The position numbers and the translations under genes are program-made. Below, one piece after another: positions 1 to 64,000 of a stretch of 64,000 nucleotides of DNA. This stretch comes from Selaginella moellendorffii. Its lineage: Eukaryota > Plantae > Lycopodiophyta. Position 1 is the stretch's first letter. Each line of letters opens with the position of its first letter. The notes beneath the pieces were generated by a model, which searched no databases, was not told where the DNA came from, and saw only the letters and a program-made list of their open reading frames with translations. The DNA lies in contig NW_003314272.1 of the NCBI RefSeq assembly GCF_000143415.4, positions 1,088,184-1,152,183 on the forward strand. The letters run 5' to 3'.

Positions 1-758
1 TTTAGTAATCAGCTTTTACAGGAGGTTCCAGGGCAGCAAAATGGTTGTGAACCAACGCTTCTGCAGCATTACGAGAGTAACGGACTGCTCAGAAAAGTAT
101 TCATTTTCTTTGGCTTTTTCATAGATCTTACTATGTTTGTTCTAGATCAATCCCTCAAATTTCCATGCGGAGTTAAAAAAGGTTATGTTCGCTACATTTC
201 TTCAGGTTCGTTTACTCTGTCATATTCTAACAAAGGTGCTGACCTTTCGTATTCGTGTGTAGAATGAGCTCCTTGAGCTCTCCGAGGAGCTATTGCGAGC
301 CATTGACGGCGGGGACTATGGAACGTACGAGAAACTTTGTGACACTGAATTGACAGCATTCGAACCAGAAGCACAAGGCATGGTTTTTGTTAAATCTTTC
401 TTCTTGCTCGCGGACTAAGTAGATCCAAACAGGGCAATTGGTGGAGGGACTCCCATTCCACAAGTTCTACTTCGACATGAGACAATCAGGGAACTCTTTG
501 CAAAGAGTCTCCACGATTGCGGCTCCCAAAGTTCTGCTCCTGTCGGGCGACGCTGCTCTCGTGACGTACACGAGGCTCATGCAAGCCATTGGCACACCAC
601 TGGCTGGGTATGTGGATGCATACAACGAGACTCGCCTGTGGAAGCTGAGCAAAACCAAGGCAGATGAATGGGCATGGAAGCATATACATTTCCACCGCTC
701 AAGGTGTCCTACAAATGCAGAGTTTTACAAGGTTAGCATGCAGCAAACACTGCTTTAG
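1..758 (+). CDS. 3' part of a gene ending in a CaMKII association (hub, NTF2-like) domain; 5' end lies outside the window
   Basis: Inferred exons <1-96, 146-181, 263-377 and 433-758 give ...NELLELSEELLRAIDGGDYGTYEKLCDTELTAFEPEAQGQLVEGLPFHKFYF...ETRLW...W.HIHFHRS. This matches the CaMKII hub pattern (FEPEA.G.LVEG..FH.FYF; ETR.W; HFHRS). Intron 378-432 is GC-AG. Confidence 0.8.
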
Positions 759-1236
759 TTCTCATCTCTCAACGCTACTCGTCGCCCAGGTCAATCGCTA
801 AACTCGCCGTTCCAATCAAAAAGCTTAAATGGTAAGGTATCCTTTTTTGAAATTGCTTAGAGTGATTTCAAAGAGACTTTAAAATTAAACATTAAGAGCT
901 TAAAGCTCTAAATAATGCAGGATGCAAAAGATTCCGCTCACAATCTCCCCGTCGCAAGAATGAAAAACATGCAAACATTTCAGATTATAGCAGCCAGGGC
1001 TACTCAAGAAGCCCTATAGAATTTTTTTGTTTTTCTTAGCATGATTTAGTATTTGGAAGTGATGACTATATTGGATGGTCCTAATGATGGAAGTGGTTGT
1101 AATTCTTAGGATACTACTCTATCCATCACAAATAGCATCAATACAGTAATCACTTCGAAGCTTTTAAAAATAGAATCTACATATTTTGTCTTGGTAATGG
1201 GAGATTTCACTTCCTGAACATAGTCGCTTCTATATA

Positions 1237-1750
1237 TCAGGTGAAGCAAGATCTAACGTCCACATCTTGATTGGTTTCATTTGCTGTTAAATCCATCCAT
1301 TTTTTGAAAAAAAAATCCACAAGTACGAATGGATACTGATGGGAAGATTCTGGGCAAGTATGGCGATCCGGCGCCAGGAATCGCCTAAAATCCATGGTGA
1401 GGCTCTTTGGATATCGAGGTTTCTTCATTGAATCCTTGGAATCTTTCGGTCGTTTCTTACAAGCGCCAAGTCTCTAGGAACCTTACAAAGCTCCGCCAGA
1501 TTTGCGATGCAGTCTGGGAATGTACGCAGCAGGCATGCCATCGCTCGCTGCCAGAGTTTGAAGGCAATCCACCAGCGTGAGGAAAGATAAACCTTGATCT
1601 CGGCCAACTCACTCTATGGCGCCAAAGATATCGGGCCTCCTTGGGTACCAAGCCACGGTGGGGTTGACCTAGCACTACGGGTCAAGCGTCAGCGACCCCA
1701 AGGTTTTCAGCTTACTTGGCACAACGCCCACATTTTCAGGATGACTAGGA
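1237..1750 (-). pseudogene. Possible degraded PPR-like fragment
   Basis: Broken frames with AFKLWQRAM...PD, RDLAL and LGAC, reminiscent of PPR repeats; no intact ORF. Confidence 0.25.
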
Positions 1751-2732
1751 TGGTTGGTTGTCAATGTGGCCAATTCGAATTACCTCGCGAGACCCTGCCA
1801 GGAACGAGCCCTACCTCTGGCTGTGAAATTGCTATCTCCAGGCTGAGAATCAGTAGGCAGAAGCGATGGCTGGCCAAATTCTGTGGAGGTGGACACACCA
1901 AGATCTTTTCGTCTAGGGAAACTAAGAAAAAATGCCAAAGAGCTCACCAGAACTCCTTAGTGTGTCCATGTAAGTTGCACAGCTTGGAGTTTTCAAGAGG
2001 CCACAACCTGTTTGCATGAAGTTTGTTAAACAAGAAAGGTAAATTAGAATGTCATCTTCTAGAAAAAAGACCCCCTTTAACTAGAAACCTTTGTTGGTCT
2101 ACAGGAAAACGTGGCGGATGGCATTCTCTCTGGGTATAACTCAGTTTGCTCGAAGATGGAATATACTTTTTCTTCGCTCTCGTTTTGCTCATGATCTGGT
2201 GGGAGAACTTGGCGCTGCAGCGATAAACCTTGCGCCTCAGCACCAGTTTGTGCTTGATTATCAATGAGCTTGATTATCAAGTGTGTAACTCGAGAGAGAA
2301 AACTCACGTCTCCTCATGGTGTTTCTTCTCCCGCACACCCAGTTCAACACATGGGAAAATGAAAACTCCGCATGCAATCGAAATGGGTTGTTTTGAGTAA
2401 ATTCATCTTTTAACCTAGAGCGTGGCGAAAAGAATCATTGGTCGAAAATTTGCCGGCGTGTTTTCCTATGCTTCACTCATTTTATGTTTTTTTTTAAATA
2501 ACTTTATAAAACATTCTTGTATTACTGATATGACGGCTGCTGGTCTTTGTTTGTCAGGATTCAAATCAATGCTCTTGAGCATTTACAGTTTACGAGTGGA
2601 CAAGAAAAAGAAACGACACGAAGGAAACCACGCAACACTCACCCACATTGTTTAAGATGGACCGAAACCATCTCTCCCCACCAACAGTGTCTAGGACTTC
2701 GTCTCTCCCCAGAGAGTTTAGTACTCCTTTCC

Positions 2733-4175
2733 ATGGCGGCCGAAGATAAGACTCATGTTCTTGTGCTTCCATACCCTGCACAGGGCCATCTCCCTCCGCT
2801 TCTGCATCTGTCAAAGGTACTGGCTGCAAATGGGATACGAGTTACCATTTTCAACATCGAAAGCATCCACAAACAGCTGCTGAAAAGCTGGGATCCATCA
2901 TCAGCTGGGAAACGCATCCAATTTGAGGCTCTCCCATTTCCAGAAGATATTCCCTTCGGGTATGATGCTTCCGTGCATGAAAAAAGAGTAGAATTTCATC
3001 AACTCCTGATGTCAAAGTTGAGAGACGAATTTGAGGCACTGGTACCAAGACTAGAGCCAGCACCTTCTTGCATACTTGCTGATGAATCCCTTTTCTGGAG
3101 TAAACCAATTGCTAAGAAGTTTGGACTTCCTTCAGTGAGCTATTTCCCTGGCAATGCTGCTTGGAGTTCTATCAGCCATCATCTGTGTCTGCTCGCCTCC
3201 AAAGGAGTTTTCCCTCTTAGAGGTACTAAACCTTCCATCTGTGAAGCACCCGAGTTAGCGCCTTTCGATTTTTGCAGATCCAGAGCGCGTGATCGACTAT
3301 GTGCCTGGCCTTTCCCTACAAAGTTGGAGGACTTTCCTGAATATCTGCACCATATGGAGAAGGAAACATTAGAAGGCTGGGCGAAGCACCCCGGTAAGAT
3401 GAAAGATGCAACATGGGTGCTGGTCAATTCGTTTTACGAGCTAGAGCCCCACACTTTCGATGCTATGAAGCAGACAATAGGACCTCGGTACTTACCTATA
3501 GGTCCATTGTTTCCGTTAACTTCGACAGGGTCGGGGGAAATCAAAACAAGCCTTCGACATGAAGAACATGGATGCTTAGAGTGGCTACAGACGCAAGCGG
3601 CAAGATCAATCCTATACATCTCCTTTGGAAGTTGCTCCTCATTGTCTGAGGCTCAGTTTGAAGAATTTATGGAGGGCCTGGCTGCAAGCAAGCAACAATT
3701 CTTATGGGTGCTGAGGCCGGACACAGTCCTGAATGGTAGATGCGACTTGTACCAGAAATGCACAGAACTCACAAAAGATCAGGGCTGCTTTGTTGCATGG
3801 GCGCCTCAGCTCAAGGTCCTGGCTCATCCCTCAATCGGAGGCTTTCTGACGCATTGCGGATGGAATTCTACTTTTGAGAGCATTTGCAACGGTGTACCAA
3901 TGCTCGGTTGGCCCCGACACAGCGATCAAAGCCTCAACTGCAAACTCATGTCCGAGGACTGGAAGATCGGAATGAGACTCGGCGCCTTCAGTAAATTTCT
4001 CAAGAGAGCAGAGATTGCAGAGAAGCTGAGCGACTTCATGGACAAGGAGAAAATCCTAGAATTCAGGATGAATGTAAGGAAGCTGGAGAATGCAGCCAGA
4101 GAGGCCGCAGGCCCCGGAGGATCCTCGTACGTCAACTTGGAGTCATTCTTTCGAGAGATGCGTGGCGCCATCTAA
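2733..4175 (+). CDS. Family 1 UDP-glycosyltransferase (possibly a frameshifted allele; see findings)
   Basis: Starts MAAEDKTHVLVLPYPAQGHL; PSPG box WAPQLKVLAHPSIGGFLTHCGWNSTFESICNGVPMLGWPRHSDQ; ends GGSSYVNL. Probable intron at 3223-3277. Confidence 0.92.
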   Translation: MAAEDKTHVLVLPYPAQGHLPPLLHLSKVLAANGIRVTIFNIESIHKQLLKSWDPSSAGKRIQFEALPFPEDIPFGYDASVHEKRVEFHQLLMSKLRDEFEALVPRLEPAPSCILADESLFWSKPIAKKFGLPSVSYFPGNAAWSSISHHLCLLASKGVFPLRGTKPSICEAPELAPFDFCRSRARDRLCAWPFPTKLEDFPEYLHHMEKETLEGWAKHPGKMKDATWVLVNSFYELEPHTFDAMKQTIGPRYLPIGPLFPLTSTGSGEIKTSLRHEEHGCLEWLQTQAARSILYISFGSCSSLSEAQFEEFMEGLAASKQQFLWVLRPDTVLNGRCDLYQKCTELTKDQGCFVAWAPQLKVLAHPSIGGFLTHCGWNSTFESICNGVPMLGWPRHSDQSLNCKLMSEDWKIGMRLGAFSKFLKRAEIAEKLSDFMDKEKILEFRMNVRKLENAAREAAGPGGSSYVNLESFFREMRGAI

Positions 4176-4949
4176 AATCCTATTACGTTTTCAAAAGTCT
4201 GAAGGAGAACCATAAGAGACATCTGGCTGGGCTTCCTTTCATTGGGGCGAATCTAGATACAAGGCCACTAATCTGCTGTGATGAAGTCATTGGACGAGGC
4301 TTTCCAGGTTACAGTGCTACAGTATTGTCGGTCTCACAACCTCAACGTGAGAGAAGCTGTTGGAGTGGCCTCCTGAAAGCGAACAAGCAGCTATTCAATT
4401 CAGTAACTGCCTTGTTGAGCAACAACATGCAAAGATGGAGGATGACGTAAACGATCTGGATCAAGTGGTTGCGGGGAGCACATGTGGCAAAACACAAACC
4501 ACCGGATTTGTCAACCTGTAGAGCCGACTGGCTGAATGCATTAGCAACTTGCCATCCCTGCGCCAGGGCCTCTCAACCTCTTTCATGGGTTGCTTTGGTT
4601 AGGCAGTACTCCGAAGGAGCCATAGGCTGGGCCTACTTTTGATACCTTTGGCCGTCGACTATCTGACTTTGTAACACCTGCTCATGCTAGAGAACCATCT
4701 TTGAAGAAGTCTCAAATGTGGCGGCTGCGTGATGAAGGACTCTTAGGAAGGATGGACGTCCTCAACCACAAATTCCAGTCCAAACTACGACATGAGTCGT
4801 TTCTGTAATGTGTAGAGCCCAAGTCTTCATCCGACTCTATGAAAAGCAGGAGGAGCGGAAGGAACAGGCGAAAAAGCATAAACAGCCATTCCAGGAAAAG
4901 AAGAAGATAGATAGATAGCAAGAAGAAAAAGTGCTCTTCTTTTAAGTGA

Positions 4950-7900
4950 GGTGATTGAAAATGTAATGCTAAGAATCAATATGGAATCATAGGTCTTTGT
5001 TTAGAGAAATTTCATAGAAATTTCAATTAAAAATTATGTGTGGACGTGGAATTCATGAAATACTTAGATTTCAAAATTGAAAGAATTCAATTTAAATTTT
5101 GCATAATGAAATTTTTGCCAGAATTTTTTGTCAAATTTGTATTAATTAATCAAGCATGGACACCTTGAGACCCTGAGCTCATGCACTTAGGAGCTTGACC
5201 TTCCAGAGCTCTAGCGACACCCAGCCCCAAACTCAAGCTAGAACCTGGACCTAGTCCATTCATGCTTGTCACATCCACCATGCATACATGGCCCCAACCA
5301 TGACTGAAATTAAGAGATAAACTGGATCACTGTATTAAGCCAACTAGGCACATGGGCTTGCGCACCTGGATATCCAAAAGGCTGGACATCCAAAAGGTCT
5401 CACTCATATTCAAAAAGGTTGGATATCTCTAAAAGGTTGGAAGATGAGTTAACATTGGGTAGAATCTTTACATGTACCCCTTTTGAACAGATTGATCTAT
5501 ACAAGGTACATGTGAATGGCATATGCTTAGTATGTATATAAATTTCCAGCTGGCAAGAGTGATCCATGTCAGTCTTTTTTACATGAATATTGATTATTGT
5601 AGAATAGCTAGAATGCCATAGTGAATCGAAAAGGTTTACATTCTGATAGTGATTTACATTCTGATTCAATCTTGCAATCCTTTTGTAGTGGTCTATAATA
5701 TTTTTATATTCAGACTTCCTAAGAACTTCTAACATCTACCCAATGGATATGGATAATGAAATTGTCTATGTGAAATGGTCATTCCCCAATGAAAGGGAAT
5801 TTTCTATAACAAATAAGAAAATTGGGAATTTCCATAACATGGGATAATGAGGAAATTTTCTTCTTTTCATTGGGAAATTTTCTTGACAGGTCAAAATTTC
5901 TCCTAATAATTCTACTGGTAAGAGAGGAAACTAATATATTTTATCTTGACTATATATTTTATTTTTCTTTTGACGAAACTCCCACCAAAGAGATTTACCT
6001 CCTAATACACAAATATATTCTAGATAGAAGAAGCTATTAAGACCTCTTTACTGTTCAAATTCATTTTTTTCTTCATATAAGAAGACATTCTCTATATAGG
6101 TGGATGTTTTTCTTTAGTGATTAATGTTATCTGTAAGTTAGGAAATATTGAGTACCATAAAGCCCTAAAATTTTAAATTAAGATTTGCAATTTGCAAATT
6201 AGTTTGTGATTGATTTTACCTACTTTTTATTAGTAAGCGAAACTATTTCACATTGGTAAGTGGTATAAGACAATGTTAAAGGTGTTAACAATCTTAAAAC
6301 TCAATTATTATTTGTACATTTAGATTGCTAATTTGTCATAAACTCACAAACAATGATCTCATAAACAACATAATTTACACGTACTATATAATGAGGAAGG
6401 GATGTGTTCTAGGGATTTATTCATGATAACTAGATGTAAATCTTATAAATTTGTATTTAACTTAAGTTAATAAATATTTTAACCTAGAGTTTAAAGAATT
6501 AAATTTAATAGAGGAGGCTAAGAAATTCATGGAAAAGCCAAGATTAATTGAGCTTAACGAAGTTATTGCATTATCTAAAGTCTCAACCCTTGCTTTAACA
6601 TCTACTTCAATCACCTCAACTTTTTCACTTAGAAAAGTTAGAATGACAAATACTATATATCAGCATGGTATAAAACTATCACCAACATATATAAAAGAAA
6701 AAATAAAAGTAGATAATTAGTTTTAATTATGAACTTCAACTAATAAATAATATCATACATTTTTTTTGTAATCCTTTTCTTTTCTGTTAATACACGAGTT
6801 ATATACTCTTTTATTATCCAATTATTAAGCAATAATACACTTAATAGTGAGATCCAAATATATTCAAAATGCATTTCAAATCTTTTGATGGCTAGTATAA
6901 CATCCTTATATGCTTAATTGCTCAGCTCTAATTATTATTACTTTTTTGGCTTTGCTTCATATATTTCTTATTGACTATATTCAAAAGTTGTTTTTTATTT
7001 TGATTAGCAGAAAAAATGGTGGACCATACCTTTAGATATTCATAATCAACCTCCTTTCCATAGATAATTTCAACATAAATATTTTTCATGAATGTTAAAG
7101 GTGCTTATCATACATTTATAATGCCATAGTAAAGGTAAAAGAATTTTAAAAGGAAAATATATTATACATGGATATAATAAGTTTTGATTTTAATTGATTT
7201 TGCAAGCTTGCTATCACTTCTTTTTATTTAGATTGGAAAGGAAACTTTGCATGATAGAATTATGTGTTCCTCAAGTTTGTTATCATCAATTAAATTGTGA
7301 ACATCCTTTACAATCTCTTTTTTTAATGAACATGGTCTTTTTTGTCTTGTTTTGGCTATTTGATATTGATAATATATTGGTGAGAACTTATTGTTAGATT
7401 GTCTTTTTTATGTATCACAAGAAATCTTAAGTACATTTAAAATATGTGGAATCTTCATATTTGGCAAGATGGTTGACCATAGCTGATTAACAAAAAAAAA
7501 AAAAAAGAATTATTCAATCCTTTTTTTATAAAGAATTTTACATACCTTCTCTTAAAAGAAAAATGGAAAAATTATAAAAGCGAGAACTAATTAATTTAAG
7601 CATACCTCTACTGATATCACCCATCCTACAATGAATCTAATTGAAATGCATAAAACTTTAACTCATAGTTAAAAACTATGTAGATGCCCATTATATACAT
7701 TCCTCTCCCATTGGGAAAATATTTCCTCTTCCATTGGGAAAATGTTTTTCAACAGCCTTAATAAACTTTGGCTCACCCATTAACTCAATCCAGCTGTTGG
7801 CAGCCATTGAATTGAGTTAAGTTCTCTGCAAGAATGTTGGCTGACGATTGCCAAGTTCCTAGAACCTGGCTGCCAGCAGCCAAGTTCTAGAGAACCCTCT

Positions 7901-8050
7901 CATCCTCAAATAACGTTATGCCATGTGCCACAACCTGTTAAAGCTGTTCCTTGGGCGTTCCTTTTGCCGTAACCAAGACTTCCTTTATCAAATTCCTTCA
8001 CTGTATAAAGAATTCTTATATATATAAACAGTGATACATAATTAATGTTG
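4950..8050. other. AT-rich, gene-free island, possibly a decayed transposon
   Basis: Sharp rise in AT content relative to the flanking genes; no credible ORF; two hairpins near 7780-7890. Confidence 0.3.
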
Positions 8051-8118
8051 ATTTCCTGCTATAGAGTCATCTCGAAAATTTTAAATTCGAGAAAGTTTGC
8101 TGATGCTACCGGGACAAT

Positions 8119-9423
8119 ATGGGTCCCCTGACAAAGTTCCAGCAGTGCACCAGATTTGCAATGCTACTCCGAGAGTGTGACGAGCCAAGACAACTCGCTT
8201 GCGGCAGGCATCTCCACGCGCAAATCCTAAATGGCGACCTGGGCGGCGAGACATTCCTCTCCAACCTCTTGATCCAAATGTATGGCACCTGCGGGAGCTT
8301 GCAAGACGCGAAGCAGGTCTTCGATGGGATCCAAAGGCCAAACATCTTCTCCTACACGATCATGATCACAGCCTTGGTTCAAGCTGGCCAGAGGAGGCGC
8401 GCCTTAGAGCTGTATCACCGCGTGGATCTGGAAGGCCTCGCTCCGGACGAAGCCACTCTTGTCATCGCCATCGCTGCTTGCGAGAGCTTGTCCCAAGGCA
8501 AGGCAATCCACCAGCGTCTTCAAGCCAGAGGAAAGATGAACTTGATCTCGGCCAACTCTCTCCTGGGCTTGTATGGACGGCTCGGCAGCATCGAGGGCGC
8601 GGCGTGCCTCTTCCATTCCATGCTCGAGAGAGACGCGGTTTCGTGGACTTCGCTTCTATCGGCATATGCCCAGAACGGACATAGCCGGACAGCGCTAGAT
8701 CTGTACAAACAAGGCGCGAATGTGGAGGAGAACGAGGTAACGTACATTGTGTTGCTTGGAGCTTGTGGCGAGCTTGGAGATCTTGCCCGGGGAATGGAGC
8801 TCCATGCCAGGATCGTTTCGAGGATGAGCAGCTGGGTCGACTCGAGCAACGCGGTGGTGCTGGCGAATGCGATGGTGACCATGCTTGCGAGGTGTGGGAG
8901 CTTGCCTCGAGCTCGAAAGTTCTTCGATCGAATCGCAGCGGCCAAGACAAGGGTATCGTGGACAGCAATGCTCGCAGCTTACGTCCAGCAGGGGCTCGTG
9001 AGCAGTGCCAAGGAGGTCTTCCACGCCATGGCGGTCGAGGGAGAGTCGCCGGACGAGGTTACGTTTGTGAGCTTGCTTCATGCGTGTAGCCATGGCGGTG
9101 AACTGGAAGAGGCTGCTCAATACTTCGGATCCATGGTGAGTGACTACGATCTGTCCCAGAGCAACGAGCACTGCCGCCGCTGCTTGCTGGACCTCCTGGG
9201 CAGAGTTGGATGGCTAGACGAAGCGGAGAGGCTGCTAGCCGAGGAGAAGACGCTGGGATCCAGTGTGGTGGCGTGGAAAACTTTCCTGGGTGCTTGCAAG
9301 ACTCATAGCTCGGCCAGGCAGGCACAGTGTAGCTCTCTCAATCTCCGGAAGCTCCAGCCAGGGGACGCTACCTCTTATGTCATGCTTTCCAATCTCTACG
9401 CTCACAAGTCGCAAAACACATAG
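8119..9423 (+). CDS. PLS-class pentatricopeptide repeat protein with an E-like C-terminus, intronless
   Basis: Repeats NLLIQMYGTCGSLQDAKQVFD, NSLLGLYGRLGS, DAVSWTSLLSAYAQNG and PDEVTFVSLLHACSHGG; E-domain-like WKTFLGACKTH...SYVMLSNLYA; no DYW domain. Confidence 0.92.
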   Translation: MGPLTKFQQCTRFAMLLRECDEPRQLACGRHLHAQILNGDLGGETFLSNLLIQMYGTCGSLQDAKQVFDGIQRPNIFSYTIMITALVQAGQRRRALELYHRVDLEGLAPDEATLVIAIAACESLSQGKAIHQRLQARGKMNLISANSLLGLYGRLGSIEGAACLFHSMLERDAVSWTSLLSAYAQNGHSRTALDLYKQGANVEENEVTYIVLLGACGELGDLARGMELHARIVSRMSSWVDSSNAVVLANAMVTMLARCGSLPRARKFFDRIAAAKTRVSWTAMLAAYVQQGLVSSAKEVFHAMAVEGESPDEVTFVSLLHACSHGGELEEAAQYFGSMVSDYDLSQSNEHCRRCLLDLLGRVGWLDEAERLLAEEKTLGSSVVAWKTFLGACKTHSSARQAQCSSLNLRKLQPGDATSYVMLSNLYAHKSQNT

Positions 9424-9589
9424 CTTGGTGGAATTCACTGGAAATCTATCGAAAGGAATCCTTGAGAAAGAGATGGAACTTCCAGGAAAAAAAATGAGGA
9501 AAACTATCTCGGTATGGAACTTCCAGAAAGAGGTTGAGGCACAATTGAACACTATCACGAGAAAAACATTTAATAAAAAAAATTAATTA

Positions 9590-9663
9590 TGTCTGAACCC
9601 AGGTTCGAACTGGGGACCTCTAGTGTGTGAGACTAGCGTGATGACCAACTACACCATCCAGAC
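9590..9663 (-). tRNA. tRNA-Val (anticodon CAC)
   Basis: Minus strand reads GTCTGGATGGTGTAGTTGGTCATCACGCTAGTCTCACACACTAGAGGTCCCCAGTTCGAACCTGGGTTCAGACA: cloverleaf, A and B boxes, downstream T-run terminator at about 9575-9582. Confidence 0.95.
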
Positions 9664-9753
9664 CTTCTTGTTCACTTCCCAAGTTTTCTTCGATCCAATC
9701 TTTTCTGTGAGTCAAGTCAAGTACCGGAAAGATTCTAGCCACTGTGTCGCAAA

Positions 9754-10395
9754 ATGCTAGCAAAGTGGAGCTCCTTGGGCGCTTGGTTCCTCGTTTGTGA
9801 GCTTGTTCTCTCCATCGCCAGTGCGCAAATCCAATTCCCTCCAGACATCCCCAACAAGGACACAGTCCCTGGAGTGATCTACTTCAACACCGCCAGAACC
9901 ACTCGAGGCAGCCCATTCCTCAAGAATCTGGAGCTCGTCATCCGCTTCCTCTACTCCTCTACTCCCCCCGATGGATTTGCGACATGTCTCGGCTATGGCG
10001 AGTTTCCCGACACCGCCTACGCGCACTCGGCTTGCTACGGCATGGCGGACCAGCAGGGCTGCTCGGACTGTATCAAGCACACCTACACGGACATCCAGCA
10101 AGTAGCTCCTCTCACCGTCGGCGCTCGCTACTGGATCAACGGCACCGACGACCGCTGCCACTTGCGCTTCGAGGCCTACAGCTTCCGGAAGGAGCTCGTA
10201 TCATCCGGTCAGTGATCAAAGCTCATCGATCAGCGCTGAGAGTTTTCACTTGTGTGATATGATATCCGGCTTTGATCGTTTTGCATCGCAGGTACTCTGG
10301 GTGTCTTGGGTCCGAATGGAACTACGCCTTATAGTCCTGATCTTGCGAGTGATCCAAAAACTTTCGGTGGCAAGACAGTCAAGCTCCATGTCTGA
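9754..10395 (+). CDS. Secreted single-DUF26 (Gnk2-like) cysteine-rich protein
   Basis: Signal peptide; C-X8-C-X2-C motif (CYGMADQQGCSDC). Exon 1 9754-10207, intron 10208-10291, exon 2 GTLGVLGPNGTTPY...KLHV* to 10395. No TM segment or kinase. Confidence 0.85.
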
Positions 10396-11114
10396 CTTGG
10401 AAACGTTGGAGTCATCCAAAGAATAAATGTGAGTTACGCGTCTACGTACGTACAAGTTTGTCTATCATGCTTGTATCTGTCAAGAGAATTTTCTGTGTTC
10501 CACTACTCGTGATGTAACTGGGAGCTTCTCGCGATTGGAGCGGCTCGAATTACCACAGTGCTTGTCAATCGCCGGCTCTCTTCCTCGTGGTTGTCGATTT
10601 GTAAATAGTTCTTCGTGAGCCGCGCGTCGTCCAGCTTTTGGCATGGTGAGCATTCCTAAAAATTAAAAAGAAACGCTCAGTAGTCAAGGGAAATTTTCCC
10701 ACCAAATAGTGCTCGATCGTCTCCAAAAACTCGTAACCGAGGAGTCGACAGATTCCCTTCAGCACTGTAACGTTCAGGCCTGACGAGATTCCGCTAGTTA
10801 CATTCACAAACATTCGAACACCCTGGAAGCAAAAAAAAATAAAAAATAAAAATCTCATAAGAAACCATAACGTCGTCTCATTCACTTGCCTTGCACACTG
10901 GTCCGGATCCACCTTGATCCATAGCTATCAAGATGCAAAGACAATTGACGTTAAGAAGTAGATCACACATCGATCACGTCAGACAACTTGCGCACGACGA
11001 TTGAAAAATCCCGATATACAAACTACCTGCTTGAGAAAATAAACATTCCTGGATATGGAAGCGATATGTTCTGTACAAGTCCCCTATAGATAAATCAATC
11101 ACGCATGCCAGTTC

Positions 11115-11991
11115 TCAGCGAACATACGGCGATAATCCCGGTTCCTTGGACAGCGATTCTTCTTCTAGCAGCTGGAAAGGATCCACGTACGGAGGCTTTC
11201 CGCCATGAAGGTCTCCCTCGTGTATAAAGGATGGACCAAAGTACTGCAGAGAAAACCAAGCAAAATCGTAACTTTCTCCATAGATGATGGATGAACTCAC
11301 CAGATAGATGGCCACAAAGAGCGCGACAATCGCAATGATCAGCGGCCAGAAGGCGAGGAAAAACGTCGCGCCGAGCTTGATGAGCTCCTGAGCTCGCGGT
11401 ATGAGTCCCTGGTAAAGGAAAGTTATCGAAGGTTTGCATGGGAATGGAGAACTCACGTCAAGGCCTTCGCTATTGAGCGCCAGCGTTCGCTTCAGCTGAC
11501 CACTCCTATCATCCCTCCACTCGGAGGAATTCGAGGAGGAAGAAGATGAAGAAGTGGAAGACTTGAATGATTGAGCGGTGTCGCTACTATCCTCGCCGCT
11601 GCCAAATTCTTCGCGCTTGGTTTTGGTCTCGGTGGAAGCTCCAGAGTACTTTGTTGGCGGAGCGAGGCCGCGCCGCTTGAGCTCCTTCATGAAGAGCGAC
11701 TCCGGAGGCTCGTCACCTGGAGAGAATCTATCGCCTGTCAGTCAGATTGGAATGGAGGAAGCGAGGGAGGATAGAATGAAGGGCAAGGAGGAATAGAAAG
11801 AGCCTCTTACCCGAGAAACCATCGTCCCTGTCTCCTCCTCCGTCCTGCCGCAATGCCGCCACACGCAATGTCTTGAATCGAGAGCCCTGCCGGCCCGCGG
11901 CACCTAATCCACGCCCCGAGCCGAGCGATAATCTCCTGTCAGCAGTAGACGAGGAAGGGAGGCACAAATTGTGCACTGCGCTGCTTGCCAT
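11115..11991 (-). CDS. Conserved plastid-targeted membrane protein of unknown function (At3g51510-like, from recall), spliced
   Basis: Ser-rich transit-peptide-like start; motifs ESLFMKELKRRG, LALNSEGL, GLIPRA...FFLAFWPLI (TM) and YFGPSFIH...PPYVDPF; three short GT-AG introns. Confidence 0.75.
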
Positions 11992-12096
11992 GCCCTTGGA
12001 AAAAGTGAAATTTCCTCAAGAACCCTAAACGTATATTCTTCCAGTAAAAAAGGTCAAAAGGCGGATATTTCTTACGAGGTCAAAATGAAATATAGG

Positions 12097-12169
12097 TTCC
12101 GTTGCCGGGAATTGAACCCGGGTCTTTCGGGTGAGAGCCGAATATCCTGACCGACTAGACTACAACGGA
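12097..12169 (-). tRNA. tRNA-Glu (anticodon CTC)
   Basis: Minus strand reads TCCGTTGTAGTCTAGTCGGTCAGGATATTCGGCTCTCACCCGAAAGACCCGGGTTCAATTCCCGGCAACGGAA; cloverleaf with A and B boxes. Confidence 0.95.
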
Positions 12170-12312
12170 TGTTTGATCTCCGGGCACTTAAAGCGCTCCG
12201 TATTTCTCCCCTGGAATACTTCTAGTCCAGGTACATTGTAAGCAAGGATATGCTTTGATTCTTCGTTTTGGATGGGCTTCACGAGGGCGTGAAAGAAAGC
12301 TAGGTCGCGAAA

Positions 12313-13519
12313 ATGGGTCGTTTGGCTCCCAGCGCCTTCAAGGCTCTGCCACCGCCTCGCGTCTTCGATGGCGTCCAGTTCCCTCGCATTCTGGCTCCAT
12401 CGGCGGCGAGCTGCGATGTCGGCAGCTTCAGGGGGTGGATCCGGCAGCACAAGGATTGGATCGAGGAGCAGCTGTTTGTGAGTGGCGCTGTTCTTTTCAG
12501 GGGATTTGGCGTGGACAGCGCCGCGGATTTCGATGCGGTGGTGAGGGAATTTGGGTACGAGGAGCTGCCCTACGTTGGTGGAGCGGCCCCGAGAACAAAC
12601 GTGGTAGGGAGAGTCTTCACTTCCAATGAGTCCCCTCCGGATCAAAAAATTCCCTTCCACCATGAGATGGCACAGGTTGGTTTTCCTTCTTTCTTTGGTG
12701 TTTTCAATGTTTCCTTCTGGATTTTTCTATTGCTTGCTTTGATTCTTTTCTTTACTCGCGTGTCTGTTCTCAAGAATTTTAGAGTTTGTAAAGTTTGCAG
12801 TGACTAGATGTTGATACTCACAAACCAGCGAATTTTTCAGGTTCCAGAGTATCCGTCAAAGCTCTTCTTTTATTGTGAGGTGGAGGCCAAAGAAGGTGGT
12901 GAGACTCCGATAGTGCTCAGCCATTTAATCTACGATAAGATGGCTTCCAAGTTCCCCGAGTTTGTGAAAGATCTGGAGGACAAAGGCCTTCTCTACATCC
13001 GAGTTCTCGGCGAAGGTGATGATCCATCTTCTCCCATTGGACGGGGCTGGCAATCGACTTTTTTGACGAAAGACAAAAGCGAAGCGCAAGCCAAGTACGT
13101 AGCTCCACCGTTTTTTTCTTTGCAAAAGTTTTTTCATGTTGCATCCATCTCTCAGGGCTGCGAAGCTGGGAATGCAAGTCGAATGGCTCGACGATGGCTG
13201 CCTCAAGACGATATCAGGACCAATCCCAGCAATCAAAAACGAGAAAAGCCACGGCAGGAAGATCTGGTTCAACAGCATGGTGGCGGCCTACACGGGCTGG
13301 GAGGACGCGCGAAACGTTGCGGAGCGCGCAGTGGTGTTTGGCGATGGCAGTCCTTTGCCGAGAGCAGCAGTCTTGGAGTGCCTGGATATTATACACGAGC
13401 TGAGCGTGGCAATCCCGTGGTGCCGCGGCGATGTTCTCCTCATCGACAACTTGGCCGTGCTTCATGCGAGAAGACCCTTCACTCCTCCGCGGCGTGTTCT
13501 GGCATCGCTTTGCAAGTGA
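12313..13519 (+). CDS. Clavaminate synthase-like Fe(II)/2-oxoglutarate dioxygenase (TauD/TfdA family)
   Basis: Exons 12313-12675, 12841-13094 and 13156-13519; GAVLFRGF, IPFHHEMAQ (H-x-E), GGETP, DNLAVLHARRPF...RRVLASL. Confidence 0.92.
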
Positions 13520-13866
13520 TCACTACAAAACTCGATCATGGTAAAAGTTCTTCCAACATCTCTTTTGTTCTTGTGGCAAGAATCAAGACGGACCGAAGAA
13601 ACTCGAAAGATTCACGGAAACCCTGTAAAGGTTCGATTTTTAGTACATGCAAAGTGCGTTTTTTCTTTTTTAACCCGGCATCGCAAGCATTCCAAGTGGA
13701 AATGAATGACGTATTTTTTCTATAAATAGCAGGCGGGGATACGTTGTTGCTATAACAAGTATGGCGGCTGAGCTGAGCTGAGTGAACAAGCAACCAAAAT
13801 GCCACTCACCACTTGTTAAAGATTGCGAGGGTTTTGCAAATTTGGGGGAAGAGCAAAGAAGAGACC

Positions 13867-15826
13867 ATGGGGCGGTCGTTTAGATTTGTGATTCTCGGGG
13901 GCGGCGTCTCGGCGGGCTACGCGGCGCTCGAGTTCGTCAGGCTGGGCATACCGGCGGGAGATTTGTGCATCATCACCGACGAGGCTGTGAGTGCTTTCCC
14001 TTTTGTTCTTTCTTTCTTCTTCTTCTCTAAGCAGGGGAGTGTGTGATTGATTGATTGATTGACGAGGATTTCCCATTCGTGCCAGGGATTTTAAGCGCGC
14101 GCTTGTTTGTTTGATTGCTTGCTTGTGCAGGTTGCCCCGTATGAAAGACCGGCACTCAGCAAGGGCTTCTTGCTTCCTGAAGGTACACTGCCTTGATCTT
14201 TTGATCGCAGCAGCTTGCCATCCAATCTTTCGGCGTGCGTTCTTTCTCTTCTTCTTCTTTCTTCTTCTCTTCTATCTTCTTGCTTGTGGTGTTCTTCGTT
14301 TTCGGCATTTTTTTCTGAAGACAAAAAAAAAAACTGTTTTTTATATTGAAAGTATTTCAATTTCCAGGCGCTGTTCGATTGCCTGCATTCCATACCTGCG
14401 TGGGTGTTGGAGCTGAGCGATTAACTGCAAGATGGTACAAAGAGCACGGTATGAGTTTCTCTTGGTAGGAAGGATAAAAAAATTTGTGATTATCCAGGAA
14501 TCGAGCTACTGCTCAACACTCAAGTCGTGTCAGTCGACTTGAAACGACAAACGCTGCTCACCAGTGCCAAGGAAACAATCGCTTATCTCACGCTCATCGT
14601 CGCCACTGGTGCTCGCGTGCTGAGACTGGAGGAGTTCGGGGTCACGGGCGCCGACGCTCGAAACATCTTCTACCTCAGGAACCTCCACGATGCAACCAAG
14701 CTTGTCGAGGCAATGCAGAGCTGCAGCGGCGGCAAGGCTGTGGTGATCGGCGGTGGCTACATTGGCATGGAATGCGCAGCGGCTTTGGTATCTAATGGAG
14801 TCCACGTAACGATGGTCTTCCCGGAATCCCATTGCAGTACGTATCCTTTCTCTTTCGTTACGCAAAAACCTTCTTTTTTCCTTCTTTCGCAGTTGCTCGA
14901 TTATTCACGCCTCAAATCGCCACCTTCTACGAGGACTACTACACAAGGAGAGGCGTGGTTTTTGTCAAAGGCACTGTTATGTCGACGTTCGAGAGCGACA
15001 TAGATGGAAAGGTAAAACGAAACTCGTCTCGATCGCCCTCTCTAACATCGCTTTCCTGCTGCGCATCCAGGTAGCAGCCGTTGTCCTGAAAGATGGAACC
15101 CGGCTTCCGGCCGATCTAGTCGTGGTTGGCGTGGGGATCCGTCCAAACACCACCTTGCTCGAAGGTCAGCTCACAATGGAGAAAGGCGGCATCAAAGTGA
15201 ATGGCAAGATGCGAACCAGCAACAGCACAGTCTACGCCGTCGGCGACGTCGCGGCATTCCCGCTCAAGATGTATGGCGATGTCCGGCGGCTGGAGCACGT
15301 CGACCACGCCCGAAAGTCGGCAGCGCACGCAGTGGAATCCATAATGCATCCGGAGCGAGCCAAGGACTACGACTACCTCCCATACTTCTACTCCCGCGTC
15401 TTCAGCCTCTCGTGGCAGTTCTTCGGCGACAATTCGGGCGAGTGCCTGCTGTTTGGCGATCTCAAGTCGGAGAAGTTTGGAGCCTACTGGGTGGACAGGG
15501 GCCGATTGGTGGGAGCGTTCCTCGAGGGCGGCTCCAAGAGCGAGTATGCTGCGCTCGCGGTGGTGGCGAGGAAGAGGCCGATGGTGGAGGACGTGCAGCT
15601 CCTGGCGGGGCAGGGGATAAAGTTTGCGCTGGCGCTGTGCGAGGCCACTTCTTCCGACTCGCTCGTCTCGACCATGGCTGCCACTGACGACGAGAGAGGA
15701 GCCATGGCGGCTGTTGCCTCGGACTTGTTGCAGCACAGCGGATTCAAGGTCGGGGCGGGGATCGTGGTCGCTGTTGCGGTGTCTTGGGTAGCTTATTGGT
15801 ATGGCAGGAAGAAGTGGAGGAAGTGA
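13867..15826 (+). CDS. MDAR: Monodehydroascorbate reductase, tail-anchored peroxisomal type (MDAR4-like)
   Basis: ILGGGVSAGYAA, APYERPALSKG, LIVATG, VVIGGGYIGME, YAVGDVA, RRLEHVDHARKSA and YDYLPYFYSRVF; C-terminal TM followed by the basic tail YWYGRKKWRK; multiple short introns. Confidence 0.95.
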
Positions 15827-15928
15827 AGGGATTATCAGCACAGATCGGTAGATAACAGGCCAGAGAATTGAAAAACAATGTTTCATGATCGTTGTATGAA
15901 TGGTGTTTGGATTAAGCGAAAAAGTTTA

Positions 15929-18900
15929 TTACAAAACCTTCTTACCAGTCTTTGTAGACAAGTTGAGGGTGCAAAACTGCATGACGTTGGTGCTGTATAA
16001 GATATGCCAGCCACCATTTTGTTCTAAGAGATGAGCATTTGCATCGCCCTTCTTAAAGTGCCTGCGTCCACCAAGTTTGCACCCCGAATGTAGATGGGAT
16101 CTGTATGCCAGCCGGAAAAACGGACACTGATCTCGTTTGTGCCATCGTTTTGGCCACTCCTGAGCCTGGAAACACTCATCCCGTTCCATCTTGAGTTGGA
16201 ACCATATCTCGGACACACAAATCGGGCCTTCGGCCAAGTGCTTCGGACGTCTCAACTGTTGGGACCACCCGTGCCTAGAAAGGGCACCCAGATCGAGCCA
16301 AGGGTGTGCCATGGAATTCCTCACGGTGGCACACGAATTAAAGAACTGTCGGAATTCTGCGCTTGAGACTTTAACATGTCTGTATCGAGGAAAGTTGACA
16401 GACTCTTCTTCTTGTTCATTCACCACTTTCTCCACTACCAACTGTTTGTTATCCCACTGTAGAAACATAAATTCGGTATGTGCCAAGTCGAGGGCAGCAA
16501 GTTTGCGCAGCTCAAACCAGCACGGGAGCCAGTCTGCAACAGTGTACCGCCAGTGCTGCCATTTCAACTCTGCCATGAACTGTGGGTCGTGAGAAAACAA
16601 ACCAGCTGCGGTGCCTGCACGATCGTAAAAAATCTTCATCTTGGCCTCCTTCACTCTCAGCTGCCACCCCAAGAACCTACATATCCCATAATCCATAAAA
16701 CCTGGAAGATTGTTCCGGAAGAGGCATATATGCAGCTGGTCACGACCATCCGAGTGTCTGTTGAAAACAATGGTGTAGGTGTACCCCCTCTTGATACTCG
16801 GACTTCAAAATAAGAATTTCCAGTATACCTCCCATGCAGGTGTTCAGAATCAGACCATCCTTGATCGTGTGCCACCAGTTGGATCACAATTGCTTGAACT
16901 GGCTTGAAACCTGAAACCGTCTCTTCCAGTAGTATCACGTCCTTCATTGGCACAAGAGGCTCTATTGCTTGAGAGTTATCTAAGTGAACAGGAACTGCCA
17001 GCTGATTCTTGCATCCAGGAGTCAATCTGGACGAGTAGTAGCTTATGGTTTGCAGCTGGGATAGAACCTTCATAAGGATAATCAAGGTGAGTCAATACGC
17101 CATGAAAAGAAACGACATACCTCCAAATCATTGGGGGAGATGTGAACTTTGCTACCACTGAGGTATAGACGTTGTAATGACTTGCACTCGCTAAGCCCTG
17201 GAACGTTGGAATTGGAAAGTTTGCAGCAGCCAGATAAGTTGAGTGAAGTCAAGCTTGATAGTCTGTCGACACCATGTATTTCCTTGAGATTGATGCAATT
17301 GCATAGAATCAGTTTCTCCAGGTGGTGTAGCTCTCCCAGGTCTCGCAAAACTTCAAGTTGAAAGCACTCCCCCACGTCCAGAACTCGGAGTTGCCCGGGT
17401 ATGCTTTTCAGTGCTCCTGGCAGCCCACTTACCTTGGTTAATAGGAAGCAGTGATCAAGCCGAAGTTGTTCTGTTTTGTCAAGATAGGAAACAGAGAGAG
17501 GCACGGCTTGGATCCGGCTATAAGCACTGTTAAGCCTCGTCAATGAACCGAGGCCTCCAAAAGCATCCGGCAGTTGAACAAGAGCACATCCTTCGAGATC
17601 CAGCTTCAACAGATTTTTCAGGTTCTCAAAGCCTTGAGGGAGCATGCTGAATTCCTTACAGTTCTTGAGGATCAGCTCCTCCAAGCTCACCAGCTTGCCA
17701 AAATCAGGTGAGAGCTCTGTAAACTGCGAGCACTCCGCCATGTCGAGGTTAACAAGGCTCCTCAGCTCACCAAAACCTTGATTTAACTTCACGATACCAC
17801 ATCGAAACATGTGGAGAGACTTCAAGTGAGACAGCCCAGCAAACGACGTCGGCAATGAGCTAAGGCTCATGCAGAAGGAGATATCCAGATTCTCGAGCTT
17901 TTTTATGTTGCCAAATGCCCCAGGGAGACTAGAAACTGACGTGCCAGCCAGATCAAAGGTTTCCAGCCTTTCAAGGTTGCCAATAGAGTCAGGGAGCTCC
18001 TGAATTCTGGAACACCACCTTAAAGATAGCCTTCGGATCCCGCAGTGGCTGGGAAAGTCTGGTAGCAGAGTCAAGCTTTTGCATCCGGTAAGGTCGAGCA
18101 TCTCAAGCTTTTCAGTCAAGTTGGCAAGTCGTGTTAGAGCGGAACAAAATCTCAACGAGATACTTCTGATATCTTTGCATAGCTCCACTTGTTTGATGGT
18201 TGTCAAGCTTTTGCATTTATCCAACATCAACTCCACCAATTTGTCCATTACCACCTGAAATGAATGGTGAACTTATGAGTGGTGATTTAACCTTTTGCGA
18301 CTTGTTACCTTGTGCTCGTGATGGTCATCCCAAAGCCTGGTGATGTTGCTTCCAGAAAGGTCCAAGAAGCTGATATTGTCTTCGAGGCAGGAGATGAATG
18401 ACGAAGGCAGTACATCCAAAGTCATGCGTGTGTCTCGTCTTGAGACTTTGCTGCCAAATAAGCTCATTGTTCTGATCTTTGGAGTCACCTGGAAAAGAAC
18501 CCGGAGCTACATTAACTGCTGAGTCACGTCTCATAACTTACCATGCTTCTGGTCAAGAGTTTATCAGCGTCTTTGTAGTTCCTCCTCTCTCCAATGCTTT
18601 GGGATTCCCTGTTCACTTCCTCGCGGGCCACGTCACGTATGAGATCGTGAGACGGCATCAACTTCAAGCTTTCCAGCCGCAGTAAGTGCTTGTCAACAAG
18701 ACTTTGATATCATGGTTCATCATGCTCTCCTCGACGTCTTCCATGGCTTCCCAGATCCAGCAAACGCTTGCCCTGCTCACCTCTCCAAAGAAGCAGCAAA
18801 TGTCGAGAAAGATTTCCCTCTCTCTTTGATGCAGCGGCTCCAGGCTGATGCGCAACTTGTCCACAACTTCTGGATAGGAGCTTAACTTGCTCTTGGCGCC

Positions 18901-19524
18901 TCTCCAGTCGCGCTCATCGCTTTTCCCTTGGAGCATCAAACCAGCCATTTCGAGCACCAGGGGTACGCCCTTGCATTCGCCCACAATCTCTTCCACCAGG
19001 CTTCGATCCAGTCCGGCGTCCAGTTTGGCATGCTGCTCGAAAAGCATCCTTGCATCCTCGTGCTTGAGTTGACCCACTTCATGGATGAAGGTGAGGCGCC
19101 CGAGGGTGTCTCTGTCTCGGCTGGTCACAATCACGCGGCTGGAACGTCCCAGAGGAGGGATTCAGGAGCTGGGCGTGGCTTTCCACATCGTCAAGCACCT
19201 GCAAGACGTTGACGCTGGACAGGCGCTTTTGCTGGAACAAATAATGTCGAGCTTTGGACTCGCTGAGTTCCACCTTTGAGATGTCTTTGACAATCCTGAC
19301 AAAGAGGGCATTGGTGCCACGGCCCTTAACCTCCTCCCGGACATTCCTCACGAAACAAGATCCTGTTGAAAACCTCCTCGGCAAGTCTCGTCTTCCCAAT
19401 TGCGCCTTGCCCAGTGATACCAACGCTTGTCACCATCTCCGCACTCTTTCCTATTCGGGATAGGAAATCACGAATGTACTCTGGAATGCCAGCCGCTGCT
19501 GGCGCTACGCCCGGGGCCTACTCT
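15929..19524 (-). pseudogene. NB-ARC-LRR (NLR) with extra C-terminal domains, frameshifted
   Basis: P-loop GQGAIGKT (19389-19412), CFVRNVRE, kinase-2 VLQVLDDV, SRVIVTSRD, CKGVPL, EIFLDICCFF and MHD-like SHDLIRD, spread over several frames. LRR ORF 17082-18254, then about 400 aa of non-LRR sequence. Confidence 0.88.
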
Positions 19525-21733
19525 TGTTGACTAATAAGAACTGAACACGAATATTCCCTCAATACTCCCACTCAAGTTGAGCTCGCGATACTTCTTTTCT
19601 TCACGCCCAGAGCTTGTACGTGTCGCGCGAACACTGCTGGTGGAAGTGCCTTCGTGAATATATCTGCCACCATCTCCGTGGTAGCACAGTAGACGAGTTC
19701 CACTTTCTTCACCGCTACCTGTTCACGAATAAAATGAAACTGAACCTGGATGTGTTTTATCCTGCGATGAAATCTTGGATTCTTCGTCAAGGCAATAGCT
19801 CCTTGATTGTCGCAATGCAGAACCGTTGCCTCCCGTTGCTCGTAGCTTAGACCGTTCAGCAGAGTCCTGAGCCAAAGAATTTCCTTCGCTGCTTGGGTCA
19901 TCCCGATATACTCAGCCTCTGTGCTCGAGAGAGCCACGATTGGCTGCCGCTGGCTGCTCCATGTAACTGCTGCGCTGCCCACGTAGCCAGAAGTTGATTT
20001 ACGCTGATCAACTTCCCCTGCCCAGTCTGCATCCGAGAATCCCTGCAGCTTGAGTTGAGGCTGCTCTTGTTTTGTGTAGCACAAAACATAATCGGCAGTC
20101 CCCTTCAGGTAACGAAACACACGCTTAACTGCCTGCCAGTGCTGGAAGCCAGGATTTGCCAGGAACTGTGAAACCACTCCCACTGAATAGGCGATGTCTG
20201 GCCTGGTACAAACCATGAGGTAGACTAAACTGTCTACCATCTGCCTGTACGGGATCCTCTCCATCACTGCTTTCGCTGCTTCTGTCTGAGGTGCCATGTC
20301 CTTACTAAGGTGCATGCCAACTTCCATTAGCGTTGATGCAGAGTTGACGTCACTAGGCTTGAATTTCTGGAGGAGCTCTTCAATATATTTCTTCTGAGAC
20401 ATTTCTAGTGTGCCCTTCCTCCTGTCTCTGAAGATCTGGATGCCAAGACAATACTTGACGCTCCCAAGGTCCACCATCTTGAATCTCGAGCTGAGATCTT
20501 TCTTCAGTTGATGAATCAGCTTCTTGCTTTTGCTGAGGAGCAAGCAGTCGTCCACGTACAAAGCCAACAGCACCAGGAGAGCTCCCACTTGCTTAATATA
20601 CACATTAGTGTCTGCAGAGAGACTCCCGAAGCCAAGGGCAAGAAGAAACGAGTTCATCTTTGCGTACCAGGCACGAGGCGATTGCTTCAGGCCGTAGAGG
20701 GCCTTCTTGAGCTTGCACACCAACTGCTCTCGTCCTTTGGCAATAAATCCGGCTGGTTGCTCAATGTAGACTTCCTCCTCCAAGTCGCCATTCAGGAACG
20801 CCGTCGTTACATCCATGTGCTCGACGTGCATGTCTTCGTGAGCTGCTAAGTTGTAGAGAAGTCGAATTGATGCAAGCTTCACCACTGGTGAAAAGGTCTC
20901 ATAGAAGTCAACTCCTTCAACTTGTGAGAATCCTCTCGCAACAAATCTGACTTTGTAGCACGTGTCTCCATCAGGTCCTGTCTTGAGCCGCAAGAGAAAC
21001 TTGGTCTTGATCACCTTCCTCCCAGGTGGCAGCTCCACAAGATCCCAGGTCTTGTTCTCCATCAATGAGCTGTACTCAGCTTGACGAGCAGTGCGCCACT
21101 GATCCGCATCAGATCCGGCAAGAGAAGTGCATCTCGGCCATGGCTGAAGAGAAGTAGAAGCTGGTTCTCGCCTTGCTCCCCATGCTAGAGTTGGCAAAAT
21201 AAAAGACTGGATCGTAAGAGGTCTCAGGAATTGGAACTGTCACTGATCGGTCTCTAGCAGCCTTGGTTTCTTGTCGAGAAGCCCGCTTAGCTGCTTGCAT
21301 ATCCAGCTGCTCCCTGTATTGACGCCCAGCCTCTGTGCGCGCTCACGGCCAGAACGTCTCAAACTGCCCTCACTATTTTTAGCCCTGGTCCTGCCAACAG
21401 TGCGCTCACCACCGTGGTCTTCCTCTCCGCCGACTGGGTTTGCTGTTCTAGCGCTCCCATGGTCGTCCACGTCCTCCTGGTTGTCTTCCTTGCTACTTTC
21501 TGCTGTCCTGGCAAAGTTGGCCGACTTGTTCTTTCTTGCTGCCACTCTCTTTGCCTCAGCTTTTCGCGCCTCCTTGGCTTTCTTGGCCTCTTCGTCTGTG
21601 CAATCTCGTGCCCAGTGCCCTGGTTTCTTGCAAATGTTACAGCGATCATTCTTATTTTTCTTCTTGAACTTTTCTGGTTTGCTGCTCTCACCCTGATCGT
21701 TTGTTGGTCCTAGTCTGTCCCACACTGTGACAG
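19525..21733 (-). mobile_element. Internally deleted Ty1/copia retrotransposon
   Basis: Gag zinc knuckle CNICKKPGHWARDC (ORF 21240-21725); RT-RNaseH ORF 19572-21197 (YKVRFVARG, LYGLKQSPRAW, YVDD, SDADWAG, KHIQVQFHFIRE); PPT-like GAGTGGGAG followed by a 40-bp LTR remnant TATTGA...TCAACA (19525-19564). Protease, integrase and the 5' LTR are missing; the 5' boundary is approximate. Confidence 0.9.
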
Positions 21734-21781
21734 ATCATTTCCCCTTTCCTGCAAAGAGTGCCAATTCTTTCTCATTCGAGC

Positions 21782-22550
21782 TCACTTGCCCTGACTTGAG
21801 AAAACCCTCCAACGCTGTGAGGTCGATTTGAGAGGAGCGAGGAGCATTCTGGGGACGATGTCGTGCCTGCAAACAACGTGTACGAAGTGATCGTCCCAGC
21901 CTTGACTCTGTGCAAGCTTGCTCAGCTTCACCTCGCCCACAAATGGCATCCCAAAGGTGACGCACACAAATCGCAGCTTGTGGAGCTTGATCGCGGTGGC
22001 GGTGCGACTGAGATAAAGAAGCCACAGCGTGGCCAGGGCTGCAATGGCGCCTCCGAGTGAGTGGCCTGTGAAGATAATTATGTTTTGACTGTCTTCCAAC
22101 TTCTCAATCTGCAAATGCGGACCTCGATCCGGAAGGGGATAAGGAAATAAGTAACAACTTACGGTGTTCGTGAGTTTGCCATCTCTCCAGATTTCAGCAA
22201 ATCTTCTTGTGAAGCCTCTGTGAGCCAGGGATTCAAAGAACAAGTCACTGGAACTGTTGCAGCCCCAATGCGCTGGTGCCTGCAGGCCTTCCCAGAGTGG
22301 TGAAAGCCCATAGTCGGAATCCACCACCACATCTTCTAGAACTGCCGTGCCTGGGAATGAGATCCATACCGTTTCTTCCTCAGCGTCATGGTAAAACCGT
22401 TCGCCCTTGTCAGCAATCCTGTAAGCCCTGGCCGAGCAGTCGAGCGACTTGAGGACAAGCTCCCCGTTCACCAGGAGCTCCGCATTCTTTGTCTGCTCAG
22501 GATTAGCATCTAGGCTTACATCCAAGAAGAGCACAAGTACTCACCTCCAT
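21782..22550 (-). pseudogene. EDS1/PAD4-like lipase (alpha/beta-hydrolase) domain, truncated at the copia insertion
   Basis: ATG at 22550 with introns 22493-22544 and 22109-22162 gives METKNAELLVNGELVLKSLDCSARAY...HRGFTRRF...IIFTGHSLGGAIAALATLWLL...CVTFGMPFVG...FVHVVCRHDIVPRMLLAP. Confidence 0.85.
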
Positions 22551-22802
22551 CGAAAAAATCCAGACTCTCAGCACAGATTGGCGTTAGGGATTGGCTCGAA
22601 GTCTTTCTTGACTTAGTCTTTAAACACAATTCACTTGGACATATGATCAATCTTTGCCGAGATTCGCCACTTTTGATTTTGCTGCGAAATCTTCGATAGC
22701 GTGAGTCCTTCCACACTTTTTCCGCCACTAACAAAAGTGCGAGACACCAGGTTTCAGGCTTCGAGAAAGGTGGCAGACTTTGAAATGAGTGGCAGACTTT
22801 GA

Positions 22803-24964
22803 CTAGCGTGCGCTCGTAGCAGTCAAGGGAGAAGCTGCGTAAGAAGAGCCGGTTTGAGACGTCGTCGTTGTCGTCGTCGTTGTCCAACCATGGTGGCGAA
22901 TCTGTCCAAAGTAGTTGGGACTGTCTACCGTGGTGAGCGGCTCTAGCTCGAGGTAACCCATGAGCATCGCAACCACGGCACTCATCGTTGGCCGGCTCCC
23001 TTCAAATTCTCGGCTACACAGCAATGCGACGTGCGTGGCTCGGTGAGCCTCTTCTGCGATGTAAAACTTTTCCAGTCTAGGATCGATTAATTCTTCGAGC
23101 TTTCCAGCACCAAAGAGGCTCCAAGCCTGCCACCAGAAGAAACAAGTAAGAAACACCAAGCTTGAGATCATGTTTTACCCATTGCGCAAGGATTTCTTCT
23201 TCCACAGGAAGTGTGTCATCCATGCACTTCCTGCCGCTGATGATCTCGAGAACAAGAACTCCAAAGCTGAAAACATCGACTTTGGAAGATAATCGCCCTC
23301 GAAGAACGTACTCGGGTGCCATGTATCCACTATTACACACTGGTGAGTTCCAGAATAACAAGCCAGAAAGGAGAAACGCTTACACTGTCCCGGCCACTCT
23401 CGTGGTTGTGTTTTCTTTCTCCACTCCCGCCAGCTTGGAGATTCCAAAGTCGGAGATCTTCGGCTGGAGCATTTTGTCAAGGAGGATGTTGCTGGCCTTG
23501 ATGTCCCGGTGTATAACCTGTTCGTGTGATTCCTCGTGGAGATAAGCGAGGCCTTTCGCCACTCCCACGATAATCTGGAAGCGAGCTGGCCAATCTAAGA
23601 GTAAACTCTTTCCTGGCAATGACTACCTAGTTACAATGAGCTTAAAGGAAAGATGGATTCATTTACCGAACAGTGTTTGATCGAGGCTCCCTTTCTCGAG
23701 AAACTCGTAGACGATAAGCCGATGATTCCCCTCGCAACAGTATCCCTCGAGCATCACAAGATTTTTGTGACGAATGGCGGTGATGATATCGATCTCATTC
23801 ACAAACTCCATCTTTCCTTGCTGAGACCCCACCGAAAGCCTCTTCACAGCAAACACGGTTCCATCGCCAAAGAAAGCCTACACACACGAGCTGACAAGTT
23901 TAGAAGTTGGCAAAGTTTATATTTTCTGTGCTTGCCTTGTACACGGTGCCAAATCCGCCTTGTCCGAGTTTGTTTCGGTCGCTAAAGTCTTCGGTGGCCT
24001 CACACAAATCCCGGTAAGAAAACGCGATGGGTCCTCTCGAACTCCCTGAAAACACAAAGCTTCAACAAAGCGAGAAGAAGAGGAGGAAATGTCCTACTTT
24101 GCAGTTCTGAAGAAGGAACTCGAGGCAACCCTCGTCGTCGTCGTCGTCGGGACCTTCTGCGCTTGACGAGCAGAAGTCCGGCAACTCCCAGGATCAAAAA
24201 CACTGGCACCACAACACCAGCCACAATGGCTGCTGTGTTGCTTGATCCGCCACTGCCACCGCCTGAAAGAACGAATTCTCTTCTAGCTCAAAGGTTTGAT
24301 TTGTACCTGGAGTGCTAGCAGGAGGTCGAGCCGTTGGAGGGGGAACCACTGGAGGTGGAGCTGGAGCGGAGGCATTTGGACCCAATATTCCTAGCGTCCC
24401 TGGATAAACAATGATGGAAGAACTTTGACATTGGAAAGAAACAAGGAAAAACTTTGAGGCAAGAAACCAAGAAGCAAACCCGATGGCAAGTCTCTCGTAA
24501 AATTGCTATTCTCGAACCGCATGTTGCATCTTTCTGCTGTGGAATTCCTCCAGAAACGGGCACCAATTGGAAATCTCTGAGTGAAACTCAATGAATCCAT
24601 CGTCTAGAAGTTGATCGAAACTTACAGCTCGGGCATTGGCATACGCCTGCTGGATGCAAGATGAGCAGCTGGGCTGGTCCGACATGTTGTAGCAAGCCGT
24701 GTGCGCGTAGGCGATGTTGGGAAACGCACCATATCCGAGAGAAGTTGCAAATCCATTGGAGGGATTGAACCCCTGGAGGAATTCGAAGACCGTGTCGAGA
24801 TTTCGCTGGAATGGGCTGCCTTCGCTGGTGTTGGCGGTGTTGTAGTAGAGAACGTTTGCTAGTTGACCTGGATCCGTGACGTCCACTGGTCGCTGCTGCT
24901 GTGCTGCGAGAGGCCGTGTGCCAAAACAAAGAATGAGAAGAAGAACCCACCACAAGCAGCTCAT
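22803..24964 (-). CDS. Single-DUF26 cysteine-rich receptor-like kinase (CRK copy 1)
   Basis: Signal peptide, [13 protein letters not shown], Pro-rich linker, TM plus [38 protein letters not shown] and RPTMS; appears intact after splicing. Confidence 0.9.
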
Positions 24965-25029
24965 CTCTAATCCTATATTTCCCTCCCGGCCATAGATCAT
25001 ACATCTAGTTTTGTCAGGATTTCATCTTA

Positions 25030-26652
25030 TATGATTTTTACCCTCGCTTGCTCGTAAAGTGCGTTTAACAGTTCCATGTCACGTCCATTGTCCCGATCGA
25101 GATTAGAGCTTCTCCTTCGCGAATTATCGGTTGGAAATGAGAAACACGAGGGACCCGAGGTCGAGGTAGCCGAGCAACATCGCCAAAACGTCGCCCATTG
25201 CCGGTCGAAGCTCTCCAGTCTTGGGTGCAAAGCAAAGCAACGTGAAGCGTTCTGTGGACTTCCTGGCGACATAGTCATTCCCGACTCTCTCATCGACGCA
25301 CTCGTCCAATCTCCCAGCCTCGCTCAAGTTCCAAGCCTACACCACAGTGTCACCGTTAAGTTTGTATGGAAGTTATCGATACAATGCCAAACTTTCGAGC
25401 GGCACCAGCAGTTCTTCCTTGTCCGTTCGTGTTATGTCCACGCGAGCACGACTCTAAAGCTGAACACGTCGGCCTTGGACCCACCAATCAGACAAACTTA
25501 ACACGCACAGAACTTAAAAACTTAAAAGTGCCAGCCACGTTTGTGCTCGTGAAACCTTTCTCGATGTCAAAGAGGTTTGAGATCCCAAAGTCAGCGATTT
25601 TGGGCTCCAAAGTGCTAGTCAAGAGGATGTTGCTGGCTTTGATGTCTGATTCGAGAAGATCGCCACAAATAAAAAGGGAGAGAAGAGAGCGAACAAAGAA
25701 AACCAAGAACACGCAAGAACACAAGCAGCGACACGAATCCGATCGAAAGGCGACCGCCGTGTAGATACGCAAGGGCACTGGTGGGCAATCTGGATTCCTA
25801 TCATGATCCAATATGAAAGTGAAAAAGGATGAACAACTTACCAGGCTCCCTTGCTCCAAAAATTCATAGACAAGAAACCTGTCGTCCCCTTGCACAACAA
25901 GGTTCCTATGCTGGACGCTGGAGCTCATTCACAAACTCCTTATCTCCTTGTAGCGAGAGCTTCTTTACTGCCACTCCTCGGCCTACAAAAAAAGCTACAT
26001 GAAACCAATTTTAGCTTTCCACCTTGCTTTCCAAGAAAATCAAAGTTTGTAGACTCAAAGACTACAAAGAAAGAAGTTTTAGCTATGGACGACGAAAGAA
26101 GAGTGTTCCCACCACAGCACCAGGTATAACGCCCTTTCTCCTCCCAGCTGTAGCTAGAGCTGGATTTAGAGATGAAATGTTTGGACCCGGAGGAGAGTTA
26201 TTACTAACTTTTATGGTTTTACCAGGAACGATCGCAAAGCTGAAAGGATCGTATCTCATGCGACCTTTGAAAGGTCTGGTTGATCCAAATGACACCACCA
26301 GTGGCATACCAAAGAACGCTTTGGATGTTCATGTAGGCGTCCTGGATGCACTGTCCACAGCTCGGCTGGTCGGACATGTTGTAGCAGCCACTGTGTGCGT
26401 AGACAGCGTGTGGAAAGCTGCTGTAGCCAAGGCACGTCGCATAGCCGCCATAGCCAAGGCTCGCTGCATAGCCGTCTGGCGGATTGTGCTTGTAGAGGAA
26501 CTCCAGGACGGCCACCACATTTCGCTGGTAAGTGCTGTTCGCGCTGGTGTTTGTTGGGAAGTAGTATACCAGATTTGGCTCTGTGTCTGGGTTTGGATCG
26601 TCTGGTGAGATAACGAGCGGCCAGCGACACATGCCAAGATCAGCCACAGCAT
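25030..26652 (-). pseudogene. CRK pseudogene (copy 2) with many deletions
   Basis: DUF26 exon nearly identical to copy 3 but frameshifted after the signal peptide; kinase fragments ([25 protein letters not shown]) are separated by deletions. Confidence 0.85.
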
Positions 26653-27316
26653 CCTACATTCTGCGGCTGGAACTAGAACTCTACATTTCGTTTTTCAACT
26701 CTTGCATTTTTTTCTCACTGCGAGAGTTCCATCTCAACTTCGGGCAATCAAAATGTCAGGAGGAGAAAAAGTCAATGAGCACGATTGCTCAAGCTTTCAA
26801 CGCTGGCAAAGAATGAATTGCAGCTCTAGTGGACAAATGGTCAAGATATTGAGGTGCTTGACGTTGTCATTAGTGCGACAAATAGCTGGATCCAGCTCGT
26901 GGAGTTTCAACTTCACGATCTCTACGGACAACCCAAGGAAAACCTACTACGCGGCTTGTCCAGGGAATCGCTAGTACTTATACTTGTCCGGGAGCTCAGT
27001 ACCTGGCCAAAGTGAAGGTTTTTATAATCGTGGCTAATTAACAGCTTCTTGCCCAACTCAAAAACCTAGAGCTGTTACTATACTCCTATATTTCCAACTC
27101 AAAGAACACGATGAAGTGGCGTGGATGGCGCTCATCACTGGGTTTGCGCGGCAGAAAGATTGCAAGAGTGCAAGCTAACACGATGGTTTAAGAGAAACTC
27201 TAGTAAAATGTGTTCGATCCAGCTTCAGCGTACCTTTCTTCTTTATTTCCTGGGCTTGAGAAGACTTGGACAAGATCTTAAAGTCGGCAGAGTCCGGAAA
27301 CTTCCGACACTTTTGC

Positions 27317-29370
27317 TCAACGCGGCATGTCCATGGAATTCAAGTAATCGCTACTTGTAGTCGTTGAGGAGCTCATTACCAGGCCAAAGTGAAAGGGAGC
27401 TTGGGTGGGAAGAGCGCCAATCTCGAGATATCCCAGCAACATGGCCACAACGTCACTCATTGTTGGTCGAGCTTCCTCATGTTCTTGCGTACACAGCATG
27501 GCAACACGGAGCAGCCTAGAAACCTCGTCCACCGCGTAGTCACCGCCCAGCCTCTTGTCAATGCATTCGCTCATCCTGTTTGCCATGACGAGTTTCCAAG
27601 ACTGCAGCCATGACACCATTGGTTATCGGTTCTAATTTGATCGACTTACCAGTTGAAGTAAGAGCTCTTCTTCGGCTGGCAATGCCGGATCCACGCACTT
27701 TCTGCCGCTGGCGATCTCCAGGACGAGGATTCCATAGCTGAAGACATCAGCTTTGGTCGTCAATCGCCCTCGAGTTGCGTACTCGGGTGCCATGTATCCA
27801 CTAGAAGAATGGCGTGAGTTTCGTCCAGACTGTGGAAGGAAGAGGAGATCAAACTTACAGTGTGCCGGCCACCTTTGTGCTCGTGAAGCCGAAGCCTTTG
27901 TCCAAGTCGAAGAGCTTTGATATCCCAAAGTCGGAGATCTTTGGCTGCAGCTTGTCGTCCAAGAGGATGTTGCTGGCTTTGATGTCTCTGTGGATAATCT
28001 GAACATGAGACTCCTCGTGCAAGTAAGCAAGACCCCGAGCTATCCCAATGGCGATTTGAAAGCGTGAGTGCCAGTCAAGGACCACATTTGATCCAGAACC
28101 TGCGGATGGAATTTTTAATTTTGTTAGAAGGAGAAACAAAGGAAGAAGCAAAAGATTATTACTGAAGAGCGCCCGGTCAAGGCTGCCTTTGTTGAGGAAC
28201 TCGTAGACGAGCAGTCTTTCATCTGCCTCGACACAATAGCCTTTGAGCCTTACAAGATTTCGGTGTTGGATTCCTGTGATAATGGTGATCTCGTTCACGA
28301 ACTCTCTGTTGCCTTGGTTGGACTGCAACGAGAGCTTCTTCACTGCTACTTGCGAGCCATTGTTTAAGGTGGCCTACAAGATTTAGACAGATAGTTCTAC
28401 TGTGCGACTTCACATAAAAAACAGCTAACCTTGTAAACAGTTCCAAATCCACCTTGACCGAGCTTGCTTTCCACAGAGAACCCCCTGGTCGCCGCACACA
28501 AATCCTTGTAAGAAAAGACCACATGGAGACCTTGATCAAGGTGGGTCCATCTTCAGCAAGTTAGAAGCACTTCAGATTTCCTTACCCTTGATGATCCCAA
28601 AGTCTTCGCATTTCTCCGATTTCTCCGATTCTCTTCTTCGCCTTGTTAACAAGAAGAACCCAAGAACAGCACAAACAAAACAAAACACAGCTCCTCCCAC
28701 CACAGCACCAGCTATCACGCCATTTCTCGTCCCAGCATTTTGCTTGCCAGTAGCTGGAGCTGGATCTGGAGGAGCTGGAGCTGGATCTGGAGGAGCTGGA
28801 GCTGGAGCTGGAGCTGGATCTGGATCTGGATCTGGACCTAAAGCTAGACCTGGACCTGGTGCTGGAGCTGGAGATGAAATGTTTGGACCCACAATGCCCA
28901 AAGTACCTAGAAGAAAAAGAAGAACGAAGGTATTGCACTTAAATTTTTGTGGTCTTACCAGGAACGATCTCAAAGCTGGAAGGATCGTATCTCATGCGGC
29001 ACCTTTGAAAGGTTTGGTTGATCCAAATCGCACCACCAACGGCATACAGATTAACACTTTGGATGTTCGTGTAGGCGTTCTGGATGCACTGTCCACAGCT
29101 CGGCTGGTCGGACATGTTGTAGCAGCCACTGTGCGCGTAGACAGCGTTTGGGAAGCCGCCATAGCCAAGGCTCGTTGCATAGCCGTCTGGGGGATTGTTC
29201 TTGTAGAGGAACTCCAGGACGGCCACCACATTTCGCTGGTAAGTGCTGTTCGTGCTGGTGTTTGTTGGGGAGTAGTATACCAGATTTGGCTCTGTGTCTG
29301 GGTTTGGATCGTCTGGTGGCGCTCGAGCTACCGAGCGGCCAGCGACACACGCCAGGATCAGCCACAGCAT
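27317..29370 (-). CDS. Single-DUF26 CRK (copy 3) with an Ala-Pro/Asp-Pro repeat stalk
   Basis: [11 protein letters not shown] signal peptide, [18 protein letters not shown] linker, TM and a complete RD kinase; the frame is consistent using GT-AG introns, including 28531-28585. Confidence 0.88.
28746..28872. repeat. Hexamer (GCTGGA/TCTGGA) tandem array encoding the Pro-rich stalk of CRK copy 3
   Basis: Directly visible tandem hexamers; the minus strand encodes PAPAPGPG...[13 protein letters not shown]. Confidence 0.9.
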
Positions 29371-31589
29371 CCTAGAGTCTGTTGTTAAAACTCTACATTT
29401 CCTTTTTGGTTGCATTTTTTTTTTCACTGTCCGTCTTGAGACTTGCTATGGCGTGCAAAAGGGTGAGTGTTATTGTGGCAGATTTCACTCACAATATGGT
29501 GTCCATGTGGCAGTTTCCTATTGGTTCAGCATTAAATGTCATTTGGATGCCTCATGAATACCCCATAATATGAACAATGTACTATACATAGATGCCACAT
29601 ATCATCAAATTTGACCCCATAAGATAGGGATTCATCAGGTCATAAGGCTTAGGCGATGCGTTGCGCAGAAGGGCGGTCGCGCATTGAGCATTGTGGGTCA
29701 GTGCAGCGCAGCACCCTCACTCTCTCTGGCCTAGGGCACCCACGAATGATGATGAATTTGTAGGAGACCTTCCTTGCCTTAGCGCCCTGCTTTAGTGCTC
29801 TGTTATTCTATGCTTTATAAAATCTGTTCTTGGCTATGGTGTAGGGGATATTTCGGGTGGTATGGAGAGCTGCAGTGTTGCTAGGGATTGATAGCAATGG
29901 CTGCGATCACAGCTCCAGATTCCAGTGTTCTGGAGCAATTCCATCACTTGTCATCGGCTTCTCCCCTGCGTTGCCATCCAACTCGACGACCTCCATCCTC
30001 AAGAATTGTGGCGCAAGATGGAGGAAGCAGGAGGATTCGACGATCGCCTAGATGCTGCAGCAGGTAACAATGGGAGCATTGATGATTGCGAACAGCACAG
30101 TGGCAGTTGGCAATGCGGGGAGGACACGGCGATGGCCATCGATGATGATCAAGGCTACCACACTCCCAAATTTTAGATGGAGTTCACTTACGCTTGCTAT
30201 GAACACTATGTTAAAAGAGGTGTGCCAAAAAAGGATAATTCAGTTCTTTTGCCATGAGTGCCAAGAGCAAGATGTGAGAATATAGTGCTCTAGATAAGGT
30301 AGTATGGTTCGATTGTCGATTTAGTTTGCAACATTAACAACTTGCTAGAATTCATGGGATGAATGGGCCATGAATGGCTCCATTCCATACATAGCATGGG
30401 TCATTGCTATGGGCATGATGCCCCATCCGGGGCATAAGGATTGGATATTCATAAAATATTCTATGCCTGTGTTTTTATCACACTCATAATACATATGGAC
30501 CAATAACAAGCATGTGAGTGAAATCCACTGTTGTAAAATCCACCCTTTTACGAATTGCACGCCATACTTGCAAAGAATGGGTTGTAGAATGAGACCTTGA
30601 ATATATAAATTTGAAAGCAAAAATAATTTAAAGCAGTCAATTCAAATGTAAGATAGTGTGCTCATGTTTCCCTCATAACATAGTTGAACGGAGAATGACT
30701 CAATAGAATATAGATGTTGTCCATCTGCAATGTAAGCAGCTAAGATCATTTAAATGTTGTAGATTGATCTCTTTTCATCCATGTTTTGAAGGTTTGTTCC
30801 AATTAGGAGGGTATATGCCATGTTTGCCAAAAGGAGTTTGTGAAAGGAGATCCATTTGCAATCCATGCTATACCATCACCCAAGTTAATGCTGGTTGTCC
30901 AAGTTAATGGAAACCAAGATGGCATATATAGTAAGTTTGTTAAATCAAGATGCATGAGCAAGTGTGAGACATATTTGACACTCTCAATATAAAAGCACCA
31001 TGGCTGCCATCATACTGCTCGGAGAAGATGGTCCTAGAAGTGGCAAAAGGTGGAGATTGGAAAGATGGCATTTCTAGTTGATAAAGATGGAGTTTGTACC
31101 AATTGAACATGTGTTTTAATCCATATGGCACTAGGAGAAAAGATCCATTGGGATATTCCTTTGCAATTTGGGTGCCCCTATGAGACAAAGTATAGAAATC
31201 TAGTTTTAGGAGATTTGGTTGGGAATATGAAATATAAAGAGGAGGAGGATGACAAGGAGTTAGGTTGACCCTTACCTTTTTTCTCAAGCATCTAAAAGTG
31301 TTTTTGTAAAATTATAATGGAAAGTGTTTTCCAAAGGGATTTCATGGCTTGTCAATGGCAACATAGTGGCCTGAAGCTTGTGTGTGAGCATTCCACAGCC
31401 TACTAGTGGCAATATAGTAAGCTTAAAATAGTGATTTTGAATCTAAGAGTGTTTTTGAGAGATATTTTACTAGGAGGATTTAGAGGTTTTGAGGGAGAAT
31501 TCTACAGTAGGAGAGAGTGGTTCATAGCTTATTAACAGCAATGCAATGGCAATCAATAGAAGAGCATTCTTGATTTACTTCCTACAAGG

Positions 31590-33540
31590 GTGTGTGACAA
31601 TGGGGCAATTGGGGGTAATTGCACGTTGCCTAACACTTTGGAACCTCAATTTTACTAGTTCTATGGTGGTTTGTAGCAAGCTAGTGAAAACATAGTGGCC
31701 CCAACTCCTCCCCTCTTTCTTTATCCTTTCTCGAATAAGATTCCTCCTATATAATGCAACAAGGAATTGGGACTCTTAGTTTGACTAATTGGTCATTCTA
31801 GCTAACAAGTGAGTTGGGTAGTCTTGAATTTGCCTAGCCTTTATTGTTGTAGTTACTTTCATGTGTTTTGGAGGGACTTGCTCAGGTGGGCCACATGGTA
31901 AATTTAGGATATTCCACAAACACATGGGGAAATAGTGGTGAACTTCATTGTTTGGTATACCTTGGTATCAGAGAAAAGAGTTAACATCTTGCATATATAA
32001 ATGTAGGGGAGGAGTTTGGAAGATCTTGCTATTCTTTAATCTAGAAAGTAGTGAGTTGGTTTGGAAAGATTCTCAAAATAATTACACTAATGCTATGTTT
32101 ATTTACCCTTGTCTCGTGGTATCTATGAGAATGGTAAATGAAAGTTTAATTTCTAAAGCATTAGAGGACAATTCTTGGAGAAAATCTAAGTAGCACACTT
32201 AGATTAAACATCAATAAGGAAGAATTAGTCAAAAAAGAGGTGATAAAAGGATTCCAACCATCCATTAGTGGACTTATAAAAGGTGCTACAATAACATCAC
32301 CAACAACAATAATGCCAATAGCTAGGCTACCAAAAGGGTGGTTAAAACAATGGATTCTTCAATAAAGAAAAATTCCAAAATCTAGGACTATAGTAAACCA
32401 AGAGGAGCTATCATATGATGATTTCACCTCCTTCTATAGGGTTAGAGAATTTTATAAAGGAAGAAGGCATAGATTTTAATTGGCATTTAGTAGAGCAACT
32501 TCATAATGCCATAATAGGAAGTTCTTATAGGTGAAAGTGTGGAATCATAAGAGTCCTTTAAAATTTGGTTATGGACGTGGAAGTAATAACCATAGGGGAT
32601 GAAAATTGCAATCCTCACTATTAAATCATTTAGAAAGTTCCAATAATAAGAACACCAACAACCCAAAGGCATATGAAAAGAGGATGTGGCCAAGAGGTGG
32701 GATATTTGCTTTAAGGATCAATCAATTTATAATTGAGGGGGCTTAGGGGATCTAGAGGATGCTTCTAGACCCCTTGATAAAGGAACTTCCATTTTGGTTA
32801 AGATGTAAAAGAATTGGACTAGGTAGATACTTAAATGTTCACCAAAAAGAAGATCTTTATGTTCTAGCTACTTATAATTTTATATTTGGTGCGTTTGCTT
32901 ATAAAGGATCACTAAAATGTTCAAAGGGTTAAAAAACCTTGTTGCACTATATGGATGTGATGCCACTATCTTTGGCAACTTTAAATTGCCTAATTTTAGA
33001 CCAGATGCAAAACTGGTTGGCAACCCTTTTTACAACAAAATAGGTGAATGGCTGGTTAGCCTAGAACACTTTTCTATGGACTAAAAGTGTAATATCCACT
33101 AGAGTCTAGTGAAAGTTTGGAGATTAGTTTTTCAATTTAGATAGTTAAAGGCTCCTACATGAGCTTGTGAGAAGGACTCAAAAGGACAGTGAGATTGTCT
33201 AAACTTTTGCAAATGCCCTAAGTCAATTTGTATGTTCGAGAATAATGTTCTTAATCTACTTTTTGCAAGGTTATGTGATAGTGGGGCAATTAAGAATGGC
33301 TTGTATCCAACTAATGGAAACATAATAGCCCCAAACCATCCCCTCCCCTTAAAGTACCTTTCTTCATCCTCTCTTGCACAAAATTCTTTTTGCATAATGC
33401 AATAAGGATAGCTTGACCAATTAATCTTTCTAGTCAATGAGTGAGTTGGGTAGCCTTGGATTTGTCTAACCTCCCATGCTGTAGCTACCCAAGTGGGCCA
33501 CATGGGAGATTTAGGATATTCCATAGACACATGGGTGAGT
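31590..33540 (+). repeat. Diverged direct repeat pair (about 31590-31930 and 33270-33540) in a decayed-transposon region
   Basis: Shared blocks in the same order: tggggcaatt, ataatgcaa, gtgagttgggtag, gtgggccacatgg, atttaggatattcca and acacatggg. Confidence 0.6.
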
Positions 33541-33844
33541 TTGACTGCTTGGGTGGTAGAAGTTAAATCCAATGGGGAAGAGTTGAGATGTGGGAAAAAC
33601 ATGCATAGGTTCTCAAACACTAAGAAGAGTTTATTCTTGGCAAGTTAATATCTTCTTCCAGTTCTCAAGGCACAAAGGTTGGGAAGATCATTCATGGCAA
33701 TTTATCATGGCAAATGGTAGCAGTATGGTGGATTCTTTGATGGGATGAACAACAGAATGACCAAGGGCTTCCATGATCTAATTCTCTCGATCAGCTTGCT
33801 CCCTGGCATGATGCTAGAGACCATCTACAAAACTGAAACATAAA

Positions 33845-34021
33845 TGTCAATCCACTCTTGGCAACCTTTGTAATCTGTGAACAATGCAATTCCTGAGTGG
33901 AGCATACACCCATCTGTGGCTGGAAAAAGGCAAGCTTGAATGGCTATAATAGATGGGTGTATGCTTCACTCGGGAATTGCATTGTTCACAGATTACAGAG
34001 CTTGCCTAGAGTGGATTGACA
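33845..34021 (+). ncRNA. Long hairpin, candidate miRNA or hairpin-RNA precursor
   Basis: 71-nt arms at 33845-33915 and 33951-34021, ungapped, with 5 differences, 3 of which are G:U pairs on the + strand RNA. Confidence 0.5.
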
Positions 34022-37000
34022 CTTTTTAAGAATATACATGGTCATACATGGGTTGTATATTCTTAAGATATAGAATGCATGTGTCAATGGTCCTGATTTA
34101 CAAATAACATGCCATACCATGGACGGCTTGGAGTAAGTACTTAAGCTGGTCCAGATGTGCTCAGAGACAGGCTTGCAGCATGTAACATGTTCAGAAATGT
34201 ATGAGAGACGTAAGTCTGTTAATGAATTTACTTAACAAATGAAGGCTAAACACAGTTTGTATTAGTGATAATTATGAAAATTGTAATTGTGAGTGCATGG
34301 AATATGGAAAGGGAATACAGAAATGTGCATATCAATTAGCCCAAAAACCCTAACTTATATACAGGAGCGAGTGGTCCGGATTGAAACCAATCCGACGGCT
34401 ACCAAAATCCCACTATGCTAATATTAATATACGGCATCGTAGCCGTACACTTGGCCCTCACATCATCCCCTCCTCTCGGAATAATGGAAGGCTATCAAGG
34501 TTCTCTTGTAGATGGGCTGGGATCTGGAGGAACGTTAGGGGGAGGCATCGGCGGATCTGTAGACGGTATTAACTGCTCCTGATCCCTTTGTATGAAGCAT
34601 TTCAACCGCTGTACATGCACAATCTCCGGAGGATCGGCCTGCTGGACGTCATGCTGAACCTCATAAACTTGGGGTCCAACTTGCCGCAACACCTGATATG
34701 GTCCTTTCCACTGCGCAAGGAGCCCCTTAGATAAACCACATACCGTAAGATGGGGAAAACGGACTAACACCAAATCATCCACTTTGTACTCTGCAGGTGG
34801 ACGATGATGGGAGTTGTAGCACTGTTGTTGTCCCACTTGTACGCGGTCTAAGTGTTCGGCAGACTCTGCTCGGACAAGTGGAAGAATGCTCATCAAATAT
34901 TGATCCCATGACCTAGCATCAGGAGCTCGTGGCAATCGTGAAGGTAAACCTAGCTCTGGATCATGACCATATAGAAGTTTATATGGTGAAGCACCAACAA
35001 AACTCTACACCCCTGTGATATAGGCATACCGAAGAGACGGCAAATAACCATCCCAATCCGAATGCTGAAAGTTCACATACTTCGCAATCATCCCTTTGAA
35101 TGTTCGAACGAGCCGTTCCACCAAACCGTCTGATTGTGGATGATAAACACTTGTAAAAGTGTGGCGTATCCCCAACCGAGACATCAAAACATGAAATACC
35201 TCAGCCATAAATGCAGGACCATTATCCGAAAGAATCCGCTCTAGACAAGAATGTTGGAACACCACTCGATTTAGGAGAAAGTATCCAACAGCAGTTGCCG
35301 AGGCGCTAGCAAGAGCACCAACTTCCACTCAACGAGTCAAGTAGTTAGAAGTAGTAATAACATATTTATTGCTAGCAGTCGACCGTGGAAAAGGTCCCAT
35401 AAGATCAAATGCCACCAACTCAAACGGACGGGAAACTACAATTGACTCCAACCGTCCTTCCGTAGCACAAAGGGGAGTATTACGTGTTTGGCACCAAACG
35501 CAGCTACGCACATACTGGATAACATCATGTTGCATCTTTGGCCAATAGAAAGACCTATGCAGCTTCTCGGTCACACGACGATGTCCCATATGCCCACCTA
35601 GAATAGGAGAATCATGGTAGGCATGGAGAAACTGCAGAATAAAGATAGAAGGTACCACCAGTCGTGAATGATCATTAGCATCCATCCCCACAAAATAAAG
35701 AAGGCCATCTTCAAGGCGATATTGAGAATGTAAATGCCAGAAAGGCAAGTCATCAACAAGTGATGCAGGATCCTCAAACGCATCTCGAAGCCTTCGAATC
35801 CATAGCTCAATCTTTTGAGCCTCGCGAACCTCATCAAGAGAAGGTAGATCTTGCTCTGCGCCTTGTGGACATTGAACATCAAGTATAGCAACCGCCAACG
35901 GCACAGAATCCTCGTCTAGAAAATCCACAGATGCTGGAACAACAGGCTCATCAGAAACAGGAGAAGAGAGTGGAGAAGGAAGAGGAGCTTGAGAAAGGGC
36001 ATCAGCATTAGCCATAGAACTCTTTGGGCGATGAACAACATCAAAATCATATATCTGAAGCTTTAAAGCCCACCGAGCAGTACGACCAACCAGGTTCTTC
36101 TGCTTCAATAATGAAATAACGGCAGCATGGTCACCTTCAAGTAATGTCCGAGAACCATGTAGATATGCATGAAGTTTCTCGAAACCCCAAACTGCCGCTA
36201 AAAACTCCTTCTCTGTCGTGGAGTAGTTCACCTCCGCTAGTTGTAACGTACGGCTTATATATGCAATGGGATGATGCTAACCAAGCACACTCAGGCTCTC
36301 TTGCATTAACACAACTCCAAGACGAATATCAAAAGCATCAACGCGCAAAATAAAAGGTCGAGTGTAGTCAGGATATGCCAAAACCGGAGGAGTCGTCAAC
36401 AGCACTTTGAGATCCACAAACGCCCGCTCACAATCGAAAGACCAGATGAAAGATGACGTTGATGACTTCAGCAACGCTCGCAATGGTGTAGTGCGATCGG
36501 AAAGATGATCCAGAAAACGACCAAGATATTGCACCTTGCCCAGGAAGCGCTGCACATCATTCACACACTTCGGAGTAGGGAACTTTAGAACGGCTACGAG
36601 TTTGTCAGGATCAACTTGTAAACCCTCACGAGAAATACGGTACCCAAGATAAGTTGTGTCTTTGGACTCAAACACGCACTTCGACCGCTTCAGCTTTAAA
36701 CCAACATCCCGTAGCCAATCCAACACTTTACACACATCACGAATGTGCTCTGCCCACGTCCCCTCCGAGTGAATCAAGACATCATTAATGAAGTCAGCAG
36801 TCACCTCTAGCATATCACAAAGAACTTCGTCCATCATCTGCTGGAAAGTTGCTGGAGCATTGTTCAAACCAAACGGCATCACCAAGAACTCGTACAAACT
36901 AAACGGTGTACGAAAATCAGTCTTAGGAATATCTTCGTCAGCATCGGTACTTGCCAGTACCCAGAAGCAAGATCTAGCTTGGTGAACCAACGACTTCGCC

Positions 37001-37907
37001 CCAGACGATCCAAAAGATCAACAGTGTGAGGAAGAGGGTACACATCTAAGATCGTCACTTCATTTAACGGACGATAGTCGATGCAGAAACGAATACTTCC
37101 ATCAGGCTTTGTCACAAGATGAGGTTCACATGCCCAAGGACTCTGCGACTTCCGAATAACACCCTTCTCCAACATCTCCTTGACGTTTGCACGTAAAATC
37201 TTGATCTCCTTGGGTGACCGACAACGAACAAGAACTTTGATTGGACGAGCATCCCCGGTTGGAATGGGATGACGTGTGGCAATCTTGGCCCCAGACGATA
37301 GGTCAAATTCAAAGAAATCAAAATACTCCTTCATGAGCTGGTCAACAGCTGCAACACAAAGATCATCGGAGGGATCGGAAAAGGGAAGAGCAGAACAAGA
37401 TGGAAACACAAGAGGAAATAGTGGGGGAATAAAAGTAATGGAAACAGAGGTAGAAGTAAAGGGACGAAAAGGTACGGAAGTGAGAGGAATGAATGAAACA
37501 TAAGGAAGTATGAGACAAGGGGGAGAAGCCTCAAAGTCACATTTGGCATGATTGCGCTGCAACCAATCCATACCAAAAATGAGGTCAAAAGCTTAACTCG
37601 GCACCACCCGCAACGACTGCAACTCAAGCTCAAGATCACCCACATGCACAACCAAGTCCGCCTCATCTCGTGCACATGCATGGGTATGGCTGTTGCCATA
37701 AAGAATGAAAACTGGATCCGCCGCACGACGCAAGTGTAGACGACAACGTGTGGCAACAGGTCGAGCAATAGAAGATAAACTCAAACTTGTATCAACCAAC
37801 ACGGAGAGAAGAATAGGAGACCTCATGTTATAAAAACGAGCTTGGAAAGTAAACACTTGATGAACCAGTGCCGAGTGAACCCCTTGATGATACTCTTGAA
37901 AGAAAGA

Positions 37908-37970
37908 TGGAGGGGTCACTAACATATTCGCGCAAGGTCCCTCCATTACTCCCGCGACTCTTCATTTCCC
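37908..37970 (-). promoter_or_regulatory. Putative -1 frameshift signal of element A
   Basis: G_GGA_AAT, 6-nt spacer and the same two pseudoknot stems as in element B. Confidence 0.75.
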
Positions 37971-38823
37971 GGATGCACCTCGGTATCCAAACCTTCCACC
38001 GCAGCAGCACCAACAGGACGTTGCTGACGCCAAGGTCTCCACCCAGGAAAGGGAGGTCGCCAATCCAGAAAGCGCCGACAACGCTGATAAGTATGACCAA
38101 CTTCATCACACGCCCAACAACAAACATCACGGCCATGACCACGTCCTCGCCCTTGTCCTTGGACTCGAGTAGAGCAGCATCAACCTCCATTGGAACAAGA
38201 CCATCACTCATAGGAAGGGGAGCGGAAGGACGTGTAGTGAGATGTGGAAGAGGCGACGTCTCATAACGTTGTGCCAAGCGAAGAGCATCGTCAAGGGTGG
38301 CAGGAGCAAGTGCATGCACAAGTCCGACAAGATCTTGACGAAGTGCTGGTCACAACGTTCCTAGCTTGATCCGCTCCGACATATTAGGCTCCGCTCGAAG
38401 CAAAAGACTTCGGAAACGAACGCCAAATTGCATCACCGACTCAGATGACCCTTGGCGAAGACGATGCAATTGTTGGAAGGCATCATCACAATCATCGGCG
38501 TGTCCGAAGGCGCGTTTGAAGACGTCCGGAAGAACACTCCAATCGCCACGAGTGGCTGTGCTCAATCCATTGTACCACTGCAACGCTGTCCCTTGGAGAC
38601 ATGTGGGGAACTCACGCAAACGTTGAGCATCATCCCAAGAATGATATGTGGCAATCACCGTGAAGTGATCGAACCAATGGTACACATCATCCCCAGGATT
38701 CCTACGAAAGAACTCCGGCCGAATGCGAGGATTGTGTAAGGAACCAACTCGCCGAGGTGTCGTAGGCTAAAGGAACCCCGAAAGCATGACCAAAATGACA
38801 AAGAGTTCATCGGATGGGACCAA

Positions 38824-39098
38824 GTCAAAGATCGAGTCCAAGACCGACTCTAGGACCGAGTTCGAGATAGAGTCCGGAATCGAGTCCGAGACCGACTCGG
38901 GGACCGAGTTCGAGTCCGAGTTCGAGACCGAGTTCGAGACGGAGTCCGAGATCCGAAATCGGGTCCGAGACCGAGTCCGAAATCGAGTCCGAGGTCGGGC
39001 CCGAGATCGGGTCCGAGATCGAGTCCGCGATCGAGTCCGAGACCGAATCCGAAGTCGGATCCGAAATCGGATCCGAGATCGAGCCAGAGACTAAGTCC
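38824..39098. repeat. Degenerate hexamer array (GAGTCC/GAGACC/GAGATC) in the element C LTR; second copy at about 46075-46349
   Basis: Visible 6-nt periodicity in both LTRs. Confidence 0.9.
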
Positions 39099-39941
39099 AA
39101 ATACTAATACGGGTCAAGGGGTGAAAGCCCAAAGCGTGCGTCCCCCAGGGGGGGGGGGCTGCAGGGGGTTCCAAAAGTATAGTAGGGATAGTGAGGTCCA
39201 GGAACCAGTTTTGAAGGGACTCTCCAGTTGGGCTTCCAAACTGACTTGAGGTTGGGACTGGGACCGAGGGGCCTTGGGTGGGAGTGAGCATGGACTTGGC
39301 TGGTGCCGAAGGGGCCATCCGAGGAAGTGCTCAAGAGCAGCTCCCACTCCCGAAAGGGAAACCGATTGCGGTGCTCCCGGCTCATGTGGAGTGGTGCCCC
39401 ACTTGAGTACCATGCGGCTCATTGGTCCTCGCCCTTCCTAGGGGTTTGGGCCTTCCTTCGGGATGGAAGTGGGGGGCGAGAGGTACCCATACCGGGCCGC
39501 TAGGCCACGGTGTTTCGCCCCGACGTCCTGAAGCAAGTGTTGCACTCAAGACTTGGGATTTAGAGGGTCCCATGATCAAGTCTTGTGGTACCAAGGGATG
39601 TTAGGAACCTGGAAGCTTGGTGTGCTTGGCTGCTTGTGCTTGCGGGGAGTGTAGCCGAACCTTAAGTCCAGTCTAACCCGGGGAGGGGGATTGGGAGTGA
39701 TTTGGGAATCCGTGGAAGGATGGCTAACACTCCGTTGCTCGTGCAGTGAGTAGCTGAAACCAAGTAGGAGCTGGTACCATAGGCGAGAACCTTGGCGAGG
39801 GAACTTAGTAAAAGCCAAGGCAGTGTTGGACGGATAGACGAGGTAAGCTGGCAAATTGGAAAGGAAAAATTTGTGGCCTACAATTTGGTATCGGAGCCTT
39901 TATCTCAGTTCTAGCGAAGGATAGAGGCGGATTGCTGGGAG

Positions 39942-42900
39942 ATGGCAAGGGCAGGGCGTAAGCGAACCCAGGCGGAGACGGAACCTCCGCCGGAGCTGGA
40001 GCCTCCGGTCGAACAAGAGGCTATGGATGAGGAATCCTTGCATGAGGAGGACTCTAGTGAGGAAACTTCCAAACAGGAGTCCGGTGGCGAGGTTCGGTCG
40101 TCCAAGGCTCGATTGGACGTGCTAGAAGGACAGTTAGCACAGACCAATGCCCTGCTGGAAACTCTCGTACGCAAGCTAAAGCGTGACGAGAGGCGGAAGA
40201 AAAAGAAAAAGACTGCGGATGCTGGCAGCGCAGAAGGTGCGGATCTTTCGGCCGGGACTGAGGCAAAACTAGACAAGGTCGAACAGACCGAAGTAGAATC
40301 AGTCCCTCAGGCAGTTCCCAAGTACAAACCAAAGCCCCCACCGGTCTTCAAGGGAGTGAACGACTATAAAGTGGTGGAGGATTGGTTTTACGATATGGAG
40401 GACTACTTCCGAGCGTTGCGATTACCGAGCTCGGAGAAGGTCCCATGTGCAAAACCATACTTGGCAGATAATGCCAAGTCTTGGTGGAGAACGACGGAGG
40501 CCAACGAAGGACCAGTGGCCACTTGGGACATGATGAAGGCGAGGATCCGCGCAACATACGTTCCTCCGAATGCCACTCTGCATCTGAGAGATGAGCTGAG
40601 TAGGCTAAAGCAGACTGGAACCATCCAGGAATATGTGAATGGGTTCATGGCAAAGAGGATACTTGTCACGGACATGGGGGATATGGATGCGTTCCATGCC
40701 TTCATATCAGGTTTGCAAACCTGGGCTCGCGGTGAGGTGATGCGGTGGAACCCGACCAACTACAAGGAAGCGTTGGATGCGGCCATCAAGGTGCATTTCA
40801 ACGATAACCTGCGAAAAGGGAACACGACGGGGTCGGGATCCACATTTAGCAAAGGGGCCAAACCAAGGGGAACGTATAGCAAGGGGAAATTCAAAAAGAG
40901 TTTCTCTAAGAATGAGTCCTCGGGGTTCCGGAAAGGCAAATCCGGTGGCCAGCGAGCGAGTACGTGGGGGAGTCAAGCGAAAAAAGACAAACCCACGGAT
41001 AAGAAGGTCAAGTCGTATAGCAGCGTGGGAAACAACGTATGCTACAACTGCGGCGAAACAAAACACTTCTCAAGGGAATGTCCCTACCCGAAGAAGGCCA
41101 GAGCCAATATGGCCATCAAGTCGGGTGAAGTCCAAACTGAGGTATGTGATCCAGTCCCTAACTCAAAGTTACTCATTACACGAGCAACTTTGGTAGAGAG
41201 TCGTTCGCGACATCTACTAGCCCTCCGAGGGAAGCTCGGAGGTAGCTTTGTTAAGATCCTTATTGACACGGGTGCTTCGGATAATTTTGTGGCTGCAGAC
41301 ATAGTCCGGCAAGCCGGACTAACGGTGCAGCGGCTAGGCCAACCAAGGACTATAGAGTTTGTTCAGGGTAGCCAAAGCACCGATGAGGTACTTCGACAAG
41401 CGAGAGTCGAAGTGGGGACATGGAAAGTGGACATGGATTTCACCGTCTTGGACATGGCGGGATTTGACGTGATCTTCGGAATGGATTGGTTTAATCGGTT
41501 CGTGGTAGCCTTGCATGGACAAGGTAGGAACCTTGTGGTATTGGCGAATGCCCAAGGAAGAAGATCTAGGGTGGAGGCCCAGGATCTAAAGGTAGGGCAA
41601 AGCAAGGCCAAAGAGTCATGCTTAAACCTGGTGTCCACGAGAGGACAACTCACTAAAGGAACTAAAGCAGCCTTTTTGTGCTTACTCTCGGTGAAGAGTG
41701 ACAAAAAGACAAGAACGGAAGAAGTACCTTTAGTGATCCAGCAGGTGCTGGACCAATTCCAGGATACCATGCCGGAGGAGCTACCGGCGGGGTTGCCCCC
41801 CGCACGACCGATAGAACATAAGATTGAGCTGGTCGAGGGTGCTGAGGCGGTGGTTCGTCCACCCTATCGATTGAACGAAAAAGAACTCAAGGAGCTCAAG
41901 AGCCAACTAGAGGAGTTGGTGGACAAAGGGTATGTTAGGTTGAGCAAGTCGCTGTATGGGGCGCCGGTGCTATTCGTGAAAAAGAAAGATGGATCTATGC
42001 GTATGTGCATAGACTACCGGTTGCTCAACAAGTATACCAAGAAGAACAAGTACCCTTTGCCAAAGATTGAGGACCTGTTCGATAGGTTGGGAAAGGCAAA
42101 ATACTTCTCGAGGATTGACCTAAGGTCAGGATACTACCAGATCAGGGTAGCTGAGGAAGATGTCGAGAAGACAACCTATCGAACGAGGTATGGGAGCTTT
42201 GAGTTTTTGGTGATGCCCTTTGGGCTGTGCAATGCGCCGGCAACGTTTTCGGCGTTGATGAACCACGTCTTTGTACCCTATCTGGATCACTTCGTGGTCG
42301 TCTATATTGACGACATCCTGATCTATAGCGAGACGCTAGAGGAGCATGCCGAACACTTGGCGAAGGTGTTTGAGAAACTAAGGGAACACAAGCTGTATGC
42401 TAAAGAGAGCAAATGTGACTTTGCTCAACAAGAGGTAAAGTTTCTCGGGCATGTGGTGGGCCAGGACGGGCTCAAAGTGGACCCGGAGAAGGTCCAAGCG
42501 ATCCAGGAATGGGAGCGACCATCGAATGTACATGAGTTGAGGGCGTTCCTGGGGCTATGCAACTACTATCGAAAGTTTATCAGACACTATTCGAGAGTAG
42601 CCCTGCCCTTAACGGATCAAACAGGAAAAGGGAAGATGGTATGGACAGCGGAATGCGAGGCGGCATTCGTCCACCTCAAAGGGAAGTTGAGGAAGGCTCC
42701 GGTGTTGGCATTACCAGACTTTGGTAAGGACTTTGAGGTAGACACCGATGCTTCGGACTTTGCGTNNNNNNNNNNNNNNNNNNNNNNNNNNNNNNNNNNN
42801 NNNNNNNNNNNNNNNNNNNNNNNNNNNNNNNNNNNNNNNNNNNNNNNNNNNNNNNNNNNNNNNNNNNNNNNNNNNNNNNNNNNNNNNNNNNNNNNNNNNN

Positions 42901-45583
42901 NNNNNNNNNNNNNNNNNNNNNNNNNNNNNNNNNNNNNNNNNNNNNNGTGTCCCGCGAGAGGTCCGTCATGACACTCTTCCAAGGCTACCTTCCTTAGTTC
43001 CCCTTCTGGAACATACACCCTCGTTTGCTTGTAATAAATGAGGCCGTTGCGTTCCGCATAGCCCGTTTTCTCTTCCGTTGGCAGCTCACCTCTCTGGTGA
43101 GCTTCCCGCGCCTCCAGATTCCTCAACAACACTTCTTGTGCTAGACCATCGTTCTCATATGCTGTCCGCACATCGTCCCAGAAGGTTGCTGTTGCGCTGG
43201 AGATCGCCAACCTCAAGCTCGCTTTTCGACTTAGCGCATCTGCCACGATGTTGCTCTTCCCAGGCTTGTACAGAATCTCGCAATCAAACTTGGCCAAGGC
43301 ATTGGCCCACCGACCTTGTTTCCCTCTCAGGTCGGGTTTTGACAGGAAGTGTTTCGTTGCCACATTGTCCGTGTAAACCTTGAAGTGTCTCCCAAGGTAG
43401 TGTCGCCACTCCTTGAGCGCCTTGACCACCGCAAACAATTCCTTCTCGTGGGCAGGCCACTTCCGTTGAGCCTTGTCCAGCTTCTTCGAGAAGAACGCTA
43501 CTGGATGGTTTGGACAGCGGAATGCGAGGCGGCATTCGTCCACCTCAAAGGGAAGTTGAGGAAGGCTCCGGTGTTGGCATTACCAGACTTTGGTAAGGAC
43601 TTTGAGGTAGACACCGATGCTTCGGACTTTGCGTTGGGCGCAGTTTTGAAGCAAGACAACCATCCAGTAGCGTTCTTCTCGAAGAAGCTGGACAAGGCTC
43701 AACGGAAGTGGCCTGCCCACGAGAAGGAATTGTTTGCGGTGGTCAAGGCGCTCAAGGAGTGGCGACACTACCTTGGGAGACACTTCAAGGTTTACACGGA
43801 CAATGTGGCAACGAAACACTTCTTGTCACAACCCGACCTGAGAGGGAAACAAGGTCGGTGGGCCAATGCCTTGGCCGAGTTTGATTGCGAGATTCTGTAC
43901 AAGCCTGGGAAGAGCAATATCGTGGCAGATGCGCTAAGTCGAAAAGCGAGCTTGAGGTTGGCGATCTCCAGCGCAACAGCAACCTTCTGGGACGATGTGT
44001 GGACAGCATATGAGAACGATGGTCTAGCACAAGAAGTGTTGTTGAGGAATCTGGAGGCGCGGGAAGCTCACCAGAGAGGTGAGCTGCCAACGGAAGAGAA
44101 AACAGGCTATGCGGAACGCAACGGACTCATTTATTACAAGCAAACGAGGGTGTATGTTCCAGAAGGGGAACTAAGGAAGGTAGCCTTGGAAGAGTGTCAT
44201 GACGGACCTCTCGCGGGACACGGCGGAGTGCCCAAGACGATGGGCTTACTCAAAAGGAAGTACCATTGGCCAGATATGGCTAAGGACGTCCAAGACTATG
44301 TAAAGACATGCCCAATATGTCAGCAAGTCAAAGCCGTGACGAAGGCTAGTGGGGGCTTGTTGCAAAGCATCCCCATTCCAGATCGTCCGTGGAAATGTCT
44401 CACGATGGACTTCATCACGGGACTACCCCCAAGCGAGGGGTTCGATGCGATATTCGTGGTGGTGGACCGATTTTCAAAGATGGCACATTTCATACCCACC
44501 ACAACGGACGTGGATGCGGAAGGTGTGGCGAAGCTGTTCTTCGAACAAGTGGTTCGAGTGCGGGGAAGGCCGGAAGAGATTATCTCAGATCGAGATAAGA
44601 TCTTCACTAGTAGGTTCTGGAGGACACTCCTAGAACAGTATCGCACCAAGTTGAAATTCAGCACAGCCTATCACCCACAGACAGGTAATGGGTATTAAGT
44701 CAAGATTGATGGCACTAACACTTCTTGACAGACGGACAAACGGAAAGGGTGAATAGGCAGCTGGAGGATTATTTGCGATGCTATGTCTCGGGAGACCAGA
44801 CCGACTGGGTAAGTCATTTGGGACTTGCGGAAATGTGTTATAACAACTCACCACATTCGAGCATCGGGGTGAGTCCATGGGAAGTCATCAATGGGCGAGC
44901 TATTGAAGGTCCTGTGGAACTCGGCGTGGCCGAGTATCATGGAGAGTTACCCACAGTGGAGGCATTCACGGTGGAAAGACTCAACATTTGGAATCTAGTG
45001 AGGGATTCCTTGGAACAGGCTCAACAAAAGCAAACTAAGTACGCAAACCAAAAGCGTCGGGATGTGGAGTTCCAAGCTGGGGAGAAGGTGTGGCTGAACA
45101 CCAAGAACCTCAGGCTACCAAGTGGGATCAGCCGAAAGTTGACCCAAAGGTAAAAATGCATGTATTCCTGTAAATGAATTGATCTTGAGTTCCTTAAGCA
45201 GGTTCGCGGGGCCTTACGAGATTGAGGCACGAATCGGTAAAGTGGCTTACCGACTCCGACTTCCTCGAGAGATGGGGAAGATGCACCCAGTGTTCCACGT
45301 GAACTTACTCAAGCCGTACTTTGAGGATCCGCTTCGCAAGGACCAAGTAAGACCTCTACCCGAGGTTATCCAAGGGGAAGAGGAATACGAAGTCGAGGCC
45401 ATCCTCAATGCGCGCAAGAGCAAGCGACAAGGACGCGAGGTGAGAGAGTTCCATGTGAAGTGGAAAGGATTTCCACACTGCGAAGCAACATGGGAACCAG
45501 AGGAGAACCTAGCGAACGCGCGAGATCTAGTGGAGGAATTTCTACATGGCAGAACTCTATGTACTTATGCAAAGTTCAATTAA
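39942..45583 (+). CDS. Gag-Pol of element C (in-frame gag, PR, RT, RH, INT, chromodomain) with two introns in the integrase region
   Basis: [39 protein letters not shown] / SDRD / GQTER, RFAGPY and chromodomain EYEVEAIL...VKWKGF...TWEPEENL. Introns at 44685-44731 and 45150-45201. An N gap and a local inverted duplication at 42766-43635 interrupt the assembly. Confidence 0.9.
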
Positions 45584-47362
45584 AAGTATCAATTTGAGAA
45601 GTTGAGCAATGGCATATGTTGGGACCCGAAGGCGCGCCGAAGGTAAGCTAATTAGCATGGGTTAGCTAGGTCGACCAGGCGTAGGGAGCTACGCCCGACT
45701 CCCTGCGGGGATGTCAAATCCGTAGACGTATTCTACGGAGGTTGGGTTCGAGTCCCAACCCCCTAGTAAAGCAAGGCTGGGTTCAAGTCCCGACCCTATA
45801 CTAGGGCGTGGTGAGGTGAGGAGTATAGGGACACCTATATTCCGTTGTCATGAGCTCTTGGCCGGGGAGGCTAACTTAGGCACACCGCTAAGTGGGGGGA
45901 TGCCCCCGGAGACATGGTCAACAAGTCGTAGGATAAAACGAGACATTTGATGTGGGCATCGAACTTCTTCTATGGGTGGTGGAGTTGTAAGGAACCAACT
46001 CGCCGAGGTGTCGTAGGCTAAAGGAACCCCGAAAGCATGACCAAAATGACAAAGAGTTCATCGGATGGGACCAAGTCAAAGATCGAGTCCAAGACCGACT
46101 CTAGGACCGAGTTCGAGATAGAGTCCGGAATCGAGTCCGAGACCGACTCGGGGACCGAGTTCGAGTCCGAGTTCGAGACCGAGTTCGAGACGGAGTCCGA
46201 GATCCGAAATCGGGTCCGAGACCGAGTCCGAAATCGAGTCCGAGGTCGGGCCCGAGATCGGGTCCGAGATCGAGTCCGCGATCGAGTCCGAGACCGAATT
46301 CGAAGTCGGATCCGAAATCGGATCCGAGATCGAGCCAGAGACTAAGTCCAAATACTAATACGGGTCAAGGGGTGAAAGCCCAAAGCGTGCGTCCCCCAGG
46401 GGGGGGGGGGGGGCTGCAGGGGGTTCCAAAAGTATAGTAGGGATAGTGAGGTCCAGGAACCAGTTTTGAAGGGACTCTCCAGTTGGGCTTCCAAACTGAC
46501 TTGAGGTTGGGACTGGGACCGAGGGGCCTTGGGTGGGAGTGAGCATGGACTTGGCTGGTGCCGGAGGGGCCATCCGAGGAAGTGCTCAAGAGCAGCTCCC
46601 ACTCCCGAAAGGGAAACCGATTGCGGTGCTCCCGGCTCATGTGGAGTGGTGCCCCACTTGAGTACCATGCGGCTCATTGGTCCTCGCCCTTCCTAGGGGC
46701 TTGGGCCTTCCTTCGGGATGGAAGTGGGGGGCGAGAGGTACCCATACCGGGCCGCTAGGCCACGGTGTTTCGCCCCGACGTCCCGAAGCAAGTGTTGCAC
46801 TCAAGACTTGGGATTTAGAGGGTCCCATGATCAAGTCTTGTGGTACCAAGGGAAGTTAGGAACCTGGAAGCTTGGTGTGCTTGGCTGCTTGTGCTTGCGG
46901 GGAGTGTAGCCGAACCTTAAGTCCAGTCTAACCCGGGGAGGGGGATTGGGAGTGATTTGGGAATCCGTGGAAGGATGGCTAACACTCCATTGCTCGTGCA
47001 GTGAGTAGCTGAAACCAAGTAGGAGCTGGTACCATAGGCGAGAACCTTGGCGAGGGAACTTAGTAAAAGCCAAGGCAGTGTTGGACGGATAGACGAGGTA
47101 AGCTGGCAAATTGGAAAGGAAAAATTTGTGGCTTACAGATTGGCACCAAGAGCAAGAGGAGTTGGACCACATGCCGTGAATGCCGCCATCAATTGAGTTT
47201 GGTTGTTCAATTGCAAGCGCATAGCATCAAACAATTGAACCAACTGCTGCTTTAGAGTCAAAGGAGGAGATTGCGGATCGGCCATGAAGATAAACGAAAA
47301 AGAAAGAGCAAAAAAAAAGAAATGACAAAAAACTGGAAAGAAATGGTAAATCAAGACAATGC

Positions 47363-47465
47363 AAAAAGCTAGATCTAAACCAAGATCCTGAAAAGAAAAA
47401 GCTAGATCTAAACCAAGATCCTGAAAAGAAAAAGCTAGATCTAAACCAAGATCCTGAAAAGAAAG
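47363..47465. repeat. About 33-bp tandem repeat (x3) in the 5' leader of element A
   Basis: AAAAAGCTAGATCTAAACCAAGATCCTGAAAAG occurs three times; element B has only degenerate units at the equivalent position. Confidence 0.85.
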
Positions 47466-47994
47466 AACAAAAGAAAGGAAATGGAAAAAGTTAAATCTAA
47501 ACAATGCAAAAGCTAGATCTAAACTGAAATCCCAAATCCAAGCACTCCCTAGGGACAATCAAGGTGCCCCTCATCTCCACTAATGTGAGTGCATGGAATA
47601 TGGAAAGGGAATACAGAAATGTGCATATCAATTAGCCCAAAAACCCTAGTTTATATACAGGAGCGAGTGGTCCAGGATTGAAACCAATCCGACGGCTACC
47701 AAAATCCCACTACGCTAATATTAATATATGGCATNNNNNNNNNNNNNNNNNNNNNNNNNNNNNNNNNNNNNNNNNNNNNNNNNNNNNNNNNNNNNNNNNN
47801 NNNNNNNNNNNNNNNNNNNNNNNNNNNNNNNNNNTAACCTTAGAATTTACTTTAACCCCGCACTTATCGATTAAATATTGCATTTGTTTCAGTACAGCAT
47901 ATACTCGTACATAATTATCTACGAATTGATAACTATATTTGGTCTGATTGGCCAGTGAAATAAATTTGTAACTATGTTTTGTATATCTTATAAG

Positions 47995-48196
47995 GATCGT
48001 AAATAATGTTGAAAAAACCAAGATGAATGCTTCCAATTTGAGCATTGTTTGGGGACCAAATCTTATGAAGACAACACTTACGTCTAACATTGCTGCAAAT
48101 ACTGTGTATCAGAATCGTATTGTCGAAAAACTGCTTATTTATCAGAAAGAAATCTTTAAAAAAGTTGCAACGAAAAAACCGATTCGACCAAGATGA
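47995..48196 (+). other. Isolated terminal exon of a metazoan-type RhoGAP (probable foreign sequence)
   Basis: After an AAG acceptor: IVNNVEKTKMNASNLSIVWGPNLMKTTLTSNIAANTVYQNRIVEKLLIYQKEIFKK...*, matching the RhoGAP signature KM...NL.IV[FW]GP.L. Confidence 0.7.
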
Positions 48197-49497
48197 AGGG
48201 AACATTCACTTTCTACATTAATCGCTTGTCAATCTGCAAGAATTATACATTTTTAAGTCCTGACATGGATTATTCGACAATTCGCGTCCTGTATATAAGC
48301 TAGGGTTTTTGGGTTAATGGATATGCACATTTCTGTATTCCCTTTCCATATTCCATGCACTCACATTGGTGGAGATGAGGGGCACCTTTGATTGTCCCTG
48401 AGGAGTGCTTGGATTTGGGATTTTGGTTTAGATCTAACTTTTGCATCGTCTAGATCTAGCTTTTTCCATTTCCTTTCTTTTGTTCTTTCTTTTGGTTTAG
48501 ATCTAGCTTTTTGCGTTGTCTAGATCTACCATTTCCTTCTAGCTTTTTGTCATCTCTCTTCTTTTGCTTTTTCTTTTTCATTCATCTTCATGGCAGATCA
48601 GCAATCTCCTCCTTTGACTTTAGAGCAGCAATTGGTACAATTGCTTGATGCTATGCGCTTGCAATTGAACAACCAAACTCAGTTGATGGCGGCGTTCACG
48701 GCACATGGTACAACTCCTCCTGCTCTTGGTGCTAATCCTCGCGTTCGGCCGGAGTTCTTTCGCGGGAATCCTGGGGATGATGTGTACCATTGGTTCGATC
48801 ACTTCACGGTGATTGCCACATATCATTCTTGGGATGAGGCTCGATGTTTGCGTGAGTTTCCCACGTGTCTCCAAGGGACGGCGTTGCAGTGGTATAATGG
48901 TTTGAGCGCAGCCACTCGTGGGGATTGGAGTGTTCTCCTGGACGTCTTCAAACGCGCCTTCGGACATGCCGATGATTGTGATGATGCTTTCCAACAATTG
49001 CATCGTCTTCGCCAAGGGCCATCTGAGTCGGTGATGCAATTTGGCGTTCGTTTCCGAAGTCTTTTGCTTCGTGCGGAGCCAAATATGTCGGAGCGGATCA
49101 AGCTAGGAATGTTGTGGCCAACACTTCGTCAAGATCTTGTCGGATTTGTGCATGCACTTGCTCCTGCCACCCTTGACGATGCTCTTCACTTGGCACAACC
49201 TTATGAGACGTCGCCTCTTCCACTTCTCGCTGCACGTCCTTCCGCTCCACTTCCTATGGGTGATGGTCCTGTTCCAATGGAGGTTGATGCTGTTGCTGCT
49301 CGAGTTCAAGGACAAGCGCGAGGACGTGGTCGTGGCCGTGATGTTTGCTGCTGGGCGTGTGATGAAGTTGGTCATACTTATCGACGTTGCCGTCATTTTC
49401 CGGATTGGCGACCTCCATTTCCTGGGTGGAGACCTTGGCGTCAGCAACGTCCCATGGGTGCTGCTGCAGTGGAAGGTCTGGACACTGAGATGCATCC

Positions 49498-49560
49498 GGG
49501 AAACGAGGAGTCGCGCGAGTAATGGAGGGACCTTGCACGAATAAATCAGTGACCCCTCCA
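49498..49560 (+). promoter_or_regulatory. Putative -1 programmed ribosomal frameshift signal of element B
   Basis: G_GGA_AAC in the gag frame, 6-nt spacer, then an H-type pseudoknot (S1 49511-19/49532-40; S2 49523-29/49554-60). Confidence 0.8.
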
Positions 49561-52500
49561 TCTTTCTTTCGGGAGTATCATCAAGGGGTTCACTCGGCAC
49601 CAGTTCATCCCGTGTTTACTTTCCAAGCTCGTTTTTATAACAAAAGGTCTCCTATTATTCTCTCCGTGTTGGTTGATACAGGTTCGAGTTTATCTTCTAT
49701 TGCTCGACCTGTTACCACACGTTGTCGTCTACACTTGCGTCGTGCGGCGGAACCAGTTTTCATTCTTTATGGCAACGGCTGTACACATGCATGTGCACGG
49801 GATGAGGTGGACCTGGTTGTGCGTGTGGGCGATCTCGAGCTTGAGTTGCAGTCGTTGCGGGTGGTGCCGAGTCAAGCTTTTGACCTCATTCTTGGTATGG
49901 ATTGGTTGCAGCGCAATCATGCCAAGTGTGACTTTGAGGCTTCTCCCCCTTGTCTCATACTTCCTTATGTTTCATCCATTCCTCTCACTTCCATACCTCT
50001 TCGTCCCTCTACTTCTACCTCTGCTTCCATTACTTTTGTTCCCCCACTCTTTCCTTCTGTGTTTCCATCTTGTTCTATTTTTCCCTTTTCCGATCCCTCC
50101 GACGATCTTTGTGTTGCAGCAGTTGACCGGCTCATGAAGGAGTATTTTGATCTCTTTGAATTTGACCTATCGTCTGGGGCCAAGATTGCCACACGTCATC
50201 TGATTCCAACCGGGGCTGCTCGTCCAATCAAGGTTCCTGTTCGTCGTCGGTCACCTAAGGAGATCAAGATTTTACGAGCCAACGTGAAGGAAATGCTGGA
50301 GAAGGGTGTTATTCGGAAGTCGCAGAGTCCTTGGGCATGTGAACCTCATCTTGTGACGAAGCCTGATGGGAGTATTCGTTTCTGCATCGACTATCGTCCG
50401 TTAAACGAAGTGACGATCCCAGATGTGTATCCTCTTCCTCACACTGCTGATCTCTTAGATCGTTTGGGGCGAAGTCGTTGGTTCACCAAGCTAGATCTTG
50501 CTTCTGGGTATTGGCAAGTACCGATGGCCGAAGAACATATTCCTAAGACTGATTTTCGTACACCATTTGGTTTGTACAAGTTCTTGGTGATGCCGTTTGG
50601 TTTGAACAATGCTCCAGCAACTTTCCAGCGGATGATGGACGAGGTTCTTTGCGATATGCCAGAAGTGACTGCTGACTTCATTGATGATGTCTTGATCCAC
50701 TCGGAGGGGACGTGGGAGGAGCACATTCGTGATGTTTGTAAAGTGTTGGATCGGCTACGTGATGTTGGTTTAAAGCTGAAGCGGTCAAAGTGCGTGTTTG
50801 GGTCCAAAGACACAACTTATCTTGGGTACCGTATTTCTCGTGAAGGTTTGCAAGTTGATCCTGACAAACTTGTGGCTGTTCTAAAGTTCCCTACTCCGAA
50901 GTGTGTGAATGATGTGCAGCGCTTCTTGGGTAAGGTGTAGTATCTCGGTCGTTTTGTGGATCATCTTTCCGATCGCACTACACCATTGCGAGCGTTGCTG
51001 AAGTCATCAACGTCATCTTTCATCTAGTCTCCGGATTGTGAGCGGGCGTTCGTGGATCTCAAGGAGCTATTGACGACTCCTCCGGTTTTGGCATATCCTG
51101 ACTACACTCGACCTTTTATTTTGTGCGTGGATGCTTCTGACATTGGTCTTGGCGGTGTGTTGATGCAAAAAAGCTCGAGTGTACCTGGTCAGCGCCATCC
51201 CATTGCATACATCAGCCGTACATTACAACCAGCGGAGATGAACTACTCCACGACGGAGAAGGAGTGTTTAGCAGCAATCTGGGGTTTCGAGAAACTTCAT
51301 GCATATCTACATGGTTCTCAAACGTTACTTGAAGGTGACCATGCTACTGTTACTTCATTATTGAAGCGGAAGAACCTGGTTGGTCGTACGGCTCGGTGGG
51401 CTTTGAAGCTTCAAATATATGATTTCGATGTTGTTCATCGCCCAGGGAGTTCTATGGCTGATGCTGATGCCCTTTCTCGAGCTCCTCTTCCTTCTCCACT
51501 CACTTCTCATGTTTCTGACGAACCTGTTGTTCCAGCATCTGTGGATTTTCTAGATGAGGATTCTGTGCCGTCGGCGGTTGCTGTCCTTGATGTTCAGTGT
51601 CCACAAGGCGCAGAGCAAGATCTACCTTCTCTCGATGAGGTTCGCGAGGCTCAAAAGATTGAGCTGTGGATTCGAAGGCTTCGAGATGGGTTTGAGAATC
51701 CTGCATCACTTGTTGATGACTTGCCTTTCAGGCATTTACATTCTCAATATCGCCTTGAAGATGGCCTTCTTTATTTTGTGGGGACGGATCCTGATGATCA
51801 TTTACGGCTGGTGGTGCCTTTGGTGTTTATTCCGCGGTTTCTCCATGCCTACCATGATTCTCCTATTCTAGGTGGGCATATGGGACACCGTCGTGTCACC
51901 GAGAAATTGCACAGGTCTTTCTATTGGCCGGAGATGCGACGTGATATTATTCGGTATGTGCGTAGCTGCGTTTGGTGCCAAGCTCGTAATACTCCCCCTC
52001 GTGCTACGGAAGGACGGTTGGAGTCAATTGCAGTTTCCCGTCCGTTTGAGTTGGTGGCATTTGATCTTATGGGACCTTTTCCACGGTCGACTGCTGGCAA
52101 TGAGTATGTTATTATTGCTTCTGACTACTTGACTCATTGGGTGGAAGTTTGTGCTCTTGCTAGCGCCTCGGCAACTGCTGTTGGATACTTCCTCCTCAAT
52201 CGAGTAGTGTTCCAGCATTCTTGTCCAGAGCGGATTCTTTCGGATAATGGTCCTGCATTTATGGCTGAGGCATTTCATGTTTTGACGTCTCGGTTGGGGA
52301 TATGCCACACTTTCACGAGTGCTTATCATCCACAATCAGACGGTCTGGTGGAACGACTCGTTCGGACATTCAAAGGGATGATTGCGAAGTATGTGAACTT
52401 TCAGCATTCGGATTGGGATGGTTATTTGCCGTCTCTTCGGTATGCATATGTTACAGGGGTGCAGAGTTCTGTTGGTGCTTCACCATATAAACTCCTATAT

Positions 52501-52578
52501 GGTCATGATCCAATATTACCAACAGAGCTGGGTTTACCTTCGCGATTGCCACGAGCTGCCGATGCTAGATCATGGGAC

Positions 52579-54249
52579 TGTAAGCGACTAAATTTTCCAT
52601 TTTACTTTAGTCACTTAACCACACCTCCGACCATTTGGAGGAGTCTCATTCACAACCTCCATAAGTCCAATTCAGGACTTGGGACTTGCTAGCCCCGAGA
52701 ATGGCATCCATACCACTCAACATTTGCACTTGGTCCAAGTGCTCCACGTGTCCGATCCCACGACCGACACTCAAAGGTACCACCGACATAGCAGCTTGTT
52801 ACGCTAAGGTCATGCCCAATCACCTTTGCCACACTGGTAGTCCAATACCACTTGCATCACAGTCTTGGCTCTCCAAGACTAGGCAAACCATCCGTGAGTG
52901 GTCATCTCAGATCCACTCCTCAGCATCCTTAGGATGCCCACCGACAAGGGGGATAGCCTTCCCCAATATCCCTCTGTCAGTCCCCACTAAGTCCCTTTCT
53001 GCCCCTGGCCGTGTTTGCCAACACTGCCACTGGATCAAGACCCACAGGCCCGACCACTAAGTCCCACGGTCCTCTGGGACTTCCTCACCACACGACTGTG
53101 TCCTTGGTCACTACCCCAGAGGACTGCTCCTCTTCCATTTCCACAGTCTGGGCCTTTGGGGCAACATTTCGGAACACCGTGGCCTTACGCGAGCCACCTG
53201 GGTACTCTCCTCGCCTTCTGCCCTTGGGTGCTCTAGCCATGGGCTTAGAGCGGGTTCCGTTGAGCCACGCCAGGTATCCAAGTAGGTAGTGCCACCCACA
53301 CTTGGACTGGGAGCATCGGCTAGTCGATCTCCCGGGGGAACTAGAGCCGGCTCTTGAACACTTCACCAAGCTACCCCGCTTGTCGGTCCGTATTCACTCT
53401 AGTCTTGGACTTCCCAGTGGGCAGCTCATCACCCAACACTGGGTATGGCCTTCTCGGACCAAACTGGCCCTTCCTGGGCCAAACTGGCCCTTCTTGGCCC
53501 AACTGGCTCCACTGGGCTCCAACCCCCACACTCTCCCTACTATACTTTTGGAACCCCCCGCAGCCCCCCCCCCCCCCCCCCTGGGGGACGATCGCTTTGG
53601 GCTTTCACCCAACTGCCTGTATTAGTATTCGGACTCGGACTCGGGCTCGAACTCAGACTCGGACTCGGTCTCGGTCCTGGTTTCGGACTCGGACTCGGTC
53701 TCGGTCTCGGTCTCGGCCTCGGTCTCGGCCTCGGTCTCGGTTCCATCTCGGACTCCATCTCGGACTCCATCTCGGGTCCATCTCGGACTCCATCTCGGGT
53801 CCATCTCGGGTCCATCTCGGACTCCATCTCGGGTCCATCTCGGACTCCATCTCGGGTCCATCTCAGGTCCATCTCGGACTCCATCTCGGACTCCATCTCA
53901 GACTCCATCTTGGGTCCATCTCAGGTCCATCTCGGACTCCATCTCGGACTCCATATCGGACTCCACTTCGGGTCCATCTCAGACTCCAACTCGGGTCCAT
54001 CTCGAGTCCATCTCGGACACTTCCACGTGTCATGTGTTGGTCCTTTTGGGTCCCTTTTTGGAGCCTCGCTTTTTGCTCGCTTCGTGCTCATTCCTCGAGC
54101 ACTTCATTGGGAGTTCCCCTCCCGCTCTTGACTTTTTAAGTCGGAGCTTTTGGTCTAAACGTGTTACGCTCGTTTGGCTCTCGCTTTGGCCACTACCACG
54201 TGGCGCCCTTCCGGCTCCACTTTGGGGCCTAGGGATTTTGTGTCTCAAA
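52579..54249 (-). mobile_element. Solo LTR D (1671 bp), related to the element C LTR
   Basis: TSD GGGAC at 52574-52578 and 54250-54254; ends ...GCTTACA like the C LTR; shares the hexamer array and G-run core; removing it restores element B integrase (RSWDQYL); no internal domains. Confidence 0.9.
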
Positions 54250-55301
54250 GGGACCAGTATTTGACAAGCATTCTTCCACTTGTCCAAGCAGAGTCTGCCG
54301 AACACTTAGGCCGCGTACAAGTGGGACAACAACGGCGTTACAACTCTCATCATCGTCCACCTGTGGAGTACAAAGTGGATGATTTTGTGTTAGTCCGTTT
54401 TCCCCATCTTACGGTACGTGGTTTATCTAAGGGGCTTCTTGCGCAATGGAAAGGACCGTATCGGGTGTTGCGGCAAATTGAACCACAAGTTTATGAGGTT
54501 CGGCATGACGTTCAGCAGGCCGATCCTCCAGAGATTGTGCATGTGCAGCGGCTAAACGCTTCGTACAAAGGGATCTGGAGGAGTTAATACCACCTACAGA
54601 TCCACCGATGCCTCCTCCTGACGTTCCTCCGGATCCCGGCCCATCTTCAAGAGAACCGTGATGGTCTTCCATTATCCCGAGAGGAGGGGATGATGTGAGG
54701 GCCAAGTGTACGGTTACGATGCCGTATATTAATATTAGCGTAGTGGAATTTTGGTAGCCGTCGGATTGGTTTCAATCCGGACCTCTCGCTCCTGTATATA
54801 AACTAGGGTTTTTGGGTTAATGGATATGCACATTTCTGTATTCCCTTTCCATATTCCATGCATTCACAACATCTAATTAAATATATATTTATGCCTAATA
54901 CAAATATCTTCAATACCAATAAATATTTAACCTATTCTAATTCATATAAAATATATTTTAAAACTTTTTGAATTGGTTTTTATAATCGTGGCCAATCTTG
55001 CCCAACTCAAAAACCTAGAGCTATTACTATACTCCTATATTTCCAACTCAAAGAACACGATGAAGTGGCGTGGATGGCGCTCATCACTGGGTTTGCGCGG
55101 CAGAAAGATTGCAAGAGTGCAAGCTATGGCATGAAGGTTTACACGATGGTTTAAGAGAAACTCTAGTAAAATGTGTTCGCCCAGCTTCAGCGTACCTTTC
55201 TTCTTTATTTCCTCGGCTTGAGACGACTTGGACAAGATCTTAAAGTCGGCAGAGTCCAAAAACTTGCTCAACGCGGCATGTCCATGGAATTCAAGTAATC
55301 G

Positions 55302-57262
55302 CTACTTGTACTCGTTGAGGAGCTCATTACCTGGCCAAAGTGAAAGGGAGCTTGAGTGGGATCCCAGCAACATGGCCACAACGTCACTCATTGTTGGTCG
55401 AGCTTCCTCATGTTCTTGTGTACACAGCATGGCAACACGGAGCAGCCTAGAAACCTCCTCCACCGCGTAGTCACCGCCCAGCCTCTTGTCAATGCATTCG
55501 CTCATCCTGTTTGCCATGACGAGTTTCCAAGACTGCAGCCATGACACCATGGGTTATCGGTTCTAATTTGATCGACTTACCAGTTGAAGTAAGAGCTCTT
55601 CTTCGGCTGGCAATGCCGGATCCACGCACTTTCTGCCGCTGGCGATCTCCAGGACGAGGATTCCATAGCTGAAGACATCGGCTTTGGCCGTCAATCGCCC
55701 TCGAGTTGCATACTCGGGTGCCATGTATCCACTAGAAGAATGGCGTGAGTTTCGTCCAGACTGTGGAAGGAAGAGGAGATCAAACTTACAGTGTGCCGGC
55801 CACCTTTGTGCTCGTGACGCCGAAGCCTTTGTCCAAGTCGAAGAGCTTTGATATCCCAAAGTCGGAGATCTTTGGCTGCAGCTTGTCGTCCAAGAGGATG
55901 TTGCTGGCTTTGATGTCTCTGTGGATAACCTGGACATGGGACTCCTCGTGCAAGTAACCAAGACCACGAGCTATCCCAATGGCGATTTGAAAGCGTGACT
56001 GCCAGTCAAGGAACGCGTTTGATCCAGAACCTGCGGATAAAGCTTCTCGTTAGAAAGAATGGAGAGAAACAAGGATTATTACTGAAGAGTGCTCGGTCAA
56101 GGCTGCCTTTGTTGAGGAACTCGTAGACGAGCAGCCTTTCATCTGCCTCAACGCAATAGCCTTTGAGCCTTACAAGATTTCGGTGCTGAATTCCCGTGAT
56201 AATGGTGATCTCGTTCACGAACTCTCTTTTGCCTTGGTTAGACTGCAAGGAGAGCTTCTTCACTGCTACTTGCGAGCCATTGTTTAAGGTGGCCTACAGG
56301 AAACAGGATAGTTCTAGGCGTGCAACTTCACAGAATAAAGAACTAACCTTGTAAACAGTTCCAAATCCACCTTGTCCAAGCTTGTTCCTCTCGCTGAAGC
56401 TATCAGTGGCTAGAGACAAATCCTGGTACGTGAACACAACAGGACCCTCAATGCTTCCTGTTGTCAACGAAGCAAACCACGTCAAAAACGGGAAGAACAC
56501 TCGAGAGAAAACAACACTTACTTTGGATGTCGGTATCGTCTCCACGCCTGTGGCGCCCAACCAACTTGGTATGCATCCTCCATCTCCATATGGCAAAGCC
56601 AGCAACACCCAAGAGCAAACAAAGCCCCACTGCTCCTCCCACGAGTCCCCATCGCCACACTAGAGCTCTATTGTCTCTAGAAGAGGAACTGGATGCTCGA
56701 GCCGGAGGAGAAGAACTTAACGGAGGTATTGGAGCTGGCGCAGGAGCTGAAACATTTGGACCCAGCACCCCCAATACACCTAAATTTCTCATATGAGATG
56801 CATCCTCCCTTATAGAAACTTACTCATATTGACCAGCTCGGGAGTAAAGTTGTAGTTCTCGAATCTAATGCGGCAGCGATTGGAGGTGTCGTTGGTCCAA
56901 AGCACGCCACCCACGGCAAGAGGAGCCAGTTGCTGGAACTCACTGTAGGTCTGCTGGATGCACGAGGCGCAGCTTGTCTGATCCGACATGTTGTAGCAGC
57001 CAGTGTGGCCGTAAGCGGTGTCGGGGAAATCGCCATAGCCAAGGCATGACGCGAATCCATTGGGAGGATTGTGTTCGTAGAGGAACTGGATGACCGTCTC
57101 CACATTCTTTTGGAACTGGCTCCCTTGGGTGGTCTTGCGGGTGTTGTAATACGCGACACCAGGTCTGGCGTCGCTGCTTGGCTCGTCGGGTGGAATGCCT
57201 TGCGCTGCCGAGCGATCGAGCAAGAACAGGGGGATCATCCATAGCAAGCTCAAGAGCGCCAT
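55302..57262 (-). CDS. Single-DUF26 CRK (copy 4) with a frameshifted extreme C-terminus
   Basis: [11 protein letters not shown] signal peptide, [15 protein letters not shown] and an RD kinase nearly identical to copy 3; a 20-nt deletion after VAMLLG changes the tail. Confidence 0.88.
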
Positions 57263-57746
57263 TGCCGTGCTTCACGCGGCTGAGCCAAAGAGAGTATGTC
57301 AAGTCCAAAGCTGGTCAAGTCACACTCTAGCTGGTCAAAGTCATGCTCTCACATCTTTTCCAGCTTTTTTCCATACTTATAGCTGAGAGTGAGAGAGAGA
57401 GAGAATAAAGAAGCAAAGATTGCAAGGAAGCTCGATTACCTTTAGTTATAAGTACACAGCAAAGTATAAAAATTCCCAGTGTATATCCCGGGTAGCATCA
57501 CAAAAGGTGCCCGAATTTTTTCCCATCTTATAAAAAATATCAGCCTCCTCTCCCTCCACCGCCATAGCCTTTTTCTGCCACTTTGTACACCGAAACCTGT
57601 AATTTTCGTAGTCCTCACGTACACACCATAAACCACACGAGATCATCAGCCAGGCAAAGAGCTCGACGATTACCCCCCAGTTTTTCGCGTCTCGACAATC
57701 ACCGCCGCGTCCCGAGGGGAGCGCTCGAAGCTTTCCCCGGATCCGT

Positions 57747-58256
57747 CTAGACCGCATGGGGAAGGAGCCTCTCGCAGGTCCGAGCCAGCGACTGGAGATT
57801 GCAGCGCACCACCGTGTTGGTGAAAGTGAGCGTGTCCTCCCGGGTGTTCCCGTCCGGGATCTCCACCACGTACGACTCCATCACCAGCGTCCCCGGCCGG
57901 TCCTGGACCAGCGTCTCGTGCAGCGTCGTGATGGACCTGTAGTTCCTGAGCCTGTGGTCGCCATCCAGCACCTTGAAGCTCAGTATGTGCTTGTCCTCGT
58001 CCAGGATCTCCAGCTGCTCCTTGCTCGTCGTCGCCGGGAGCCCCGACACCACCGTGATCTCCCGGGTGCTCCCCACTTTGAGGTCGCCCTGCGTGGAGCA
58101 GCTGCGTATGAATCGCTTGTAGCACTGCGGCTGGTCGAACCGGCGAACCACTGACCAGACCACCTCCACCGGCGCTCGGACCTCCTGCACCAGCACGGAG
58201 CAGCACTCGTTGGAAGCCGGCTCGTGAGTGTGGTGCTCGCCGACAGCCTCCTCCAT
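57747..58256 (-). CDS. PYL: PYR/PYL/RCAR abscisic acid receptor
   Basis: VWSVVRRFDQPQCYKRFI, gate loop SGLPA, latch HRL.NY and ESYVVEIPDGNT. The frame stays open upstream to 58385, so the true start may lie further 5'. Confidence 0.95.
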   Translation of the reverse strand: MEEAVGEHHTHEPASNECCSVLVQEVRAPVEVVWSVVRRFDQPQCYKRFIRSCSTQGDLKVGSTREITVVSGLPATTSKEQLEILDEDKHILSFKVLDGDHRLRNYRSITTLHETLVQDRPGTLVMESYVVEIPDGNTREDTLTFTNTVVRCNLQSLARTCERLLPHAV

Positions 58257-58686
58257 TCTAGCGCTCTCCCGCTCCAACTCTTCTATCCATTCTCCTGTAG
58301 AGGGCGCAACAGTTTCCTGCCAGCGGAGGAAATCAAGCGCGCGCGCGCGCCCCTTGCTTGTCAGGCCCCGCAATTCACAATGCAAAACAAGGAATCGATC
58401 ACACAGGAATGGATCTTTTCACTCTTTTCTAGCCACCGCCCTAGCAAGCAGCTACCAGCAAGCAGCAATGGCATGAAATTCTGGCAATGCGCTGCTTACC
58501 TTGCACATACCAGCTGCTGGAGAAGATCCTAGCGACGAAATTGCGCGGCCAGCAGTGACTTTCACTCCCGCGAGATCATGTCAGAGCCAAAAGCCCTAGA
58601 TAGCAAATCCACCGACCATATCTATCTGGGAATATGCCGCGGGCATCTCCTTGTCCGTACGATGCGCATTAGGGCGAGCGCGGGCG

Positions 58687-60617
58687 ATGGCGGCCAGCAG
58701 CAGCAGCAGCAGCGGCAGCAGCGATGGCGGCGGCGCCAGCGGCAGGCGCGCCATCACCAGCATCGTCGACGACCAGGGCGTGTACAGCTCCCGGTGTGGC
58801 TACTGCAAATCCGAGCGGATGAGCAGCGTAGCTCACGGTGAGCGAAGTATGTGTGCTGTGGCTGGTCTTGACTGGGAATTTTGCGTGCTTCTTGGCAGGA
58901 ATGGCCGCTCGCAGGCTTCACGTGAACGATTATCAAGGTATCTCTGTGATCTCTTCCTCTCGATTGGTGAAAGTTTTGTTTTATTTTTTCTTCTCCAGAG
59001 CTGCTGGATCGAGGGTGGAGACGATCTGGAAGTTTTCTCTATAAACCCGAGGGAAGGACGTGCTGTCCTCCCTACACCATTCGGCTCAAAGTGGACGCGT
59101 TCGTTCCTTCCAAGGAGCAAATCCGTGTAAGACGTCGCATGAACAGGCAAGAGCTAGAACTTTATCGGTCTTTGACGCGCACTTTTGACGATCTATCACA
59201 AGCAGGTATCTAGAAGGCGACTGCATTGGAAAAGATGATGATGCCTCCAAGGGAACTATCAGTGGAATGGAGACTGGGAAAGAAGAGGATGGAGTCTCCG
59301 CGGCCCTTGTAGATAGCTTGAAGGCAGCGATAAGGGATTGGATGGTGGATGCCGGTGTAGGCTCGGACTTCCAGGTTCCGGATGTTGGAGTTCGCAGGAT
59401 ATCGGAGAAGGTTAGAAAAAAGCTCCAGGAGGGGAGCACTTCTGAGTGGGAAGCGAGCTACACGAGCAACGCTGCGTTTTTAGTGGCATCGGCCTTGAAG
59501 AAGAGGCGCAATTTAGATGGTGGTCAGCTAGCTATGGAGGTGGTACCGGCGGACTTGGCTTCTCAGCTGGCAGCGAAGCTCTCGGCTAAACAGCTGAGCG
59601 GTGTAGTTGTGAAGGCTTGCAAGGGTCACGTCAACTTTTATCTCTCGAGCTCAGCCAAGGGGAAATCTTCTGTGGCTGCCATCCATGGCGAAACAAAAGC
59701 TGGCAATGGAGATGGAGAAGCTCCGGTACACAGGGTGAAGCGGACTTTGGAGGTGCGAATGCAAAGGTCGGCATTTGATCGTGAATCGTTTGAGCTTTAC
59801 AAGAAATACCAGGTTCTTGTCCACAACGACAAGCAGGTCCTGGAATCGTCGTATCGAAGATTTCTGGTGGATTCTCCATTACTTCCTTTTCAAAGTGCCT
59901 CCACTAGCTATGGCTCTTTCCATCAGCAGTACAGAATCGATGGACGCCTTGTTGCTGTGGGGGTTGTCGACATTCTTCCAAAGTGCCTTTCCAGCAAGTA
60001 TTTGTTTTGGGATCCCGACTTTGCGTTTCTTTCTCTGGGAAAGTTTTCGGCATTGCAGGAGATCGAGTGGGTTAAAGCTGCCGCCGAGCCATCGTTACAG
60101 TATTATTATCTCGGTTACTACATACACTCCTGTCCAAAGATGCGCTACAAGGCGGCCTACGCGCCAGCGGAGCTTCTCTGTCCTTTGACGCTAAAGTAAG
60201 CTTTCAAGTTTTACCGCATAGTAAGAAACTAATGTGTGCTTGATAGATGGATACCCTTTGGTATTGCTCGTCCACTTGTGGAAACCGGGGCCTTTGTTCG
60301 ACTTTCAGGCGAGAACAAACAAGCCGATATCACAAGCAACGGCACCGAAGCTCTCGAGCTACACGAGACTCCCAAGAACCTCGGTGAAGTTCCCATTGTT
60401 CTCTACAGCAGCGGTCGATGCATCTTACTCAAGGTATCATCTTTTTCTTTCAATTCCCATTTAGTCTCGGATGGTTTCGATACACCAGGATTTGGAACTA
60501 GCAGCTCCAAAGCGCTTCATTGAAGGACTGAAGTGGCAACTGTTGCAGTATTGGCAGCTTGTTGGGGAGGGCCTCGCATCTCGAATGGCGTACGCCATCC
60601 AGTCCAAGTTTTCCTGA
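58687..60617 (+). CDS. ATE1: Arginyl-tRNA--protein transferase (Arg/N-degron pathway)
   Basis: [21 protein letters not shown]...[33 protein letters not shown] and [18 protein letters not shown]; multiple short introns. Confidence 0.95.
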
Positions 60618-60667
60618 CTGAAAACGACTTACATGTACGGCCACTATTGTATTTTCCGATTCGATTC

Positions 60668-61979
60668 TCATAAAGCAGCACGCTTGCGAGACGAGTTCAT
60701 GTATGGCCGGATGACCCACTCGTTCTGTGCCTCGGTTTGGTCCACCGTTCCCAGCTTGATTTGATACAGCCTCAGCTCGAAGCGCGGTCCTACCTCCTTG
60801 AGCTCGATGGATTTGACGCCCCCCTGCTTTTCGTAGACGTGGTGCCTGCGAATCAAACAACGAAACGTGCTGGCTTCAGACAGGAAAAATGCGGAGATGG
60901 AATGTGCCTGAAAGAGATGTAGTCCTGCTGGTTTGCGAATGTGATTAAACGCTTCGAGTCCGGCTTCGGGACGGGGAAGAGGTATTTGAGTATGTTTGAA
61001 GTTCTCATTCCCAGCTGGAAGAGAGACAAAAAGTCAGAAACGAAAACGGATAAAGACGAAGAAAACTTGCACCTTGGTGTTGAAGTTATTGAGTATTAGA
61101 TGTGGATATGCTTCAGACATTGTTCCCAGGCCTTTCTTGTCCTTGATATCGTGCCTCGTTACCTGCATAATGGCTCATTAATCAGCTTGGTTCCTAGAAA
61201 CTTCAAGAAAAAAACTTTAAACACCACTACTCACCACATTCATGAGACCGAAATACGCAGTCGGACCATACGGGAGATGGCAGACGATCAAGCCATCCGG
61301 CTCTCCTCTGTGTTCATGAACCATGATTATGTCGGTAAAATCGTGAGCTCGACAAGATTCCACGATCTCTGCAATCACCTGTCCAAAAAAGCTTAGTTTC
61401 TACGGGGAAAAGCGTGAATGGCGAACCTGTCCTCCACGGTTCATCCTTTGCGCATTTGGAAAGACGATCTTTAGTTCCTGTAAACAACCGGCCAGAACAT
61501 TTTTCCTAGACTCATGGTAACACCTCAAGCTACCTTGACAAACTGCGTAAGTCGACTACTAGGATCGCGGGAAGTGGTCAGGAGAATTTTCGGATCAACC
61601 TCTCCAGCATAAGCGTACTCATCATCGACGTGCGTAGTAGGCTCTGAAACACGAATACACACACCCCCATTCACTAAACAATCTCGACGACGCAAAAACG
61701 TAAGAAAGAACCTGCCGTGTTGTCATCCTCGAGGTCGATTTCCTGCCTCAAAGACGCCTCATCGTTCCGCAACTCAGTCGGCAATGGCTTCCCTTCTACG
61801 AAAGCGCAAAAGAAAAAAAAGAAAAAAGAAACGCTGCTCATCTCCTCGCAAAAAGAGATTCTCGTACCTTGCAGCGCCTGCTTGATCTTGCGCTTCTTCT
61901 CGTACACCTCGCGCTCCTTGCCCTCCAAGCTCTTGCGATACAGATACTCCCGCCGGAGACGGGCATTCCGCCGGATCAT
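60668..61979 (-). CDS. IMP4: U3 snoRNP protein IMP4 (Brix domain)
   Basis: MIRRNARLRREYLYRKS, GKPLPTELR, DDEYA, KILLTTSRDPS, HEHRGEPDG, SEAYPHLI and ELKEVGPRFELRLYQIKLGT; multi-exon. Confidence 0.95.
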
Positions 61980-62495
61980 CGCCCCCAAGAGCCCTAGCAA
62001 AAGCCCTAAATCCCAGCACAGAATATTCCACACAGCATCACCGAATATTCGTAAAACGCCCTTTCGGAAAAGGTGAAAAGTAAAGTAAAGAAAAGAAAAG
62101 ATTGCCACGAAGGCAATGTGATTCATGCAACGCAGGTGGGCGCAAAAATATCAACGTGTGACATGGCGCGAGGCTGGCCATTCTCGCGCTGCCACGAAGC
62201 CCCCACCGTCCATGCTCCGCGTTGGACCCGGGGCATCTCCACGCGAATATGCTTCGCCCTCATGTCCAGTGTCGCGTTGCGCCATGCTGGGGCGTATCCC
62301 GGATTCCAGCTGGGACCCTTCGCCTCCTTCTCCACACATTGCCCCGCGCTATTGATATTTTTTTCTACCAGGCCTAGTACTTAAGCTACCACCCATTCTT
62401 CTCTCTCTCACTCCACTCTGTCTCTCTCGCTCGCTCCGCTCGAGGAGGAGGGAATCTGATCGAGAGAGCGGATAGAGGGAGAGGAGCGAGGAGCA

Positions 62496-63476
62496 ATGGC
62501 AGCAACAGTAGCCAGCACCGGCGCTGCTTCTTCCTCTTCTTCTTCGTGTCCTTCTTCTTCGAATTCCTGTACTAGAGCTCTTCCCAGATCCACCATCGTG
62601 AGGATGAGGACGAGGGCGGTCGAGTGCTGCGCGGCCTCGAGCAAATCCGCCGCTGTTGGGTCGAGCGTGCGCTGCCCAATCTCAGCTCCGGTGCCGTCCC
62701 GATTCGTCCTTCCGCCGCAGATGATCCCAATTCCGGTGGTGATCGAGGTAACGTCTCGGAAGCTATGTCTTGTTCGTTGAGTTCCGTGCTTATGTCGGTG
62801 TGCGCGGTTTGTCGGTGGTGGCTCAGGTTGATCAAGACGAGGAGGACGAGCTCACTTTCCTGGATTACGACGACGACAATGAAGGGAAGAGGAAGTCTCC
62901 TTGGCTTACGTCTCAGTACTTGAGCTTGAGGCTGCGATGTTCCTCGTAAGTTTTCTCTCTCGGCAGGCTCTTGGATTGGAGCTCACAAACGAGTGCTCTG
63001 TCTAGGTTGATGATGAAGGAAGCGAAGGATGCTCTCAGTCGCCACTTCAAGGGACGAGAGCCGACCGTCTCCGTGAACTCCATGCTCAACACCACCGCTG
63101 ACAAAGTCTCGAGTTCTTCCGCCGGTAGCAACAAGAAGGCAACCGACAAGGTAGGAGTTTTCGCGTTTGATCGATCTTTTCTCGTCAGTGCCCCTGACTG
63201 ACTTGAATTGCTCGAAAAACTTTCCAGAACCGCCACCTCCAGCTGAATCTCATCAGCGAAAGCTACCACGGGGATACCGTTAAGTTCATCACGGATGTGG
63301 TTCTTTCCGACGAGCAGGGAGGTTACTTTGGAGACCGGGCCGTCAACTCCACCGTTGCTTGAGGATCGAGCTTGGGAAAAAGCGAGAATCTTCCTCTTCT
63401 TCATCCTCATCGAAAGGATAGAACACAATGGTGGAAGCGTTTTGCTAGGCCCTGCTTCTACACTCCCATCCTGATC
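62496..63476 (+). CDS. Probable plastid-targeted protein of unknown function; exon structure uncertain
   Basis: Ser/Ala-rich transit-peptide-like start MAATVASTGAASSSS after a CT-rich leader; plausible GT-AG junctions; family not recognised. Confidence 0.4.
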
Positions 63477-64000
63477 TGATGAACACCGGAACTTGGATGA
63501 TCTGTGCGAGGATGATCTGCTGCCTGGAAACTCTATTAAAAGCTTGGATCAAGAGAAAAATACGACTTTCGAGGATACATGATCGCGGCAGAGCACAGTT
63601 GGATCGTCGTCGTCTTGCTCCGGAAAAAAAGATAGAAAAGAGAATGCTTGGCTCGAGATGGCTGTAAAATAACAAGCGGAGGAGAAGAAACCAGAGAATA
63701 GAATACTCTCTCATATCACTCTCACTTGTTAGTGTGTGTCGAGTGATTGCCCACAATGTCAGGAATAATTCGAAGGCAATCACCAACAGGAATCCGGGAT
63801 AACATCGAAAACGGTTGACAGTGCTGTTCTCGAGATCTCCGGATGAGAGAAGGGAAATGCAAAGACGAATGTTCAAAGTGGAAGTCCAATTGAGGAGTCC
63901 AGCTCCATCGCAGTTCATGGCCTGTCAGTGAAGATTCCATCCTCGTTGAGCACGGAACTGTTGCAAAACAGCCAAGAAGTTGGGAAAAGATAAGACAGAA

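Follow-up and report, generated by a model that had tools for sequence, protein, structure and literature searches.

Layout of the locus

The window (the whole stretch of 64,000 nucleotides analysed here) corresponds to Selaginella moellendorffii scaffold GL377576.1 (L002) at 100% identity. Its minus strand carries, in this order, a lipase-like domain, copia sequence, an NB-ARC domain, leucine-rich repeats (LRR) and a tail. Every one of these parts, as described in the initial annotation, was found again, the copia part as an LTR-less fragment, and the upper coordinate given there, 22550, is exact, being an ATG backed by spliced contigs. Directly upstream lies a gene for a cysteine-rich receptor-like kinase (CRK; 22803..25054, minus strand) with Stress-antifung and Pkinase domains, the stop of which is located ~250 nt before this ATG. 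At the other end, the tail finishes ~100 nt from a convergent MDHAR gene. Genes with Stress-antifung and Pkinase domains were called on both L002 and the sister scaffold GL377675.1 (L001). Window positions 25054-22596 align to L001 positions 1-656 and 7054-9507, and the unit of CRK, EDS1-like and TIR-NLR genes is tandemly duplicated on that scaffold.

Truncated EDS1-like gene

Pfam, HMMER and spliced contigs delimit a truncated EDS1-family gene of 220 codons at 21782..22550 (minus strand), with exons at 22550-22545, 22492-22163, and 22108-21782, introns at 22544-22493 and 22162-22109, and a TGA stop at 21784-21782. The lipase ORF (22534..21782, minus strand) matches Pfam Lipase_3 with an E value of 9.7e-19. 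Among solved structures, the domain is closest to PAD4 (1.2e-17), EDS1 (5.7e-16), and SAG101 (3.4e-8), with fungal lipases at 0.04 or worse; these HMMER scores bear out the previously proposed resemblance of the GHSLGG...HDIVPR core to PAD4. The first helix, VNGELVLKSLDCSARAY, had been likened to EDS1, and HMMER aligns it to AtEDS1 residues 8-28, a short stretch that is not significant alone. Judged by these sequence matches, the window lipase is of the EDS1/PAD4 type and not an ordinary triacylglycerol lipase.

Beyond ~21815, the stub is no longer homologous to EDS1/PAD4 or to the sister copies (blastn, MAFFT against L001), and its last ~10 codons are copia-derived, being read from gag sequence. 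The stub retains the first helix, the GHSLGG nucleophile elbow, the HDIVPR aspartate motif and, unlike sister copies A and B, an intact N-terminal frame and ATG. The reported absence of the C-terminal part of the lipase was confirmed. About one third of the alpha/beta-hydrolase fold is gone, and the stub cannot work like EDS1 because it is without the catalytic-His region, the alpha-H helix (EDS1 heterodimers), and the whole EP domain. No ORF of the window matches the EP domain (PF18117), a C-terminal domain said to be the unique hallmark of the family, the homologous segment being copia, and the window copy has no complete two-domain (lipase-like plus EP) ORF, its lipase ORF closing at a stop codon that falls 2.3 kb short of the P-loop. 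The dN/dS of the lipase relative to copy A is 0.19 (6 nonsynonymous versus 9 synonymous changes, p 0.002).

Copia fragment

A 2.3-kb, internally deleted Ty1/copia segment was identified by Pfam at 19530..21814 (minus strand), with its right edge approximate (19505-19570). It contains the C-terminal part of gag, including a CCHC zinc knuckle (21725..21240; zf-CCHC, 4.7e-6), and RT/RNase H (21197..19572; RVT_2, 2e-71). Protease and integrase are missing in a Pfam search of the window ORFs, no LTRs were found, and there are no direct repeats of at least 40 nt within 15-24 kb. This is a fragment and not a full Ty1/copia element. It sits in place of ~3.5 kb comprising the last third (C-terminus) of the lipase domain, the EP domain, a spacer, and the TIR domain; the window contains nothing that corresponds to L001 positions 1413-4950. 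Because this ~3.5 kb has been lost, the lipase is now in line with the NB-ARC domain. Transcript contigs show mismatches and loose ends over the copia part, as expected for a multi-copy family.

NLR remnant

The NB-ARC remnant of a TIR-NLR, recognised by Pfam and by reading of the sequence, occupies 18664..19500 (minus strand), with the P-loop GITGQGAIGKT at ~19422-19390 on the same strand. ORF 19134..18664 (minus strand) matches Pfam NB-ARC at 2.1e-8. A three-way alignment with the sister copies places frameshifting deletions of 20 nt (~19362), 5 nt (~19161), and 1 nt (~18695) in this domain, as well as an in-frame 9-nt deletion at ~18583. The linker and LRR region follows at 17082..18540 (minus strand; Pfam, contigs), and contigs of X1, X2, and X3 show introns spliced at 18539-18487, 18306-18253, and 17118-17066 (minus strand). 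The LRR ORF (18254-17082) is intact over 390 codons and matches ten Pfam LRR families, including LRR_14 (8e-25), LRR_13 (RPS4B-like; 7.6e-8), LRR_4, and LRR_8; relative to the sister copies, one repeat is gone through an in-frame 105-nt deletion at ~18428. As annotated initially, this NLR has no N-terminal domain: Pfam and alignment place no TIR domain in the window, where it is deleted relative to the sister copies.

A post-LRR tail of ~1.1 kb extends over 15929..17065 (minus strand) in two ORFs, 17085-16657 and 16696-15929; compared with L001 copy B, a 4-nt indel at ~16784 separates the two. This tail has no Pfam match even at E 10. Atlas matches to an uncharacterised fungal cluster (0.91) and to an F-box cluster (0.88) are leads only, and a single-sequence AlphaFold2 model is beta-rich but has a pLDDT of 35.7. 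The tail is transcribed, with an X1 contig spanning 16700-17065.

Transcripts

Spliced lipase transcripts are present among contigs of four runs from four studies, at depths of 61-217; the runs are presumed to be RNA because their contigs show spliced joints. Both EDS1-like introns, which show GT..AG ends when read on the minus strand, are removed with 0 mismatches, and the transcripts extend into copia gag to ~21419. Spliced NLR transcripts begin near 19519 and have depths of 4-21. Contig depth differs roughly 3- to 35-fold, with the EDS1-like remnant the stronger, but contig depth is a poor measure of expression. No contig of these likely RNA runs joins the lipase and NLR transcripts, although assembly breaks inside the repeated copia anyway, and rare lipase-copia-NB-ARC read-through could escape contigs.

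Sister copies retain the intervening segment

Two sister copies on GL377675.1, A and B, are 92-97% identical to the window and retain what copia replaced. In both, the rest of the lipase-like domain is followed by an EP domain with its own stop, a spacer of ~0.65 kb (after discounting later transposon insertions), and a TIR domain. AtEDS1 residues 113-327 match the lipase-like domain in collinear order, also over the SPYRPFG stretch that comes behind the alpha-H helix. The region aligned to that helix is kept in the sister copies and deleted in the window. Members of the EDS1 family form heterodimers and bind nucleotides made by TIR domains in a cavity of EP, and for the copies here both roles are putative. 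A 56-nt intron separates the lipase-like domain from the EP domain, which carries the LVEPLDIANY motif and matches Pfam EDS1_EP at 4.3e-16 and 2.8e-5 and the known proteins EDS1 (2.9e-12) and PAD4 (4.7e-12), collinearly across the break. The missing linker of the window had been suggested as a place to search for an EP domain, and this domain is thus found there in both sister copies. It ends in a stop codon, after which the DNA is AT-rich.

The sister TIR domain matches Pfam at 1.4e-20. In copy A, TIR and P-loop share one ORF, which aligns best with ROQ1 (residues 8-245, 8.6e-28), upholding the earlier reading of the NB-ARC motifs as those of a TIR-type NLR. A 1-nt deletion leaves the TIR exon of copy A without an in-frame ATG, and the start codon is visible in copy B only, where the TIR begins at its own ATG, MAAIKYEVFISHRGPD (L001 16837), and is itself frameshifted. 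Copies A and B have in common the loss of 2 nt within the first helix and, cutting the EP domain, an in-frame TAA codon that replaces the Tyr of EPLDIANY-Y-R; neither of their N-terminal lesions is present in the window copy. All three copies are disabled, by lesions that differ by lineage, and the window copy, described as disabled from the outset (220-codon stub, three NB-ARC frameshifts), was inactivated independently. The scaffold GL377675.1 represents the other haplotype or a paralogous locus (synonymous divergence 0.06-0.08). The NCBI model of the Selaginella gene is labelled 'LOW QUALITY PROTEIN: EDS1B-like'.

Since both sister copies keep this order, the ancestral state was an EDS1-like gene head-to-tail with a TIR-NLR. 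Two separate functional genes are a reconstruction, as the assembly holds no fully intact copy and three that are differently broken.

Phylogenetic placement of the lipase

A search of 1.84 billion representatives with the lipase returned 471 matches, the best of which, after a Selaginella fragment, are Ginkgo proteins with Lipase_3 and EDS1_EP domains. The nearest Ginkgo protein is 41-45% identical. In trees built with 32-90 EP-bearing proteins and 14-37 other class-3 lipases, the Selaginella domain groups with the EDS1 family and not with these other lipases. In the smaller lipase-domain tree, the family and Selaginella are split from 14 other lipases at 94/78, and Selaginella is sister to the Ginkgo pair Gb_07529/07530 (91/95). 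The full-length tree recovers the same sister relationship (99/97) inside the EDS1-type set (95/92). In the larger rooted tree, Selaginella is sister to all 90 EP-type rows, with an SH-aLRT of 97 for the seed-plant clade, and an AU test did not reject a position outside all seed-plant members (p 0.37).

Apart from Selaginella, homology searches yielded no EP-bearing relative from a lycophyte or fern, the sole contribution of the lycophyte Diphasiastrum being an EP-less lipase. A scan of 56 of the 150 best lipase matches revealed no land-plant protein pairing NB-ARC with Lipase_3 alone. Among the same 150, the proteins longer than 800 residues and 38 EP-less relatives that were scanned contain no NB-ARC, except for one from an alga and one Arabis model, which also holds EP and TIR domains.

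Origin and fate of the gene pair

This spikemoss locus is very probably an EDS1-family gene and a neighbouring TIR-type resistance gene joined by a retrotransposon fragment that replaced the DNA between them. The first gene would have encoded lipase-like and EP domains and the second a canonical TIR-NB-ARC-LRR receptor ~0.65 kb downstream on the same strand. The copia fragment may have been inserted, with deletions thereafter, or have been captured in a repair event. What is left of the first gene still gives correctly spliced transcripts, which can encode no more than the 220-residue stub, and the remnant of the second, with its three NB-ARC frameshifts, is transcribed at lower depth. As the lesions differ by lineage and the lipase dN/dS is 0.19, the common ancestor of the three copies probably had intact genes. 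By analogy with seed plants, the pair may once have worked through an EDS1-family protein sensing TIR products.

The initial annotation had interpreted the locus as one ancestral gene using an EDS1-type lipase as the N-terminal domain of an NLR, with copia merely interrupting it. The parts do share strand and order, the lipase is cut exactly where the NLR is without its N-terminal domain, and a class-3 lipase-NB-ARC-TPR protein exists in a green alga (P0034). However, an EP domain, a stop, a spacer, and a TIR domain lie between lipase and P-loop in both sister copies, copy B with its own TIR ATG. In the window itself, the lipase ORF ends far short of the P-loop, contigs of the two transcripts are separate and unequal in depth, and the only NB-ARC proteins among the scanned relatives within the best 150 are that algal protein and the Arabis model with EP and TIR. 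A single-chain origin is therefore highly improbable: the homologues in both GL377675.1 copies are two separate genes, which leaves the single-gene inference unsupported. The EDS1/PAD4-type lipase, the TIR-type NLR, and the dead state of the copy stand, and the single ancestral lipase-NLR gene does not; the 'single-chain EDS1-NLR' of the window is an artefact that arose through a transposon-associated deletion, and the idea should be dropped. Membership in the bryophyte NLRs that carry an alpha/beta-hydrolase (Hyd-NLRs), whose NB-ARC domains cluster near bryophyte TIR-NLRs (PMC11218826, PMC10952240), is rejected with near certainty, since hydrolase and NB-ARC belong to different genes here, the sister hydrolase having an EP domain and the NLR a TIR domain, with the stop and spacer between them and window contigs that stay separate.

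Horizontal transfer of the pair from a gymnosperm-like seed plant is unlikely. The sister relationship to a single Ginkgo pair in the full-length and lipase-domain trees would fit such a transfer, as would the lack of other lycophyte or fern EP-domain relatives in our searches (the Diphasiastrum lipase being EP-less). Against it, identity to the nearest Ginkgo protein is merely 41-45%, in the larger rooted tree Selaginella falls outside the whole set of 90 seed-plant members, a position that the AU test allows, and unrooted attachment to a short Ginkgo branch is how a root on the Selaginella branch would look. The genes also lie within a native CRK array, and their introns of 52-56 nt are of a size typical for the S. 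moellendorffii genome. Published surveys point both ways, with about 2 NLRs and no TNL reported for this species (PMC3782705) but EDS1-family homologues reported in some ferns (PMC12512272). That the stub is kept as a working protein, such as a decoy or regulator, is quite unlikely as well. Its spliced transcripts in four runs from four studies, at a depth far above that of the NLR remnant, its intact N-terminal frame and ATG, and the low dN/dS against copy A would be in keeping with a function; yet it ends just past the Asp motif, without a third of the fold, the His region, the alpha-H helix and EP, and its tail is read from copia gag. Moreover, low dN/dS can stem from constraint before truncation, and contig depth says little about expression, and an expressed CRK gene stands 250 nt before this one.

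Vertical descent of a two-gene module would bear on the age of the EDS1 family, whose genes are said to exist in seed plants only. Its origin has been placed there (bioRxiv 10.1101/572826; PMC10834447; bioRxiv 10.64898/2026.05.20.726525), and EP-domain proteins are stated to be confined to seed plants, with seed-free plants having to rely on something different for TIR signalling (PMC10834447; bioRxiv 10.64898/2026.05.20.726525). Three lycophyte relics of the family, each beside a TIR-NLR, point to an origin at or before the vascular-plant ancestor or, alternatively, to an old gene transfer. The chances are about even that the EDS1 family is older than seed plants, that the vascular-plant ancestor had a linked EDS1-type/TIR-NLR module, and that S. 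moellendorffii is losing it. Under that view, the module would have stood head-to-tail within ~0.65 kb, behind a CRK gene in Selaginella, and its three copies would have been inactivated by differing lesions after purifying selection. That the predicted genes are fragmentary, at 77, 98, and 462 residues, explains why proteome-based surveys missed the family in Selaginella. The physical linkage between a TIR receptor and the protein that senses TIR products suggests a way in which the module could have begun; together with the algal lipase-NB-ARC-TPR protein, this tight linkage could hint, more remotely, at a start of EDS1-type lipases as N-terminal domains of STAND receptors. If the module is indeed ancestral, unbroken and perhaps still functional pairs would be expected to persist in other accessions or lycophytes, and intact orthologues are predicted in other Selaginella accessions or species.

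Comparison with known systems

The locus resembles the EDS1 family in the class-3 lipase-like domain of the window, with GHSLGG, HDIVPR, and a first helix that aligns to AtEDS1 residues 8-28, in the EP domain of the sister copies, with LVEPLDIANY behind a lipase collinear with AtEDS1 113-327, and in its grouping with EP-bearing proteins rather than other class-3 lipases in trees. It differs in its lycophyte source, in the window copy's loss of one third of its lipase-like domain along with the EP domain, and in the frameshift and nonsense codon of the sister copies. Selaginella also has a single lineage of the family, without separate EDS1 and PAD4 partners, and the C-terminal half of the sister EP domain is shorter and weakly similar. 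Among TIR-NLRs (ROQ1, RPP1), copy A corresponds end to end from TIR to P-loop with ROQ1 8-245, and the window shares the NB-ARC and LRR Pfam families, including the RPS4B-like LRR_13; in contrast, the window is without a TIR, has three NB-ARC frameshifts, and ends in a tail of ~390 codons without recognisable relatives, in which Pfam (E up to 10) detects no C-JID.

The likeness to bryophyte Hyd-NLRs, judged by architecture, is superficial and consists of a hydrolase fold upstream of an NB-ARC-LRR in a seed-free plant. Hyd-NLRs carry the hydrolase at the N-terminus of one and the same chain, whereas the Selaginella hydrolase is encoded apart from the NLR, followed by an EP domain and a stop, and the NLR brings a TIR of its own. 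A true single chain of lipase, NB-ARC, and repeats is found in KAK9790573.1 of the green alga Symbiochloris irregularis (P0034), whose Lipase_3 domain matches the window lipase at 8e-14. This protein has no EP domain, carries TPR instead of LRR repeats, and has an NB-ARC score right at the Pfam cut-off; in trees, it falls among EP-less lipases and not specifically beside the EDS1 family.

Structure of the locus

In the Selaginella moellendorffii window, 15929-22550 (minus strand) is what remains of a lycophyte gene pair, an EDS1-family gene and a TIR-NLR gene; it is the third such relic, was inactivated independently, and is still transcribed. The lipase, copia insertion, NB-ARC, LRR, and extra open reading frames (ORFs) that the initial annotation had placed on one strand are each confirmed by the ORF list and Pfam. 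A class-3 lipase domain (22534-21782; Lipase_3, 9.7e-19) is followed by a copia gag zinc knuckle (21725-21240; ORF list and Pfam) and copia RT/RNase H (21197-19572; RVT_2, 2e-71). The NB-ARC (P-loop near 19422-19390; ORF 19134-18664; Pfam, 2e-8) is spread over three reading frames when the sequence is read directly, and it precedes an LRR ORF of 390 codons (18254-17082; ORF list and Pfam). The copia piece lacks protease and integrase. No LTR-like repeats came up when 15-24 kb was scanned for direct repeats of at least 40 nt (seed 12), so neither LTRs nor a target-site duplication are available to date the piece or fix its ends.

The post-LRR tail of about 1.1 kb (ORFs 16657-17064 and 15929-16696) is transcribed and carries the motif HDQGW. 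It has no family match, and a Pfam search up to E 10 gave nothing. Atlas scores of 0.79 and 0.91, the latter to an uncharacterised fungal cluster, came with low recognition; a further score of 0.88 was to an F-box cluster. A single-sequence AlphaFold2 model is beta-rich, but its pLDDT of 35.7 is too low to support a fold search.

The window is 100% identical to the GL377576.1 locus over 20.3 kb and thus represents that scaffold; assembly gaps lie at 42766-42946 and 47735-47834. A monodehydroascorbate reductase gene (13813-15826, plus strand) converges on the NLR remnant, with ORF ends about 100 nt apart. On the other side, genes or gene fragments for cysteine-rich receptor-like kinases (CRKs) are arrayed in tandem (22803-32000, minus strand), and the last of them stops only about 250 nt ahead of the EDS1-like ATG; RNA contigs span both genes.

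Sister copies and ancestral gene order

Scaffold GL377675.1 (L001), 92-97% identical to the window, carries the unit CRK, lipase gene, NLR twice in tandem (copy A, L001 ~700-7051; copy B, L001 ~9550 to the locus end), and may be either an allele on the second haplotype or a paralogue. Both copies retain a segment missing from the window, where homology stops at 21815 and restarts around 19450-19500, the copia fragment occupying the place of L001 1413-4950. In this segment the lipase-like domain, which is collinear with AtEDS1 residues 113-327, extends further, and a 56-nt phase-0 intron (L001 1942-1997) separates it from an EP domain, the C-terminal domain of EDS1, PAD4, and SAG101. The missing linker, proposed as a place to look for an EP domain, thus contains one in both sister copies: its two halves match Pfam EDS1_EP at 4.3e-16 and 2.8e-5, their alignments abut exactly on EDS1 (...503 and 507...), and the domain matches EDS1 and PAD4 structures in the PDB at 2.9e-12 and 4.7e-12, respectively. 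A 462-residue NCBI model (P0156), labelled by the pipeline 'LOW QUALITY PROTEIN: protein EDS1B-like', was dropped as a basis for analysis because it crosses the 56-nt intron in the wrong frame.

The EP domain ends in a stop codon and AT-rich sequence, downstream of which lies a TIR domain (Pfam, 1.4e-20). TIR and P-loop form a single ORF in copy A, aligned to ROQ1 residues 8-245 at 8.6e-28, and in copy B the TIR opens with its own ATG (MAAIKYEVFISHRGPD, L001 16837). A word-index protein search with the TIR/P-loop ORF returned the Selaginella model itself only. The spacer from EP stop to TIR start is about 0.65 kb, discounting insertions of about 1.1 kb in copy A and a 4.8-kb gypsy-like element in copy B; the latter (L001 11686-16497) is about 75% identical to gypsy-like elements at 34.3-38.7 and 47.1-54.8 kb of the window. 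Since an EP domain, a stop, a spacer, and a TIR stand between lipase and P-loop in both copies, the sequences indicate a two-gene ancestral layout, in which an EDS1-family gene had a TIR-NB-ARC-LRR gene just downstream. The single ancestral EDS1-lipase/NLR fusion that the window arrangement had suggested is refuted, because the homologues occur as two separate genes.

EDS1 affinity and phylogenetic position

The window lipase is EDS1-like. Against all solved structures it matches PAD4 best (1.2e-17), then EDS1 (5.7e-16 to 2e-13) and SAG101 (3.4e-8), whereas fungal triacylglycerol lipases match at 0.04 or worse. HMMER places its first helix on AtEDS1 residues 8-28, in agreement with the resemblance first proposed. 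An exhaustive phmmer search of 1.84 billion representatives gave 471 hits, the nearest being a 77-residue S. moellendorffii model (96% identity), followed by Ginkgo proteins of about 630-690 residues with Lipase_3 and EDS1_EP; these and the structure matches bear out the EDS1/PAD4-like assignment. A second Selaginella model of the same kind lies within the GL377576.1 locus. When the lipase ORF was used in a word-index search, only fragments at 40-49% identity came back, none of them a lycophyte or fern relative. Among the relatives without an EP domain are those of a liverwort (Riccia), green algae, and the lycophyte Diphasiastrum complanatum, whose two nearby copies (KAJ7550454.1/KAJ7550457.1), the only other lycophyte proteins among the named hits, fall among liverwort lipases, outside the EDS1 family.

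In lipase trees Selaginella groups with the EDS1 family and not with ordinary class-3 lipases. A 128-row lipase-domain tree separates it from 37 other class-3 lipases and makes it the sister group of the full set of 90 seed-plant EP-type sequences (SH-aLRT 97), while a 47-row tree places it with the family (94/78), beside the Ginkgo pair Gb_07529/07530 (91/95). The tree of both domains (636 columns) again joins it to this pair (99/97), in a set with angiosperm EDS1 (95/92) and apart from the PAD4 and SAG101 clades. The three trees therefore conflict between a position sister to all seed-plant members, which an AU test does not reject (p 0.37), and one sister to the Ginkgo pair. As a root on the Selaginella branch would also give an unrooted attachment to the short Ginkgo branch, we read the protein as probably EDS1-type, at or near the base of the family. 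A minority alternative to this reading of the trees is an old transfer of the gene from a seed plant. The origin of the EDS1 family has been put in the seed-plant ancestor (bioRxiv 10.1101/572826), and rare fern homologues are reported in one paper (PMC12512272). For S. moellendorffii, published counts are about 2 NLRs without any TNL (PMC3782705) and one TIR protein (PMC9806590); we found no published report of a Selaginella EDS1 homologue in the literature searched.

Independent inactivation and inferred past constraint

The window copy is disabled, as initially proposed: the EDS1-like gene breaks off behind the Asp motif, no TIR is left, and the NB-ARC carries frameshifting deletions of 20, 5, and 1 nt. 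The NLR remnant has further in-frame losses of 9 and 105 nt and the tail a 4-nt indel. Two lesions are common to copies A and B: the first helix has lost 2 nt, and a TAA replaces the Tyr in EPLDIANY-Y-R. Copy A additionally lacks 1 nt at the start of the TIR, is broken behind the P-loop, and has a truncated LRR; in copy B the TIR is frameshifted and the P-loop region lost. The N-terminal lesion of A and B is absent from the window copy, whose N-terminus is intact, indicating that inactivation was independent in the two lineages. In the part of the lipase coding sequence that they share, the window and copy A differ by 6 nonsynonymous and 9 synonymous changes (dN/dS 0.19, p 0.002 against neutrality), with values of 0.44-0.56 in the LRR and 0.58-0.77 in the NB-ARC. 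We infer that their common ancestor had an EDS1-like gene that was intact and constrained.

Transcription of the remnants

Parts of the stretch are present in 20 public runs, taken as RNA from their small contig sets and spliced joints. Introns 22544-22493 and 22162-22109 (GT..AG, minus strand), which follow codons 2 and 112, are spliced out in mismatch-free contigs of four runs from four studies. This sets the lipase gene start at the ATG at 22550 (MET KNAELLVNGE...), with an ORF of 220 codons that closes at 21782. Two of the contigs cross the breakpoint and reach about 21419-21457 in copia gag, and so originate in the window copy, not GL377675.1. Splicing is likewise seen in the NLR remnant (introns 18539-18487, 18306-18253, and 17118-17066), with a transcript start near 19519 and a contig depth of about 4-21 compared with 61-217 for the lipase part. 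No contig of these runs spans both parts. Because the assembly is interrupted in the repetitive copia sequence, rare read-through is possible; the lipase ORF is closed in either case.

In run X2, one contig of high depth (record 5; 18 mismatches) departs from the window at 17437. On GL377675.1, window 17434 is joined to 25054 at the tandem-duplication junction, which suggests transcription of the truncated LRR end of copy A, perhaps as leader sequence to the second CRK gene.

Comparison with other lipase-NLR arrangements

Hydrolase-NLRs have been described from liverworts and some mosses, with a link to EDS1 offered only as a possibility (PMC11218826, PMC10952240). A protein of the green alga Symbiochloris irregularis (KAK9790573.1), with Lipase_3 (64-202; matching the window lipase at 8e-14), NB-ARC (398-597; a borderline Pfam score of 23.4 bits, at the cut-off), and TPR repeats (633-721), is a genuine single-chain class-3 lipase/STAND protein. 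Among 38 EP-less relatives, the other fusions are to AAA_16 (one), nSTAND3 (one), caspase (two), and FYVE (five). In the crucifer Arabis alpina, a 2011-residue protein (KFK28610.1) has two Lipase_3-EP units followed by TIR-NB-ARC-LRR and probably represents several merged gene models; there, EDS1-family genes adjoin a TNL on one strand, like the Selaginella pair.
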